Of a stretch of 64,000 nt of DNA, positions 1-64,000 are shown one piece after another (the first letter of the stretch is position 1; each line of letters starts with the position of its first letter). The DNA is from Acidobacteriota bacterium (GTDB lineage: Bacteria > Acidobacteriota > CAIWXX01). A program made the position numbers and the translations under genes. Location of the stretch: the NCBI GenBank assembly GCA_040755995.1, contig JBFMAF010000010.1:224001-288000 (forward strand), given 5' to 3'. The notes beneath the pieces were generated by a model. The model had not been told where the DNA came from. It saw only the letters and a program-made list of their open reading frames with translations, and did no database searches.

Positions 1-323
<323 letters not shown>

Positions 324-327
<4 letters not shown>

Positions 328-1541
328 GAATCATTCGCCTGTGCGGGCAGGCCGCGGGCGCGCTTTGGAACCAGCGGGGCAAGGCCCTGTTGATGTTCCT
401 CGGAATCGCCGTGGGCATCATGCTTCTGACGGCGGTCGTGGGATTGAGCCAGGGGGTAGAGCGGCGCATAGGGCAGATCACTGCTTTCTTCGGCCCGCGG
501 TCCATAATGGTGTTCGCCGGGGGCGGCCGATTTGGCGGTCCTGGAGGCCGGAGCGCATCCACCTCCACGCTGAAGCTCGAGGACGTCGCAGCCATCCGGA
601 GCCGCGTGGCCGAGCGCGCTATCGTGTGCCCGGGTTTCGACGAGGACGACGTAGCGCTCAAGGCCGGCGACCTCAACACTACCGCGGACGTGAACGCAGC
701 CGACCCGAACTTCCCGCAGGCCTACGATTGGTACGTAGCCGCGGGTGATCCGCTGGATGAGGACGACGAGCGCGCGATGGCGCGTGTCTGCGTGATCGGA
801 ACCTCGGTGGCGAAGAACCTCTTCCCGGATCAGGATCCAATCGGCATGCGGGTCATGGTCAACAAAGTTCAGTTCACTGTGAAGGGGGTCTTCACCTCCA
901 GGGGCACCAACCCCATGGGATTCGACATGGATGACGAGATGTGGATACCGCTCTCTACGGGCATGCGGCGCCTCTTCCGCCGCGACAACATCCAGAGGAT
1001 CCGCCTCAATGTGCGGGAGGCATCGGACGTGTCAGCGGTGGCCGAGGAAGTGGCGGGCATCCTGCGACAACGCCACCACATCACGCCTCCGGAGGAGGAC
1101 GACTTCAGGATGCGCACGCCGGAGTTCATTGCAGCGCGCGTGAGGAGCATGGCGAGGACGGCAGAGCTGGTTGGAGCCGCATTGGCGACAGTCGCGCTCA
1201 TCGTCGGCGGGGTTGTGCTCATGAATATCCTGCTGCTATCGCTAAGCGAGCGTGTGCCCGAGATCGGTTTGAAGCGGGCGCTCGGAGCCAGCCAACGCGA
1301 CATCTTCGTCGAGTTCCTGGCAGAGTCCATTCTGGTCAGCCTCATGGGCATGGGGTTGGGCGTCCTGCTGGGCCTCCTTCCCGTCATTGTCATACCGAAG
1401 CTGTTTCCGATGATACCCATGGCTGTCACGTGGCGAACGTTCGCCTACGCGGCGCTGTTCTCCTCTGCGGTCGGCACGGTCTTCGGAGTACAGCCTGCGC
1501 GGCGCGCCGCCCGGTTGGATCCGGTTGAGGCGCTGAGATGA
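324..1541 (+). CDS. ABC transporter permease (MacB-PCD + FtsX domains)
   Basis: N-terminal TM, periplasmic domain, [24 protein letters not shown]-terminal [19 protein letters not shown] overlap with upstream gene. Confidence 0.95.
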
Positions 1542-2761
1542 ACCTGACGCGCTCGCTCGCCGTCTCTCTCGACGTCCTCATGGGGCACAAGCTCAGGACT
1601 CTGCTCTCCAGCTCGGGCATCGGCATCGGTGTCGCAGCCGTTGTGCTGATGGTCGGAGCCGGCAGGGCCGCAGAGGAGGACGTTGTAAGCAAGGTGCAGA
1701 GCATGGGCACGAACCTGCTCGTGGTGCAGGCGGGGCGCTTTCGCACCGTCGGAACTCACACTCATCAGGTGGCGCACTTCACCACACTCAAGCCGCAGGA
1801 TGTGCGGCTGATCGAACGGCACATCCGCGGAATCACCGCAATGTGCGGCTTCGTTCAGCGTGGGGTCACGGCGAGCTACCAGGGCGTGCGGACTCGGACG
1901 GTGATGGCCGGAGCCGGCTCCGAAATCTTCACCATCCGAAACATCACCGCCGATAGCGGTGCGCTCTTCACGAAGCTGCAGGAGCGTACCATGGCGAGGG
2001 TGGCGGTGGTGGGCCCGACAGTCGTGACCAACGTGTTCGGCGGGGCCGATCCAGTCGGTCAGACTCTCGAGATCAACAAGGTCCTCTTCAAAGTAATCGG
2101 AGTTGCGTCCGCCCGAGGCCAGGACCTGTCAGGGTTTGATCAAGATGATGTCATCTATGTTCCTCTTTCCACCGCCATGAACCGCGTGTTCAAGGTAGTC
2201 TACCTGCAGAGCATTCTGGTACAGGCGGACGGGCCTGAATCCATGCGGGAGCTCCCGGATGCCCTCACCCCATTGCTTCGCAGAAGCCACAGGCTCAGGG
2301 CGGGCAAGGAGGACGATTTCACGATCCAGGACCAGGCGCAGATCATGAAGACCGAGCAGGAGACGACCCAGGCATTCACGGTGCTGGTGGGCAGTGTGGC
2401 CGGCGTCTCGCTTTTCACGGGCGGTGTAGGCATCCTGGCGGTGATGCTCATTTCCATCCGCGAGCGCACCAGGGAGATCGGGCTGAGGCGCGCAATCGGC
2501 GCACGCCGCCGCGACGTGCTCCTTCAGTTTCTTCTAGAGGCCGGCGTTCTGGCCGGCATGGGAGGATTCGCTGGGATACTCATCGGTCTGGCCGGGAATC
2601 TCCTCACCTGCCGGCTAGCCGGCTGGCCGGTTGTCTGGCCCTGGAGCGCCACGCTCTACGCCTTCGGCATCTCGGTGGCGATGGGAGTCCTCTTCGGCCT
2701 CTACCCCGCCCGCAAAGCCGCGCGCCTCGACCCCGCCACAGCCCTCCACGCCGCGGCGTAG
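1538..2761 (+). CDS. ABC transporter permease (MacB-PCD + FtsX domains), second paralog
   Basis: ERTREIGLRRAIGA and YPARKAARLDPATAL motifs; ATGA overlap. Confidence 0.95.
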   Translation: MNLTRSLAVSLDVLMGHKLRTLLSSSGIGIGVAAVVLMVGAGRAAEEDVVSKVQSMGTNLLVVQAGRFRTVGTHTHQVAHFTTLKPQDVRLIERHIRGITAMCGFVQRGVTASYQGVRTRTVMAGAGSEIFTIRNITADSGALFTKLQERTMARVAVVGPTVVTNVFGGADPVGQTLEINKVLFKVIGVASARGQDLSGFDQDDVIYVPLSTAMNRVFKVVYLQSILVQADGPESMRELPDALTPLLRRSHRLRAGKEDDFTIQDQAQIMKTEQETTQAFTVLVGSVAGVSLFTGGVGILAVMLISIRERTREIGLRRAIGARRRDVLLQFLLEAGVLAGMGGFAGILIGLAGNLLTCRLAGWPVVWPWSATLYAFGISVAMGVLFGLYPARKAARLDPATALHAAA

Positions 2762-3549
2762 CCGACGTAGTCGCTGGTCTCGATGCCACCGCGCCTCATC
2801 GTGCATGCTCTCGACGGATCCCGCTCCGCCGCTGAGTTTTTGCTTGAGCATGATTTCCGCGGTCCAGCCGTGAAAGCCAGTTCTCACGTTCCTGGCATTG
2901 GAGTCGAAGTGCCTCGCGCGGCTCTTCTCGCTCATCGACCCCGCCAGTAGCCGGACCGACGGCGAAGATCAGCGACCGCCACGCGGAGGGAGCCACCAGG
3001 GCGTGCTGCGGGTCACACTGCGGTCCGCTTTGGATGCTTCTGTCTCCTGTATACAACCTCTTCTACCCTGCGGCTGGCTTCCAGATCCGACAGGATCTCC
3101 CCGGTGTCGAGGCGAACTGGTGTGGAGCTGTGGGACCTCCATGGAGGTCAACGGACACACATCCGGACCTTGACGGAGACCCGGATATCGTGCGGAGGGC
3201 CATCGGGCCGCTCTGATCGGTACACGGGACGGTGCCGCGCAGCGCCTGTGACTTCCGTCCGAACGCCACGAGCAGCGCCGGTATGAAGTGCCCGGAGGGG
3301 CGCGTTTCGCGATCTGGGACAACACGGCGCAGAACGAACGATGATCGTCCGCAAAGAACATGCCCTCCTGCCTGCCGGTAAGTCGATCCGGCGGACTGCG
3401 TGTGCACTCGCAATGAGGCAGCGCTTCCGAGCGCGAGATGCGGTGTGTCACGTATCGGCGTGCTGTGTTCGCCGCTACGATGAGGGGGCGGTCGAGAGGT
3501 GTGCGGAGGCAATCGATGGCGGCGCAAACAGGCCGCGCCGCCCCAGACC

Positions 3550-3807
3550 CTATGCGTACCTTGCGACTGGCACAGGGCGTGGCAGTGCCAGTTGTTGCCG
3601 ATGGAGTATGATCCGCTCTATTTCGTGAAGCGTCTCGGAAGTCAGGTATGTTTCCCCGCAGTGTGCGCACGTGACAACGGGCACGTTTTCGATGATGAGC
3701 AGGTTCTCTCCCTCACCGTAGCTCCGGGTGACGTGTCTCGCTCGCGCTCCCGACTTGCCGCAGATATCGCAAACCAACGCTGGCGGCTTCCTATTCCTCT
3801 TCGCCAT
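3550..3807 (-). CDS. YgiT-type zinc finger protein (MqsA-like antitoxin family)
   Basis: CDIC ... IIENVPVVTCAHCGETY pattern; overlaps the end of the upstream DUF4258-like gene. Confidence 0.85.
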   Translation of the reverse strand: MAKRNRKPPALVCDICGKSGARARHVTRSYGEGENLLIIENVPVVTCAHCGETYLTSETLHEIERIILHRQQLALPRPVPVARYA

Positions 3808-4078
3808 ACACTGTGATGATAACCAATTTCCGGGTCGGGCTCAATTTGAACACGATACCGATCAAACGGTGTTCAAGCGACTCGCCCTGACAGACGTATT
3901 TCCATTCTCCTGTCTTCTCGTCTCGTTGACGATCAACGACCGAGCCGACCAGAAGACCGTGCTCCACGTCGAACACGCTGAATAGGTCCTTGCGCATCTC
4001 TTCGTCGGCATGGCTCGTCATGACGTATTCACCGGTGCGGATCTTCTCTCATGCCTGGGCGAGGATGTTCGAATACAC
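3791..4078 (-). pseudogene. DUF4258-like putative toxin with in-frame TGA at codon 10
   Basis: GTG start at 4078 after a GAGGTAGG RBS-like sequence; reads MYSNILAQA*EKIRTGEYVMTSHADEEM...LVIITVY; TGA at 4049-4051. Confidence 0.75.
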
Positions 4079-4499
4079 GCTTGCATCCTACCTCGGAGCA
4101 AAGGAAGTGCACAACCGGGGACTGTAGACCGGCTGCATCGCCTCATCATTCGTGGACGTAGACATCGACCTCAACGCGAACCAATTCCTGTCTGCGAGGC
4201 CGTCCTGTTACCACGTGTGACTCCTCTCCCGGACGGTGGTTGTCCAGCCACCGCCCGCTCAACAACGCATGAACGATTTCAATAGCAGTCCCTTGATCCC
4301 ATGTCAATGAACTGCTGATACTAGTTCGAGACGGCCACGGCACGCCAGATGATCGTGAGCTGACCGAGGCTGACACGGGCGGCGAGCGCCCGCAGTTTCG
4401 ATGCACCGGGATTCCTGGTTGTGATGGGTCCGTTCCTGGCGGGATCTCTGTTTGACAGCAACTTGGCTTGCATGGAAGAGTAGCCCGAGGAGAAGGACG

Positions 4500-4953
4500 A
4501 TGGCATCGAAGCGCGAAGCATGGTTGTCGCTCTTGCCGTGCGACCCCCGGCCCGCGCTCCTCGCGAGCGACGAACCCTTCGCGCTTCGTCACCTTGACCG
4601 CCGTGCTCGGGAAGTCGGAGGACGACGCCGAGGTTCGCAGCACGCACAAGGCGGTCGTCGCCGATCCGCGCGTGCGCACGCTCGTCGATCGCCTGCCGGA
4701 CTGGGTGTCCGGCTTCACGTTCTCGGGGCACAACTCGCCCGGGTTCCCACCCAACATCCTGCGTCTTATCCACTGCATGGGTGTTCGCGCGGGCGACTTC
4801 CCCGTCATCGAGCGCATGCTCGACCAGATGCCACGGCATCAGGCCGACGACGGCCGCTACCTTACCCCGGGTGGCACCACAGGCAAGAGGCCCTCGGCGT
4901 GGGGGCAGCCTTCTACTGGCGCGATGGTTTCTCTTGGCAGAGCCGCCGGGTGA
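4500..4953 (+). pseudogene. Frameshifted and probably 3'-truncated hypothetical protein
   Basis: ATG at 4500 with AAGGA upstream gives MASKREAWLSLLPCDPRPALLASDEPFA; protein-like sequence continues in another frame (FVTLTAVLGKSEDDAEV...DWVSGFTFSGHNSPGF), consistent with loss of 2 nt in a GC dinucleotide run at ~4581-4584. Confidence 0.55.
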
Positions 4954-5000
4954 ATGATGAACCTGGACGCGGTATAATGTGTGCATTCGGAGGCTCCGAG

Positions 5001-5564
5001 ATGCCAAGCACAGTTGAGGCTCCCCCGACAGAACTGATCACCGGCGAAGCGCTGGAGAAGATGCCGGATATGGGCAGGTGCGAGCTCGTGGAAGGGAGGA
5101 TCGTGACGATGAGCCCGACCGGACAGGCGCATGGGGAATGCGAGGGCAACTTCTACGACCACATACGATCGTTCGTCCGCGCCAGACGACTCGGCAGAGT
5201 GAGCGTCGGCGAAGTTGGCATCTACACACGCCGCAGCCCCGACAGCGTCCGCGGCGCGGACGTGCTCTTCATCTCGAATGAACGGTACGCCCAGAAGAAG
5301 TCCCGGTCGTTTCTCGATGTGGCGCCGGATCTCGTCGTGGAAGTTCTGTCACCGGAGGACAGGTGGTCCGAGGTAATGCAGAAGCTGCGAGAGTATTTCT
5401 CCATCGGCGTCCGTTTGATCTGGGTGGCGGACCCTGAATCCCGCACCGTTTACGCCTACCGTTCCCTCACCGACATCAGGGAGTTTACCCTGAACGATGA
5501 GCTGCCCGGGGATGACGTGCTCCCGGGATTCTCGGTGAAAGTCGCGGAGCTGTTCGAGGACTGA
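5001..5564 (+). CDS. Uma2 family (PD-(D/E)XK) endonuclease
   Basis: ELVEGRIVTMSP, SVRGADVLFIS, PDLVVEVLSP, VLPGFSVKVAELF; GGAGG RBS and TATAAT at 4973-4978 upstream. Confidence 0.92.
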   Translation: MPSTVEAPPTELITGEALEKMPDMGRCELVEGRIVTMSPTGQAHGECEGNFYDHIRSFVRARRLGRVSVGEVGIYTRRSPDSVRGADVLFISNERYAQKKSRSFLDVAPDLVVEVLSPEDRWSEVMQKLREYFSIGVRLIWVADPESRTVYAYRSLTDIREFTLNDELPGDDVLPGFSVKVAELFED

Positions 5565-5627
5565 AGAGACTCGGGGTCGAGCCGGCGACGTCACGGACGA
5601 TCCCGGGGCTTCACCCATGATTGGAAC

Positions 5628-5647
5628 CCTGGGGCTCACGCCCCAGG
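5628..5647. repeat. REP-like palindrome CCTGGGGC-TCAC-GCCCCAGG
   Basis: Perfect 8-bp GC-rich stem with 4-nt loop, intergenic, downstream of Uma2. Confidence 0.5.
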
Positions 5648-5778
5648 ATTTGATCAGGTGGTTGCGCATGGAGCGTCCTGGGCGAATTCGCCGTAGCCGT
5701 GTGCGTAGAGGCGTGGGTGTTGCATTACGAATGCGACGCCCGGTAGACTGAACAGTTGTCAGATACAGGAGGGACACT

Positions 5779-7329
5779 ATGAAGAGACTGGGTCTCCACT
5801 ACCTGAGAAGGTCAGCGGTTTCTCTGGCCGGGATTTCCTACTTGCTATTCCTGGTCCCGGTTTCGGCTGCCGCACGGGAGAGCGGCGATCTCGACCAGAT
5901 CCTTCAGGAGCTGGAGGCCTACGCCCAGCAGCTCCAGAGCGAGCAGCGCGTGCCCGGAATGGCTTACGCGGTCGTCGAAGGCTCCGACACGGTGTATACA
6001 CGCGGCTTTGGATTCAGAGATCGGGACGCCTCCTCCGGCATGGTGGATGAGGCCACGCTCTTTGAGATCGGCTCGACGACGAAAGCCTTCAACGCCGCGG
6101 TCCTGGGCACGCTGGTTGACGAAGGCAAGGTCGCATGGGGAGACAAGGTGCGCGACCACTTCCCCGATTTCAAGATGTATGACAGCTGGGTGACAAAGGA
6201 GTTTCTCGTTGCGGATCTCCTTGCCCAGCGCCCAGGGATACCGCCGTACTCTCTCGACATGATGTCCTTGGTCGGGTTCAGCCGGAGGGACATCATGCGG
6301 GCCACGCGCTACGTCGAACCGGTCAGCAGCTTCCGCTCCCAATTCTCCTATCAGAACAACCTCCATCTGTGGGCCGCGGAGCTGATCGAGAGAAAGACGG
6401 GGATGGCATGGGAAGAGGTCGTTAGGCAACGCGTCCTGGAGCCCCTCGGCATGTCCGAGAGCACTTTCGACTTCGCCACCAACGATGCCAACCCGAATCA
6501 CGCGATGGGACACGTTCCCCAGAGCGACGGGAGCCTCTGGACGATTCCGTCCAACTGGCCGTACCGGGGTTGGCTGTTGACTTACGCCCCGGCTGGTGGC
6601 CTGAACTCGAACGTGAGGGACATGGCCAGATGGGTGGCACTGCAAATCGGGGAAGGCACCTTCGGCGGCAAGGTGTTCCTCAAGCCGGAGACGGTTCAGA
6701 CAATCCGGGCGCCGCGCATCTTCATGGCAAGTACCGCAACGGGCACGGCGTCGTACGCTACCGCCTGGGTCTTCCAGTCCTCCTCGACGACACCGTTCTA
6801 CTGGCACAACGGCGAAACGGTCGGAATGCACTCGATCGTGGCGGTCTACCCCGAAGGCGATCTGGGTCTCGTCGTTCTGACAAACACGTCGGGGAACACG
6901 GTGCCGGAATGCATGGTGTTGAAGCTCCTGGAGCTCTATTTTGGGAACGTCCCTCTGCCCTGCGCGACGCATGGGATGGAAGACATTGCTCCGGGGAGGA
7001 GGAGCCTGCCGGGGCCGATAGTGGAACCGGACAACAATGAATCGGCCATACCGCTAAACAAGCTCGTCGGAACCTATTCGAACCCCGCCTACGGGAAGAT
7101 CATCATCGAGAAAGCGGGAAGCGGCATCACGCTGACCATTGGACTCACGCCTCGTTCCGGGCCGCTTTCTCCGATTGGAACCAATCAGTTTCGATTCGAT
7201 TGGCCCGATTGGCCCGGGCAGCATTCTACGGTCGTCTTCAGGGCGGGCCCTTCCGGGAACGTCACGAAGCTGAGAGTCCTGGAGCTCTTCGATGTGCAAG
7301 GGGGAGATTTCAGGAGGATAGCCTACTGA
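5779..7329 (+). CDS. Secreted serine hydrolase (beta-lactamase/PBP class C-like) with C-terminal DUF3471-like domain
   Basis: Signal peptide; SxxK (GSTTKAF), YxN (FSYQNN), HNG triad; GTYSNPAYG C-terminal domain; AGGAGG RBS. Confidence 0.92.
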   Translation: MKRLGLHYLRRSAVSLAGISYLLFLVPVSAAARESGDLDQILQELEAYAQQLQSEQRVPGMAYAVVEGSDTVYTRGFGFRDRDASSGMVDEATLFEIGSTTKAFNAAVLGTLVDEGKVAWGDKVRDHFPDFKMYDSWVTKEFLVADLLAQRPGIPPYSLDMMSLVGFSRRDIMRATRYVEPVSSFRSQFSYQNNLHLWAAELIERKTGMAWEEVVRQRVLEPLGMSESTFDFATNDANPNHAMGHVPQSDGSLWTIPSNWPYRGWLLTYAPAGGLNSNVRDMARWVALQIGEGTFGGKVFLKPETVQTIRAPRIFMASTATGTASYATAWVFQSSSTTPFYWHNGETVGMHSIVAVYPEGDLGLVVLTNTSGNTVPECMVLKLLELYFGNVPLPCATHGMEDIAPGRRSLPGPIVEPDNNESAIPLNKLVGTYSNPAYGKIIIEKAGSGITLTIGLTPRSGPLSPIGTNQFRFDWPDWPGQHSTVVFRAGPSGNVTKLRVLELFDVQGGDFRRIAY

Positions 7330-7349
7330 TCGACCGCGAAATCCGGGAT

Positions 7350-7520
7350 TCAGTCGAATATCCTGGCCAGCTTCACCTCCTGCCAGGTGAAGTTCTCAGG
7401 CGCTCGGATCCACATCGTCAGCTCCCGGGGCACCGCGATGATCTGATAGATCGTGTCGGTCTTGTCAGTCGCACCACCTTCTTCAATAGTCTTCTCGAGC
7501 ACTTGCTTCGCGCGATTGGC
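7350..7520 (-). pseudogene. 3' remnant of a gene (resembles C-terminus of C45/Ntn-hydrolase family proteins)
   Basis: Minus strand reads KQVLEKTIEEGGATDKTDTIYQIIAVPRELTMWIRAPENFTWQEVKLARIFD* with no start codon; family assignment from memory. Confidence 0.45.
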
Positions 7521-8277
7521 TGAGCGACGAAACCGGCTGCCGGAGGTCGAAGACCCGCGGGCATGGCTGCTGGCCGTGACGCACCGAGCCGCAGTTGGCG
7601 AGGCTTATCCCCAAACTCCGACCGTGGTGAGTACGAGCGGGGACAGGCTCAGAGAGTTCGCAGGCGTGTACGAAATGGGCGGGGATGCCGGGCGATTCCG
7701 TGTGGCAGTCGAAGGCCTCGCGCCAACCATCGAGCCCCAAGGCCACAGGGCTTTTTCGATGTTGCACTCGTCTGCCGATGCTGAACCCGGCAGGTTCGAT
7801 CGGCTGAAGCGGCTAATGGGTGAGATCATCTCGAACAACATGGTGGGAAACTTCAAATCGCAGTTTGATGCCTGCGGCGGGCGTGTGACAATCGAGCGAT
7901 TGCGGGATAGGTGGCGCGAAATCACGAGCATCATCGAGGCTGAGAATGGCACAATCGTCAAGTTCGATATCCTGGGTACCGCGCGGAGGACTCAGAGGGA
8001 TGAGACGATCGTTCGGTTCACATGTGAGAGAGGATTCGTTTACATGACTTATGTGTGCGAGGCCGAGAAGGGCTCGAGCCTGCTGGGGATGTCGATGCGG
8101 GGACTTCCTGTGAGCCTCAAGGTCGTCCCCACAGGCGACACGACCTTTGCATCGTGGGATGGAGGGCTGCGCCCGTCGATGGCGATCGAATTCCGCGCGG
8201 ATGAGCGTTACCGAATGACTCCCGTGGTCGACCACGTCGTCGCAGTGCGCAGGAGCGTTCCGTTATCCCGGGGGTAG
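7507..8277 (+). pseudogene. Chimeric fragment: ECF-sigma-like peptide fused in frame to a serine-hydrolase-type C-terminal region
   Basis: FARLAERRNRLPEVEDPRAWLLAVTHRAAV resembles sigma region 2; followed by LREFAGVYEMGG...; no good start or RBS. Confidence 0.4.
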
Positions 8278-8361
8278 CATCGCCTCTGCTTGCCCACCCG
8301 ATCCGATCTGGTCGCCAAGATAATCGTTGACACTGTCTCCGATTTGCATGATATTCAGCAC

Positions 8362-9537
8362 ATGGCCTCACGAATTCCCAAGTTCAACCGGGAGCTCAAG
8401 CTCAGCTGGGTTCCGAATCCCGTCACGGGATCGGCTGCGGCCTTCCTCTGGGGCCCCCGTCAGACGGGCAAGACCACGCTCCTCCACCAGCAGTTCCCGA
8501 CTGCCAGGTTCTACGACCTGCTCGACTCGGGCCTCGCCGCGGAGCTCAGCGTGCAACCCCGGGTCTTCCGGGAGCAGACGCTGGCTGAGCGGCCCGAGCT
8601 CGTGGTGATCGACGAGATCCAGAAGGTTCCGGAGCTCCTCGATGAAGTACACTGGCTGCTCGAGAACACATCGACGCGGTTCGCGCTGTGCGGTTCGAGT
8701 GCCCGGAAACTGCGGCGTAGAGGACGGAATCTGCTCGGCGGCCGGGCGACCGAGTTTCGACTGTTGCCGCTGACCAGCGAGGAGATCCCCAGCCTGGATC
8801 TTCTCCGGCTTTTGAATCACGGTGCTCTTCCGATCCATTATCTGGTGGATGATCCGGCCCCCCTTCTTCGGGCCTATGTGAGTACCTACATCAAGGAAGA
8901 GATCATCGACGAGGCGGCGACCCGAAACGTTCCCGCCTTCAGCCGTTTCCTGCAACTGGTCGGGCTCACACACGGGCGCCAGCTCAACTATGCCAACATC
9001 GCCCGGGAAGCAAACGTCTCGGCGGCAACCGTGCGGAGCTACTTCCGGATCCTCGACGACACATTGCTGGGCTTCACGCTCGAGCCCTGGAGGAGGACGA
9101 GGCACCGCAGGCTCGTCGAGACCGCGAAGTTCTATCTCTTCGACATAGGCGTTGCAAACCACCTGGATCCGGAGGCTGGGACGATCTCGGAAGGATCGGA
9201 CCTGTTCGGGCGTGCCTTCGAGCATTTCCTGCTGAACGAAGTTCGTGCCTTCCTCGCGTACCGGGGGAAGAACAGGCGACTGACCTTCTGGAGGACCAGC
9301 TCGGGCTACGAGGTGGACCTGATTGTCGGTGATCTCGCACTGGCACTGGAGTTCAAGTCGGCGAAGCGTGTTCGGCACGAAGACTTGAGGGGTATGCGCG
9401 CGCTTCTCGACGAGCATCGGCCTGGTCGAGCAATAGTCGTCTCGTGTGAGGAGCGGCCGCGGACAACGGAGGATGGAATCGAGATCGTCGCGTGGAGGGA
9501 CTTCTGCAAGAGGCTGTGGCACGGGGAACTTGTCTGA
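8362..9537 (+). CDS. AAA_14 family ATPase with C-terminal DUF4143 domain
   Basis: Walker A GPRQTGKT, Walker B VIDEIQK, GSSARKL, KFYLFDIGV, YEVDLIV...EFKS. Confidence 0.92.
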   Translation: MASRIPKFNRELKLSWVPNPVTGSAAAFLWGPRQTGKTTLLHQQFPTARFYDLLDSGLAAELSVQPRVFREQTLAERPELVVIDEIQKVPELLDEVHWLLENTSTRFALCGSSARKLRRRGRNLLGGRATEFRLLPLTSEEIPSLDLLRLLNHGALPIHYLVDDPAPLLRAYVSTYIKEEIIDEAATRNVPAFSRFLQLVGLTHGRQLNYANIAREANVSAATVRSYFRILDDTLLGFTLEPWRRTRHRRLVETAKFYLFDIGVANHLDPEAGTISEGSDLFGRAFEHFLLNEVRAFLAYRGKNRRLTFWRTSSGYEVDLIVGDLALALEFKSAKRVRHEDLRGMRALLDEHRPGRAIVVSCEERPRTTEDGIEIVAWRDFCKRLWHGELV

Positions 9538-9711
9538 GTCGGCCTAGGCTCGGATCGCGATGCCGCTCATCTCGGGGTCTGGGGCGAGTCCGGTCGTAGC
9601 GGAGAAGGACCCGTGAGTGCACCCAGCGGCGGGCCTCCGCGTCGATCGGCGCTTCCGCAGCCCTGTCGGCGCGTGATCCGCCAATGCATGAGCAAGTGTA
9701 CTCGCCCCCGG

Positions 9712-9736
9712 CCTTCACCTGGTGAAGGTGTATAAT
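9712..9736 (+). promoter_or_regulatory. Palindromic operator candidate abutting a consensus -10 box
   Basis: CCTTCACC-T-GGTGAAGG (9712-9728) followed by TATAAT (9731-9736), 60 nt upstream of the GYF-PrsW ATG. Confidence 0.5.
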
Positions 9737-9796
9737 ACGCCGCAACAGGGAAGCGCATCCGAGCGGCGACCACATCAACTCGAAGGGGGATCGATC

Positions 9797-11029
9797 ATGG
9801 CTGAGCAGTGGTACTACCTGGCGAACCAGGAAACCAAAGGGCCGGTCGAGTTCGAGGCGCTGAAGCAACTAGCGGCCTCCGGTGTCATCGCGCGCGAGAC
9901 GCTGGTGTGGAAGGAGGGCCTGGCCGCGTGGACAGCGGCTTCGGCTGTTTCGGGTCTCTTCACCGCAGCCGGTGCCCACGCCGCGGCTCCTCCGCCACCC
10001 CCATCCGCGGTTGCCCGCGCACAGCCGGCGCGCGGGATCCTGTCGAATCTCGGCGCGAAGCTGAGCCACGCCTCTGAGCTTCCCACCGTCTCGGGCATCC
10101 CTGTCGGCGAGATCCTGATGGGGGGCCTGGGCAAGCAAACCCGCGCGGAGGATATCGAGCATGTCTTCGCTGCCGGCACCGCTCAGACTACGCCCGCGAT
10201 CTCTGAGGTGGCGGCCACCTGGCCGACGCCGCGTGTCTTCTGGCGGGTCCTGGCTGGAGCCGTCGGCACGTATGCCCTGTTGCGTCTCGGGTACCAGCAG
10301 TTCCAGAATCCGAATTTCATTCCCGGCATGATCGTGATCGGTTCATTCGTGGTGCCTTTCTCGGTGGTGGTGCTGCTATTCGAGCTGAACACCCCGCGGA
10401 ATGTGTCGGTCTACCAGGTCGGGAAGCTCATACTATTCGGAGGCGCTCTCAGCCTCATCCTTACGTCAGTCCTCTTCCAGGTGCTCCCCGGCTCGGGCGT
10501 CGGGGACCTGATCCCAGCCATGCTGACAGGCGTCATCGAAGAGACCGGGAAAGCTCTCGCGCTCCTCATCATGGTCCGTTCGATGCGGTATCCCTACCAG
10601 CTCAACGGAGTCCTCTTCGGAGCCGCGGTCGGAGCCGGGTTTGCCGGATTCGAGTCGGCCGGCTATGCCTTCAACAGCGAGACCGTTCAGGACGTGTTCG
10701 AAAGCATCTGGATGCGCGGCATCCTCGCTCCCGGCGGGCACGTTATCTGGACGGCGATGGTCGGATCGGCAATCTGGAGGGTCAAAGGCAACAAGCCTTT
10801 CGGGCTCGCCATGTTGTTCCACCGTGATGTCGTCCGCCGCTGGGCTATCGCAGTTATCCTCCACGGCATCTGGGACATGGACCTCGTTCCCAAGATCATC
10901 CCGTGGTGGGTGAAGCTGGCGATTCTGATCGTGATCGGCTGGTACCTCGTGTTTGCCATCCTCAAACAGTCGCTGGGTGAGGTCGAGGAGGCGCAGGCGG
11001 CCGCTGCATCCCCGGCGGCTGGCGGGTAG
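9797..11029 (+). CDS. PrsW family intramembrane glutamic protease with N-terminal GYF_2 (DUF4339) domain
   Basis: WYY...GPV...TLVWKEGLAAW (GYF_2); IEETGK, GFAGFES, GHVIWT, LHGIWD (PrsW motifs). Confidence 0.9.
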   Translation: MAEQWYYLANQETKGPVEFEALKQLAASGVIARETLVWKEGLAAWTAASAVSGLFTAAGAHAAAPPPPPSAVARAQPARGILSNLGAKLSHASELPTVSGIPVGEILMGGLGKQTRAEDIEHVFAAGTAQTTPAISEVAATWPTPRVFWRVLAGAVGTYALLRLGYQQFQNPNFIPGMIVIGSFVVPFSVVVLLFELNTPRNVSVYQVGKLILFGGALSLILTSVLFQVLPGSGVGDLIPAMLTGVIEETGKALALLIMVRSMRYPYQLNGVLFGAAVGAGFAGFESAGYAFNSETVQDVFESIWMRGILAPGGHVIWTAMVGSAIWRVKGNKPFGLAMLFHRDVVRRWAIAVILHGIWDMDLVPKIIPWWVKLAILIVIGWYLVFAILKQSLGEVEEAQAAAASPAAGG

Positions 11030-11157
11030 CCCGACTGTTCCTCAATCGAGTATCAGAGCGATCCTCTCTTCTTCTTGGTGAGCTTGATGCTGACGGTGCG
11101 GCTGGGCGGAAGGACGATGTTGCCCGATGCGATCAGGGATCGAGCTCGATCAACAAA

Positions 11158-11370
11158 CTACGCGTATGCGAGGCGTCCTTTCGGCTGAGGGATCTGCCTG
11201 CCGAGTCTCGTGGCGGTCTCGATCCACTCTTCGATAACCTGCTCCGTGTTGGCGAGGGCTTGCTGGTAGGTCTTCCCATCCGCCATACATCCCGGGAGTT
11301 CCGGAACCTCCGTCACGTAGGCGTTGTCCACGTCACTTCAGTAGATAATGATCTCGTACTTGGCGTCCAT
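11158..11370 (-). pseudogene. hicB: HicB family antitoxin with in-frame TGA
   Basis: MDAKYEIIIY*SDVDNAYVTEVPELPGCMADGKTYQQALAN...IEEWIETA...IPQPKGRLAYA; TGA at 11338-11340 where the family usually has Trp. Confidence 0.85.
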
Positions 11371-11372
11371 GG

Positions 11373-11626
11373 CTATTCTCCGATGCGAAGGCCGGATCTC
11401 AGGATCACATCCCTGACTTGCTTGACCTGGTACGCCTTCGCTTTCCCTTCACGGGGCGCAGGTTAAGGATCTCCTCCACACCTTCCATTGTAAGAATGTG
11501 ATGATCACCTCTGATGCGCTCATCAAAGCCAATCCGTTTGAGCAGGTCGCACAGCGCGTCGAATGGCACGTTTGTGTCTGATCGACGCATCAGGATGTGC
11601 TGGTATAGCTTCTCGTACTTGCCCAC
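11373..11626 (-). pseudogene. hicA: HicA family toxin, frameshifted
   Basis: GFDERIRGDHHI...EEILNL, then the conserved tail PREGKAKAYQVKQVRDVIL lies in another frame (apparent 1-nt deletion near 11458). Confidence 0.85.
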
Positions 11627-11762
11627 GCAGGTAGAGTATCACGGAGATCCGCATATGTTGAGCCTCACGCGCCCTGGGCCAAGGCCACGCTCCAGCGGTA
11701 CAACCAGATGAAAGCCGGCGGTCCGCCCCTGAATCGGAGCCCCCGTTGGCCCCGAGCCTCGA

Positions 11763-12344
11763 TCAGCCGTGATGGCAGCAGGTGGTCTTGGGGCCCGAGG
11801 ACGCGCAGAGCTCGTCGGCGAGCCTGTGGAACCTCTCGTGCTCGCCCGCGCCCATTACCTCACGCTCGAAGGCGTCGAACGACTTCCCGAGCGCATCCAT
11901 CTCGGCCGGGGGAATGGCCCTCAGCGCCATGGGATACAGTATGTTGTCTTCCTTCATGATGTGAGCGCGAAGCATCGAGATGAATTCAGTCGCGTTCTCA
12001 TGGAGCGCCGCCCGCTCGTCGGCCGTCAGAGGTCCGGAACCCGAGCCGATCCGCGCCAGCGCCCGGACGCGCTCGCGCCCGTACTCGTGATCCGCAAGCA
12101 TTACGGCCACAGGCCCCTGGTCCGCGGGGAATCCGTATGCTCCCATTGTCTTGAAGAGGCGATCCTCCTCCTTGCCGTGGTGGCATCTGTCCGCGAAGTT
12201 CTGGAAGAACTCTGCGTACTTGTGGACCGTGGACCGGTCGGCGCTTCCGCCGTTGCGCGCCGCCCTGGCGTAGCCCTCCAGCGAGGTCATCACCTGTTCG
12301 ATGACCCGGTGCTCCTTCATCAGTGTGTCTATCGCAGTGTGCAT
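11763..12344 (-). CDS. Hemerythrin domain-containing protein
   Basis: LMKEHRVI, FADRCHHGKEEDRLF, MLADHEYGR, HIMKEDNILYP; AAAGGAG RBS before ATG at 12344. Confidence 0.92.
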   Translation of the reverse strand: MHTAIDTLMKEHRVIEQVMTSLEGYARAARNGGSADRSTVHKYAEFFQNFADRCHHGKEEDRLFKTMGAYGFPADQGPVAVMLADHEYGRERVRALARIGSGSGPLTADERAALHENATEFISMLRAHIMKEDNILYPMALRAIPPAEMDALGKSFDAFEREVMGAGEHERFHRLADELCASSGPKTTCCHHG

Positions 12345-12523
12345 GTTGGTGCTCCTTTCACAAAGCCTGTTATCTGACCGGATTATCCTTTGGGTGGTCA
12401 ATAGAACGTGTGTATACGCCATGCGGAGGCGATCCCGTGATCCCGGAGTGACGTTCACCCGAGTCCCCGACTCGATGCTGGCGTTTGTCCCCAATAGACT
12501 TGCAGCCGCCCCCATGAAACCGC

Positions 12524-12943
12524 TCATCTCCTGCTCGGCCTCGCGCGCAAGCCCGACCCAAGGTCGGCCACGCTCAGCGATCTCATCATCTCCCGCTGTG
12601 CCTCGCGTATGACGCTCCAGTGCTCATGCAGCGGGCAGGGGTCTTCCTTGTCGCACCTGTCCAGGCCGAAGACGCACTCGCCGTCATCCTTCCTCCCGTC
12701 GAACACTTCCAGGACGCCAAGCAGCGGTACTCTTGCGGCCCTTTTCTTGAGCTGGAAGCCGCCTCCCCAGCCCTTCTGGCTCACGACGAAGTCCCGCTTC
12801 CTGAGCTGGTTCAGGATCTTCGACAGGTAATTGGAGGGGATGGAGGTGGCCTTGGCGATCTGTGCTCCCTGGATCCACTCGCCGGGGTGATCGGCCAGGT
12901 AGCCGAGGATCTTCAGCGCGTATCTTGATGTCCGCGAAATCAT
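12524..12943 (-). CDS. Rrf2 family transcriptional regulator (3-Cys Fe-S type)
   Basis: YLSKILNQL, SQKGWGGGFQL wing, CVFGLDRCDKEDPCPLH. Confidence 0.92.
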   Translation of the reverse strand: MISRTSRYALKILGYLADHPGEWIQGAQIAKATSIPSNYLSKILNQLRKRDFVVSQKGWGGGFQLKKRAARVPLLGVLEVFDGRKDDGECVFGLDRCDKEDPCPLHEHWSVIREAQREMMRSLSVADLGSGLRARPSRR

Positions 12944-12962
12944 CTCAACACCTCAAGACATG

Positions 12963-12991
12963 AGTATATCCGTTGAGACGCAGCTCGTCAA
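12963..12991 (-). promoter_or_regulatory. sigma70-type promoter of the rrf2 gene
   Basis: Minus strand TTGACG-N17-TATACT, 20 nt upstream of the ATG. Confidence 0.7.
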
Positions 12992-13402
12992 TAGCCGGCT
13001 GCGGCGGAATTTTTCGCGCTCGCCGGTGAACACCCGCGGCGCCCGGAGACAGGATCAGACGCGCCCGGCGTAGCCCGGCCTGGTAGGGACATACAACCGC
13101 CTCGCCAGATCCGCGGCCGGCCTCGTCGGGGGATGATCGGATCGGTGGGGTCGACAGGAATTCGCCCACAGCCGCTCCGACGCCTACGCCCACGAATGCA
13201 GAGGCGGTCCCGCGGGATCAGGCTGTCGGGCCGGCGCCGCCGCCCCCGCCCCCGGCGTCGGCGTCCAACTTGACTTGTCCAGATGGGTCAATTAGGTTAG
13301 CTGTTTCGACGCGAAGAGAGAGGAACGCAGTGTGTTGACTCAGATATGGCGGCCGGCCGGGAGGCCGGCAGGCGCCTTCCAAGCGCGCAAGGAAGGCCGC
13401 TC

Positions 13403-14800
13403 ATGAAGGTACTCTTGATCTTTCCTCCCAACGTGTATTTCAAGCGGGCCAGCGAGGTGCACGTGGTGGAACCGCTCGGAATCGCCTATATCGCGGCGGT
13501 TTTGGAGCAGGCGGGCTACGACGTACGATTGATCGACGCAGACGCGGAGAACATCGAGATTCCGCACGTCTTGCAGCGCATGCGCGACTACCGCCCGGAC
13601 GTCGTCGGGTTCTCGATATTGACACCGCTGGCCGACATCGCGCTCGAGATCTGCCGGAAGGCCAAGAAGGAGCTCGACTTCGTGTCCGTGTTCGGCAACG
13701 TTCACGCCACGACGTACCCGGAGATGGCGAGGCTCGACGGTGTCGACTACGTCTGCCACGGAGAAGGCGAGTACGCGATGCTCGAGCTCGTTCGGGCGAT
13801 CGAAGGCGGCAAGGATCCTCACGGGGTTCCCGGGTTCTACTATGCCGACGCGGACGGCAATCTGGTCAATACCGGCGTGAGAGCCCGCCTCCAGCTCGAC
13901 GAGATTCCGTTTCCCGCCCGGCACTTGCTGCCGATGCAGAGGTACAGCTACGAGTTCCCGATCTACAGCGACCGCCGCAGGGTCTATGCGTCGGCCAATT
14001 TCTCGCGAGGCTGCGTCTACAAGTGCACTTTCTGCTCGTCGCCGAGTCAGTGGGAATCCAAGGTCACTTACCGCTCGGCCGAGAACATCGTCGCCGAGCT
14101 CAAGGAACTGAAGGACAACTTCGGGGTCAACACCTTCTACATCCGGGACGAGGTGTTCACCATCAACAAGAAGAACGTCGTCAGCATTTGCCAGAAAATG
14201 ATCGAGGAAAGACTCGATATGCACTGGTTCTGCTACGGCCGCGCTGACCACATCGACGAGGCCACGCTTACGTACATGCGCGACGCCGGGTGCATGATGG
14301 TGAAGATCGGGGTCGAGACAGGCGATCCGGAGATCATGAAGCTGATCAAGAAGGGGGAGACGCTCGACCAGCTGGAGCGCGCCTTCAGACTCTGCGACAA
14401 ACTGGGACTGTACACCCACGCGTCGTTCATGATCGGCCACCCGTGGGACTCCAGAGACTCCGTCCAGCGCACAATCGACTTCGCCAAGAAGCTCAACGCG
14501 GACACCACCGTGTTCCCCATCTCCACACCGTTTCCCGGCACCGAGCTCTGGGACATCGTGAAGCGGGAGAACCTGCTGCTCACCGAGGACTTCTCGCAGT
14601 ACGGGTACATCGAGTCGCCCGTGGCAAAGACGCTCCACCTCGACGCGCACCAGATCGTGTCGCTCCAGAAGAAGGCCCTGCGCCAGTACTACCTGCGGCC
14701 CGGATACATGAAGAAGGTGGTGAAAAGGGTCTGGCGCGATCCGCGCAGCCTCGTCATGTACGCCGCACCGTTCAAGACCCTCTTGAAGTGGATGACGTAG
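13403..14800 (+). CDS. Cobalamin-binding domain radical SAM protein
   Basis: EPLGIAYIAAVL and GNVHAT...GEGE (B12-binding); SRGCVYKCTFC; GVETG; TPFPGTEL. Confidence 0.93.
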   Translation: MKVLLIFPPNVYFKRASEVHVVEPLGIAYIAAVLEQAGYDVRLIDADAENIEIPHVLQRMRDYRPDVVGFSILTPLADIALEICRKAKKELDFVSVFGNVHATTYPEMARLDGVDYVCHGEGEYAMLELVRAIEGGKDPHGVPGFYYADADGNLVNTGVRARLQLDEIPFPARHLLPMQRYSYEFPIYSDRRRVYASANFSRGCVYKCTFCSSPSQWESKVTYRSAENIVAELKELKDNFGVNTFYIRDEVFTINKKNVVSICQKMIEERLDMHWFCYGRADHIDEATLTYMRDAGCMMVKIGVETGDPEIMKLIKKGETLDQLERAFRLCDKLGLYTHASFMIGHPWDSRDSVQRTIDFAKKLNADTTVFPISTPFPGTELWDIVKRENLLLTEDFSQYGYIESPVAKTLHLDAHQIVSLQKKALRQYYLRPGYMKKVVKRVWRDPRSLVMYAAPFKTLLKWMT

Positions 14801-14872
14801 CGAGGCGCGGCCTGGGAAGTAACTGCGGGTGTGCCCGCTCGCAACACCGCGGATGGATGTCTCCATGCGCAC

Positions 14873-14908
14873 CGTGAACGTGAACGTAGACGTTCACGTC
14901 GACGTTCA
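14873..14908. repeat. Degenerate hexamer array (CGTnnA)x6, partly self-complementary
   Basis: CGTGAA CGTGAA CGTAGA CGTTCA CGTCGA CGTTCA. Confidence 0.7.
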
Positions 14909-14956
14909 TGACCAGACTGGCCGGGTCTACCCACTGAGTGCCATCGCCCGACGAAA

Positions 14957-16054
14957 ATGCTAGTCCTGGGGATTGATTGCCGCCCGATGCTCAGCCGACC
15001 CACCGGTGTCGGCGTCTACCTCCGCCATCTGCTCCACGCGCTCGCCGCCGCCGACTCGCAGAATCGCTACCTCCTCTTCTCCAGCTCCCTGCGCGAACGA
15101 TTCGACGGCAATGCTCTGCCCCCCTTCCGCAACAGCTCCTTCAAGGACTACCGCATCCCTGTCCGCGTGCTCAACTTCTGCTGGCACCGCCTCGGGACAC
15201 CTCCTCTCGACCTCCTCTTCGGCGAGCCCGTCAACCTGACCCATTCACCACACCCTCTCCTGCTTCCCGCGCGGAGGGCCCGCACGATAGTGACGATCCA
15301 CGATCTGTTCTTCCTGTCTCATCCTTCGCTGGTCGACCGCGAAATGGCGTCGCATTACCCGGCGCTGGTCCGGAAACACGCGCAACGCGCAGACGGTATC
15401 ATCACCGTCTCCGAGTTCTCGCGGCAGGAGATCGTGAGCCGGCTTGGAGCGAGCCCGGACAAGGTCGCCGTGATACACCACGGCCCCCCGGAACGCGCGG
15501 AGTGCGCGCCGGCCGCGCGCGACTCCATTCTTCTCGTGGGCCGGATCGAGTACCGCAAGAACGTCGACAATCTCCTTCGCGCCTTCGCGCGAATCAAGTC
15601 GCGCGATTGCCGCCTTCGGCTGGTTGGGGCACCGGGCGCCGGCTACCACCACAGCCGCTCGCTCTGCGAGACGCTGGGGCTTTCCGGCAGAGTCGACTGG
15701 GTCGGCTACCAAAGCGGTGCCGGCCTCGCGGCCGAATACACGCGGGCACGGGTGCTCGCGTTCCCCAGCATCTGCGAGGGGTTTGGTCTGCCGCTGCTGG
15801 ACGCCATGCAATACGCCATCCCGATCGCCGCATCGAACGCGACCGCCATTCCCGAGGTCGCGGGCGACGCAGCGCTGTATTTCGATCCGGCGGATCCTGA
15901 CGCCATGGCGCACGCGCTCTGGACGGCCTGGGACGATGAAACCGCCCGGCAGCGCCTTGTGGAAGCCGGCCGGAAGCGACTCGACATGTTCTCATGGGAG
16001 AGAGCTGCGCGGCAGACACTGGACTTCTACGAGACCGTCGCGAGGCGCCGGTGA
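14957..16054 (+). CDS. Glycosyltransferase family 4
   Basis: TGVGVY, VTIHDL, RKNV, PSICEGFGLPLLDAM, PEVAGDAA. Confidence 0.93.
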   Translation: MLVLGIDCRPMLSRPTGVGVYLRHLLHALAAADSQNRYLLFSSSLRERFDGNALPPFRNSSFKDYRIPVRVLNFCWHRLGTPPLDLLFGEPVNLTHSPHPLLLPARRARTIVTIHDLFFLSHPSLVDREMASHYPALVRKHAQRADGIITVSEFSRQEIVSRLGASPDKVAVIHHGPPERAECAPAARDSILLVGRIEYRKNVDNLLRAFARIKSRDCRLRLVGAPGAGYHHSRSLCETLGLSGRVDWVGYQSGAGLAAEYTRARVLAFPSICEGFGLPLLDAMQYAIPIAASNATAIPEVAGDAALYFDPADPDAMAHALWTAWDDETARQRLVEAGRKRLDMFSWERAARQTLDFYETVARRR

Positions 16055-16145
16055 GGCAGACCTCGCACGGCGAGAACGGCCACTGCGTCTGCTCGTCGAA
16101 TCTGTTGTGGACTTGTGACGCTCTGTATAGCCTGGAGAGCCGGTT

Positions 16146-17246
16146 GTGAGAGTGGGCATCGACTGCATAGAAGCAGGGGGCAAGCCGACCGGCCTGGGCA
16201 GGTTTCTGCGAGCCCTGCTCGGCGGCCTGGCAGATGCGCAGACTCCGCATGAGTTCTACCTCTATCATCTTGGAGACGCCGACCTGCCGGAGGGTCCGAG
16301 GTTCATTCCGAAGAGAATCGGCGGAAGATGGCGGAGACTTCTGCGCGAGCAGATCCAGCTGCCGCGGCAGGCGAGGCGCGATCGGGTCGAGGTTTTTTAC
16401 AGTCCGGGCTACTGGCTGCCGCTCATGCTGAGCGCACCCTCCGCGTTCACTCTGCACGACGTGTCCTTTCTGAGCCATCCAGAGTGGTTCTCGGGCCGCG
16501 AGCGGCTCAAGCGGACGGTGCTCTCGCGTCTTTCGGCCCGGAGGGCGCGGATGATCGTGACGGACTCTGAATTCAGCCGCGGCGAGATCCTCCGCCACTA
16601 CCGTGTCCAGGCCGGCCGAGTCGTCGTCACAACGGTCGGAGTCGAGCCTGGGATCTGCCACGGAGGCGGCCGCGGGCTTCGTGAACGGTTCGGCATACGC
16701 GGCCGTTTGATAATATCGGTAGGATCGCTCTTCGAACGGCGCAGGACCGACGTCCTGCTCGACGCGTTCTCCCGCGTGCTCGACGACCTCCCGGAGGAGT
16801 TGACCCTCTGGGTGGCGGGCGAGAACCGGACGCTGGGACACGTTGATTACGCAGACATGGCCCGCGGATTGGGAATCGGCGATCGGGTGATCTTCAGCGG
16901 ATACACGGACGAGGAGACGCTCAGGGATCTCTATGCCGAGGCAGACCTGCTCGTGTACCTTTCGGAGTACGAGGGCTTCGGCCTGCCGCCGCTGGAGGCG
17001 AGCGCGTGCGGAGTGCCTGTCGTGACCAGCCGCGGATCGAGTCTGGAAGAGTATTTTGCGGCAAGCGCGCGGATGGTGGACCCGAGGTCGCCCTCTGAGG
17101 TCGCAACGGCGATCGCGACGATTCTGTCCGACTCATCCCAACGGCAGGTCCTCCGAACGGCCGGCCTGCGCCTCGCCGAACGCCACACGCCGCAAGCAGC
17201 CGCGCGGGCGTTTTTGAATCTGATCGAACGACTTGTTACTCTGTAG
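16146..17246 (+). CDS. Glycosyltransferase family 4
   Basis: TLHDVSF, SEYEGFGLPPLEASACG; GTG start. Confidence 0.93.
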   Translation: MRVGIDCIEAGGKPTGLGRFLRALLGGLADAQTPHEFYLYHLGDADLPEGPRFIPKRIGGRWRRLLREQIQLPRQARRDRVEVFYSPGYWLPLMLSAPSAFTLHDVSFLSHPEWFSGRERLKRTVLSRLSARRARMIVTDSEFSRGEILRHYRVQAGRVVVTTVGVEPGICHGGGRGLRERFGIRGRLIISVGSLFERRRTDVLLDAFSRVLDDLPEELTLWVAGENRTLGHVDYADMARGLGIGDRVIFSGYTDEETLRDLYAEADLLVYLSEYEGFGLPPLEASACGVPVVTSRGSSLEEYFAASARMVDPRSPSEVATAIATILSDSSQRQVLRTAGLRLAERHTPQAAARAFLNLIERLVTL

Positions 17247-17251
17247 GCGCT

Positions 17252-18166
17252 ATGTCTGATGGTGTCGCGCGGACGGGTGGCGTCACGCTCTCGATCATCA
17301 TTGTCAGCTACAACTGCCGGCAGTACCTCCTGGATTGTCTCGTTTCGATCGGGGAGGCGAAGCTGCCCTTCGATCATGAGATCATCGTCGTCGACAACGC
17401 CTCGACCGACGGTGGAATCGACTTGATTGAGAGGAGTTTCCGGTCGGTGCGTACGATCCGCAACGGGGACAACGTCGGGTTTGCAAGGGCGAACAATCAG
17501 GGGATTCTGGAGAGCCGGGGCGAGTTTGTGCTGCTTCTGAACAACGACACCGTGGTCCTGCCGGGGACGATCGAAGCGATGCTCTCACGGCTCCGGGCCG
17601 ACGACACCCTGGGGGCCGTCGGGTGCGCGCTTGAGGGGAGCGACTGGAGACTGCAGGTGTCGTTTGGAGGCATGATCGGATTCGGAAACGAATTCTTTCA
17701 GAAGGTGTTCTCGCGGGCGGTCTTCGCCGCCAGACAGAAGCTCTTCGGTCTCAGCGTCCGCTACCCGCACTGGGTCTCGGGTGCGTTCCTGCTCGCGCGC
17801 AGGCAGCTCCTCCTGGAGGTCGGCATGCTCGACGAGAACTTCTTCATGTACACGGAGGAGGTGGATCTCTGCGAGAGAATACGACAGAAGGGACTGCGCA
17901 TCTGCTACGACCCTACACGGCGAGTCATTCACTACGGTGGGAAATCCACCGAGAGGAATCGGACAAAGGCAGGGGTGGAGTACCGCAAGAGCCACCTCTA
18001 TTTCTACGCCAAGCATCACGGTGCGCGGGCAGCGCGACTGCTGAGGGCATATCTGCTGCTGAGGACCGGACTGGATCTGGCTTTCGCGCGGATTAGCGGC
18101 AACCGCGAGCTGACGGAACTGCGCCGCAGCATCTTCAGGGTCGTGAAGGACTATCGACTGAAGTGA
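17252..18166 (+). CDS. Glycosyltransferase family 2 (WbbL/rhamnosyltransferase-like)
   Basis: SIIIVSYN, VVDNASTDG, NVGFARANN, LLNND, DENFFMYTEEVDLC. Confidence 0.93.
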   Translation: MSDGVARTGGVTLSIIIVSYNCRQYLLDCLVSIGEAKLPFDHEIIVVDNASTDGGIDLIERSFRSVRTIRNGDNVGFARANNQGILESRGEFVLLLNNDTVVLPGTIEAMLSRLRADDTLGAVGCALEGSDWRLQVSFGGMIGFGNEFFQKVFSRAVFAARQKLFGLSVRYPHWVSGAFLLARRQLLLEVGMLDENFFMYTEEVDLCERIRQKGLRICYDPTRRVIHYGGKSTERNRTKAGVEYRKSHLYFYAKHHGARAARLLRAYLLLRTGLDLAFARISGNRELTELRRSIFRVVKDYRLK

Positions 18167-18172
18167 GCCGCG

Positions 18173-19645
18173 ATGTTGGAGCCCCTGCCTGAGCCGCCGT
18201 TGCACGCGCGCGCCGAGCCGCCGATGCTCACCAGCGCCGGATTGATCCTGTTCGCGAAGGTCGTTGTGCCCGCCGCCAGCTTCGCCATCGTCTACGTCCT
18301 GGGCCTGACAAGAGGGGTCGAACCGGTCGGGCAGTTCAACACCGCCATGGCCGTTCTGTCGCTGTTCCAGATTTTCGGAGGACTCGGTCTGGATTCCTAC
18401 CTGACGCGAGAGACTGCGCAGGACCCGCGAACGGCCCGCGACCTCTTTCTTCGGACCGCTCGCCTCGTGCTCGCCGTCTCGCTCGTATCGATGGCGGCCG
18501 CCGTGGCCCTGACCCTGCTGATCGGCTACGACCGCACAATCGTTCTGGCGACCGCCGTGGGGAGTCTCTCGTTGGCTCCGTTTGCGCTCCTGCCTCTCCT
18601 CGACGCCGTTTTCATCGGTCTGCACAGGCCGCGCACCGTGGCCCGCGTGGCGCTCGGGGAAAACGTCATCCGCCTGTGCCTCTCTCTGCTAGTCATCTGG
18701 CTCAGGCCTCATGTGGTGCTCCTTCTTCTTGCGCACTCCCTCGGCAAAGCGGCCGGCCTGCTGTTCTACTGGATTCCTCTCGGCAAGCTCCCGCGTGCAC
18801 GCAGCCGCCTCGAGTCGGCCTCTGCGCTGTTCCGTACCGTCCTCCCCTTCGTCGGGATTCTCCTCTGCTACGCCGTCTTCTGGCGATTGGACGTACTGCT
18901 GCTGTCGCGCCTGAGGGGGTACCACGACGCCGGGCTGTATTCGATGGGCCAAAAGGTGGTCATGGTGTTCTACCTGGTTCCCGCCAGTCTCGTGCTTGCC
19001 ACGCTTCCCAAGCTCGCCGCCGCATTCATCTCCGATAGAGACGCATTCGGCGCGCTGTACCGCCGCACGCTGTCCTGGCTCTGCTTCTACGTCATCCCCA
19101 TCACGATAATCCTCGTATTCCGAGGCCAGGACCTCTTCGCTCTGCTCGGCCTCGGTGACCGCTGGACCTCCTCCGGCAAGGCGGTCACGATTCTCGCCCT
19201 CTTGATCCCGCTGATGTCGTTCATCGAAGTGAGCTTTCGAACGATGCTTGCGGCCGGCCTCGAGCGCTCCGCGCTCGGCGTGGCGCTGCGGAGCGCGCTC
19301 GCCTGCATGATTATCCTCACCCCCGCCACGTATCGGTACGGTTGGGTGGGCACCGCCTGGGCCGTAGTCGGCGCAGCCGCCTTCGACCTCGCGCAGGACC
19401 TCTGGTACGTGCGGCGTTTCGTGTCCGGAATCGCGCAGGTGTGCGCGCGGGCCGCGCTGGCCGCCTGCGCTCTTGCCGGCCTGATGCGCCTCATCGTAGA
19501 CTACCCGCTGGTGATCTTCCTACTGGTCTCAGGTGCCGCACACCTCGCGCTGTCCTGCGCGGTCGGATTGGTGAAGCCTCGGGACCTGTCGAATCTTCTG
19601 ATGAGGCGCCGCAAGACCGAAGTCCAACTGTTGCCGCGGGAGTGA
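18173..19645 (+). CDS. Oligosaccharide flippase (Wzx/MOP family)
   Basis: Many hydrophobic segments; FGGLGLDSYLTRE, RLDVLLLS...AGLYS; embedded in GT cluster. Confidence 0.85.
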   Translation: MLEPLPEPPLHARAEPPMLTSAGLILFAKVVVPAASFAIVYVLGLTRGVEPVGQFNTAMAVLSLFQIFGGLGLDSYLTRETAQDPRTARDLFLRTARLVLAVSLVSMAAAVALTLLIGYDRTIVLATAVGSLSLAPFALLPLLDAVFIGLHRPRTVARVALGENVIRLCLSLLVIWLRPHVVLLLLAHSLGKAAGLLFYWIPLGKLPRARSRLESASALFRTVLPFVGILLCYAVFWRLDVLLLSRLRGYHDAGLYSMGQKVVMVFYLVPASLVLATLPKLAAAFISDRDAFGALYRRTLSWLCFYVIPITIILVFRGQDLFALLGLGDRWTSSGKAVTILALLIPLMSFIEVSFRTMLAAGLERSALGVALRSALACMIILTPATYRYGWVGTAWAVVGAAAFDLAQDLWYVRRFVSGIAQVCARAALAACALAGLMRLIVDYPLVIFLLVSGAAHLALSCAVGLVKPRDLSNLLMRRRKTEVQLLPRE

Positions 19646-20700
19646 AGGTCTTGAAGGTTGTTATCGACTGCAGGAAGCTCCGCGACCTCGGGATCGGCAC
19701 CTACATCGACGGTCTCGTCTCACAGCTCCGGCGGCTCGACTCGCGCAACGACTACGTGCTGCTGTGTTTTCGTCAGGATGCGGAAAGACTGCGGCAGTAC
19801 TTTCCCACCCGCGTCGTATCCGCCGGGCTCTACAGCGCGGCCGAGCTCGTCCAGATATCGAGGGCCGTGGCATCCGAGCGCGCCCACCTGTTCCACTCGC
19901 CTCACTACGTCCTCCCCTTCTTCCTCCCATGCCGCACGGTGGTCACCGTGCACGATTTGATCCACGTGCTGTTTCCGGAGTACCTGCGCGGTGCGGCCGA
20001 GAGGTTCTACGCCCGGTTCTTCCTCCGGCGCGCCATGTGCACCGCATCGGCGGTCATCACGGTGTCCGATACGAGCCGGTCCGACATGATCGGGAGATAT
20101 CCCGGGGCCGCCGGCCGCCTCCACCGCGTCTACAACGGGGTGCAGCCGTGCTTTACTACATGTGTAGTAGAATCGCGGGGCGATCCTCCGTATTTTCTCT
20201 TCGTCGGAAACAACAAGCCGCACAAGAACCTGCCGGTGCTCCTGCGGGCGTTCGAGGACGTTCGGAGCGAGACGCGCGAGCTGCGGTTGCGGATCGCCGG
20301 GTTCGAGCGGGGGCTGGAGCGGCTGCCGGAAGGCGCGGAGGTGCTTGGGTACGTTTCGCAGGAGCGGCTGGTGGAGCTCTACAGGTCGGCCCTGGCCCTC
20401 GTCTGCCCGTCCCGCTACGAAGGATTCGGGCTGCCGGCAATCGAGGCTCAGGCTTCGGGCTGTCCCGTCGCGGCTTCGGACATCCCCGTGTTCCGGGAGA
20501 CGCTCGGCGGCAGCGCGCTTCTTTGCCGCGAGGGAGATGCCGGGACCGTCGCCTCCGCGATGCGGCGGCTGCTTGACGAGCCGGGGCTGCGGGAGGAGCT
20601 GATCCGGCGAGGTCGCGCGAATATCTTGCGTTTCTCGTTCGAGTCCTGCGCACAGGAGACGCTGGCCATATACGAGCGAGTCGCGGCGGCAAGCGCATGA
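19642..20700 (+). CDS. Glycosyltransferase family 4
   Basis: GIGTYI, VTVHDLIH, KPHKNL, PSRYEGFGLPAIEA; GTGA overlap with flippase stop. Confidence 0.93.
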   Translation: MKVLKVVIDCRKLRDLGIGTYIDGLVSQLRRLDSRNDYVLLCFRQDAERLRQYFPTRVVSAGLYSAAELVQISRAVASERAHLFHSPHYVLPFFLPCRTVVTVHDLIHVLFPEYLRGAAERFYARFFLRRAMCTASAVITVSDTSRSDMIGRYPGAAGRLHRVYNGVQPCFTTCVVESRGDPPYFLFVGNNKPHKNLPVLLRAFEDVRSETRELRLRIAGFERGLERLPEGAEVLGYVSQERLVELYRSALALVCPSRYEGFGLPAIEAQASGCPVAASDIPVFRETLGGSALLCREGDAGTVASAMRRLLDEPGLREELIRRGRANILRFSFESCAQETLAIYERVAAASA

Positions 20701-21836
20701 GCAGCCCAATCAACCTCGCAGGCCTCGACCCGCGCCGTGTGGCGCTGGTGCACGACTGGCTGATCACGGACCGCGGCGGCGAGCGCGTTCTGGACTGCCT
20801 CTGCCGGATGTTCCCCGAGGCGACGTTGTTCACTCTGTTTCACGTCCCCGGTACACAGTCACAGGCAATCGAGCAAATGCGGATTCGCGCCACGTTCATA
20901 GCGCGGCTGCCGTACGTCCGGCGTCTCTACAGGCACTACCTCCCGCTGTTCCCGCGGGCGATCGAGTCGCTGGATCTTCGCGACTACGACCTCGTACTGA
21001 GCAGCAGTCATTGCGTGGCCAAGGGCGTCAAGCCGCGCGAAGGTGCCGCGCACCTTAGCTATTGCCACACGCCGATGCGCTATGCCTACGATCAGTTCGA
21101 CGACTACTTCCCGCCGGACCGTCTCGGCGGCCTTGTCCGCCTTGCGGCTCGTGTCGTGATGGGGCCGATCCGGCGGTGGGACATCGCCGTCAGCTCCCGC
21201 GTGGGCTGCTACGTCGCCAACTCGATGAACACGGCGGAGAGGATCCAGCGCTGCTACGGGCGCGACTCGATTGTGCTTCACCCTCCCGTCGACACCGATT
21301 TCTTCACGCCTGCCCCGGCCCCGGCTCCGGGCCGCTATCTTCTGAGCGTCTCGGCCCTGGTCCCCTATAAGCGCATCGATCGGGCGATAGCCGCGGCGGG
21401 CATGGCCGGCTGGGAGTATGTGATCGTCGGAGAGGGGCCAGAGCGCCCCAGGCTGGAGAAGATGAGGCCGTCGACGGCCAGGTTTCTCGGTCGGGTCAGC
21501 CAGGAGGAGCTGCGCGAGCTCTATCGCGCCTGCGCCGCGTTTGTGCTGCCGGGCGAGGAGGATCTGGGGATAGCGCCGATCGAGGCGCAGGCGTGCGGGA
21601 GGCCGGTCGTGGCGCTCAGGCGGGGAGGGGCGCTCGAGACCGTGATCGAAGGGGTGACAGGGCTGTTTGCCCCTGATGAGGATTCGGCCTCGCTGGCGGC
21701 GGCTATTGACAAGCTGGCGCAGTTCGAGTTCAATAGTGCCGCTGTCAGACGGCATAGCCTGCGGTTCTCGAAGGGCCGTTTTGAAGAGAGGTTCGCGGAC
21801 TTGATCGCCTCGTTCTGGAACGATGCCCGATGTTGA
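20697..21836 (+). CDS. Glycosyltransferase family 4
   Basis: VHDWL..GGERV, YCHTPMRYAY, VPYKRID, EEDLGIAPIEAQACG. Confidence 0.93.
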   Translation: MSSPINLAGLDPRRVALVHDWLITDRGGERVLDCLCRMFPEATLFTLFHVPGTQSQAIEQMRIRATFIARLPYVRRLYRHYLPLFPRAIESLDLRDYDLVLSSSHCVAKGVKPREGAAHLSYCHTPMRYAYDQFDDYFPPDRLGGLVRLAARVVMGPIRRWDIAVSSRVGCYVANSMNTAERIQRCYGRDSIVLHPPVDTDFFTPAPAPAPGRYLLSVSALVPYKRIDRAIAAAGMAGWEYVIVGEGPERPRLEKMRPSTARFLGRVSQEELRELYRACAAFVLPGEEDLGIAPIEAQACGRPVVALRRGGALETVIEGVTGLFAPDEDSASLAAAIDKLAQFEFNSAAVRRHSLRFSKGRFEERFADLIASFWNDARC

Positions 21837-23248
21837 ATCGTCGGGCGCGGACGATGGTCTTTTTGTTTTATTCCGTCGACGTGTTGACCTCGATCGCGGC
21901 CTATCTGTTGGCGCTCTATCTGCGCTTCTCTGTCCAGATCGTCCCCAACACGAAGGGGATGTTCCCTCTCAAGCACTACCTCTATGTCATCGGCTTGATC
22001 CTATTACTCTGGCCGCTGATTTTCAGGCTGCACGGGCTCTACCGCCTCAAGCGCGGCCGTTCCAAGGTGGAAGAGGTCTTTGCGATCGTGACCGGTGTGG
22101 CACTGGGCATTCTGATCCTGATGGCGTTCATGTCGTATCTCCGGGTCTACGACGTGACGAAGTTCGAGATGTCGCACTGGATGCTGGTGATTTTCTTCGT
22201 CTGCAACGTCTTTCTGACGATCGTGGGCCGGCTGAGCATGCGGTACTTCATCGAGCTGGCGTGGAAGAAGGGCAAGGATCTGCTCAACATCCTCATCGTC
22301 GGCGCGGGCGATGTCGGGCAGACGGTGGCGGAGAAGATCCTGAGGCACAGCGAGCTCGGGTTCACGATCAAAGGGTTTCTCGACGATGATCCGCGAAAGA
22401 TCGGCAAGGAGTTTTTTGGGATTCCAGTGCTGGGCGGGACGGAGATGTTTGACGAGCTGGTGGCCGGGCGCACATTCGACATCGTTTACGTGGCCCTCCC
22501 GATAACGGCGCACCAGAAGATCCTGCACATGGTGAATTCGGCCAGCCGCGAATGCCTCGAGGCTCGCATCGTGCCCGACCTGCTGCAGTTCATGGCGATC
22601 CGCACGAGCCTGGAAGACATCGACGGCATGCCGATCATCAATCCGCACGACACGCCACTCAAGGGCTGGAACAGCGTGATGAAGCGTTTGATGGATATCG
22701 CGGTGTCGTTCGCCGCCATCATGCTCCTCGGGATTCCGGCTATCATCATCGCCGTTCTCGTCAAGCTGACGTCGCCGGGCCGGGTTTTCTACAAGCAGGA
22801 ACGCATGGGGATGGACGGGCGGCGGTTCAGGATATACAAATTCCGTTCGATGGTGGCGGATGCCGAGAGGGACACCGGCCCGATCTGGACAGCCCCTAAC
22901 GACCCGCGCCGGACCAAAATCGGGTCCTTCCTGCGCAGGTACAGCCTCGACGAGCTTCCGCAGTTCTTCAACGTCCTGCGCGGGGACATGAGCTTGGTGG
23001 GGCCCAGACCCGAGCGGCCGGTGTTCGTGGAGGAGTTCAAGCAGCGCATCCCACAGTACATGCTCCGGCACAAGGTCCGGTCTGGAATAACCGGCTGGGC
23101 GCAGGTGCACGGATGGCGTGGGAATACTTCGGTCGAAAAGCGCATCGAATATGACCTGTACTACATCGAGAACTGGTCGCTGATACTCGACATCAGAATC
23201 CTGTGGCTGACCCTTCGTCGAGGGCTCGGCCACCGGAACGCGTACTGA
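21830..23248 (+). CDS. Undecaprenyl-phosphate glucose phosphotransferase (WcaJ/CpsE type priming transferase)
   Basis: N-terminal TMs, Rossmann-like middle domain, KFRSM, SLDELPQFFNVLRGDMSLVGPRPE, GITGWAQV, DLYYIENWS. Confidence 0.95.
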   Translation: MLNRRARTMVFLFYSVDVLTSIAAYLLALYLRFSVQIVPNTKGMFPLKHYLYVIGLILLLWPLIFRLHGLYRLKRGRSKVEEVFAIVTGVALGILILMAFMSYLRVYDVTKFEMSHWMLVIFFVCNVFLTIVGRLSMRYFIELAWKKGKDLLNILIVGAGDVGQTVAEKILRHSELGFTIKGFLDDDPRKIGKEFFGIPVLGGTEMFDELVAGRTFDIVYVALPITAHQKILHMVNSASRECLEARIVPDLLQFMAIRTSLEDIDGMPIINPHDTPLKGWNSVMKRLMDIAVSFAAIMLLGIPAIIIAVLVKLTSPGRVFYKQERMGMDGRRFRIYKFRSMVADAERDTGPIWTAPNDPRRTKIGSFLRRYSLDELPQFFNVLRGDMSLVGPRPERPVFVEEFKQRIPQYMLRHKVRSGITGWAQVHGWRGNTSVEKRIEYDLYYIENWSLILDIRILWLTLRRGLGHRNAY

Positions 23249-23340
23249 GGCGCTCGGGGCCCGAGCGGCGCTGTTTTGGACAGAGTGCATCCGGCGATGA
23301 TGAGGGCGTCGCGGTGACACGGAGACGCGGTGACGCCCCA

Positions 23341-23403
23341 CTCTCCACTCTCCACTCTCTACTCTCCACTCTCCACTCTCTACTCTCCACTCTCCACTCT
23401 CTA
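23341..23403. repeat. Heptamer tandem array with 21-bp higher-order period
   Basis: (CTCTCCA CTCTCCA CTCTCTA)x3; preceded by octamers GCGGTGAC ACGGAGAC GCGGTGAC at 23311-23334. Confidence 0.95.
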
Positions 23404-23471
23404 CGCGAGGCGCGGCCAGAGCTGCCTCGCATGGGTCCTCTGTCCGAGTCCGCGCCTCGCCTGGAGGGGCA

Positions 23472-24419
<948 letters not shown>

Positions 24420-24571
24420 GCCGATGTCGCCGCGGCGGTCGAACCTCGACGTGGACGATCCGTTAGCAGCGACGATACCGAGACCGCATCGGGACTCTTG
24501 GGACTGTGCGTTCCGTGCAGTCTACCGGGCCCCCGCTCGCGAGCACGGGAGCCCCAGATGCTGGTGATTCA

Positions 24572-26764
24572 ATGAAGCGCCCACCTGGCCGTCCGGCACC
24601 GCGATCCACACGCTCCGGGCGCAGCCTGCTGCTCCTAGGCGGCCTCGCCGTCGGCGCGGCCTGCGCTCTGGGATGGGCGACCTGGAGGTACCTGCCCTTC
24701 TTCCTTGGTGATCATCCGCCGGAACGCCCCAACATCGTCCTCGTCACCATAGACACGATCCGCGCGGATCGCCTCGGCTGTTACGGCTATACGACTGCGC
24801 GCACGCCGACGCTCGACCGGATCGCAGCCGATGGCATCCGGTTCCGGACGGCATTCGCGCCCGTTCCGCTGACTCTGCCATCGCATGCGACGATGATGAC
24901 CGGACAGATCCCGCCGTCGCACAGCGTGCACGACAACGCCGCGTCCAGGCTCGGTCACGACGTGCCGGTCGTCCCCGAGACCCTCGCGGCCGCGGGGTAC
25001 GCCACTGCTGCGTTCGTCTCGGGGTTCCCTCTGGATCGCCGGTTCGGCCTTTCGCGCGGGTTTCACACTTACGACGACCGCTTCCCCAGGGGCAGGCCGG
25101 GGAGGGTGCCGTACGTCGAGCGGACTGCGGACCGCACGACCGACGCAGCTGCATCGTGGCTCGCCACCGCGCAGAGCCCGTTCTTTCTCTGGGTCCACTA
25201 CTTCGACCCGCACGCGCCGTATGAGCCGCCCGGAGCATACTCCGACACCGGCACCGCCTACGACGGCGAGATCGCCTTCGTGGACGAGGAGCTCGCGCGA
25301 CTCCTCGACGCCCTCGACCGGCAGACGACGATCGTGATCGTCGCCGGCGACCACGGCGAAAGCCTCGGCGAGCATCGAGAAGATACGCACGGCCTGTTCG
25401 TCTACGACTCGACTCTTCGAGTCCCGCTCCTGATAGCGGGGCCCGGAATTCGCGCCCGCGTAGTCGGCGGCGCCGCGCTGCTCACGGACCTGGCGCCCAC
25501 GATCCTCAAGCTTGCAGGGTGCGACATCCCCGGGGCAATGACCGGCCGCCTCTTGCTGGATCCGCTGCCGGCCCGAGCGACCTACGCGGAGTCCCTCTTC
25601 GGACATCTCAACTGCGGCTGGGCACCGCTGTATTCGCTGAGAGACGGGCGGTGGAAGCTGATCGAAGCTCCATCGGTGGAGCTGTACGACCTGGAGACCG
25701 ATCCGGGCGAGATGAACAACGTGGCAGGCGAGCAAGTCGCCGCGGTTCGATCGTTGCGCGAACAGCTCAGGAAGCAGAACGCGCATCCTGTCTCGGAAGC
25801 GTCGGCGCCGGATCGCGAAACCCGTGAGAAACTCGCGGGCCTGGGATACCTCTCTGGCGGCGCCTCGACAGGCTCGGGCCGGGATCCAAAGGACCTTGTC
25901 GATCTGGCCAACGAGCTGGAGCGGGCGATGCCGATGGTCTACACGGCGCCCGAGCGAGCGGCCGAGATTCTGCGCGGGATCTGCGATGCCGACCCGCAGA
26001 ATCCGATCGCCCGGCGCACGCTGGCCACGGCCCTCGCGCATCAGGGCCGGTTCGATGAGGCGGCGAACACGGTCGAGTCGACGATCCAGGCGGGCACTGC
26101 CCCGGTGGATGCGCGAGTCTCCCTCTCGGAGTACCTCCGGCTAGCAGGGCGTACCGGCGCAGCTGTCGCTGCCGCGCAGCAGGCGATCAAGCAGGATCCG
26201 CTCTCCCCGGAGGCCCACCTGGCTGCTGCGAAGGCACTGCTCGCGGAGGGCCGTCAGGAGGAAGCGTCGGAGGCGGTCGATAGCGCGCTGAAACTGGCGC
26301 CCGACTACGTCGATGCGCTGCAGATGGCTGCAGACCTGCTGATCTCGCAGGGCGCTTTCGGCGTGGCAGCGGAGCGCCTGCAGCGGGCAGTGAATATAGA
26401 CCCCGACGACACTGCCACCACGATGAAATACGGCACCTGTCTCGTGCGGGCCGGCCAGATTGCATCGGCCATCACTGTGTTCGAAGGCCTGATCGAGCGC
26501 GAGCCGCAAAACGGTCATGCGATGCTGCTCCTGGCCGGCGCGCTGGCCAAGAACGGCAACGCAGCGTCGGCGGTGAAGTACTTCGAGCGGGCGATAGCTG
26601 CCGGCGTCAAGACTCCGGCCTGCTACAACGGTCTTGCCATGGCCCGTATCGAAACCGGCGATCGCGAAGGCGCGCGCGACGCGCTGCGCGAGTCGCTGCT
26701 TCTCGCGCCGAACCAGCGTGACATCAGGGCGATGCTGGAGAGCCTGGATCGCACGTCACGATAG
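24572..26764 (+). CDS. Sulfatase-like hydrolase/transferase with C-terminal TPR repeats
   Basis: N-terminal TM, NIVLVTIDTIRAD, TLPSH active-site loop, HYFDPHAPY, GDHGE; TPR-like helices from about residue 450. Confidence 0.9.
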   Translation: MKRPPGRPAPRSTRSGRSLLLLGGLAVGAACALGWATWRYLPFFLGDHPPERPNIVLVTIDTIRADRLGCYGYTTARTPTLDRIAADGIRFRTAFAPVPLTLPSHATMMTGQIPPSHSVHDNAASRLGHDVPVVPETLAAAGYATAAFVSGFPLDRRFGLSRGFHTYDDRFPRGRPGRVPYVERTADRTTDAAASWLATAQSPFFLWVHYFDPHAPYEPPGAYSDTGTAYDGEIAFVDEELARLLDALDRQTTIVIVAGDHGESLGEHREDTHGLFVYDSTLRVPLLIAGPGIRARVVGGAALLTDLAPTILKLAGCDIPGAMTGRLLLDPLPARATYAESLFGHLNCGWAPLYSLRDGRWKLIEAPSVELYDLETDPGEMNNVAGEQVAAVRSLREQLRKQNAHPVSEASAPDRETREKLAGLGYLSGGASTGSGRDPKDLVDLANELERAMPMVYTAPERAAEILRGICDADPQNPIARRTLATALAHQGRFDEAANTVESTIQAGTAPVDARVSLSEYLRLAGRTGAAVAAAQQAIKQDPLSPEAHLAAAKALLAEGRQEEASEAVDSALKLAPDYVDALQMAADLLISQGAFGVAAERLQRAVNIDPDDTATTMKYGTCLVRAGQIASAITVFEGLIEREPQNGHAMLLLAGALAKNGNAASAVKYFERAIAAGVKTPACYNGLAMARIETGDREGARDALRESLLLAPNQRDIRAMLESLDRTSR

Positions 26765-26969
26765 TCCGCGCGGAGCGGCGAGTACCAGAACGCCGACCAG
26801 GCCCGGCGATCGATCGAGCCCCCTGAGAACGTGCAATGCCCAGCAGGGCGCTGAGTGCTTCCGGAGAACCATCGAGTTCAATCCGGAGAATGGCTAGGCC
26901 ATCACGCTGCGGACTTCGCTGGAGAGCAGAGAACAGGGATCTAGACTGGCCACCCATTCCTCTCCAAGC

Positions 26970-28529
26970 TCACTCATAGTGCTTCAGTTCGGGCCAGGCA
27001 TCGCGAAGCAGTACCTTCGGCCGGCGCGCGATCCAGATCGGCGCATCGTCGCGCCATTTCATGCACCCATCGCAGTCGTGCACACGAACGAGCGTCACCT
27101 CATCGAAGAGCCACCGCGCCGTCTCCTCAGTGAACGGCCCCACGATGATGGCAGCGTCCACCGGGCCCTTCGGCGGGCCCCAATGGAAGTAGCTGTTCTG
27201 GCTGGCGTAGACGGGAGGCAGGCCCCTGCCACGGCCGAGGAGCTCGATGGCGCCCGCCTGCCCGTAGCTGGGAACGAGTATAATCGCCCGGTTGCGTTCC
27301 AGCGGGTCGATCTGCTTGGCCACTGCCTCCACGTCGTCGGCGAGCTGCTCCCACCCGAGGCGGTCGGCAAGCCATTGCGGCAGCGCCGTGACCTTCCCTT
27401 CGCCTTTCTCGATCTGAGGGACGACACCCCAAGCGGTTGCGTATTCGGCTGCCATGCCGGGCGGGAGCAGCGGGAGTGCGAGCGGGGCCAGCACGGCACC
27501 GAACACTACCAGGATCGCGGGCAGCGCCCAGCGCAACCAGCGAAGTCGCCTGCGTTTGCACAGCTCGCCAACGAGGACCCCGCCGCCGGCAAAAAGGATC
27601 GCATAGGCGTCGGCGATACGATCCGGCCTGCTCTTCTGGCCGACGAGCATGAGTAGCAGCAGAACCACGTAGATCCAGCCGAGGTGGCGGAGAGGCCGTC
27701 CGCGGGCGGTTGCCAGAAAGAAGACCAGGCCGGCCAGCCAGACCGGCATGGCGCCGGGATTCATTCCAAGGAGCTGCTGGAACAGGACTTCGAGTGGTGG
27801 AGTGGGCACGTTCTTGTAGAGATCGGCATTGCGGTAAAACTCGAGCGATGGCCAGCCATGTCCCGCCTGCCAGAGCACATTTGGGATTAGCAGCAAGACC
27901 GCAATCCCCACGCCGCTCCACAGCCAGCGGTTCGCCAGGTGACGGCGTGCTCTGGTCAGCAGCAACCCGACAGCGAGGGCCATCGGCAGCAGTATGAAGG
28001 TGTGTTTGTTCTCCAACCCGAGGCCCGTCAAGGCACCGAAGAGCAGCCACAGTCGTGGCTCGTCCCGGCGTTCGATCTCCACAAGCGTCCAGAAGCAGGC
28101 TGTCCACAACAGCACGGAGAACGCGTTCATGGAGTAGTAGGCGAAGGTGATCTGATAGACCAGGCTGACCATCGCGGCTCCGGCAGCGAGCGCTTGCCCG
28201 AAGGGGCCGGCCCCGAGACGGCGGGCGATGATCCCGATGAGCCAGATGGTTGCCGCGCCCGCCAGCGCCGGGACGACTCGCAGGGCGACGAGGGAATCGC
28301 CGAGCAGACCACGAACCAGTCGCAGCAGAAAGACCGACAGAGGTGGATGATCCACATAGCCGAGCGCGAGGTGATCGGAGCAGGCCAGATAGTAGAATTC
28401 ATCAATGAAATATCCGTACTGCCCCACAAGGCCCGGGATCCATTCGAGGAGAAAATAGAGGAACGCCAGGCCCCACAGCAAGGCATCAGCCGTGCGGGCA
28501 CCAGAGTCGGGTCGGACATCGTTCGTCAT
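26970..28529 (-). CDS. GT-C membrane glycosyltransferase (GT39/ArnT/PMT_2 family)
   Basis: YGYFIDEFYYLAC, GYVDHPPL, GLENKHT, multiple TMs, SYGQAGAI. Confidence 0.88.
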   Translation of the reverse strand: MTNDVRPDSGARTADALLWGLAFLYFLLEWIPGLVGQYGYFIDEFYYLACSDHLALGYVDHPPLSVFLLRLVRGLLGDSLVALRVVPALAGAATIWLIGIIARRLGAGPFGQALAAGAAMVSLVYQITFAYYSMNAFSVLLWTACFWTLVEIERRDEPRLWLLFGALTGLGLENKHTFILLPMALAVGLLLTRARRHLANRWLWSGVGIAVLLLIPNVLWQAGHGWPSLEFYRNADLYKNVPTPPLEVLFQQLLGMNPGAMPVWLAGLVFFLATARGRPLRHLGWIYVVLLLLMLVGQKSRPDRIADAYAILFAGGGVLVGELCKRRRLRWLRWALPAILVVFGAVLAPLALPLLPPGMAAEYATAWGVVPQIEKGEGKVTALPQWLADRLGWEQLADDVEAVAKQIDPLERNRAIILVPSYGQAGAIELLGRGRGLPPVYASQNSYFHWGPPKGPVDAAIIVGPFTEETARWLFDEVTLVRVHDCDGCMKWRDDAPIWIARRPKVLLRDAWPELKHYE

Positions 28530-28933
28530 AAGCGCTCTTCTCCTTTCCTCTACGAACTAGCAACCGCACTGCGTTCAGCCGGGGTGAGGAGGGGGGATGC
28601 ATTTTCCATGGAACCTCGATGATCAAGAGAGTGGCATCGCCCCCGAATGAGGGTCGTGGCTCGCAGCGTGCGCGAAGGCACTGCAAGATCTCCCCCGGCG
28701 GCTCCTGCCCGGGCAGGTGCCCCATGCAGGTGAACGCACAGGCCGCTTGACTGATCTCCCACGCCATGTGTGGAGGAACTCTGGCATCATCGCTTCTCGA
28801 AGTCAATATTCAAGTCGACCGACGGCGGTTCGCCCCGTCTCTTCCTCCCAGCAGCGCAATTTCCCGCATCTGATAAAGCCATCTGCGGTCTCGCTGCGTT
28901 CTAGCCTCCAGGATTCGTTCAAAGGAGGCTGTT

Positions 28934-30010
28934 GTGAACCGACTGAGCTGGGTCGTGGGTATTGTTGTCTTGTTCGTCATTGGAGCGGCCGCGGGTTGCG
29001 GGCGGGGCTCTACGGCCGGGAATTCCAAGGCGGGGGCATCCTTGAGGCTGGACGACGGGCGTGAGGTGAGGCTCTCCGGTCCGTTCATCCACAAGAACCT
29101 GACGGTCTATCTGGTCTGCGGCAAGGACGCCTATGATGCTCGCAACGTGGTGACGCTGGAGGAGGCGATACAGCGGAAGACGGTTGTGGTGCATGAGACC
29201 GGCAGCGTCGGCGAGTTGAGTGTGGAGAATCTGTCGGAGGATGAGCATGTCTTCATTCAAGCCGGAGACGTGGTGAAGGGCGGCAGGCAGGATCGGACCG
29301 TACAGTACGACATGATTGTCGGCCCGAAGTCGGGCGAGGTGCCGCTGAAGTCGTTCTGTGTGGAGCAGGGAAGGTGGAGCGCGAGAGGCGGCGAGGACGC
29401 GGCGGCCTTTTCGCAGAGCAAGCATGCCGTCAATGCGAAGGAACTGAAGGCCGCGATAAGGGCCGAAGGGCAGCAGGGCAAGGTTTGGGAGAAAGTGGCC
29501 GAGGTCCAGAGGAAGATGTCGGAGAGCGTCGGAGCACGCGTGAATTCCGACCTGTCCCCGAGCAGCCTTCAGCTTGCCATGGAGAACTCCGGGGTGCGGG
29601 CGACTACCGATGAGTACCTGCAGACTCTGAGGGGCGCTCTTGACGCCGAAGACGACGCAATCGGCTTCGTCGCGTGTGTCAACGGAAAGGTGGCGAGCGC
29701 CGACATCTACGGGTCAGCGGCAATACTCGAGAAGGTCTGGGAGAAGATGCTGACGGCGAGCGCTCAGGAAGCCATCGCCGAGTCGGCCGCGGCGGGCGCG
29801 GCTTCGTCTCCCGTCCCGGCGGCCGCAGAGATCGTTGCGTTCATCCTGAAGGCCGAGGCGGAAGGACGAGCCGCAGCGGAGAAGCGTCAGGTGAGCTCGA
29901 GAACAGAGGAGGAAAAGCGCGAGGCGGCTGAGGCCTACGTGTTCGAGAGCTTCGACAAGAAGGACGGCGAGAAAGGACAGAGCCTGCGCAAGAGCTACGT
30001 GGCGAAGTAG
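28934..30010 (+). CDS. DUF6569/ARPP-1-like lipoprotein
   Basis: Lipobox-like AAGC; AGDVVKGGRQDR, FCVEQGRW, QGKVWEKV; AAAGGAGG RBS. Confidence 0.75.
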   Translation: MNRLSWVVGIVVLFVIGAAAGCGRGSTAGNSKAGASLRLDDGREVRLSGPFIHKNLTVYLVCGKDAYDARNVVTLEEAIQRKTVVVHETGSVGELSVENLSEDEHVFIQAGDVVKGGRQDRTVQYDMIVGPKSGEVPLKSFCVEQGRWSARGGEDAAAFSQSKHAVNAKELKAAIRAEGQQGKVWEKVAEVQRKMSESVGARVNSDLSPSSLQLAMENSGVRATTDEYLQTLRGALDAEDDAIGFVACVNGKVASADIYGSAAILEKVWEKMLTASAQEAIAESAAAGAASSPVPAAAEIVAFILKAEAEGRAAAEKRQVSSRTEEEKREAAEAYVFESFDKKDGEKGQSLRKSYVAK

Positions 30011-30011
30011 C

Positions 30012-30123
30012 GCACGAGGAACACCGCAGCTGACCAGGACCCATCGAAAGCCGCCACCTCGCCGCGGACCACGGGCCGCTCTGCGCCGTCGTCGCACAGC
30101 AACCATTCGCCGTTAATCCGCAT
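30012..30123 (-). pseudogene. 5' fragment of a retropepsin-like aspartic protease
   Basis: MRINGEWLLCDDGAERPVVRGEVAAFDGSWSAAVFLV ends just where the catalytic DTG motif is expected, at the stop of the convergent DUF6569-like gene. Confidence 0.6.
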
Positions 30124-30409
30124 AAACTCGGGGCGCCTTTTCGCGTGGGATGTAACGAACGAAGCTGCCGTCGTCGCCTGGATGCGCCGCCTTCGCCAGC
30201 GCGCGGACCTCTTGCGGCGTGTCCGCCACGAATAGCTCCTCGCCCGCGACGCAGATGCACCTGCCGCGATAGCGCATGTACACTTCGCTCGCATGCGCTC
30301 GGAGCCACGCGCTGTTGCGGTCGAACCGTTCCAATTGCGCCCTGGCCCGCGCCAACTCCACGGGATCCGTCAGTTCCTCCATCACGACCGAGCTTTGATT
30401 GGCCGCCAT
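30113..30409 (-). CDS. DUF5678-like small protein (putative antitoxin-like partner)
   Basis: FDRNSAWL...YRGRCICVAGEELFVADTPQEV...AHPGD; overlaps start of the aspartic protease fragment. Confidence 0.7.
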   Translation of the reverse strand: MAANQSSVVMEELTDPVELARARAQLERFDRNSAWLRAHASEVYMRYRGRCICVAGEELFVADTPQEVRALAKAAHPGDDGSFVRYIPREKAPRVYAD

Positions 30410-30724
30410 TGGACGTTCCCTCTTCTTACCATATTCTACTTGCCCGCCACCGTTGGGTGCAACCGCGCGGATCCTTCCTTCCTCACCAATCCTTGCAACC
30501 GGTCTGCGAGGCCGGTGCTCGATGTAATGCTCCGCCGGCGTTTCTTGGTTCAGATCGCGCGTAAAGAGGATAGGGGGCGTCCTGAGGGATGCCGGTCTCC
30601 ACGGAAGGGCGCTCGATGTGCGGATCGTCAGGCGGGTTGCGACCGGATCGGAGGCTCAGCCTGGACCTGCCATTGGTGTTCGCGCGTCGCGGTGCGGAAG
30701 ATAAACGAAAGAGGGGAGGTCGAG

Positions 30725-32761
30725 ATGTCGGATGCGTCCTTAGTGAAGCCAAGCCCTAGAAAGTTCAATGACGAAGGCGCCCTGCGAAGCCCGACAACAG
30801 GACTGGCATGGGCCGAGTGGCGTCTGGTTGCGGCTGGGATCGTCTTGGCAGCTGTTTGTGGCGACACATCGGCGGGCGTTAACCTTTGGACGAAGGCGAG
30901 TCGAGGCGGTCAGCTCCACGCCATTGCAGCCTCTCCCAGCCTGCCCGACGTGATCTGGACTGTAGATTTTGGGGATACGCTGTATGAGAGCAGCGACAGG
31001 GGAGAGACCTGGCGAAGCGTGACCACGGCTGATGCCGTGTACTGGGAGTGGATCACGAACATCACGCTGGATCCGGCCGACACCGACACACTGTTTGTGA
31101 CGTACGACGAGGGGCACTACGAGGGCACCGTTCGTACGCGTAACCACGGCCGCACCTGGGTGGATCTGGACTTTGCGGCAGACAATGGGCGCCAGCCGCT
31201 TGCCATCAACCCACAGAACCACCACGTCATCTATGCGATACCGTTCGATTCCCCGGAAATATGGAAGTCGCTCGATGGTGGAGACAATTGGCAACGACTC
31301 ATGGAATTCGGCACCGATCGAGCCCCACGCTCAATTGCGTTGGATCCGGTCCGCCCCAACAACGTGTACGTGGGTACTGCGAAGGGCGTTTATAAGAGCG
31401 CAGATGCCGGCTTGACCTGGTCGGCAGCAAATACCGGCTTCCCTGGGAATGGTCAGCAGGTGATTGTCCACGCGCTGAAAGGTCATCCGCAGAGGCGCGA
31501 CGTTCTCTGGGCGGCCACGAATCAGGGTATGTACAAGACCACGGACGGCGGGGGAGGTTGGGTACGGCTCGATTGTGGGCCGCGTCCGCTCGACGTGCGG
31601 GACCTGGTCGTTGCTCCGTCCGATCCCGAGATCCTGTACGCTGCCGCAGCGTCGGGAGAGATATACAAAGGCAGGTACGGGGGCTCCATCTGGCACGTCA
31701 CGTCCATGCAGGGAGCCCCAACCGGGAGCCGGATAACTTTGCAGGTGGACGCCGTGTCGCCTGACACAGTCTACGCGACCGTGGGAACGACGGGAGTCGT
31801 GAGGTCCATTGACGGCGGCCGGACATGGAACCTCGTGGGCAGAGGTTTCGAATTATGGGCCGATCAGGCGGTCGCCAGCCCGAAACATAGCGGGACTGTC
31901 TACGCGCTCGGCGACCTGGTCCTGAAGACCCGTGACGCCGGGTCCACCTGGCAAGTGGCCAGCGGGGGTCTTCGCGCCGAAGGCTGGCTGGAGAAGCTGA
32001 TCATGCATCCGAGGGACAACCGTGTGCTGTATCTGTCGGACATGGACGAGGTCTTTCGAAGCATCGACGGAGGCAAGAATTGGACCGCCACGGCTCGAGC
32101 GTGGAACAAGTATGTATCGCCCGAGCTTCTCGCAGTTGATCCCGCCAATTCCAGACGGGTTCTGATCGATACATGGAGTGAGGGTGCGCTCGAGACGCTA
32201 GACGCCGGCGACCATTGGCATCAGCTTAGCCCTGATCTCTCGGCGGCAGGTTCGGTCTCTTCGATTGCCTTTGACGAGCGTCGCTCCAGTGTGATCTACG
32301 CCGGCGTTTCCACTGATGCCGAGTCACGCCTGTGGATCAGCCGGGACAATGGGAAATCGTGGGGACCATTCGGCCCTGCACTCAGCGGCCGGTGGTGGTT
32401 CAACCAGGTCGCCCCGGATCCGTTCGATGGGAACCTTTTCATGATCATAGCGTACGGGGCGTTGTTCCGTTGGAAGCCAGGGGATGGTTCCTGGACAAGG
32501 GTCTTCCCCAAGACCGACAGATACGAATCCTTCTCAGAAGTGGAATTCGACCCGCGGGTTCCAGGCACCGTTTACGTTGCCTCACGTCGATGCGGTGTTT
32601 GGCGCAGCCGAGATGGAGGCCTGAGCTGGCAACCTATGAGCAACGGGCTCTACAGAGACGACGAGATCCTTTGGGTTGAGTCCATTGCCTTTGATGCCAC
32701 GCGACCAGTTCTGTACGCTGCCACAGAGGACGGAGTATATGTGCGCACACTTGCTGACTGA
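30725..32761 (+). CDS. Secreted BNR/Asp-box repeat beta-propeller protein (VPS10/xyloglucanase-like)
   Basis: GGGGAGG RBS; signal-like segment; more than 10 SxDxGxTW repeats. Confidence 0.88.
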   Translation: MSDASLVKPSPRKFNDEGALRSPTTGLAWAEWRLVAAGIVLAAVCGDTSAGVNLWTKASRGGQLHAIAASPSLPDVIWTVDFGDTLYESSDRGETWRSVTTADAVYWEWITNITLDPADTDTLFVTYDEGHYEGTVRTRNHGRTWVDLDFAADNGRQPLAINPQNHHVIYAIPFDSPEIWKSLDGGDNWQRLMEFGTDRAPRSIALDPVRPNNVYVGTAKGVYKSADAGLTWSAANTGFPGNGQQVIVHALKGHPQRRDVLWAATNQGMYKTTDGGGGWVRLDCGPRPLDVRDLVVAPSDPEILYAAAASGEIYKGRYGGSIWHVTSMQGAPTGSRITLQVDAVSPDTVYATVGTTGVVRSIDGGRTWNLVGRGFELWADQAVASPKHSGTVYALGDLVLKTRDAGSTWQVASGGLRAEGWLEKLIMHPRDNRVLYLSDMDEVFRSIDGGKNWTATARAWNKYVSPELLAVDPANSRRVLIDTWSEGALETLDAGDHWHQLSPDLSAAGSVSSIAFDERRSSVIYAGVSTDAESRLWISRDNGKSWGPFGPALSGRWWFNQVAPDPFDGNLFMIIAYGALFRWKPGDGSWTRVFPKTDRYESFSEVEFDPRVPGTVYVASRRCGVWRSRDGGLSWQPMSNGLYRDDEILWVESIAFDATRPVLYAATEDGVYVRTLAD

Positions 32762-32876
32762 GGGCTACCGGGATCCGACGCCTCGGCACGAACTGACCGA
32801 GCTGACCTCGCCTCTGGCGCATCCTGCCGCCAAGCGGACGGCGCTCTCGAACCGGACCTCTGTCGGTCGCGCGGCG

Positions 32877-34757
32877 ATGTGGTTGGCTGCACTCAGTGGG
32901 ATCATTGTCATGACCGGTCATGCATGGGCAGGCTCGTCGCAGCGCCCCCGATGGAAGGACGTCAGTCCGGACGGTGGCAGCATCTCCGACATCGCAATCG
33001 CTCCCTCCAATCCTAACTACCTGTACACCTCGGCCGGCCACTTGTACCGGAGTCTCGACGGGGCCGCGAGCTGGAAGGCGGTTCCTGGTCAGGAGGGCCT
33101 CTACCACGAAGAGCTGCTGGTCGATCCGGCTAACGCAACCACCCTATACTCTTTGTCCAGCGACTTGTGGAAGAGCACAGACGCGGGCAAGGAGTGGACA
33201 AGAGTGCTGTACAGGGGCCATTTCACCTCGTCCTCGATCTACTGCGCCGCAGTCAGCGACTCGAGCAGCAACATCTTGTACGCCGGGACCGACGGGGACG
33301 GTGTCTTGAAGAGTACCGACGGCGGCACGACGTGGTCGAAGACGGGTCCCGGCATTGGCGATGACTGGGTCTTGACACTCGCCGTCGACCCCCAGAACCC
33401 GGCGGTCGTATTCGCGGGCTCGATGGACCACCTGTTCAAGACATCCGACGGCGGCGCAAGGTGGGCCGACTGCGGCCAAGGGCTCCCTTCAGATCTCATC
33501 TCCGTGACCAGCGTGAGCATTTCGCCTGCGATGCCCGATCTCGTTTACGTGGGATGCTACGACGATGGCCTCTTCAGGAGCACCGACGGCGGTGGTACGT
33601 GGAAGCTCGCCGGTGACTGGCCGCGGCGGGTCGTTTCCGCGCGCCTGACCCTGGACCCGGTCGCAGTGGACATCCTGTACACTGCCACCGACGAGGGCGC
33701 TTTCATGACGACAGCCGGCGGCAAGAAGTGGACGGCCATGCTCGGCTTGCCTGCCACCGAGATCGCGCGAATCGTCATCGATCCCACGGACCAGGCTCTG
33801 CTGTATGCAGGAACAGTATCGGGAGTCTACAAGAGCACGGACCGGGGAGTGACATGGTCATCGGCCAGCACTGGAATCCGAGAGTGGCCCGTCTACTCTG
33901 TCGATGTCGATCCCTCGAACCCCCAAATCGTCTTCGCAGGAACGGATGGGGGTGTCTTCAAGAGCACCGATGCTGGAAGGACCTGGAGGAGCTCGCACGG
34001 CAATTGCCGGACGTTCACTTATGTTGATGCCGTCACGGTCGACCCCAACACTCCGGGAGTCGTCTATGTCTCCGGAGAGTCGGGCACCTACAAGAGCATG
34101 GATGGTGGCGCCACGTGGACGCGGATCTACCAAGAGCTTGTGACGCTGGCGGTGGATTCGAGGACGCCAACAACCCTTTATGGCGGAAATGAGCAGGTGC
34201 TGAAGAGCACGGATGGAGGGTCGACCTGGAAGCCAAGCAGCCACTTCGCGGATGGCTACGTGTCAGCCATCGCGATAGACCCGTTCGCAACCGCCACGAT
34301 CTATGCCGGCAACAGCAGCAGCGGCTGCGTGTGGAAGAGCACCGATGGAGGTTCCGATTGGGGATGTGCACTTGTAGTCAGGGATCCGTACTATTGGTAC
34401 GGGTGGGGCATCACCATCGATCCGGAATCTTCGTCTACAGTCTACGCATATGCTGCAGCCGGGCCGAAGAAGCTCTGGAAGAGCACCGACGGAGGCCAGA
34501 GCTGGACCGGCATGATGAAGGGCCGCGCCGTCTCTTGCCTGCAGGTATCCCCTGCCACGACGGGCGTCCTGTACGCGGGGACCCTGGGCCAGGGCGTGTA
34601 CAAGAGCACGGACGGAGGCTCCACCTGGCGGTCGATGAACGCCGGATTCCTCCGGCCAAGATCGAAATTCGTGTACGCGCTCCGCGCGGGACAAGGTGCC
34701 GGGGATTTCACCTACGCGGCGACGGGCGCTGGTTTGTACCGAGTAGCGGACCAGTAG
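32877..34757 (+). CDS. Secreted BNR/Asp-box repeat beta-propeller protein, second paralog (start uncertain)
   Basis: Signal peptide ending HAWA; about 12 KSTDGGxTW repeats. Confidence 0.88.
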   Translation: MWLAALSGIIVMTGHAWAGSSQRPRWKDVSPDGGSISDIAIAPSNPNYLYTSAGHLYRSLDGAASWKAVPGQEGLYHEELLVDPANATTLYSLSSDLWKSTDAGKEWTRVLYRGHFTSSSIYCAAVSDSSSNILYAGTDGDGVLKSTDGGTTWSKTGPGIGDDWVLTLAVDPQNPAVVFAGSMDHLFKTSDGGARWADCGQGLPSDLISVTSVSISPAMPDLVYVGCYDDGLFRSTDGGGTWKLAGDWPRRVVSARLTLDPVAVDILYTATDEGAFMTTAGGKKWTAMLGLPATEIARIVIDPTDQALLYAGTVSGVYKSTDRGVTWSSASTGIREWPVYSVDVDPSNPQIVFAGTDGGVFKSTDAGRTWRSSHGNCRTFTYVDAVTVDPNTPGVVYVSGESGTYKSMDGGATWTRIYQELVTLAVDSRTPTTLYGGNEQVLKSTDGGSTWKPSSHFADGYVSAIAIDPFATATIYAGNSSSGCVWKSTDGGSDWGCALVVRDPYYWYGWGITIDPESSSTVYAYAAAGPKKLWKSTDGGQSWTGMMKGRAVSCLQVSPATTGVLYAGTLGQGVYKSTDGGSTWRSMNAGFLRPRSKFVYALRAGQGAGDFTYAATGAGLYRVADQ

Positions 34758-35119
34758 TGCCGACCCCCGAGTTCCTTCTAGCCTTCATTCTGAAGGCGGG
34801 GCTGGAAGGCCGCGCCGCCTCGGACCATCCGATTCGGACAGCGTGAGCGTTCCCGCGGCCATGCGCGATCGCCCTTCCACGCATGTACCCACGCCTACGG
34901 CGACGTCAACGGCGACGAATTCAGACAGGATCCGTCAACCCCGGTAGTAGTCATCCGGTTTGCAGGGCCCTTCCGACATGGAGGTAGTGCACCGGGCTGC
35001 GTCTCCCTGCGTCTCCTACTTGACACGCAGCCGGTACTTCGGGTGGAGTAGCTCCTCGACGGCTTGATTGAGATGCCGTCGCCGGCTATCGCGGACGCTT
35101 CTTGTTTGAGGATCTACAC

Positions 35120-35752
35120 ATGGGCGATGAGTTCGAGGCTCTCCTGACGGTCGTGCAGGGGCGCAGGAGCATCCGCCGCTTTCGGCAGGACCCGGTGCCG
35201 CCCGCGCTGCTGCGCCGAGTTGTCGACGCGGCACGATGGGCACCGAGCGCCGGGAATCGGCAGTCGTATCGATTTCTGGCGGTGGAAAACCGCGAAATGA
35301 TCGCGGCGATGGGTCGAGTGGTGACAGAGGAGATCGACAAAACGCTGCCCCTCCTTCGACCGGCATCCCGCGAAGAGGTCGAGGAGTACCTTCGGAGCTT
35401 CACGCGATTCGTCTGCGCGCCTCTCGTGCTTGTGCCGATCTACCGCACGGGTGTCAGCCTTATCGACTCCGCGGCAGACGGCGAGGCTCCCGACCTGATA
35501 CGACGAGCCGATGCCGATGCGCTATGCTCCGTGTCGGCTGCTACGATGTGTCTGCTGCTCGCGGCCCACGCGCTCGGCCTGGGAACCTGCTGGATGACGG
35601 GCCCTCTCCTGGCGGAGTCACCCCTCTGCGCACTGCTGGATGTGCCGAAGGGATGGTCGATCTCTGCGCTGATCCCCATGGGTTACGCAGCGGAGAGCCC
35701 GCCTGCACCACCGCGCCGCGACGCAGACAAGCTTCTCAGGTATTTCCCCTGA
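35120..35752 (+). CDS. Nitroreductase family flavoprotein
   Basis: RRSIRRF, WAPSAGNRQSYRF, LAAHALGLGTCW, LIPMGY. Confidence 0.93.
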   Translation: MGDEFEALLTVVQGRRSIRRFRQDPVPPALLRRVVDAARWAPSAGNRQSYRFLAVENREMIAAMGRVVTEEIDKTLPLLRPASREEVEEYLRSFTRFVCAPLVLVPIYRTGVSLIDSAADGEAPDLIRRADADALCSVSAATMCLLLAAHALGLGTCWMTGPLLAESPLCALLDVPKGWSISALIPMGYAAESPPAPPRRDADKLLRYFP

Positions 35753-35768
35753 TTGCCGGGACCCTGCC

Positions 35769-36233
35769 ATGCGCTATCTCATGATCGACCGGATCGAAGA
35801 ACTCAAGAGGCACTCGTACGCCGTGGGCACGAAGTGCATCACCTTGAGCGACGACTGCTTCGAGCATCACTTCCCCGGGCAGCCCATATACCCCGGGGCG
35901 CTGCTCATCGAGACGATGGCACAGCTCGGCGGCGCGCTGTTGGAGATATCGCTTCGCGATGACATGGGTTATTGTCCGCGCTGCGTCCTGAGCACAGTGA
36001 AGGCCAAGTTCCGCGAGTTCGCCCATCCCGGCGATCTCCTGAGCATCAGGGCGGAGGTCGTCTCGATCCATGACGACTCGGCCATGGTTCGCGGCTCCGT
36101 CATGCGGGCCGATGAAACCATCAGCGAGGCCGAGATGATATTCGTGTTTCTGCGCGTCGAGGACTTGCGTCTCGAATCCTCCCGTCGCGAGCTCATCGAG
36201 CTCCTGACGCGAAAGACAAAGTTCGTCGAATGA
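35769..36233 (+). CDS. 3-hydroxyacyl-ACP dehydratase (FabZ/FabA hotdog fold)
   Basis: YLMIDRI, HFPGQPIYPGALLIETMAQ, KFREFAHPGD. Confidence 0.92.
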   Translation: MRYLMIDRIEELKRHSYAVGTKCITLSDDCFEHHFPGQPIYPGALLIETMAQLGGALLEISLRDDMGYCPRCVLSTVKAKFREFAHPGDLLSIRAEVVSIHDDSAMVRGSVMRADETISEAEMIFVFLRVEDLRLESSRRELIELLTRKTKFVE

Positions 36234-37390
36234 CGGAAGTCGTCATCAGCGGGATCGGCATGCACGGCGCATTCGGCGATTTCGGTGATACGCTCGATGC
36301 GCTCGCACAGGGGCGCACGGCGGTGACCCGGGTCAGCGTAGACGGCGCGCCAGGCTTTCCCGATGTGCTCGGGGCTCCCGCCGGGCCCTACGACCCGGGC
36401 TGCTACGCGCCCGATCGCAAGCTGGTGAAGTACATGAGCCGAACGGCGCAGCTCGCCGTCCTGGCAAGCGGGAGAGCCATCGAGCGCGCTGGGCTCATGG
36501 ATGATCCCCAAAGCCGCGCAGCCATGGCGCTATTCGTGGCGACCGGCTACATAGCGTTCGATCTGTCGAACGTCGCACGCTCGGCCGAGGCGTCGAAGAC
36601 CGCCGACGGCGCGTTCGATCTGGGTCGCATGGGGGAAGAGGGACTGCGCCTCTGCCATCCTCTCATGCCCTTCAAGATGCTGCTCAACATGCCGCTCGGC
36701 CTCGTCTCGATCGCATTCGGCATCCGTGGTGAGAACTTCGTTCTCTACCCGGGCGCCGATCAGGCCGGGATCGCATTCGAAACGGCCTGGCGCGGGATAC
36801 GGAACGGCCGGTTCGTGCGAGCGCTCGTCGGAGGTTGCGGGCAGGGTCTGAGCCCGATCCCCCTGGCGACGCTCATCCGGCAGGACAGAGTCGCCTGCCC
36901 AGACGACACCGGCGGAGGGAGGTTTCCAATCGCCGATCTCGCAGCCTTCGTCATCCTGGAGTCCGCCCAGGCAGCCGAAGATCGTGGCGCGAGAGCCATC
37001 GCGCGGATCGACTCAGTGCGGCTTGCGCGACCACAACGATCCAGTCAGTCGCTGGCCGCCTTCTTCGGCGGCGATCCCGACGGCCATCGACCCGACTCCG
37101 TCGTCGTGACAGGTTGCATCGACTCCGTTGACCTCCAGGTGCTGACTGACGCGGCGGCCTCGGCGTGGCCCGGCACGCCACCTGCTCTGGCCAGTTTCGA
37201 CGACCGCCTCGGTCACTGCGCGGCCGCCTCGTTGCCTCTCGCTCTGGGGCTCGCAGTCGAGAGCATGAGCCGCGGTTCCGTGCCCGTGCAGCAGGACCTG
37301 AGTGCGCCGCGAGACCTCCTGATCCTCTCGGCGGCCGCGGATGAGGCGCTGTTCTCGTGCCGAGTGCGTTCGGTGGAGGCTCCGCAGTGA
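36230..37390 (+). CDS. Non-catalytic ketosynthase homolog (chain-length-factor/KS-beta-like)
   Basis: KS N-terminus VVISGIG, KYMSRTAQLA, LLNMPLGLVSIAFGIRGEN; catalytic Cys position reads YPGADQAG; HGTGT absent. Confidence 0.8.
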   Translation: MTEVVISGIGMHGAFGDFGDTLDALAQGRTAVTRVSVDGAPGFPDVLGAPAGPYDPGCYAPDRKLVKYMSRTAQLAVLASGRAIERAGLMDDPQSRAAMALFVATGYIAFDLSNVARSAEASKTADGAFDLGRMGEEGLRLCHPLMPFKMLLNMPLGLVSIAFGIRGENFVLYPGADQAGIAFETAWRGIRNGRFVRALVGGCGQGLSPIPLATLIRQDRVACPDDTGGGRFPIADLAAFVILESAQAAEDRGARAIARIDSVRLARPQRSSQSLAAFFGGDPDGHRPDSVVVTGCIDSVDLQVLTDAAASAWPGTPPALASFDDRLGHCAAASLPLALGLAVESMSRGSVPVQQDLSAPRDLLILSAAADEALFSCRVRSVEAPQ

Positions 37391-38667
37391 GGCGCGTTGT
37401 GGTGACCGGTCTTGGTGTAGTGTCCCCCATAGGCATCGGCGTCGATGCTTTCTACGACGGTTTGCGACACGCCCGCTCAGGCATCGGCCTGATCCGTTCG
37501 TTCGATGCCAGCACGTTTCCCACTCGCATCGCGGGCGAGGTGACCGGTGACGTGCCGATTCCGGTCTGGGTCGCCGAGCCGCTTGGTTCGGCGATCAATC
37601 GCGACAGAAAGGCCTGCTTCGCTGTGGCTGCGGCTGACCAGGCTCTGACGGAAGCATTCAGCGGCGGTTCAATCGGATCGTCTTACGCGCCCGATCGGAT
37701 AGGGACCTACCTTGGAGCTGGTCTAGAGATCTTCCACCTTGATGACCTTGCGCCCCACGTGAGAGGAGGTGAGCTCGACGGAGCTTCCTTGTTGGCGTCT
37801 TTGCGAGATGCCCCGGCCTTTTCGAGAATGCAGATACCATCGCACCTTGCATCGTCGGCTGTCGCCGCACATGCTCGAGCTGAAGGGCCGCTGGCAGTGA
37901 ACGTCTCGGCGTGTACTGCTGCGGCCCAGGCGATCGGCGAGGCCTTTCTCGCCGTCCAAGACGACGTTCTCGACGCCGCCATTGTGGGAGGCTACGACTC
38001 CATGGTCAACCCGCTCGGCGTGGGAGGGTTCTGCATGCTCGAGGCCCTGTCACGCGCGAACCACCTTGGCGGCGCTGCGTCGAGACCCTTCGATCTGAAT
38101 CGAGACGGCTTCGTGCTCGGCGAAGGGAGCGCGGTGCTGATACTCGAAGAGCTGAATGCCGCGCACAGACGCAACGCGCCGATCTACGCCGAGCTCCTCG
38201 CGTATGCTTCCTCTCTCGACGCGTACCGTGTATCCGATCCGGATCCGTCACTGCAGGGCGCCGTGTCCGCCATGGCGCAGGCGCTGGCACGGGCCCGGCT
38301 CGAACCGTCGGACGTCGACTACATCAATGCGCATGGCACCGGTACTCGCAAGAACGACCCGATGGAGAGCCGGGCGATTCGGCGAGTGTTCGGCAGCGTA
38401 GCCGGCGAGATCCCGGTCAGCTCGACCAAAAGCCAGGTCGGGCATCTCATCGGCGCGGCCGGCGCGGTCGAACTGATCGCCTGCATCTTTGCGCTGACCG
38501 AGGGGATCGTACCGGCCACGATCAACCTGGACACGCCTGACCCGGAATGCGATCTCGACTATGTGCCGAAAAAGCCTCGCGCCAGGACGGTCAGAACGGC
38601 ACTCTCGAATTCTTTCGGCTTCGGAGGCCAGAATGCCTGCATTGCTATCGGGAGGCTCCGTGGTTGA
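37387..38667 (+). CDS. Beta-ketoacyl-ACP synthase (FabF-like KS-alpha)
   Basis: VVVTGLG, SACTAA (Cys), NAHGTGT, KSQVGHLIGAAG, SNSFGFGGQN. Confidence 0.95.
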   Translation: MRRVVVTGLGVVSPIGIGVDAFYDGLRHARSGIGLIRSFDASTFPTRIAGEVTGDVPIPVWVAEPLGSAINRDRKACFAVAAADQALTEAFSGGSIGSSYAPDRIGTYLGAGLEIFHLDDLAPHVRGGELDGASLLASLRDAPAFSRMQIPSHLASSAVAAHARAEGPLAVNVSACTAAAQAIGEAFLAVQDDVLDAAIVGGYDSMVNPLGVGGFCMLEALSRANHLGGAASRPFDLNRDGFVLGEGSAVLILEELNAAHRRNAPIYAELLAYASSLDAYRVSDPDPSLQGAVSAMAQALARARLEPSDVDYINAHGTGTRKNDPMESRAIRRVFGSVAGEIPVSSTKSQVGHLIGAAGAVELIACIFALTEGIVPATINLDTPDPECDLDYVPKKPRARTVRTALSNSFGFGGQNACIAIGRLRG

Positions 38668-38722
38668 GAGGGCGGGGCATCACGGCGATCGGGAATGGGT
38701 ACGGGTATGAGGTGAGCTGGAG

Positions 38723-39109
38723 ATGAGTACTGTAGAACGTGTCACGAAGTGTCTGGGTGAGGTGCTGGCTCTCGATCCTAAGACCATCACCGCGGATGCC
38801 CGAGTGATCGACGACCTGGGGGCCGATTCGCTGGATCTCGTGGAGTTGATGTTTCTGCTCGAGCGGGAGTTCTCGATCCGGCTGGACAAGCGGGATCTGA
38901 GCCTGAGCGCTCAGCTCGGGCTGACGGAGCAAGAGACGCACCATGAGGAGGTGCTCACGCCGAAGGCCATGAGCCTGCTGCGCGAACGCTACCCCCTCGC
39001 AGCCGATCGGCTGCGAGACGGCATGACCCGCAAGGATCTGGCCGTGCTCCTTACGGTCGGTGAGATCGCCTGGTCGATCGACCGCAAGCTGGCCAACGCG
39101 GGGGTGTAG
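38723..39109 (+). CDS. Acyl carrier protein with internal insertion (128 aa)
   Basis: DDLGADSLDLVELMFLLEREFSI phosphopantetheine motif; terminal LTVGEI helix after a ~45-aa insert. Confidence 0.9.
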   Translation: MSTVERVTKCLGEVLALDPKTITADARVIDDLGADSLDLVELMFLLEREFSIRLDKRDLSLSAQLGLTEQETHHEEVLTPKAMSLLRERYPLAADRLRDGMTRKDLAVLLTVGEIAWSIDRKLANAGV

Positions 39110-39143
39110 CCCACGGGTTTCCGACAGAGATGCGAGGAACACA

Positions 39144-39878
39144 ATGCTGGAGGGAATGACCGGTCTGGTCACGGGTGGAACGGGCGCGATCGGCGGAGCC
39201 ATTTGCCGGGCGCTGGGCCGATACGGAATGGACGTGGCATTTGCGTATAGAAGACGCGAGGAGGAGGCGCAGAGGCTCGCGGCCGAGATCGAGGCGCTCG
39301 GTCGGAGGAGCCTCTGCGGCGCAGTAGACGGCCGGGACGGCAGGTCGGTCCATGCGTTCGTCGAGCTGGTCGAGGCGCGATTCGACCACATCGACCTTCT
39401 GGTCAACAATCTCGGTATCACGCAGGTCATGCCCTTCGCGTTGATCGAAGAAGAGGACTGGGACGAGATGATGCAGGTCAACCTGAAGAGTCTCTTCCTG
39501 TTCACCAAGGCCGTGCTGCGCGGCATGGTGCGCCGGCGGCAGGGGGTGATTCTGAACATGGGATCGATCGCCGGCCACAGGATGCTCGATGTGCCGGTAC
39601 ACTACGCCACATCGAAGGCCGCTGTCACGGGATTCACGACTTCGCTGGCGAAGGAGGTTTGCCGCTACGGCATACGCGTGAACGAGATCTGTCCCGGGTT
39701 GGTCGACGCCGGGATAGGCACGAACGTCTCCGAGCGGCAGCTCGCGCTGTACAACCAGTTCTGTTCGCTCGCCAGACCCGGCAAACCGGCGGAAGTCGCC
39801 GAGCTGGTGGCGTTTCTGGCGTCCGATCGCGCTTCCTACATCAACGCTCAGCAGATGGTCGTAGACGGAGGCTTGTGA
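39144..39878 (+). CDS. 3-oxoacyl-ACP reductase (FabG-like SDR)
   Basis: TGGTGAIG, LVNNLG, YATSKAA, ASYINAQQMVVDGG. Confidence 0.9.
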   Translation: MLEGMTGLVTGGTGAIGGAICRALGRYGMDVAFAYRRREEEAQRLAAEIEALGRRSLCGAVDGRDGRSVHAFVELVEARFDHIDLLVNNLGITQVMPFALIEEEDWDEMMQVNLKSLFLFTKAVLRGMVRRRQGVILNMGSIAGHRMLDVPVHYATSKAAVTGFTTSLAKEVCRYGIRVNEICPGLVDAGIGTNVSERQLALYNQFCSLARPGKPAEVAELVAFLASDRASYINAQQMVVDGGL

Positions 39879-41335
39879 TGAGCTGTGTCGCAGGCGGGGA
39901 GCCGGTCACGTTCCTTTCCGCTTCCCGCGGAATGTGCCGTGCGTGCCGGCGCATGGTAAGGGTCCGCTATGTGGCCAGAGGACACCGTGTGTTTCTGGAG
40001 CGCACATGCCCAGAGCACGGAGTAGGCAGGGCGCTCGTTGCCGAAAGCGTCGGGTGGTACCTGGCCGCGATGCAGCGAGGCTCGTCGAGCCGGCCTCCGC
40101 CGCGCAGCTTCCCCAAGCGCGCCGAATGCCCCCATGACTGCGGGCCGTGCTCCTTTCACGCCCAGGCCTGCCACCTTCCCGTCGTCTCGATAACCAATGC
40201 ATGCGATCTTCGCTGCCCGATCTGCTTCACCTACAATCGGGCCGATCGCACATACTTCATGTCTCGCGACGAGTTCGTCCGCCAGCTGGACTTCGTGATC
40301 GAAGCATCAGGAGGAGTCGACCTCATCAACATCACGGGCGGTGAACCAACGTCACACCCACAACTGTTCGATCTGATCGAGGCTGCCAGGCGGACCGGGA
40401 TCGGGCGCGTCACCCTGAACACGAATGGACTCAGGCTCGCGCGCGAGCTGGACATGGTGGAGCGCCTCGCGGAGCTTGGCGCATACGTAGTGCTGTCGCT
40501 CGACACGCTCGATCCGCGGATCAGCTTTCGAATGCACGGGCGCGACATCGTGGCGGAGAAGCTGCGCGCACTCGAGCTGCTTGACCGGTTCGGCGTGCAG
40601 ACAACGCTGCTCATGGTGCTCGCAGGCGGCGTGAACGAGGGCGAGCTTGGGCGGCTCATCGACATCCTGCTCGAGCGCAGCTTCATCCGGAGTCTTACGA
40701 TTCAGACAATGACGTACACGGGACGGGGTGGCGGCACGTTCCGGCCGAGGGAACACATTCCCGTCGACGGCGTTACTCGCCGCGTCGAGGAAGCCAGCGG
40801 GGGCCGGATTCGACAGAGGGACTTCCTGCCTTTACCCTCGGCGCATCCTCTCTGTTACAGCGTGGCCTATTTCGTCGCGGACGGCCGGGGCGGTGCCCGG
40901 TCGCTTCTCGGCGTGCTCGATCGGAGCCTGCTGGAGCGCCACCTGACCCGCGGATACCTGCTCGATGCGGGAGCCGAGCTCGAGGAGGCGCTGAGGCTGG
41001 CGATCGACCGGGTGTGGAGCGAAGGTGACGATCCGGGCTTGCTCAAGACAATGAAGGATGTGCTCGGCCGCGTGTTTCCTCCAGGAGAGACTCTCGATCG
41101 GCACGAGCGGCAGCGCCGGGCCGAACAGGCGGTCAAGACCGTGTATGTTCACTCCCACATGGACGAGGACACATACGAGATCGGCAGGGCCATGCGGTGC
41201 CCGGATCAGGTGCCCGTCGACGGGGAGAAGCTCATCGGAGCATGCAACTACAACCTGTTCTACAGGCAGAATGACGAACGTTTCTGGGTGGAGGCAGGCG
41301 TCGTGGGAAAGGCGGAGGTCCAAGGGCCGCCGTGA
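39878..41335 (+). CDS. Radical SAM enzyme, Tes/GDGT-MAS (MJ0619)-like architecture, paralog A
   Basis: CRAC...CPEHG, CPHDCGPCSFH, CDLRCPIC, GGEP, HPLC, HMD...RCP...GACNYNLFYR; TGATG coupling to the SDR. Confidence 0.85.
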   Translation: MSCVAGGEPVTFLSASRGMCRACRRMVRVRYVARGHRVFLERTCPEHGVGRALVAESVGWYLAAMQRGSSSRPPPRSFPKRAECPHDCGPCSFHAQACHLPVVSITNACDLRCPICFTYNRADRTYFMSRDEFVRQLDFVIEASGGVDLINITGGEPTSHPQLFDLIEAARRTGIGRVTLNTNGLRLARELDMVERLAELGAYVVLSLDTLDPRISFRMHGRDIVAEKLRALELLDRFGVQTTLLMVLAGGVNEGELGRLIDILLERSFIRSLTIQTMTYTGRGGGTFRPREHIPVDGVTRRVEEASGGRIRQRDFLPLPSAHPLCYSVAYFVADGRGGARSLLGVLDRSLLERHLTRGYLLDAGAELEEALRLAIDRVWSEGDDPGLLKTMKDVLGRVFPPGETLDRHERQRRAEQAVKTVYVHSHMDEDTYEIGRAMRCPDQVPVDGEKLIGACNYNLFYRQNDERFWVEAGVVGKAEVQGPP

Positions 41336-42756
41336 GCACTCGGGAAATGATGCAGACCGATCTACACGCCGACTCCGCCTCATCCTGCCTCGATGCCACG
41401 CTCGCCCTCTGCAACGCTTGCGGCCGCCTCTGCGACGCACAGATCCGCCTCGATCAGGAACGGGTCGTGCTGGTGAAGTGGTGTCCGGAACACGGCATCA
41501 CCAGGTCTCTGGTCAGCTCCGACAAGAGCTGGTATCTTCGGTCCCTCTCGTACGTGAAGCCCGGGACGCGCCCGCTGGCACGCGCATTCGATGGGTGCAC
41601 TGCGTGCCCGGGCTCCTGCGGTCTCTGTCCCGATCACCAGCAACACACCTGCGTCCCCATTGTCGAGATCACGGGCTCCTGCAATCTGCACTGCCCGATC
41701 TGCCTCGTTTCGGGGAGGGTCGGCAAGGAGCTCACGGTGGAAGAGGTCCGATCAGTCCTCGATCATCTCATCAGATACGAGGGGAAGATCAACATGCTGA
41801 CGCTCAGCGGTGGCGAGCCGACGGTCCACCCTGAGCTCACTGGCATCCTCGATCTTTGCCGGCGGCCGGAGATCGGGCTGGTCTCGGTTTCGACCAACGG
41901 CATCGCGCTCGACCGCGACCCTGACCTTATCCGGAAGATCCGGGACCGCGACGCGGTCATCTCGCTTCAATTTGACGGGTTCGCGGAGGAAGTGTACGGA
42001 TCGTTGCGCGGGAGAGGCGATCTTGCAGCGCTGAAACAACGGGTCGTCGAGAGAATCTTGGACGCCGGTGCACGGTTGTCCCTCACGGTGACCTTGGGGC
42101 GAGGTGTCAACGAAGCGGAGCTGCCGCGTATCCTGGACCTGTTCTTTGCCACCGACCTTGTACTGAGCCTCATGCTGCAGCCTCTCAGCTACGGAGCCTC
42201 CTGCGACGATCCGCTGAACGTCCTGACGATTCCCGATGTAGTCCGCCTCGTGGCCCAGGCATCCAGGGGCAGGCTCACGCGCGATGACTTCACGCCTCTG
42301 CCCTGCTCCCACCCGAGTTGTTTCGCGCTGACCTATCTGTTGAAGCTGGACGGCGGCGCGCTTGTGTCGCTGCCATCCCTCATCGACGTCGAGTCCTACA
42401 TCGATATCATAAAGAACCAGGCGCTCTTCGGCACGGACATGCAGACGCTTGAACGCATCAAGGACGCCCTCTACTCCCTGTGGTCGTCGGACGGCATGCT
42501 GCCGCATCGCGACGCGGTCCTCGGCCGAGTCAAGCGGTTGCTCAATGACATCTCGGCGTTGGGCCGGGCTGGATCTCACCGCGATCTGATCGACCTGGGC
42601 GTGTCGAACGTGAAGTCGATCTTCATCCACCATTTCATGGACCGCGCAACTTTCGATCTGAGCCGCGCGATCAAGTGCTGCAACCACTATGCGATGCCGG
42701 ACGGGAGGCTGTTGCCGGCCTGCGTACGCAACAACCTGACGGCAATTGGATCATGA
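41332..42756 (+). CDS. Radical SAM enzyme, Tes/GDGT-MAS (MJ0619)-like architecture, paralog B
   Basis: CNAC...CPEHG, CPGSCGLCPDHQQHTC, CNLHCPIC, GGEP, LQFDG, PCSHPSC, HFMDRATFDLSRAIKCCNHYAMPDGRLLPAC. Confidence 0.88.
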   Translation: MSTREMMQTDLHADSASSCLDATLALCNACGRLCDAQIRLDQERVVLVKWCPEHGITRSLVSSDKSWYLRSLSYVKPGTRPLARAFDGCTACPGSCGLCPDHQQHTCVPIVEITGSCNLHCPICLVSGRVGKELTVEEVRSVLDHLIRYEGKINMLTLSGGEPTVHPELTGILDLCRRPEIGLVSVSTNGIALDRDPDLIRKIRDRDAVISLQFDGFAEEVYGSLRGRGDLAALKQRVVERILDAGARLSLTVTLGRGVNEAELPRILDLFFATDLVLSLMLQPLSYGASCDDPLNVLTIPDVVRLVAQASRGRLTRDDFTPLPCSHPSCFALTYLLKLDGGALVSLPSLIDVESYIDIIKNQALFGTDMQTLERIKDALYSLWSSDGMLPHRDAVLGRVKRLLNDISALGRAGSHRDLIDLGVSNVKSIFIHHFMDRATFDLSRAIKCCNHYAMPDGRLLPACVRNNLTAIGS

Positions 42757-43799
42757 TCCGGTCGATCTGCAACTGCCTGGCGCACTTGGTTGCCGGACGG
42801 CCCGACGGCTGGTATCCGCTTCTCGGCGTCTACTACCTCACCTACGCCTGCGACATGAGGTGCACTTACTGCAGTGACGGCAGCGGCATCCCGTACTACC
42901 GCCTGCCGGATGAGCCCGTCTCGGGTGCAGGAGCAACCGAGATCATGCGGACCATGCGACGGTGGACGGACTACCTGGTGATCACAGGAGGCGAGCCGCT
43001 ACGGCACCCCGATTTCGTCGACGTGCTATCCGGCCTTCCCGCCCTTCGCTTCGACGGCGTCGTTCTAACGACCAACGGTTGCGACGTGGCCCCGTATCTT
43101 CAACTGATCAACGCCTCCGTGCGATACCTGGTCTTCTCCCTGGACACTCTGAACGAGGATCGCGCCGGGCACATCTACGGGCGGCGCCACGTGCTTGACC
43201 GAATACTCAGCAACATCGAATCTGCCGCAAGCGTCCCGGAGCGGCGGTACGAGATCATCATCTCCGCGGTCGCAACACCGGACAATCTCGAGGACCTGCC
43301 GGAGCTCTACCAGTACTGCCGCCGGCGAGGCTTCCGCTTCGCCCTGTGCCCGCAGCTGCTGGGGGTCAAGCCGCATCCGGCTCTGCGTGATAACCCCGGA
43401 TACCGGAGAGTCTTCGATATGCTCATCTCCGAGAAGCGGCGCGGCGGCCGAATCCATGGTAGTGTTCCATACCTGGAGCATATGCGCGACCTGCAACAAT
43501 TCTCATGCCGCCCAAGCACCGTTCTCGCCGTGTCGCCCGCCGGTAACGTTTTCTATCCGTGCCTGGAGATCGGCCACGCGGCCGGCTCCCTCGCCGATGA
43601 GCCCGACATCCACACCATTCGCCGGCAGGCACGAGAGAGGTTCGGCGAGGAACCACGGTGCGACAATCGCTGCCATTCGGCGTGCGCTCTCGGTTTCTCC
43701 TTGCTCCTGAACCGCCCTTGGTCGATTGTCCACGAGGCCGTTCTCGCCGCGAAGTCCACGTTGCGGCGCACGCTGAGGGGATACTCCAGTGTCTGCTAA
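42753..43799 (+). CDS. Radical SAM protein with C-terminal SPASM/twitch-like Cys cluster
   Basis: CDMRCTYC, GGEP, FSLD; C-terminal FSC...YPC...CDNRCHSAC; ATGA overlap. Confidence 0.88.
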   Translation: MIRSICNCLAHLVAGRPDGWYPLLGVYYLTYACDMRCTYCSDGSGIPYYRLPDEPVSGAGATEIMRTMRRWTDYLVITGGEPLRHPDFVDVLSGLPALRFDGVVLTTNGCDVAPYLQLINASVRYLVFSLDTLNEDRAGHIYGRRHVLDRILSNIESAASVPERRYEIIISAVATPDNLEDLPELYQYCRRRGFRFALCPQLLGVKPHPALRDNPGYRRVFDMLISEKRRGGRIHGSVPYLEHMRDLQQFSCRPSTVLAVSPAGNVFYPCLEIGHAAGSLADEPDIHTIRRQARERFGEEPRCDNRCHSACALGFSLLLNRPWSIVHEAVLAAKSTLRRTLRGYSSVC

Positions 43800-45084
43800 G
43801 AAACGCTCCGTTGCCGCACTTGTCTGCACGGCCTGGCTTGGCGCCGGCGCGTCCATCGCAACTTCTTCCGCTCTGGCATGGATCGTGGGCGTCGAGGAGA
43901 TCTCCCCATCCGAGCTCGACCGGCTTCTCTCGTCGTCAAACCCGCCCGTCGTCGTCGACGTCACGACACGGGAAGAGTTCCTCCGTGAACATCTGCGCGG
44001 ATCCGTCAACGCCCCGCTGGGCGAGCTCGACTCCCAGCGAGGCGCCTTCGAGGCGTATCAGAACACGACCGTGGTGACTGTGTGCCAGGGAGGCGTGCGT
44101 TCGGCTCTGGCAGCGTCGAAGCTGGAAGGGCAGGGTCTGAAGCACGTGCTCAGCCTTTCGGGAGGCAAGCTCGCCTGGTCCAGTCAGGGGCTGCCACTCG
44201 AGTCCGGCGGGCCGCCCCCCTTCGCGGCAAGTGCACGCAGAGGCCCCTCAATCACGCTGTCGTTGGTGGAACAGACCGTGTCGGTGATTTCGGCGTTCGC
44301 CGTCAAGCCGGCCTACATGCTGCTCAGTCTGATCGCCGTGCTGCTAATGCACCGGCGCAGATCGCGAGACATGCTCTTGATTCGTGCGGGCCTTGCCGTG
44401 TTCTTCGCCGGCGAGCTCTTCTGCGCAATCAACTATCTGTGCACCGGCGGCGCCAACTTCTGGCTCGACATGCTCCACGGCATCGGCATGGTGGCGATGG
44501 GAGTGCTGGTTCCATGGGGAGCGTTCATATTGGTCGACGAGCGCGTGATCGGGCTGACGCAGCCCGACGCCGGCTGCTCGTTGAGGCGCTTCTGCGCGCG
44601 TTGCTGGAAGCAGGTTGAGGCTCCGTGTGCCGCGCACCGCATCTTCAAGCTCGTTGCGCCGGCCATGGCAGTCGTCTCGCTGATGCCGTGGACTGCGCCG
44701 ATCCGCGAGCTCAGCGAGGTCGGGACCGTCTTCGGGACGCCGGTGGCCTACTCGTACTCGCTGCCGCTGCAGCTCGCCGACTTCCGATTCTATCCGGCTG
44801 CAGGCGCCCTTTGCCTGGCAGTCGCTTCAGCAATGCTTTGCGGCGGCAGACGATCCATGAGATCTGCTCAGCCCTTCTTCTTCGCAGGCTTCGGGTTCAT
44901 GGCGTTTTCTCTGTTCCGTTTCCTACTGCTCAGCGCGTACCGCGAGACCCCCGTCTGGTCCGACTTCTGGGAGGAGCTCACGGAGCTCCTTTTCACGGTG
45001 ATCTCCATCGCCTTGCTCTGGATCTATCGGGAGCAGCTCGGCCTAGGCAGGGCAGCCCGTGTGACACCGTCCGCCGAGGAGTGA
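43789..45084 (+). CDS. Rhodanese domain fused to a multi-pass membrane domain
   Basis: VVDVTTREEFLREHLRGSVNAP, CQGGVRS active-site loop, LSGGKLAW; about 7 TM segments with a CSLRRFCARCWKQVEAPC loop. Confidence 0.85.
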   Translation: MSAKKRSVAALVCTAWLGAGASIATSSALAWIVGVEEISPSELDRLLSSSNPPVVVDVTTREEFLREHLRGSVNAPLGELDSQRGAFEAYQNTTVVTVCQGGVRSALAASKLEGQGLKHVLSLSGGKLAWSSQGLPLESGGPPPFAASARRGPSITLSLVEQTVSVISAFAVKPAYMLLSLIAVLLMHRRRSRDMLLIRAGLAVFFAGELFCAINYLCTGGANFWLDMLHGIGMVAMGVLVPWGAFILVDERVIGLTQPDAGCSLRRFCARCWKQVEAPCAAHRIFKLVAPAMAVVSLMPWTAPIRELSEVGTVFGTPVAYSYSLPLQLADFRFYPAAGALCLAVASAMLCGGRRSMRSAQPFFFAGFGFMAFSLFRFLLLSAYRETPVWSDFWEELTELLFTVISIALLWIYREQLGLGRAARVTPSAEE

Positions 45085-46118
45085 CGGGAGTGGGTGCCCC
45101 GGATCTGATCAGGCTTCTGACGTTCTTTCGTCGGCTGAATCTGCCTCGCTGGCCGCGCCGGGCCGCTGCACGCATTGTCGAAGAGCACGATCTCTCATCG
45201 CCGTCGGGCGCGCTCTACGACCACTACCTGCCGCGCAGCACGGTGCGATCCCGGATCGTGGCCCTTCACGGCGTCACGCGCAAGGGCAAGGACGACCCGA
45301 GGCTCGTCCGCTTCAGCCGCTCCCTCGCCTCCGCCGGGGTCGAGTGCTTTGTGCCGACACTCAGGGGCCTTGCCGAATTCGACTGGCGCGGCTCCGATAT
45401 CGACGACCTCGTGGCGCTTGTCCTTGGTGTCGCGGGCGGGGCGCGGTCGCTCGGGGTCGTCGGCTTCAGTTTCGGAGGCAGTTACGCATTGGTCGCCGCT
45501 GCTCGTTCGGAGATCAGCCAGACTCTCCGGTTCGTCCTCGCGGTAGGCGCATACCATTCGCTCGTCGATCTTTACGAACGCGTCGCGGCGGTTGGTGCAG
45601 ATGGAAGATTCGCCGGCAGTCGCGGAGACATGGATGACTGGATATACCTGCATCTCGTCGCGGCTCGGCGCCTGGCGCCCGAGCTGCGGCTCGACCCAGC
45701 AACACTCGTCGAGATGGATTCGCTGCTTGACCGCTACTGCCACTCCAGCTCGCTACCCGAGAAGACCTCCTTCTACGAGCGTCATCTCGAAGGCCGGAAT
45801 CTCTTGCAGCAGGATTGGGCGATGGCCGATCGCGCGGTGCTCGAACGCCTTTCGCCGGCGACCCGGCTGCGCAGCGTGGCATGTCCGGTTCGCCTGCTGC
45901 ACGATCCTGAGGACGCGATCGTTCCGGCCGATCACGCCCACAAGATCGCGGCCGAGCTCGGCCGGTGGGACCGCTCATGCAGGCTTGTCGTCACACCGTT
46001 GCTCCACCACGTCTCCCTGTCGAGCGCCCTGATGACGGCCGATTGGGTACGTATCGCGGCACTGTTTCTGCCGGTGATGGCAATGCGGCCCGGGAAGGAC
46101 GAAAGTGGGGCGGACTGA
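45081..46118 (+). CDS. Alpha/beta hydrolase (possible thioesterase/acyltransferase)
   Basis: ALHG, GFSFGG nucleophile elbow, HDPEDAIVP, LLHHV; GTGA overlap. Confidence 0.8.
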   Translation: MTGVGAPDLIRLLTFFRRLNLPRWPRRAAARIVEEHDLSSPSGALYDHYLPRSTVRSRIVALHGVTRKGKDDPRLVRFSRSLASAGVECFVPTLRGLAEFDWRGSDIDDLVALVLGVAGGARSLGVVGFSFGGSYALVAAARSEISQTLRFVLAVGAYHSLVDLYERVAAVGADGRFAGSRGDMDDWIYLHLVAARRLAPELRLDPATLVEMDSLLDRYCHSSSLPEKTSFYERHLEGRNLLQQDWAMADRAVLERLSPATRLRSVACPVRLLHDPEDAIVPADHAHKIAAELGRWDRSCRLVVTPLLHHVSLSSALMTADWVRIAALFLPVMAMRPGKDESGAD

Positions 46119-47154
46119 GCTCGGCGAGCGCCTCAAGCGCGTGCGCTATGCCGCGAGCTTCCTGCGGAGGGGCATGGTACACGTCAATCTACAGGTGCTC
46201 TACCAGTGCAACTTCCGTTGCCGGATCTGCGACTTCTGGAAGCGGCGCTATCAGGAGATGCCGCAACTCGGCGCCGATCAGGCGCGCCTCATCGCGGACA
46301 AGCTCGACGAGTTGGGGCCGCAGATCGTGTCGATCGGCGGGGGCGAGCCGCTCATGCACCCGGAGATAGTCACGATTGCGAGGATACTGTCGCGGCGCCA
46401 TCTGCCTGTCATGATTACGAACGGATGGTTCGTCACGCCGGAGCTCGCCCGGAGCCTCTTCGAGGCAGGGATGTACGAGGTAAGCGTGTCGGTAGACTAC
46501 GCTGAGGCCGGCAGACATGACGCTCAGCGTGGGTGCAAGGGCGCATACGACGGCGCTATCGCCGCACTGGAGATTCTGCAAGCCAACCGGACACGGCCGT
46601 ACCAGAGGGTACACATGATCTCGGTGGCCATGGCAGACAACCTCGATGAAATCGAGCCCCTGATCCGGCTTTGCGGGAAGATGGGCATCACCTACCTCGT
46701 GACCCTGTACTCTGACGGCCGAGGGCAGAGGGACCTTTCCTGTGTTGCAGGAGACGCGAGTGCGCGCTTGCTGGCCCTCAAGGAACGCTACCCTGGATTC
46801 GTATCGCTGCGAGGCTATCTGGGGCGATTCAATGGTGCCGCTCCGGCCGCCCGACACGACCGTTGCTTCGCAGGCCTCAATCTGATGAACATAGACTGTC
46901 GGGGAAGCGTCTCCCTCTGCATCGACCGCGCGGATGAAGTCGTCGGCAACCTGCTCGAGGAGACCACGGAGGCGATCCGCCGCAAGCTGCTCGCGAGATA
47001 TCGCGACAACCAATGCCGCTCATGCTGGACGTCTTGCCGTGGTTCGATCGAGACCCTGATGTACGGCGGAGACCGGTTGGCGAACCTGCGTGACCTCTAC
47101 GGAATGACGAAGCCGGTCCCACTAGCCCCTGAGGCCGTGAGGCGACGGGGTTGA
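46105..47154 (+). CDS. Radical SAM protein with C-terminal SPASM/twitch-like Cys cluster
   Basis: CNFRCRIC, GGGEP, VSVD; CFAG...SLCID...GNL...CRSCWTSC. Confidence 0.9.
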   Translation: MGRTELGERLKRVRYAASFLRRGMVHVNLQVLYQCNFRCRICDFWKRRYQEMPQLGADQARLIADKLDELGPQIVSIGGGEPLMHPEIVTIARILSRRHLPVMITNGWFVTPELARSLFEAGMYEVSVSVDYAEAGRHDAQRGCKGAYDGAIAALEILQANRTRPYQRVHMISVAMADNLDEIEPLIRLCGKMGITYLVTLYSDGRGQRDLSCVAGDASARLLALKERYPGFVSLRGYLGRFNGAAPAARHDRCFAGLNLMNIDCRGSVSLCIDRADEVVGNLLEETTEAIRRKLLARYRDNQCRSCWTSCRGSIETLMYGGDRLANLRDLYGMTKPVPLAPEAVRRRG

Positions 47155-47421
47155 CGAACCGCGCTGGCCTCGACCGGCGCGGCGTCGCACATCGCCCGCA
47201 GGGCGCGCGCGTGTCGTCCTGAAGGGACACCCTGTCACAGAACACAGACACCGAGACAGCGCCCACTGACGCGGTGCGTCGTCTGTTGGCAGGGTTTCCA
47301 GGCCACTCTGAACCCGCGCGATTCTGGCACGTATATTGAATGTGGCAGCCTGGTCCTGGCTGTCCCGGGGACGCGAGATGGTCCTGGAGGTTGTTCCGGA
47401 GTAGCACATGAGAGGAGACGT

Positions 47422-49215
47422 ATGAGAAGTCGACACATCGCCCGCCTGACCACACAAGTCTTTGCAATCCTGTTCATAGCAGCCCCGGTTCACGCGGCGA
47501 CGCCCTTCGCACGCGCCGCCGGTGAGCTCGATTTCGTCCGGCGCTTGCGGGACGCGACGCCCCCGGCCGCGCGCCCTGCCCTGACGAATCTGGTCGAGAT
47601 GGTGCGGATGGATGACGGTGTGCGGTTGCACACGTCGGTCTATCTCGCCTCGCAGTCGGGGCGGTACCCAGCTATCCTGGTCCGGACGCCGTACAACGAC
47701 GCCACCGACGGCCTTGATGACTACGGCTACTCCGGCATCGCCGACTACTACTGCCCGCGCGGGTACGCCGTGGTGATCCAGACAATCCGCGGCAAGTACG
47801 CATCGGAGGGGACGTACCGTCTCATGTCGCGCGGCGAGATCGACGACGGCTACGCCGCAATTGAGTGGATCTCACGACAGGCCTGGTGCGACGGCAACGT
47901 GGCTGTCATGGGCGTGTCGCACGACGGGTTCGATGCACTTGCCGCCGGCATCCGCAACCCCAGCGGTCTCAAGCTGGTCATATCCGGCGGCGGCCCCGCG
48001 GACTTGCGGACCGACGCATTCATGCAGAAGGGGACCCTCGGCACGAGCCTGCTCGACTACATCGACTTCATGTTCACCGAGACCGGCCAGCCGTATGACG
48101 ATCTCTTCTTCCGCCTCATGGAGACGCTGGGGCTGCCGGAGCCGCGGCTTCTCGCCTACGACACGCTTGTGAGCGGCAAGGAGCTGCCGGCGTGGGACGA
48201 GCACATCAAGGCCATGAGCCGTGTCAACAGTGACTACTGGCAGAAGCGCCGGATTCGCGACCGGCTGCACGAGTGCAAGCTGCCGATAGTCCAGTTCGCG
48301 GGACTCTACAGCGACGGCGATATGCCCGATGTCCTGCGCAATTTCGAGTACCTCGAGGAGAGAGGCATCCAGGGCCGCTTGATCCTCGGCTGGTGGGCGC
48401 ACGGGTCCTCCGGCCCCTACGGCGATGTCGAGGGGTACACTCCACCCGATGTGCTCAAGCGATACAATGCTCTGCTCGACTACTACCTCAAAGGACTCAG
48501 CAGCCCGATTCTCAACGAGAAGCGGATCCAGGTCTTTGCGGCGGGCGAGGGCAAGTTCGTGCCATCCAACACGTGGCCTCAGCTTCCTGGATACACATCG
48601 CGCGAGTTCTACTTCGCGCGTGGCTCGACGCAGGCCGGCAAGCTGCTGAGCGCGCCACGATCGGAAAGCAAACCCAATGTGTCGTACGCTTATGACCCTA
48701 AGGTGCTTCCGACGATTCTCTACGATCCGGGGCCGATCCGAAACCACACCGACCAGCTGGCGTTTCTGAGTGATCCCATGCCCGCAGACACGCCGGTATG
48801 CGGCAAGGCGAGCCTGACGCTGTACGTGTCGAGCACGGCCAGGGACACCGACTTCTATGCGGCCGCATTCGTGCGCCAGACTGACGGGACGGATCGTGAG
48901 CTCGGGCCGGGACCGGGCCTTCTCCAGGCCCGCCAGCGGGACGGCGATTACGCGCGGCCGAAGATGCTCGTGCCGGGCCAGGTGTACGCCGTGACGATCG
49001 AGCCGCCGTTCATCTCTGGCATCGTCAAGAAAGGCGAACGCCTCGGGGTCGTGGTCTTCAGCAACGCCTTTCCGGTGGTCATCCGAAACGCCAACAGCGG
49101 AAAGCCGATAGGCTCCGACAAGGCCTTCATCACCGCGACCCAGAAATTCTACCTCGGGAAGCTCTACCCGTCGAAGCTGACCCTGAGCTGCCGGTCCCCA
49201 TCGACCGGCGGGTAG
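47422..49215 (+). CDS. Secreted CocE/NonD (peptidase S15) family hydrolase
   Basis: Signal peptide; MDDGVRL, RTPY, RGKYASEG, WCDGNV, GVSHDG, GWWAH, SSTARDTDF. Confidence 0.9.
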   Translation: MRSRHIARLTTQVFAILFIAAPVHAATPFARAAGELDFVRRLRDATPPAARPALTNLVEMVRMDDGVRLHTSVYLASQSGRYPAILVRTPYNDATDGLDDYGYSGIADYYCPRGYAVVIQTIRGKYASEGTYRLMSRGEIDDGYAAIEWISRQAWCDGNVAVMGVSHDGFDALAAGIRNPSGLKLVISGGGPADLRTDAFMQKGTLGTSLLDYIDFMFTETGQPYDDLFFRLMETLGLPEPRLLAYDTLVSGKELPAWDEHIKAMSRVNSDYWQKRRIRDRLHECKLPIVQFAGLYSDGDMPDVLRNFEYLEERGIQGRLILGWWAHGSSGPYGDVEGYTPPDVLKRYNALLDYYLKGLSSPILNEKRIQVFAAGEGKFVPSNTWPQLPGYTSREFYFARGSTQAGKLLSAPRSESKPNVSYAYDPKVLPTILYDPGPIRNHTDQLAFLSDPMPADTPVCGKASLTLYVSSTARDTDFYAAAFVRQTDGTDRELGPGPGLLQARQRDGDYARPKMLVPGQVYAVTIEPPFISGIVKKGERLGVVVFSNAFPVVIRNANSGKPIGSDKAFITATQKFYLGKLYPSKLTLSCRSPSTGG

Positions 49216-49390
49216 GCAGCTGCCGAGGCACATTGTGCTCAGCGGCTTGGTGACTCCCGCGCGATCGGCCGGAGGCGCACGCGCGGGGGAGGCCGCCGGC
49301 CACTGAGCCCGAATGTCTCCGAGCCGCCTTCACAACGACGCCCCGAATGCAGCGATGATGCCGGTGAATTATGGAGACGGCCCTTGAATG

Positions 49391-49422
49391 ATTCTTGACT
49401 AAATAGTATACTTAATTACCAT
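49391..49422 (+). promoter_or_regulatory. AT-rich promoter/operator of the rrf2-mrp operon
   Basis: TTGACT-N16-TACCAT within ATTCTTGACTAAATAGTATACTTAAT, an AT island in GC-rich DNA reminiscent of IscR-type sites. Confidence 0.55.
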
Positions 49423-49439
49423 GACTAGTGAGGTGGGTG

Positions 49440-49910
49440 ATGAGATTCACGGCACAGGAAGAGTATGGGCTGAGATGCGCCCTGCAAATGGCCAAGAAAG
49501 ACGGGGAGAAGCCGCTCACGATCGCGGACCTGGCGAAGCTGGAGGGGCTGACGAGTGCCTACGTCGCCAAGCTGATGCGTGTGATGAGGAAGGGCGAGGT
49601 GGTGGTGAGCGTGCGCGGACAGTCTGGTGGCTACCGTCTGGCGCGCCCGCCGGCACTCATGAGTGTTGCCGATGTGTTGATGGTGCTCGACCGGAGGCTC
49701 TATCAACCATCCTACTGCCGGCAGTTCGCGGGATCGTCCCCGTCCTGCGTCCACATCCGCGACTGCACGATACGGGCCCTCTGGCGGAAGCTCCAGACCA
49801 CCCTCTGGCACACGCTCGAACAGATCACTCTCGCGGATCTCGTGCACGGAGGCGAGAGCGAGATGCTCGTAAGCCTGAGGACGGCGCTCCCCGTGGCGCG
49901 CTGCTCATAG
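49440..49910 (+). CDS. Rrf2 family regulator (IscR/SufR-like Fe-S regulator)
   Basis: EEYGLRC, SVRGQSGGYRLAR, CRQFAGSSPSCVHIRDC. Confidence 0.9.
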   Translation: MRFTAQEEYGLRCALQMAKKDGEKPLTIADLAKLEGLTSAYVAKLMRVMRKGEVVVSVRGQSGGYRLARPPALMSVADVLMVLDRRLYQPSYCRQFAGSSPSCVHIRDCTIRALWRKLQTTLWHTLEQITLADLVHGGESEMLVSLRTALPVARCS

Positions 49911-50052
49911 ACGGCTTCGAGCGCGAGGCTGCGGTGCACGTGCGCGTTGCGCGGGCGGGCCCAGCCGATGCTCTCACACCGACCACACCGGCCGCTCCGT
50001 CAGCACCACAACCCACCCAGAACGGACTGCGGACCGAGTGAGGAGATAAGCC

Positions 50053-51144
50053 ATGACTACACCGACAGTGACCGAAGCGGCAATCCTGGACGCCCTGCGC
50101 AACGTGCAGGATCCGGACCTGCACAAGAACATCGTGGACCTGGGGTTCGTCAAGCACGTCAAGATCGCGGAAAACGGCCGGGTCGCCCTGACAATCGAAC
50201 TGACGACACCAGCATGCCCCGTACGCGACCGGATGCGCGAAGATGCGCGTCGCCTCGTGTCGGCACTACCAGGCGTCAAGGCCGTCGACGTGAAGATGAC
50301 GGCCCAGGTCCGGCAGTCGCACGCGATGTCCAGGGAGATCCTCATCCCGGGTGTGCGCAACATCATCCCCATCGCCAGCGGAAAGGGGGGCGTGGGCAAG
50401 TCAACCGTGGCAGTCAACATGGCATTGGCTCTGTCGAAGATGAGCGCACGAGTGGGCCTGATGGATGCAGACGTATACGGCCCGAGCGTGCCGGGCATCA
50501 TGGGCATCCGGGAGCTGCCGCAACAGATCGGCGACAGGATCATCCCCGTGGTACAGGATGGGGTCAAGGTCATCTCCATGGGATTCTTCCTGCGCGACGA
50601 CCAGGCGGTCATGTGGCGCGGACCGATGCTCGCGAAGATGGTGGAACAGTTCCTCGGGGGCGTAGAATGGGGCGACCTCGACTACCTGATCATCGACCTG
50701 CCTCCCGGCACCGGCGACATCCAGCTCACCCTGTGCCAGCGCATCCCGTTGACCGGCGCCGCGATCGTCTCTACACCGCAGGACGTCGCACTCCGCATCG
50801 CCGAAAAGGCGATCATCATGTTCCGGCAGCTCAACACCCCCATCCTCGGCCTCATCGAAAACATGAGCCACTTCGTCTGCCGCCACTGCGGAACGCGCGA
50901 GGATATCTTCGGCTCCGGCGGGGCGCGAAGGGCCAGCGAACGGCTGGGAATCCCGTTCCTGGGTGAGATCCCGCTCGCCAGCGATATCCGCATCGACACC
51001 GACCGCGGTAATCCGTCGGTCCTGGCCGAGCCGGGCTCCGCCCACGCCCGTTCCTTCATGACTGTCGCCGAGAACCTGGCGGCTCAGGTGAGCGTCGCCA
51101 ACATGCAGCAGGAGCTCTCGGGCGCCGTACAGGTGACGTTCTAG
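50053..51144 (+). CDS. apbC: Mrp/NBP35 Fe-S cluster carrier ATPase with N-terminal DUF59 domain
   Basis: DPDL...LTTPACP, ASGKGGVGKST, WRGPM, DLPPGTGD, ENMSHFVCRHC. Confidence 0.93.
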   Translation: MTTPTVTEAAILDALRNVQDPDLHKNIVDLGFVKHVKIAENGRVALTIELTTPACPVRDRMREDARRLVSALPGVKAVDVKMTAQVRQSHAMSREILIPGVRNIIPIASGKGGVGKSTVAVNMALALSKMSARVGLMDADVYGPSVPGIMGIRELPQQIGDRIIPVVQDGVKVISMGFFLRDDQAVMWRGPMLAKMVEQFLGGVEWGDLDYLIIDLPPGTGDIQLTLCQRIPLTGAAIVSTPQDVALRIAEKAIIMFRQLNTPILGLIENMSHFVCRHCGTREDIFGSGGARRASERLGIPFLGEIPLASDIRIDTDRGNPSVLAEPGSAHARSFMTVAENLAAQVSVANMQQELSGAVQVTF

Positions 51145-51146
51145 CC

Positions 51147-51479
51147 GTGGCCGCCATGATAGCCGCGAAGCCCATCCCGAAGGAGATCGGACGGGCGAAC
51201 ACGCAAGACGTGCGCGTCGTGTGGAACGACGGCCACGTGAGCGTATACGTCGCCCGCGACTTGCGCATGAAGTGCCCATGCGCCCTCTGCATCGAGGAGA
51301 CCAGCGGCGTCCAGGTCCTGACGGACGAGTCGGTCCCCGATGACGTTCACCCGCTCGCAATCACACTGGTGGGCCGCTACGCCATCAGCATAAACTGGAG
51401 CGACGGGCACTCGACAGGCATCTACACCTTCGAAAACCTCCGGCGGCTCTGCCGCTGTGCAGCCTGCTCCTCCCGATAG
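51147..51479 (+). CDS. DUF971 (GBBH-like N-terminal) Fe/Zn-binding protein
   Basis: WNDGH, LRMKCPCALC, VGRYAISINWSDGHSTGIY; alternative ATG at 51156. Confidence 0.88.
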   Translation: MAAMIAAKPIPKEIGRANTQDVRVVWNDGHVSVYVARDLRMKCPCALCIEETSGVQVLTDESVPDDVHPLAITLVGRYAISINWSDGHSTGIYTFENLRRLCRCAACSSR

Positions 51480-51647
51480 CACCCGCGGGCCTGCATAGCG
51501 CGCGCGTTGCCGAGCCGGACGCAGGGGGCCCGGGCCTGTCAGGAGCGCGGCGATAACGGCACGCATGCAAACCGCGCCGGGGCCTTGAGGCTTAATGGAC
51601 GGCCCGGCGGCGCCGATCTGGTGCGCTGGTCGCCATCGAATCGGCCC

Positions 51648-51726
51648 TTGACAAGCAGATTGTACGGGTTGTACTATCGAATCATGGCTGCGCATGGCAG
51701 AATCGGTCAAGCCGAAATCGTACAAT
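51648..51726 (+). promoter_or_regulatory. pdxR-pdxST promoter with MocR-type operator repeats
   Basis: TTGACA-N18-TACTAT; TTGTAC direct repeats at 51660 and 51669; ATTGTACG (51659-51666) has its inverted copy CGTACAAT at 51719-51726. Confidence 0.65.
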
Positions 51727-53171
51727 CGGAACATTCCTCGCCCGCGTACCGGCAGATCAGCCATCACTTCGAAGCACTTGTGCGCAATGGAGAGCTGCGG
51801 CCGGGGGACCGATTGCCGACGGTCAGGGAGGTGGCCCGTCGCACCGGCTTCAACAAGGCGACCGTGTGCCAGGGCTTCGGTGACTTGCAGCGGCGAGGCC
51901 TTGTGGTGAGCCGCCCCGGGCGCGGAACCGTGGTCTCAGATCGACCAGGCGGTTCCGCTGTATTCCCGGTGGCGGAGCGCATCCAGGGGTTGTATCGCAG
52001 TCTCAAGCCGGATTCCGCGCGACGTGATACGCCGTCGCTCTACGACTTCGCGAGTCTCTGGCCCGAACCCGGGCTTTTTCCACTCAGAGCCCTGGGCCGC
52101 ATACTCGAACGGCTCCTGCGGGGCTCCCCTGAGCTGCTCCAGTACGGTCCTGCCCAGGGCTACCGTCCACTGCGCCGGTACCTCGAGGAACGCGCCGGCA
52201 GACTCGGCGTGGGCGAGGGCGAGGTTTTGATTGTCCAGGGATCTCAGCAGGGACTGGACCTCGTCTTTCGCACGTTCCTGAATCCGGGAGAATCGGTTGC
52301 CGTGGAATCGCCCACGTACGCCAACATCCTTCCGCAGATGGCGCTCCACCAGGCCCGCGTCGTCCCCATCCGGATGGAGGCAGATGGTCTCGCGATCGAG
52401 GAGCTGGACGCCGCAACCCGGCGGGACGGGGTAAGGGCGCTGTACTTCATGCCCAACTTCCAGAACCCCACCGGCATCACGATGTCGGAGCGCAAGAGGG
52501 TTCAGCTGGCGCGTTTCGCCGCTTCCTCAGGCCTGCTCGTTGTGGAAGATGACTTCGAGCATGATCTGCATTTCACCGGCCGCACGAAGCGGCCCGTCGC
52601 CGGACGCCATCCCGCGGCCAACGTCATCTACCTTTCGTCCTTCTCCAAGTCTCTGCTTCCGGGACTGCGGCTGGGGTGGATGGTCGTTCCGCGAGCGCTC
52701 GCTCAGCCGATCGTCCTGGCCAAGAAGTACACGGACATCTATACGTCCGTCCTTATCCAGGCGGCCCTTCTCGAATTCTGCCGCAGCGGGCAATACGATC
52801 GGCACGTTCGCCGGCTGCGGCGCGTGTATCACGACAGAACGAAGGCTGCTCGGAGCACGGTGCAGCGCTACATGCCGCGCGGGACGAGTTGCGCGGACCC
52901 GGAAGGCGGCTTCTCGCTCTGGGTGACGCTGCCGGTGGGATACGACGCCGACGCACTGGCGGCAGAGGCAGGGCATCACGGAGTGCATATCACTCCGGGT
53001 TCGATGTTCCACGCGAACGGGCGTGAGGGGGAGAGGTCCTTCCGGCTCTCTCTATCGCTCATGGACGAATCACAGATCGAGGCGGGGATCCGCATCCTCG
53101 GAAAACTCCTGCGAAGGCCTCAGGGACGGGCGAGGAGCGCCGAGGAGCTGCCGGGCACGCTTTGTCTTTGA
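51684..53171 (+). CDS. pdxR: MocR/GabR family PLP-dependent regulator (PdxR-like)
   Basis: GntR wHTH ([18 protein letters not shown]) plus aminotransferase domain ([22 protein letters not shown]); directly upstream of pdxS. Confidence 0.85.
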
Positions 53172-53185
53172 CAGGAGGATTTTTC

Positions 53186-54067
53186 ATGGAAAACGCAACA
53201 TTGAAACTGAAGACCGGTCTTGCCGAGATGCTCAAGGGCGGAGTGATCATGGACGTGACCGACGCGACCCAGGCGAAAATCGCCGAAGATGCCGGAGCCG
53301 TGTCGGTGATGGCGCTCGAGCGGGTGCCGGCAGACATCCGCGCCGAGGGCGGCATCGCGCGGATGGCCTCGCCCAGGAAGATACGCGAAATCATGGACGG
53401 CGTATCCATTCCGGTGATGGCCAAGTGCCGGATCGGCCACTTCGTGGAAGCCCAGGTGCTCGAAGCTCTCGGCGTCGACTACATCGACGAGAGCGAGGTG
53501 TTGACACCTGCCGACGAGGAACACCATATCGACAAGCACGCTTTCAAGGTCCCGTTCGTCTGCGGGTGCAGGGACCTGGGCGAGGCGCTCCGGCGTATCG
53601 CCGAAGGCGCAGCCATGATCCGCACCAAGGGCGAGGCCGGGAGCGGCAACATCGTCGAGGCCGTGAGGCATCTGCGAAAGGTCCAGCGAGATATGAAGAT
53701 CCTGCACGCGCTCCCCGAAGAGGAGCTGGTGCGGCAGTCCAAGGAAATGGGTGCGCCGTACGAGCTGGTGAAGATGGTCGCGCGCGACGCGAAGCTCCCC
53801 GTGCCGAATTTCGCGGCAGGTGGAGTCGCAACACCGGCCGATGCGGCACTCTGCATGCAGCTCGGCGCGGAGAGCGTCTTCGTCGGCTCGGGCATTTTCA
53901 AGTCCCGTGATCCGGAGAAGCGAGCAAAGGCGATAGTGAAAGCCGTGACGCACTATCGTGATCCCGAGATCCTCCTCCAGGTCTCCGAGGACCTCGGCGA
54001 GCCGATGAAAGGCATCGACGTCGCGAAGCTGGACGAGAAGGACCTGCTCCAGACCCGGGGCTGGTGA
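53186..54067 (+). CDS. pdxS: Pyridoxal 5'-phosphate synthase lyase subunit
   Basis: [52 protein letters not shown] end; AGGAGG RBS. Confidence 0.98.
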
Positions 54068-54072
54068 GGACG

Positions 54073-54147
54073 ATTTCAGATCTCAGATTGCAGATTGCAG
54101 ATTTGGGGCACTTGAAATGCGGAATGCGGAGTGCGGAATGCGGAATG
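54073..54147. repeat. Two adjacent heptamer arrays between pdxS and pdxT
   Basis: ATTTCAG ATCTCAG ATTGCAG ATTGCAG (54073-54100), then (AATGCGG) about x4.5 (54116-54147). Confidence 0.9.
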
Positions 54148-54215
54148 GGTGGCGAACCAACGATAGGGGGATGACGCCGACGGAACTGCCCGGGGCCCCA
54201 AGAACCGGTGACGAG

Positions 54216-54797
54216 ATGGTGAGAGTGGGTGTGCTTGCGTTGCAGGGTGATTTCGAGAAACATGCGATTGCCCTGCGTGCGGCGGAGGCCGATGTGATCG
54301 AAGTCCGAATGCCGTCGCAGCTGGATGGCCTCGGTGGGCTCGTGATACCGGGTGGAGAGAGCACGACGTTGCTCAAGCTGATGGAGGGCACGACGTTCTT
54401 CGAGGAGATCCCGCGCTTTCACCGGAGAGGCGGAGCCATTTTCGGAACATGCGCCGGGCTGATCCTGATTGCGAAGCGAGCGAGGAATCCCGAGCAGGCG
54501 TCCCTCGGCCTGCTCGACGTGGATGTCCTCCGCAACGGTTACGGGCGACAAGTGGACAGCTTCGAAACGACCGTACCCGTGCCAAGTCTCGGCGACCCGC
54601 CGCTCCCGATGGTCTTCATCCGCGCGCCGGTCATCGAATGGGTGGGGTCGGCTGTAGAGGTGCTCGCAACGCACGGCGGCCGCCCCGTACTTGTGCGCTC
54701 AGGACGTATCCTGGCGGCGACGTTTCACCCCGAGCTGACAAGCGACCTCCGCGTCCATCGCCTCTTCGCGGCGATGTGCACACGGCGGCCCGGGTGA
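54216..54797 (+). CDS. pdxT: Pyridoxal 5'-phosphate synthase glutaminase subunit
   Basis: GVLALQGDF, PGGESTT, GTCAGLI, RNGYGRQVDSFE, FIRAP, FHPEL. Confidence 0.98.
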   Translation: MVRVGVLALQGDFEKHAIALRAAEADVIEVRMPSQLDGLGGLVIPGGESTTLLKLMEGTTFFEEIPRFHRRGGAIFGTCAGLILIAKRARNPEQASLGLLDVDVLRNGYGRQVDSFETTVPVPSLGDPPLPMVFIRAPVIEWVGSAVEVLATHGGRPVLVRSGRILAATFHPELTSDLRVHRLFAAMCTRRPG

Positions 54798-54906
54798 CAT
54801 TCAGCTCCCGCCGCCGGACATCGCCGAGCGGTCAGCCATCAGGCGGGTCCGGGACGCTCCAAACGTCAGGTTTGACAGGCTTTCCATCCTCGTCTACCCT
54901 GCGCGC

Positions 54907-55935
54907 ATGGATCGTCTTCACGCAGGCTTGGGTTCCGGAGCACACCGCTCGCCGGGCGACCTTCACGACGGTCACCGGCCGAGTGTGGCGCTGCTGATCG
55001 CCGCGGTTCTCATGAGCACCGCCTGTTTGCGGGCCGGTGGCCTCGAACCTTCACGGGCTGTGCGCTGCACGGGGTTGAGACCTGCTTCTAGACCCCCCGG
55101 CTCAGTGAGCCTTTCGCAGGGCACTGACCCGCGTCCAGACGCGCCCGCGCGTCGCCCGATCATGCTGATGGCACATCGCGGGGCGAAGAAGTTCGCCCCC
55201 GAGAACACGCTTGCCGCGATACAGAAGGCGGTCGAGCTGGGAATGGACTTCGCCGAGGTCGACGTGCAGTCGACGCGAGACGGTCACCTGGTCCTCATGC
55301 ACGACCCGGACGTGGACCGCACCACCGACGGCCGGGGTTTCGTCTACGACATGTCGCTGGGTCAGGTGAAGGCACTCGATGCGGGAGCTCGATTCCACGC
55401 GGGCTTCAAAGGGGTGAGGGTGCCGACACTGGAGGAGGCGTTCGACGCGGCGAGAGGACAGATCCAGCTCTGCATTCACTGGAAGGATGCCACGCCGGAG
55501 GCGCTGGCGAGGTCGTTCGAGCAAGCGCATGCTTGGGATTCTGCCGTTGTCCTGGGATCGGCGGGGCAGGTCGCTGCACTCAGGCGGGTGGATCCGCGCA
55601 TCCGAGTCATCACGGATGTGTATAGTTTGACAGCCTTGGAGGCCGTAGTGCAGTTGGAGGACAGGCCCTACGGCGTGTCTCCCAGCCTGAGTTGGCTGAA
55701 TGCCGAGGTGGTTGCGGAGTGCCACGCCGCTGGGATCATCGTCTTTGCGGACTTGCCCGGACCCGTGGAAGATTGTGTGCAGATAGTAACCGCCGTCGAG
55801 ATGGGGGTCGACGTCGTCCAGACTGACGATCCTGACGCCGTGCTGCGGTGCCTGGATGCTCTGGTTGGGCAAGCGGGGATCGTTCGGAAGCAGCCCCTTG
55901 CTGCGAACCCAGCGGGGAGAATACGATGGACTTGA
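54907..55935 (+). CDS. Glycerophosphodiester phosphodiesterase family protein
   Basis: AHRGA...APENTL, EVDVQSTRDG, HDPDVDRTTDG, VPTLEE, QTDDP; TTGACA-N17-TACCCT (54872-54900) just upstream. Confidence 0.9.
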   Translation: MDRLHAGLGSGAHRSPGDLHDGHRPSVALLIAAVLMSTACLRAGGLEPSRAVRCTGLRPASRPPGSVSLSQGTDPRPDAPARRPIMLMAHRGAKKFAPENTLAAIQKAVELGMDFAEVDVQSTRDGHLVLMHDPDVDRTTDGRGFVYDMSLGQVKALDAGARFHAGFKGVRVPTLEEAFDAARGQIQLCIHWKDATPEALARSFEQAHAWDSAVVLGSAGQVAALRRVDPRIRVITDVYSLTALEAVVQLEDRPYGVSPSLSWLNAEVVAECHAAGIIVFADLPGPVEDCVQIVTAVEMGVDVVQTDDPDAVLRCLDALVGQAGIVRKQPLAANPAGRIRWT

Positions 55936-55969
55936 AAGACGCGACACACGACGCGAGGAGGGCGAAGAG

Positions 55970-57346
55970 ATGAGAGCAAAGGGGTGTCTGTTCTCGGTTT
56001 GGATCTGCGCGGCACTGTTCGGCTGCACGGTCGCGTATGCGCAGAAGCCGCTCCTGATTTCGGGTGCGCTTGACGGTCTGAACCAGAGCGTCAAAATCGC
56101 GCTGAACAAGACGGACGGGCGAGGACTCGTAGTCTGGAGCCAGGGCAAGGCAGGCGCGAACTCCTATGGCCGGATCTACGCGGCCGAGCTCACGCCGCAG
56201 TCCGGTGGGTCCTACACCGCGGGCGCTCCCATGCTCATCTCCGCCAACTCAGGTTCCAACCAGCGCCCATCGGTCATGTATCTCTCGAAACTCGGCAAGT
56301 ACCTGATCACCTGGGACACGTCCTTCCGCGACTTGAGGCACTTTCTGGAGTTGGATCCGATTGACGGCCGCCCGTTCCCGCCTTCAGACGTGCTTGCGCG
56401 AACGTACACACCCGCATCAACAGGCGCCACGCAGGGTACCCTCGGCAATCTCCTCAAACTGAACGATACGGAGACCGTGCTTGCGGCAATCCCAGGGGCA
56501 TTTCAGCTGACCTCCAACGTCCTGGAGACCGGTGAGGCCGCGGTCGACAAGGCGTTCATCACGTTCCTGGGCAGCACCGAAGGAGGGGAGGATGGCCATA
56601 ACTGGGCGGCAGGACTCTGGGGAGCCCGCTGTGAGATACAGAAGAAAGGGTCGCCGGATCTCTCAGTCCCCAAGCGTGTGCAGATGTCGTCATGGGACCT
56701 GATCGCAACTGCTCCGTCCGGATTCTCTGCCGGCGGCAAGATCTACGCCGCGGGCATCCGCTTGGATGCGCTGGAATACTATGAGAATGGGCGAGGCGGT
56801 GTGTTCCGGATCAAGCCCGATAGCTTCAAGGTGGAACAGTTCATCACTACGAGTCCCAACTGGGACCCACACAAGAAGGCCCCGCCTCTGAAGACCTACG
56901 GGCAGGTCACCCCGCTGGATGCCCCCGCACAGGAGGCCGATGAAGCGGCATCTGCGGACTTCAGAATTGTGGGATTGTCTAACGTGGATCTGAACATCCT
57001 CGTCTTCTCGAGCGACATGTCGGCCGCGAGCTTTAAGAAAGTGGGCAGCGTCGCCGGGGCGAATACGATCGTGGACCAGAGATTCTTTACGATCACGGAC
57101 ACGCTGAAGGGGACGCGTCAGGTGTACGTGCTGTATCACACGACGAAACAGATGTTCATGTACCGCGCGCTTTCGTCGGCGACCGGGGCCCCCACCGGTG
57201 CCTCCGTCAAGGCCTTGAACAAGATCTCGGGGCCGCTCATCTGGATGGACACGATCGCCGTCGGCAGGGACGTGCTCGTCGTGTACTCGCAGAAGAAGAG
57301 CGACAGCCTGTACGAGGTCTACTTCAACAGGTTCGCCGTTCCCTAA
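55970..57346 (+). CDS. Hypothetical secreted protein (beta-rich)
   Basis: GAGGAGG RBS, signal peptide ending AYA-Q, 458-codon ORF; no family recognised. Confidence 0.75.
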   Translation: MRAKGCLFSVWICAALFGCTVAYAQKPLLISGALDGLNQSVKIALNKTDGRGLVVWSQGKAGANSYGRIYAAELTPQSGGSYTAGAPMLISANSGSNQRPSVMYLSKLGKYLITWDTSFRDLRHFLELDPIDGRPFPPSDVLARTYTPASTGATQGTLGNLLKLNDTETVLAAIPGAFQLTSNVLETGEAAVDKAFITFLGSTEGGEDGHNWAAGLWGARCEIQKKGSPDLSVPKRVQMSSWDLIATAPSGFSAGGKIYAAGIRLDALEYYENGRGGVFRIKPDSFKVEQFITTSPNWDPHKKAPPLKTYGQVTPLDAPAQEADEAASADFRIVGLSNVDLNILVFSSDMSAASFKKVGSVAGANTIVDQRFFTITDTLKGTRQVYVLYHTTKQMFMYRALSSATGAPTGASVKALNKISGPLIWMDTIAVGRDVLVVYSQKKSDSLYEVYFNRFAVP

Positions 57347-57595
57347 GGGGGATATCGGCGCGCGTGCCCTGCCGCAAGACGTGAGACTGACGGCACAGGC
57401 GCAATTCCTTCAGGCCCACACGAGGCCTGAGTCCAAGAGCAGGCGGTCAACCGCGCGACAACGACGTGGGGAAATACTCCCTTGCCCGGCAATCTACGCC
57501 GTTGCTTCCGCCTCCGTCGGCCAGGGCTTGTCGGCATTCTGGAACGTCACATCGGAGGCTCGGAACGCCCTCTGCTGGATATCATGATGAACCAC

Positions 57596-57884
57596 ATGTT
57601 CACAAGAGCAATCCAACTTCCCGCGCGACCGTCCGACTCATTCTTCCTTTGGGGGCCGAGGCAGACCGGCAAGAGCACTCTCCTGCACGCCTTGTATCCC
57701 GGCGCGCATTGGAACGGCCTCTCCTCGTAGCGAATGAGGTCGTCAGTCTTGAGCAGATCGTTCCGTGAAGAGGCGGATCGTCGTCAGCCTCGAGGCCAAG
57801 CGCCGCCGTACCGAGGACGGGATCGACATCCTACCGTTCAAGGATTTCACGGCTGAGCTGTGGTCGGGGAGCTTGCTGGAATGA
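57596..57884 (+). pseudogene. Internally deleted and micro-inverted AAA_14/DUF4143 ATPase
   Basis: 5' part FFLWGPRQTGKSTLL and 3' part RIVVSLEAKRRRTEDGIDILPFKDFTAELWSG match the termini of the intact 8362-9537 protein. Confidence 0.85.
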
Positions 57885-57951
57885 CGAGACGTCTACCCTC
57901 AGTTTGCGAAATCACCGATTTCGCATATGTCTGCTCTAACGCGAGCAGGAG

Positions 57952-58110
57952 GTGAGCCCTGGCGACAACCCGCCTGTCGCCATCCTCCTCTGCATCGAGA
58001 AGAGCCAACTCCTTGTCAGGTACGCCCTCGCCGGAAGGAGCAGTCAGCTCTTCGTCTCGAAGTACCAACTCGCGCTGCCGGACGAAGCGGAGATGCCCGC
58101 CTTCATCGAG
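57952..58110 (+). pseudogene. 3' remnant of DUF1016/YhcG (PDDEXK) family gene
   Basis: DNPPVAILLCIEKSQLLVRYALAGRSSQLFVSKYQLALPDEAEM matches the characteristic YhcG C-terminus. Confidence 0.75.
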
Positions 58111-58550
58111 GTGATTCGGCGTGCCTCCGGCGCCTCGTGCGAGAACTCGATGCGGTAGGTGGCCTCCAGCGAGGGCTCGTGCCAGTGCTGCGCCCATTCG
58201 ATCACGAGCACTGAGGAGGGCGAGACCAGGTCCTCCATCGCGAGCTCCGCGATGGCTTCCTGGTTCTCCAATCGATACAGATCGACATGATGGACGGTCA
58301 AACTGCCGAAGTAGCTCTGGACGAGGGTGAAGGAGGGGCTCGTCACCGAGGCCGGATCGACGCCAAGCGCCGCCGCGAGCCCCTTCACGAACACGGTCTT
58401 GCCGCTGCCGAAATCACCGGAGAGAAATACAACCTCGCCTCCGTGCAGCAGTTGCGCCAGATCTGCGGCAAGCGCCATCGTCTCCGCTTCGGAGCAGCTC
58501 AGGTAGGAATGCGGAATGCGGAATGCGGAATGTGGAATAGAGCTGCTCAA
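58044..58550 (-). CDS. tsaE: tRNA threonylcarbamoyladenosine biosynthesis ATPase TsaE
   Basis: LSGDFGSGKT, VTSPSF, HVDLYRL, IEWA; probable TTG start at 58550 overlapping the nnr stop. Confidence 0.93.
   Translation of the reverse strand: MSSSIPHSAFRIPHSYLSCSEAETMALAADLAQLLHGGEVVFLSGDFGSGKTVFVKGLAAALGVDPASVTSPSFTLVQSYFGSLTVHHVDLYRLENQEAIAELAMEDLVSPSSVLVIEWAQHWHEPSLEATYRIEFSHEAPEARRITSMKAGISASSGSASWYFETKS
58506..58538. repeat. Heptamer array (GGAATGC) about x4.7 inside the 5' end of tsaE
   Basis: GGAATGC x3, GGAATGT, GGAAT; same unit as the array at 54116-54147. Confidence 0.9.
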
Positions 58551-60097
58551 CGTGCGCCGCTGCACTCCCTGAAGGCAGCTGGAAGATGCTTCAGCAAATC
58601 GGTCGCCACTAGCGAGATCTCCCCGACATCGCGCGCTGCGAGATCCCCCGCGAGGCCGTGGAGATAGACGCCGAGGTTGACGACACCGGGGAGCGGCAGC
58701 GACTGCGCCATCAGCCCGCCGATCAGTCCAGTCAACACATCGCCGGTGCCGCCCGTGGCCATGCCGGGATTGCCGGTCGGGTTGACGAACACCTGTCCAG
58801 AGGGGGTCGCGATGAGTGTCCGGTAGCCCTTGAGCACGACGTGCAGCCCCAGCTCGATCGCAAGCCGTGAGGCCATATCCACGCGATCCTTGAGTACATC
58901 CGAGATGGAGATGCCGAGCAACCGGGCGAGCTCGCCCGGGTGAGGCGTAGCGATGATGTGCGGCGATCCCACGGCAGCCTGCAGCAGTCCCTGAGCGCCC
59001 GCGAAGCAGTTGACGCCGTCGGCGTCGAGGACGATCGGCTGCCGGCGCGTCCTGATGATTTCGCGAATCGCAATCACGGTAGACGGGTCGGTCGTGACGC
59101 CGGGGCCGACGACCAGCACGTCCTTTTCAGCGGCAAGCTCTTGGATGCGCCTCACGGCTTCCGACGAGATGGTGCCGTTCGGCGTTTCCGCGAGGGGCTC
59201 GGTCATGATCTCTGGAGCGCCGGCTGCCACAATCGGCAGGCAGCTTCTGGGTGTGGCCACGGTAACCAGGCCGGCTCCCGCGCGTAGTGCGGCCATTCCC
59301 GACATGATTGCAGCGCCGGTCTTTCCGATGGAGCCCGCGACGACCAGCGCGTGCCCGAAGTGGCCCTTGTGCGCGTCGCGCCGCCGAGGCGTCAGGATCG
59401 ACGCCGCGGCGGCATCCAGCAGCTCGAGTCGATGCTCGGGGATTTCATGCAGGCGCGGCGGAATGCCGATCGGAGCCACTACGACTTCGCCGCAGTATTC
59501 AGAGGCCGGCGGGAAGACATGGCATATCTTCGGGCACTGCAGAGCCACGGTGAGAGTCGCCCTCACGGTCGGCCCGAGCAGCTCGCCGGTGTCGCTCGAT
59601 AGTCCCGACGGCACGTCGATCGAGACGACTCGCCGCCCGCTGCCGTTGATGTCCTCGATCGCCGTTCCGAAAAGGCCCGACGCGGCGCTCTTGAGCCCCG
59701 TTCCGAAGATAGCGTCGACGACTAGGTCCGCGTCGATGCCGATCCAGTGCCGACGCCAGCTTTCGACGTCGGGTGTCTCCAGAACGTTGATGCCCGCGGC
59801 ACGTGCCATCCGGAGGTTGACGAGTGCATCCCCCTTGATTTCTGCGGCGGTCGCCGGAAGCACTACCCGCACGCGTCCCCCGCGTGTCGCCACATGCCGC
59901 GCGACGGCAAATCCGTCACCCCCGTTGTTGCCTTTGCCGCAGACGACGATGATGCTCCGGGCATCGGCGAAATGCTCTGAGAGCGCGCGGTAGACCTCGA
60001 TGGACGCGTTCTCCATCAGGGTCAGTCCGGTAATACCGAGCCCTTCGATCGCCGCCTTGTCGACGGCCTGCATCTGCGAGGACGTCAGTATCTTCAT
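58547..60097 (-). CDS. nnr: Bifunctional NAD(P)H-hydrate epimerase/dehydratase (YjeF)
   Basis: LMENA, GKGNNGGDG, DAIFGTG, HKGHFG, TPHPGE, MATGGTGDVL, HGLAGD. Confidence 0.96.
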   Translation of the reverse strand: MKILTSSQMQAVDKAAIEGLGITGLTLMENASIEVYRALSEHFADARSIIVVCGKGNNGGDGFAVARHVATRGGRVRVVLPATAAEIKGDALVNLRMARAAGINVLETPDVESWRRHWIGIDADLVVDAIFGTGLKSAASGLFGTAIEDINGSGRRVVSIDVPSGLSSDTGELLGPTVRATLTVALQCPKICHVFPPASEYCGEVVVAPIGIPPRLHEIPEHRLELLDAAAASILTPRRRDAHKGHFGHALVVAGSIGKTGAAIMSGMAALRAGAGLVTVATPRSCLPIVAAGAPEIMTEPLAETPNGTISSEAVRRIQELAAEKDVLVVGPGVTTDPSTVIAIREIIRTRRQPIVLDADGVNCFAGAQGLLQAAVGSPHIIATPHPGELARLLGISISDVLKDRVDMASRLAIELGLHVVLKGYRTLIATPSGQVFVNPTGNPGMATGGTGDVLTGLIGGLMAQSLPLPGVVNLGVYLHGLAGDLAARDVGEISLVATDLLKHLPAAFRECSGAR

Positions 60098-60183
60098 GAT
60101 GTTGCCACGTGCTTGTGTTCGGGCCTAGTCGGGTGCAGTCGTGGGCGTGAACGAAGAACGGGACGGAGGCACGGGATCCACCG

Positions 60184-60639
60184 CTAGGTGGCCTTCTCGG
60201 TCACTTCCTCGAAGCCGATTACCTGCAAGTACTTCTTGCCATCCATCTCCGCCAGATTGGCCTTGACCTTGACGAGCTTGCTGCCGTGGCTGGCCGCCTT
60301 GCAGAGATTCATCATCTCGGTGCCGGTCAGGAGATGGTAGTTCACCTCGCCGCTCTGCAGCACGTGCGTGCACTTCTTCTCGATCTTCAAATCGCACGAA
60401 GCGCAATACAGCTTGCCGGTGATCTCCACCTCCTTCGCCGTCTTCATCATCTCGGCCATGTGTTCGGCGAAGGCCTTGTCCTCGGTCTGCATCGCACAGC
60501 AGTTCGGCATCTCTCCGGATGCCGCCGCACTCTTCATACAGCAGCCCGGCTTATGGGCCGCCATGGGGCACGACGGATTATCCGCGTACACAGCCCATGC
60601 GAGAAGCAGGACTGCCGCAGCTACGAACATGTTCTTCAC
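60184..60639 (-). CDS. Cys/Met/His-rich secreted hypothetical protein (possible metal binder)
   Basis: GAGGAGGT RBS, signal peptide, CPM..GCCM..NCCAM, CASCDLK...C...C. Confidence 0.7.
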   Translation of the reverse strand: MKNMFVAAAVLLLAWAVYADNPSCPMAAHKPGCCMKSAAASGEMPNCCAMQTEDKAFAEHMAEMMKTAKEVEITGKLYCASCDLKIEKKCTHVLQSGEVNYHLLTGTEMMNLCKAASHGSKLVKVKANLAEMDGKKYLQVIGFEEVTEKAT

Positions 60640-60817
60640 GCTCTTACCTCCTCAAAGGATTCGTCGCAAAGCATACTAGATTGTGTCGGATGCGCACAAG
60701 AGCTTCTCGACCACGTGTGAAATCCGCGATCAGAAGGTGAGGCCGTTCGATCCATTGACGCTGCAGATGCCACTTGCCCACCGTTGGCATATCGCGTCGA
60801 GACTTGCACTGCCGCTT

Positions 60818-61735
60818 CTAGCGGCTGCCCTTGTCCTTCCTGAAGTACACGCCCTTGAACGTGTACCAGCTGGGCCGTCGCTCTCCGCCTTCCCGGATCT
60901 GCTCGATGCGCACGTGGATCGCGCCGTCCTCTTCGGTCTCGAAGGTGATCGGCAAGACGCCGCGCATCTCGCGCTCGACGTAGGCGGTTTCGTATCTGGA
61001 CTTCCTGAGATTCCAGGTGAACATGCGGATTCGATCGAAGTCCACATCGATCGAGGTCGGTTTGGCATCTGCGAGCAGCAGCTGCGGATGCTCGCCATCC
61101 TCGCCGGTGATGCGATTGAGCTCGATGCATGCCCCGAGCGCCCGGTCCTCCTGGTACGGTTCGAGCTCCGGGCAAATCCTCGGCTCCACCAGCCATCCGG
61201 CCACCCAGCCTGCATGGCCTTCCGCCGATCGTACCTTCAGGAATGACCCGTTGGCGCGGCTATGGTCGAGGATGTAGACGGTGTCGCCCTTACTGAGGCG
61301 GCGCGGGAACGGAGCGTTCTTGTCGGGCTCCATCCGGAGGTTCGCGTCGCCGTTGAGCGCGCCACGGTACTGAACCTGCGCTTTCGCCGCCTCCTCCGCC
61401 ATCCTCCTCGATCGATCCAGCACCTCCAGAGGGGCCGTCTCCGCCTTCAGCACCCAGCCCTCCTCGTCTCTCCTCGTCCGAACCTTCAGCCACTCGTCCT
61501 TCTCGCTCAGAGCCGTCATCTCTTCGCCGTTCGGAATCTCGCGGATCGGCTTGAAGCCGCTTCGCGCAGACAGCATCAGCCCAGTGGACGGCGTGCAGAC
61601 GAAGACCTCCCATGTGGGGGCCTCGACAGTGCTGGTGCAGCCCACCAGAAGAGCCGTCGTTGTGCAGGCCGCCACGGTTCGAATCAATCGTAGCGCGCTG
61701 CGTGAGACCGATGCATGCCCGCTACCCGCTCTCAT
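60818..61735 (-). CDS. Lipoprotein with two bacterial SH3 domains
   Basis: Lipobox LVGC; WLKVRTRRDEEGWV and FLKVRSAEGHAGWV SH3b-like motifs. Confidence 0.82.
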   Translation of the reverse strand: MRAGSGHASVSRSALRLIRTVAACTTTALLVGCTSTVEAPTWEVFVCTPSTGLMLSARSGFKPIREIPNGEEMTALSEKDEWLKVRTRRDEEGWVLKAETAPLEVLDRSRRMAEEAAKAQVQYRGALNGDANLRMEPDKNAPFPRRLSKGDTVYILDHSRANGSFLKVRSAEGHAGWVAGWLVEPRICPELEPYQEDRALGACIELNRITGEDGEHPQLLLADAKPTSIDVDFDRIRMFTWNLRKSRYETAYVEREMRGVLPITFETEEDGAIHVRIEQIREGGERRPSWYTFKGVYFRKDKGSR

Positions 61736-62513
61736 GAAACACCTCCGGGAACATCCGCTGAAAGTTGCCGGCAGTCGCGGTCGCCACTCGAGCCACGTCG
61801 ATCTTCCGGATGTCGGCCACCGTCTCGGCCACACGCACTACGAACGACGGCTCGTTTCTCTTTCCCCGATGAGGCACCGGTGCCAGATAGGGAGAGTCGG
61901 TTTCCACCAGAATCATCTCCTCGGGAAGCGACGCGACTGCTTCGCGGATCTTCTCAGCCTTCGGAAACGTCACAATGCCAGAGAAAGAGATCATGAACCC
62001 AAGCTCGACCATGCGATTCGCCAGATCGGCGTCTCCTGTGAAGCAATGCATGATTCCATTGAGCCGGCCCGGTCGAAAGTGGCGGGAGAGAATCGAATGC
62101 AGGTCGTCGTCCGATTCGCGCGAGTGGACGATGACCGGCAGGCCGCGATCGTTCGCCATCCGCACCTGCGCCTCGAATGCCGCTCGCTGATCCTCCGGCG
62201 GTGACAGGTTGTAATGGAAGTCCAGTCCGATTTCGCCCCAGGCGATCACCGCGGGGTCCTTCGAAGCTTCCGTCATGAAGGCCGCGACTGAGCGGTCGAA
62301 CAGCCTCGCATTGTGAGGGTGTATCCCCACCGTCGTCCGGATCCAGGGATGAGCCCGCACGAGGTCCAGCGACCTCTGGAAGATCGCAGGCGAGCTGGCA
62401 TCGCCGATCGACACCATCCTCCGAACTCCGGCGCTCTCCGCCCGAGCGATCACCTCGTCGCGATCGGAGTCGAAATCCTCCATGTCGAGGTGGCAGTGCG
62501 AGTCGATGAACAT
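61722..62513 (-). CDS. tatD: TatD family hydrolase/DNase
   Basis: IDSHCHL, GIHPH, GEIGLDF, HSRE, HCFTG, ETDSPYLAPVPHRGKRNEP. Confidence 0.96.
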   Translation of the reverse strand: MFIDSHCHLDMEDFDSDRDEVIARAESAGVRRMVSIGDASSPAIFQRSLDLVRAHPWIRTTVGIHPHNARLFDRSVAAFMTEASKDPAVIAWGEIGLDFHYNLSPPEDQRAAFEAQVRMANDRGLPVIVHSRESDDDLHSILSRHFRPGRLNGIMHCFTGDADLANRMVELGFMISFSGIVTFPKAEKIREAVASLPEEMILVETDSPYLAPVPHRGKRNEPSFVVRVAETVADIRKIDVARVATATAGNFQRMFPEVFHESG

Positions 62514-62520
62514 GATGCCG

Positions 62521-62555
62521 GTTGACAGTTGTCAGTTGTCAGTTGTCGGTTGTCA
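62521..62555. repeat. Heptamer array (GTTGTCA) about x5 immediately upstream of tatD
   Basis: GTTGACA GTTGTCA GTTGTCA GTTGTCG GTTGTCA. Confidence 0.9.
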
Positions 62556-62741
62556 GCCAACCGAGGACGGAATAGACGCTTGTGGTTGACACGACGGGCT
62601 TACCCCCGCGTGCACCAAGACGCCGCAGGTGCAGCGAACGGGTCCCGGCGTCCCAAGGTATCGCCGCCTCAGCGTCGCACGCCAAGGGACGCGGCGAGGC
62701 ATGCTGACTCGGATCTCGCCACCAGCTCGTCTCCAACATAC

Positions 62742-64000
62742 TCACTTCACGAGCGCGCCTGGCGGCGGATCTCCCTCGAAAGTGGCGATCGTCGGCGACC
62801 CGCCGACCGTTGCGGCGAGCAGCATGCCGCGGCTCTCGACACCCCGCAGCATCGCCGGCCGCAGATTCACGACCACAATGATCTTCTTGCCGACCAGCGC
62901 CTGCGGCTCGTAGGCCTCGGCGATGCCCGCCACGATCTGCCTCTTCTCGGTGCCGATGTCGACGACGAGCTTCATCAGCTTCTTGGTCCCCTCGACCCGT
63001 TCGGCCGAAACCACCTGCGCCACCCTCAACTCGACTCTCTGGAACTCCTCGATCGAGATGGGCTCCGTTTCTACCTTCTTCGGTTCTTCCACTTTCTTCA
63101 CCTCTTTCGGCTTGTGGTTTTCGATTCGCGGGAAAAGCGCGGCATGCGAAGGCCGAATCCGGAACTCGCGATCGGGACGGAACTCCCACGGATCTTCCTG
63201 CGGGGCGCCGATCGCATCCGCGATGCTCTGGGCGGCGCCCGGGAGCGCCGGAGCCACCAGCAAAGCAATAGCGCGCAGCCCCTCGGCGCATGTCAGCAGA
63301 ACCCGCAACAACCTGGGCCGCTTGACCGGATCGTCCAGGAGCGTCCAGGGCTCGGATACCGCCACGTATCTGTTCAGGACGTTCACGAACTCCCAGTCCG
63401 CCACCATCGCCCGGCTGGGCGCGTACTCCTCGAATGCCCGAATCGCGTCTTTGCTACATCTGTAGTAATTCGCGCTCACCGCCTGCTCCTCGGCACCCGC
63501 CTCGGCCGCGCCGGCGCTGCTCAACACCAAGGCCGGCTCGCCGGCGGGCGGCAGCGCTCTGGCGAAGAGGCGCTGGATACGGCTGTTGAGATTGCCCAGG
63601 TCGTTGGCCAGGTCGTAGTTGTACCGGTCGACGACGGCCTCCTCGGAGAAGTTGCTGTCGAGGCCGAGGGGGACTTCGCGGAGGAGGAAGTAGCGGAGCG
63701 GGTCCGGGCCGAAGCGATCGATGAGGGGCCCGGGGTTGAAGACGTTGCCCAGCGACTTGGACATCTTCCGGTCGTCCTGCAGCCACCAGCCGTGGGCGAA
63801 GACGGTCTGAGGGAGCGGCAACCCGGCGGACATCAGGAAGGCGGGCCAGTAGACGGCATGGAAGCGGAGGATGTCTTTGCCGACCAGATGGAGTGTGGCC
63901 GGCCAGCGGCGCAAGAACGACTCCTCGTCGGTGCCGTACCCGATCCCGGTCAGGTAGTTGGTCAGGGCGTCGAACCAGACGTAGATCACCTGCTCGGGGT
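62742..64000 (-). CDS. metG: Methionine--tRNA ligase with C-terminal tRNA-binding domain, 5' truncated by window edge
   Basis: YVWFDAL, GKDILRFHAVYWPAFL, KMSKSLGN, LANDLGNL, NLRPAMLRGVESRGMLLA. Confidence 0.97.
   Translation of the reverse strand, partial: PEQVIYVWFDALTNYLTGIGYGTDEESFLRRWPATLHLVGKDILRFHAVYWPAFLMSAGLPLPQTVFAHGWWLQDDRKMSKSLGNVFNPGPLIDRFGPDPLRYFLLREVPLGLDSNFSEEAVVDRYNYDLANDLGNLNSRIQRLFARALPPAGEPALVLSSAGAAEAGAEEQAVSANYYRCSKDAIRAFEEYAPSRAMVADWEFVNVLNRYVAVSEPWTLLDDPVKRPRLLRVLLTCAEGLRAIALLVAPALPGAAQSIADAIGAPQEDPWEFRPDREFRIRPSHAALFPRIENHKPKEVKKVEEPKKVETEPISIEEFQRVELRVAQVVSAERVEGTKKLMKLVVDIGTEKRQIVAGIAEAYEPQALVGKKIIVVVNLRPAMLRGVESRGMLLAATVGGSPTIATFEGDPPPGALVK

Follow-up and report, generated by a model that had tools for sequence, protein, structure and literature searches.

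FAS-type genes and the genes of two tetraether synthase-like radical SAM proteins share one operon in an Acidobacteriota bacterium

Introduction

What could a bacterium make with an operon that sets FAS-type genes, a dedicated ACP included, directly beside two relatives of archaeal tetraether synthase (Tes, or GDGT-MAS)? The question is raised by a locus in an Acidobacteriota bacterium (GTDB lineage CAIWXX01; assembly GCA_040755995.1), which we analysed within a stretch of 64,000 nucleotides, here called the window (contig JBFMAF010000010.1, positions 224,001 to 288,000 of the forward strand); all coordinates below are those of the window. Two papers (PMC8941075, PMC11868695), in the relevant passages, group bacterial Tes homologues together as candidate brGDGT synthases. 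A preliminary description of the locus had proposed diabolic-acid/brGDGT-type lipids among its possible products.

Results

Between positions 35120 and 47154, twelve co-oriented ORFs on the + strand form a compact operon of about 12 kb. With the start codons that we inferred, and on which the overlap figures depend, the genes overlap by 1 to 14 nt at 8 of the 11 junctions, and gaps of 16, 55 and 34 nt separate them at the other three; this confirms the row of 12 mostly overlapping genes given in the preliminary description, and Pfam and NCBIfam profile searches of the 12 proteins agree with its family assignments. The flanking genes, for BNR/sortilin-type proteins on the upstream side and for an S15 peptidase on the downstream side, are unrelated to the operon.

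The first gene (35120..35752, +) encodes a nitroreductase-family flavoprotein of 210 aa from ATG (PF00881, 106.8 bits). Among solved structures, it comes closest to uncharacterised nitroreductases, to a BluB-like protein and to albonoursin synthase; its ORF, the first of the operon, extends back to a TTG at 35102. Next comes a FabZ-like 3-hydroxyacyl-ACP dehydratase (35769..36233, +; 154 aa; PF07977, 60.8 bits), which scores 88 bits with TIGR01750, under the cut-off of 155, and matches canonical FabZ structures better than it does the presumed anammox amxFabZ. Overlapping its stop by 4 nt is the start of a Cys-less ketosynthase (KS) homologue, a CLF-like partner of 386 aa (36230..37390, +), in which the KS N-terminal domain (34 bits) is the only domain matched. 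None of 13 orthologues has a Cys in the active-site column of the alignment, one of them (L026) having a Cys one column beside it, and a Gln stands two residues past this column in 10 of the 13, in a region where the alignment is uncertain; in a decarboxylating CLF, Gln replaces the catalytic Cys itself. The FabF-like condensing KS that follows (37387..38667, +; 426 aa from GTG at 37387, in an ORF open from 37357) matches TIGR03150 with 421 bits and NF005589 with 401 bits, over the cut-off of 387; its Cys/His/His/Lys set is invariant in 17 of 17 orthologues, and among solved structures it is nearest to canonical FabF proteins. A KS that keeps Cys-His-His and a Cys-less homologue thus adjoin each other, as in KS/CLF pairs.

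The dedicated ACP (38723..39109, +; 128 aa; PF00550, 40.5 bits) carries the DSL serine motif and, at its C terminus, some 50 extra residues that align, and are homologous, across 16 orthologues. AcpM is among the matches found for this long ACP. A FabG-like SDR (39144..39878, +; 244 aa from ATG) reaches 212 bits with TIGR01830 and misses the cut-off of 298. The operon holds no FabD, FabH, enoyl reductase or phosphopantetheinyl transferase, so chain building relies on genes elsewhere; a second SDR and a second FabA-like gene, found in several orthologous clusters, are absent from the window.

At the centre of the operon stand two Tes/GDGT-MAS-like radical SAM proteins, TesA (39878..41335, +; 485 aa) and TesB (41332..42756, +; 474 aa). 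The ATG of TesA shares one base with the stop of the FabG-like gene, and TesB starts in a GTGA overlap with the TesA stop. Both combine a zinc ribbon (PF23545) with PF04055, and both align with the GDGT-MAS structure 7TOL, TesA over residues 18-332 (E 7e-40) and TesB over residues 21-469 (E 3.1e-59). The layout of Tes, with a rubredoxin-like/zinc-ribbon site, an N-terminal cluster, the radical SAM core and a C-terminal cluster, is present in each. In the alignment, four putative metal-site motif groups are kept in 18/18 TesA-type, 31/31 TesB-type and 49-50/50 canonical rows: an N-terminal CxxC...CxxH, a CX3CX2CX2H cluster motif, the radical SAM CX3CX2C, and three C-terminal Cys with a Met. In TesB numbering these are C27/C30/C51/H54, C92/C96/C99/H102, C117/C121/C124 and C330/C449/C464 with M436, columns that match the Tes ligand sets for one Fe and three [4Fe-4S] centres (3Cys+His, 3Cys+His, 3Cys and 3Cys+Met), each residue being paired with its metal by motif only; at H54, His alternates with Cys, besides two Asp and one Tyr. 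Four such metal centres are described for Tes in the relevant part of a review (PMC13459092). The motif order that had been noticed in both genes therefore holds, and both proteins are full-length homologues of 7TOL.

What did not stand was a simple identity with Tes. TesA and TesB score 177.5 and 224.8 bits with the Tes family model NF045702, missing its cut-off of 450. In trees for which no root was inferred, the FAS-linked Tes-like proteins form a clade of their own, with a support of 100 (FastTree, 103 rows) and 99 (IQ-TREE quick, 48 rows), and TesA and TesB fall outside the clade of archaeal and canonical bacterial Tes. Since they miss the family cut-off and belong to a separate clade, TesA and TesB are, on sequence grounds, not Tes proper. 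A canonical Tes is encoded elsewhere in the same genome, by gene C31, which passes that cut-off with 563.3 bits and served as a positive control. Within the FAS-linked clade, TesA-type proteins group together (support 98 and 100 in the two trees), TesB monophyly is weak (45, IQ-TREE quick), and the TesA and TesB subtrees have matching branching. Three Cys and one His kept by canonical Tes and TesB are lost in the TesA lineage, and the canonical CxxxxC pair is absent from both lineages. Orthologues of TesB at 53-67% identity fill the best rows, at least 120, among the matches listed.

Do the two proteins work together? Both types are present in 17 of 30 clade loci, and a TesA-TesB complex model reached an ipSAE of 0.84 (runs 0.81, 0.84 and 0.85), against 0.00 for the best of three controls; the ipSAE mark used is one that 116 of 157 solved complexes attain, and 2 of 215 mismatched pairs. 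The runs had 76% or more of their contacts in common, and the partner pLDDT was at least 81. The model predicts that TesA and TesB probably form a heterodimer; close cousins of a true partner pass such modelling too, and the interface could mirror a homodimer mode common to the paralogues. As some related clusters (L029, L047) have a single Tes-like gene within 10 kb, heterodimer formation is not obligatory everywhere.

Downstream of TesB lies a third radical SAM protein with a Cys-rich C terminus (42753..43799, +; 348 aa; PF04055, 53.7 bits), for which the best matches of solved structure are SkfB and MoaA (E about 1e-4). The preliminary description had called both this protein and the last one of the operon radical SAM/SPASM proteins. 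This is true of the last (46105..47154, +; 349 aa; PF04055, 64.2 bits), which matches SPASM (PF13186) with 24.0 bits at a cut-off of 21.5; the third has no SPASM match in Pfam, only a sub-threshold one to DUF3463. Between them, a protein of 431 aa (43789..45084, +) joins a hydrophobic N-terminal segment, a rhodanese domain (PF00581, 52.8 bits; fold match with Z 17; CQGGVRS loop) and a 7-helix membrane domain. The latter, modelled with a pLDDT of 86.7, gave no informative fold match (best Z 8.8). The protein has four invariant Cys in CX5CX2CX7C spacing. It is followed by an alpha/beta hydrolase of 345 aa from GTG (45081..46118, +; PF12697, 26.4 bits at a cut-off of 26.3), possibly a thioesterase, whose nucleophile elbow reads GFSFG.

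But are the FAS-type and Tes-like genes linked beyond this genome? Our comparison covered 78 related loci, 30 with members of the FAS-linked clade and 48 with canonical Tes. A KS or FabG gene lies nearby in 25 of the 30 clade loci, and the five loci that have neither are contigs ending near the match. In contrast, none of the 48 canonical Tes loci has any of the ten other operon genes nearby. The co-conservation that the preliminary description had named as its check is thus found. Chance does not explain the arrangement, since relatives of the Tes-like genes in other genomes are again surrounded by this set of genes. The FabG-like gene is the commonest companion (24/30 clade loci); the nitroreductase and the radical SAM/SPASM protein are each kept in 14, a relative of the third radical SAM at 120 bits or more in 5, and the hydrolase in only 3.

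By record label, the related loci come from 11 phyla, at least ten of them bacterial and one archaeal. A PigE-like aminotransferase occurs in sister variants of the cluster, as does a flavin monooxygenase. Of 401 genomes sampled from the phylum, 40 contain some Tes-family match, and just three besides this one score 340 bits or more; in two genomes of the same family, the cluster was not found. We propose to read the cluster as accessory and horizontally spread.

Discussion

The account that we favour, at somewhat better than an even chance, is that the genes of the locus form a single operon and encode a specialised, ACP-dependent pathway, in which a chain made by the KS/CLF pair on its ACP is tailored by TesA/TesB radical chemistry into an undescribed lipid-like metabolite. 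The FabF-like KS and its Cys-less CLF-like partner would extend a malonyl-derived chain on the dedicated long ACP, and the FabG-like reductase and FabZ-like dehydratase would process the beta-carbon. As no enoyl reductase is encoded, the chain may keep double bonds or hydroxyl groups; another possibility is that it is reduced or desaturated by the nitroreductase-family flavoprotein. The hydrophobic chain would then pass to TesA and TesB, the co-inherited paralogues of archaeal tetraether synthase. By analogy with Tes, SAM-derived radicals would take H from unactivated carbons, the first radical being held on the C-terminal Fe-S cluster before C-C bond formation yields a ring or cross-link. Further tailoring of the product may fall to the two smaller radical SAM proteins, the alpha/beta hydrolase may free it, and the 7-helix membrane protein may handle it at the membrane. 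We infer the order of steps, the substrate and the C-C bond formation, the coupling from homology; for TesA and TesB, C-C bond formation is by analogy the most likely form of radical C-H chemistry. As the preliminary description had supposed, no characterised pathway with this combination, nor a matching characterised cluster, was found in the literature searched.

A more far-reaching version, which we put forward tentatively and rate at less than even, holds that TesA and TesB constitute a new two-subunit radical SAM C-C ligase acting on carrier-protein-made chains rather than on finished glycerolipids, that its products are a new class of ring-closed or tail-linked, lipid-like metabolites, and that the cassette has been passed horizontally across phyla.

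The alternative that survives best, while still unlikely, is the one raised by the preliminary description: the operon makes a membrane-spanning lipid precursor of the diabolic-acid/brGDGT type, with TesA and TesB linking two acyl chains tail to tail in the way that Tes links phytanyl chains. The Tes homology with all four metal-site column sets conserved would fit, bacterial Tes homologues have been proposed as brGDGT makers in the relevant parts of the literature (Zeng 2022, PMC8941075; PMC11868695), and the long ACP resembles AcpM, a carrier of very long chains. However, the genome already has its canonical Tes elsewhere, and no glycerol-3-phosphate acyltransferase, ether-lipid or head-group gene is linked, either here or in the annotated related loci. 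The patchiness of the cluster within its family and phylum also disfavours this reading, as do the lack of an enoyl reductase for saturated chains and the aminotransferase and flavin monooxygenase of the sister variants, which are typical of small-molecule pathways. The product is probably not the bulk membrane-spanning lipid of the cell.

Rather less probable still is that TesA and TesB insert sulfur in the manner of LipA/BioB, with the C-S cluster adduct as the end point and the rhodanese serving sulfur traffic. According to the part of the review concerned (PMC13459092), the Tes mechanism does go via a substrate-sulfur adduct on the C-terminal cluster, and the rhodanese domain with its CQGGVRS loop is fused to a conserved membrane protein. 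Yet the rhodanese is not core, since 5 of 9 membrane-protein orthologues align over the membrane domain only, and the aminotransferase-type clusters lack the rhodanese gene. Moreover, the signal-peptide-like N terminus before it suggests a periplasmic location, away from the cytoplasmic radical SAM proteins.

We give very little credence to the idea that the operon is the counterpart of anammox Cluster I, with a pathway of the ladderane or polyene-cyclising kind. Its attraction is a shared architecture of special ACP, FabZ variant, KS with inactive KS partner and radical SAM proteins, as laid out in part of a preprint (bioRxiv 10.64898/2026.05.19.726425), and the lack of an enoyl reductase would allow a polyene intermediate. 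Against this, Pfam finds no B12-binding domain on any of the four radical SAM proteins and no phytoene-dehydrogenase homologue. In addition, FabZ is nearer to canonical 3d6x (9e-19) than to 7qv0/8ay* (1e-12 to 1e-9) and the KS nearer to canonical 1e5m (9e-93) than to 9s5h_B (5e-74), entries that we take to be anammox proteins from their names. Least credible of all is an accidental neighbourhood of separate pathways: gene order is indeed shuffled among loci, with split or divergent blocks in L012 and L013, but gene content stays together despite the shuffling and the genes of the window overlap stop to start.

What follows for the pool of candidate brGDGT synthases? Our analysis splits off a large paired Tes-like subfamily tied to its own KS/CLF-ACP line, so Tes hits would have to be read differently in palaeoclimate-proxy and metagenome studies. 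If TesA and TesB do form a two-subunit ligase, many environmental 'bacterial Tes homologues' counted as brGDGT markers would belong to an unrelated pathway. The compactness of the cluster, together with at least 120 close orthologues among the matches listed, offers direct access to a radical SAM reaction that is new and acts on acyl-ACP-type substrates; a new lipid-like scaffold is probably within reach as well.

Finally, we would set the operon beside the systems it most resembles. With Tes/GDGT-MAS of M. jannaschii (7TOL, 7TOM; NF045702), TesA and TesB share full-length homology, the zinc-ribbon/rubredoxin-like N terminus, the cluster motifs and the C-terminal Cys and Met. Unlike it, they score about half of the family cut-off, lack the canonical CxxxxC pair and, in TesA, three conserved Cys, form a co-inherited A/B pair and predicted heterodimer in a separate clade, and are encoded beside KS and ACP genes. 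The top NCBIfam model for both is TrsS (NF045646, a radical SAM (seleno)protein), with 205.0 bits for TesA and 235.7 for TesB; both miss its cut-off of 490, as does every gene in this genome, and neither has an in-frame stop suggesting selenocysteine. Because the Tes cut-off is missed and TrsS scores slightly higher, the TesA/TesB reaction may differ from that of Tes. In the portion of the source that names it (PMC13188914), TrsS figures only in a selenoprotein list, its function given nowhere. None of the NCBIfam matches bore the name of Mss, the bacterial membrane-spanning lipid synthase represented by that of Thermotoga.

The highly reducing type II PKS and KS-CLF systems (ishigamide Iga11/12, aryl polyene, cispentacin AmcF/G) likewise have a discrete KS with a Cys-less partner, an ACP, KR and DH, and no enoyl reductase. 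Here, matches to the NCBIfam models for AmcE, AmcF, AmcB and FlxB are weak and far under their cut-offs, and the KS is closest to housekeeping FabF; we know of no Tes-like radical SAM enzymes in the Iga, aryl polyene or Amc systems. Similar in plan is the putative ladderane cluster of anammox bacteria, Cluster I (KustE3603-3608), with its special ACP, FabZ variant, KS with dead KS partner and adjoining radical SAM proteins (a review and bioRxiv 10.64898/2026.05.19.726425, in the parts concerned, where no product is proven). It differs in its B12-dependent radical SAM and phytoene-dehydrogenase homologue, and the FAS-type proteins of our operon do not resemble the presumed anammox structures more than they do canonical ones. 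The two architectures nevertheless run in parallel, and solving either cluster may help with the other.

Gene content and organisation of the cluster

The stretch from 35102/35120 to 47154 holds a real, widely shared and uncharacterised ACP-dependent gene cluster, built around a paired subfamily of Tes-like radical SAM enzymes. ORF listing and translation place all 12 genes on the forward strand and confirm that they are co-oriented and mostly overlapping, as the preliminary description had it: with the chosen, inferred starts, eight of the 11 junctions overlap by 1–14 nt, and the remaining three are gaps of 16, 55 and 34 nt. ATGA, GTGA and TGATG overlaps occur, for example, at the FabZ/CLF, CLF/KS, FabG/TesA, TesA/TesB and TesB/rSAM3 junctions. 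Pfam and NCBIfam searches identify a nitroreductase, a FabZ-like dehydratase, a CLF-like protein (36230–37390) in which only the N-terminal KS domain is matched, a FabF-like KS (37387–38667), an ACP of 128 aa, a FabG-like SDR, two radical SAM proteins with an HMPTM-type zinc ribbon (PF23545), namely TesA (39878–41335, 485 aa) and TesB (41332–42756, 474 aa), a third radical SAM protein (rSAM3, 42753–43799), a rhodanese-membrane protein, an alpha/beta hydrolase (borderline, 26.4 versus 26.3 bits) and a radical SAM/SPASM protein. The families originally proposed stand, except for the SPASM domain on rSAM3: this protein has no SPASM match in Pfam or NCBIfam, only a Cys-rich C terminus and a sub-threshold DUF3463 match.

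The flanks are unrelated to the operon: the upstream genes encode BNR/sortilin-type proteins, and downstream lie the genes for an S15 peptidase and then an Mrp/ApbC carrier. A scan of 34600–47600 for promoter-like sites (2 versus 1.9 expected) and terminator-like sites (1 versus 5.7 expected) was uninformative, and a look-up of sequencing runs, RNA included, for 36230–44000 listed none. Elsewhere, the window encodes a sulfatase fused to TPR repeats (24506–26764), an ARPP-1 domain protein (28934–30010) and a GntR-aminotransferase (MocR-type) regulator (51507–53171) near a PdxT-like glutaminase (54117–54797), a combination suggestive of control over vitamin B6 synthesis.

TesA and TesB form a distinct branch of the Tes family

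TesB matches GDGT-MAS (PDB 7TOL) over almost its full length (E 3.1e-59), and TesA matches the same structure with an E value of 7e-40. We compared residue conservation across 18 TesA-type, 31 TesB-type and 50 canonical rows. In TesB numbering, all three groups share C27/C30/C51 and the H54 position (His or Cys in most rows), C92/C96/C99/H102, the radical SAM triad C117/C121/C124, and C330/C449/C464 with M436. In number and order, these positions agree with the four metal centres that section 2.1 of a Booker-lab review (PMC13459092) gives for Tes, with putative ligand roles, and the Tes-like motif order first noticed in both proteins is borne out. Compared with canonical Tes and TesB, the TesA type has lost C107, C325, C450 and H105, and both FAS-linked types lack the CxxxxC pair of canonical Tes.

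Membership of the Tes family itself, as first proposed, holds in part: the homology is full-length and the residues are kept, but the proteins sit in a separate clade and score below the 450-bit equivalog cut-off of the NCBIfam Tes model NF045702 (TesB 224.8, TesA 177.5 bits). The TrsS model scores slightly higher (TesB 235.7, TesA 205.0 bits), also below its own cut-off of 490; in the available text of PMC13188914, TrsS is a mere entry in a list of selenoproteins.

A locus search with one genome per species returned at least 80 loci, and 592 of the 600 matched stretches were relatives. The FastTree input comprised 103 Tes-family proteins, drawn from the listed loci, the window, the host's two other Tes-family genes and one same-phylum genome. 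The resulting unrooted tree gathers all FAS-linked proteins, 51 rows in number, into a single clade (support 100, branch 0.47). Of these, 20 make up a TesA clade (support 98), two ‘third-type’ proteins among them, and the TesB rows fall into groups of 16 and 15; the opposite side holds Nitrososphaera Tes, Chloroflexota and Acidobacteriota homologues and the host's own genes on contigs C31 and C33. A quick, likewise unrooted IQ-TREE analysis of 48 rows supports TesA at 100 and the FAS-linked group against the rest at 99, with TesB monophyly at only 45. A third Tes-like gene occurs in two related clusters (L019:6565–8442 and L053:12371–13786); the two sequences group together next to TesA on a long branch (support 100). 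A further long-branched clade (support 100), outside both the canonical and the FAS-linked groups, joins an open frame of ~650 aa at locus L010 (G040:C58) to one of ~470 aa at the Flavobacteriales-labelled locus L078.

Branching order matches between the TesA and TesB subtrees, with a Myxococcota-labelled trio and the window followed by Verrucomicrobiota/Planctomycetota, Muiribacteriota and Syntrophomonadaceae rows; the pair is therefore inherited as a unit. Complex modelling supports a predicted TesA–TesB heterodimer: the ipSAE is 0.84 (runs 0.81, 0.84 and 0.85), with the best of three controls scoring 0.00, and 116 of 157 solved complexes but only two of 215 mismatched pairs attained this mark. 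No less than 76% of contacts recur between runs, with partner pLDDT of 81 or more, and the modelled interface is formed by the N-terminal domains and one C-terminal segment per chain. As TesA and TesB are paralogues, a homodimer mode could also account for this pass.

Co-conservation with fatty acid synthesis genes

We classed 78 of the 80 listed loci by how closely they resemble TesA or TesB, with thresholds picked after tree inspection; L044 was placed by hand from the tree, and L070 (no long ORF match) and L078 (odd clade) were omitted. Among the matches listed, KS or FabG is present in 25 of the 30 FAS-linked-type loci, the other five being contigs that end near the match, whereas none of the 48 canonical Tes loci holds any of the ten other operon genes, in agreement with the co-conservation of FAS and radical SAM genes expected at the outset. 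Within these 30 listed loci, FabG occurs in 24 and KS in 16; the CLF-like gene, the FabZ-like gene, the nitroreductase and the SPASM radical SAM gene occur in 14 each, the ACP in 13, the membrane protein in 10, the third radical SAM gene in five and the hydrolase in three. Gene order is shuffled between loci, with two blocks kept: FabG-TesA-TesB and FabZ-CLF-KS(-SDR)-nitroreductase-ACP.

By the submitters' labels in the record titles, the 30 listed loci span ten bacterial phyla and one Thermoplasmatota archaeon. At ~5000–12700, the latter locus (L044, a MAG) combines FabZ, KS, nitroreductase, ACP and FabG genes of bacterial type with a Tes-like gene and the hydrolase, an arrangement that could reflect gene transfer or a binning error.

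Related loci often contain a second FabG-like SDR 3' of KS and a second FabA-like gene 5' of TesA, both absent from the window, as are a hexapeptide acetyltransferase-like gene (seven listed loci), a ~200-aa protein without assigned family (nine), a flavin monooxygenase (four) and a class III aminotransferase (ten). The last defines a sub-type, seen for instance at L017:5610–7115 and, on the reverse strand, at L029:8177–9541. The L029 protein, the one tested, has as its best match the prodigiosin enzyme PigE (393 bits versus a cut-off of 850), a hint that the aminotransferase-bearing variants make an amine or alkaloid-like product.

Host genome and possible horizontal acquisition

The host genome (7.7 Mb, 99.8% complete) encodes four Tes-family proteins: TesA, TesB, a canonical Tes on contig C31 (37682–39148; L001:1384–3021; 563 bits, over the NCBIfam cut-off) and a divergent member on contig C33 (9792–11207; L002:1453–3027, reverse strand; 341 bits). 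The C31 gene adjoins a phosphonate-binding-type ABC substrate-binding protein. Tes-family matches at E 1e-40 or better occur in 40 of 401 sampled genomes of the phylum and in neither of two same-family genomes; only three other genomes of the 401 reach at least 340 bits, one of them showing TesA-TesB-SPASM radical SAM. The nearest orthologues among the matches listed come from Myxococcota-labelled MAGs (59–65% identity), and a housekeeping protein of the window has its best named match in an Acidobacteria bacterium (74% identity; other labels are mixed, making this a weak hint). Together, these labels suggest that the cluster may have been acquired horizontally.

Chain-building and accessory proteins

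The KS retains Cys/His/His/Lys in all 17 orthologues. In the adjacent CLF-like protein, Cys is missing from the active-site column in all 13 aligned orthologues (one has Cys in the next column); judged from these residues, the two show a KS/CLF pattern. In ten of the 13, a Gln stands two positions past that column, in a part of the alignment that is uncertain. The nearest solved structures are housekeeping FabF for KS (1e5m, 9e-93) and canonical FabZ for the FabZ-like protein. FabZ, KS and ACP were ruled out as orthologues of the anammox proteins, as canonical proteins score better. A C-terminal ACP extension of ~50 residues aligns in 16 orthologues and so marks a dedicated carrier. Enoyl reductase, FabD, FabH and phosphopantetheinyl transferase are absent from the operon's 12 genes. 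Among the nearest solved relatives of the nitroreductase is albonoursin synthase, a C-C dehydrogenase, and a role as desaturase or ene-reductase is therefore plausible.

The rhodanese-membrane protein combines an N-terminal hydrophobic segment resembling a signal peptide, a rhodanese domain, which carries a CQGGVRS loop and matches solved rhodaneses at Z 17, and seven predicted helices; the listed matches of a whole-protein fold search are to rhodaneses. In the membrane domain (44254–45084), four invariant Cys lie within a loop, spaced CX5CX2CX7C, and the final helix has a conserved WEE.TE motif; the domain could bind a metal or Fe-S cluster. It belongs to an unnamed family (an atlas search gave unnamed clusters only) that is also found without rhodanese. 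When the domain is folded alone, its top matches are GPCR-like and rhodopsin bundles with Z no higher than 8.8, which is too low to be meaningful for helical bundles and gives no pointer to function.

Likely chemistry and comparison with known systems

By homology, C-C bond formation is the most likely chemistry of TesA and TesB. The preliminary interpretation is supported in part: the ACP-dependent cluster with paired Tes-like enzymes stands, and a bulk membrane-spanning lipid is an unlikely product. Sulfur insertion and ladderane-like cyclisation are minor alternatives to C-C coupling.

In the literature searched, which includes few subscription journals, we found no description of this cluster, and searches for tetraether synthase together with acyl carrier protein returned only the review on lipid-modifying radical SAM enzymes (PMC13459092). 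That review deals with Tes and with ladderane biosynthesis and adds Mss, Gms and Grs in its outline; its sections 2.1, 4 and 5 describe no KS/ACP-linked Tes relatives. Bacterial Tes homologues have been counted as possible brGDGT synthases by Zeng et al. 2022 (PMC8941075) and in a Black Sea study (PMC11868695), with no mention of their gene context found in the main texts; the available text of the Mss paper does not mention ACP. Anammox Cluster I, as described in the available text of a preprint (bioRxiv 10.64898/2026.05.19.726425), has a radical SAM from a different family than TesA/TesB and an equally unproven product link; with its amxACP, amxFabZ, KS/CLF-like FabF pair, phytoene-dehydrogenase homologue and B12 radical SAM, it is the nearest architectural parallel to the cluster described here.
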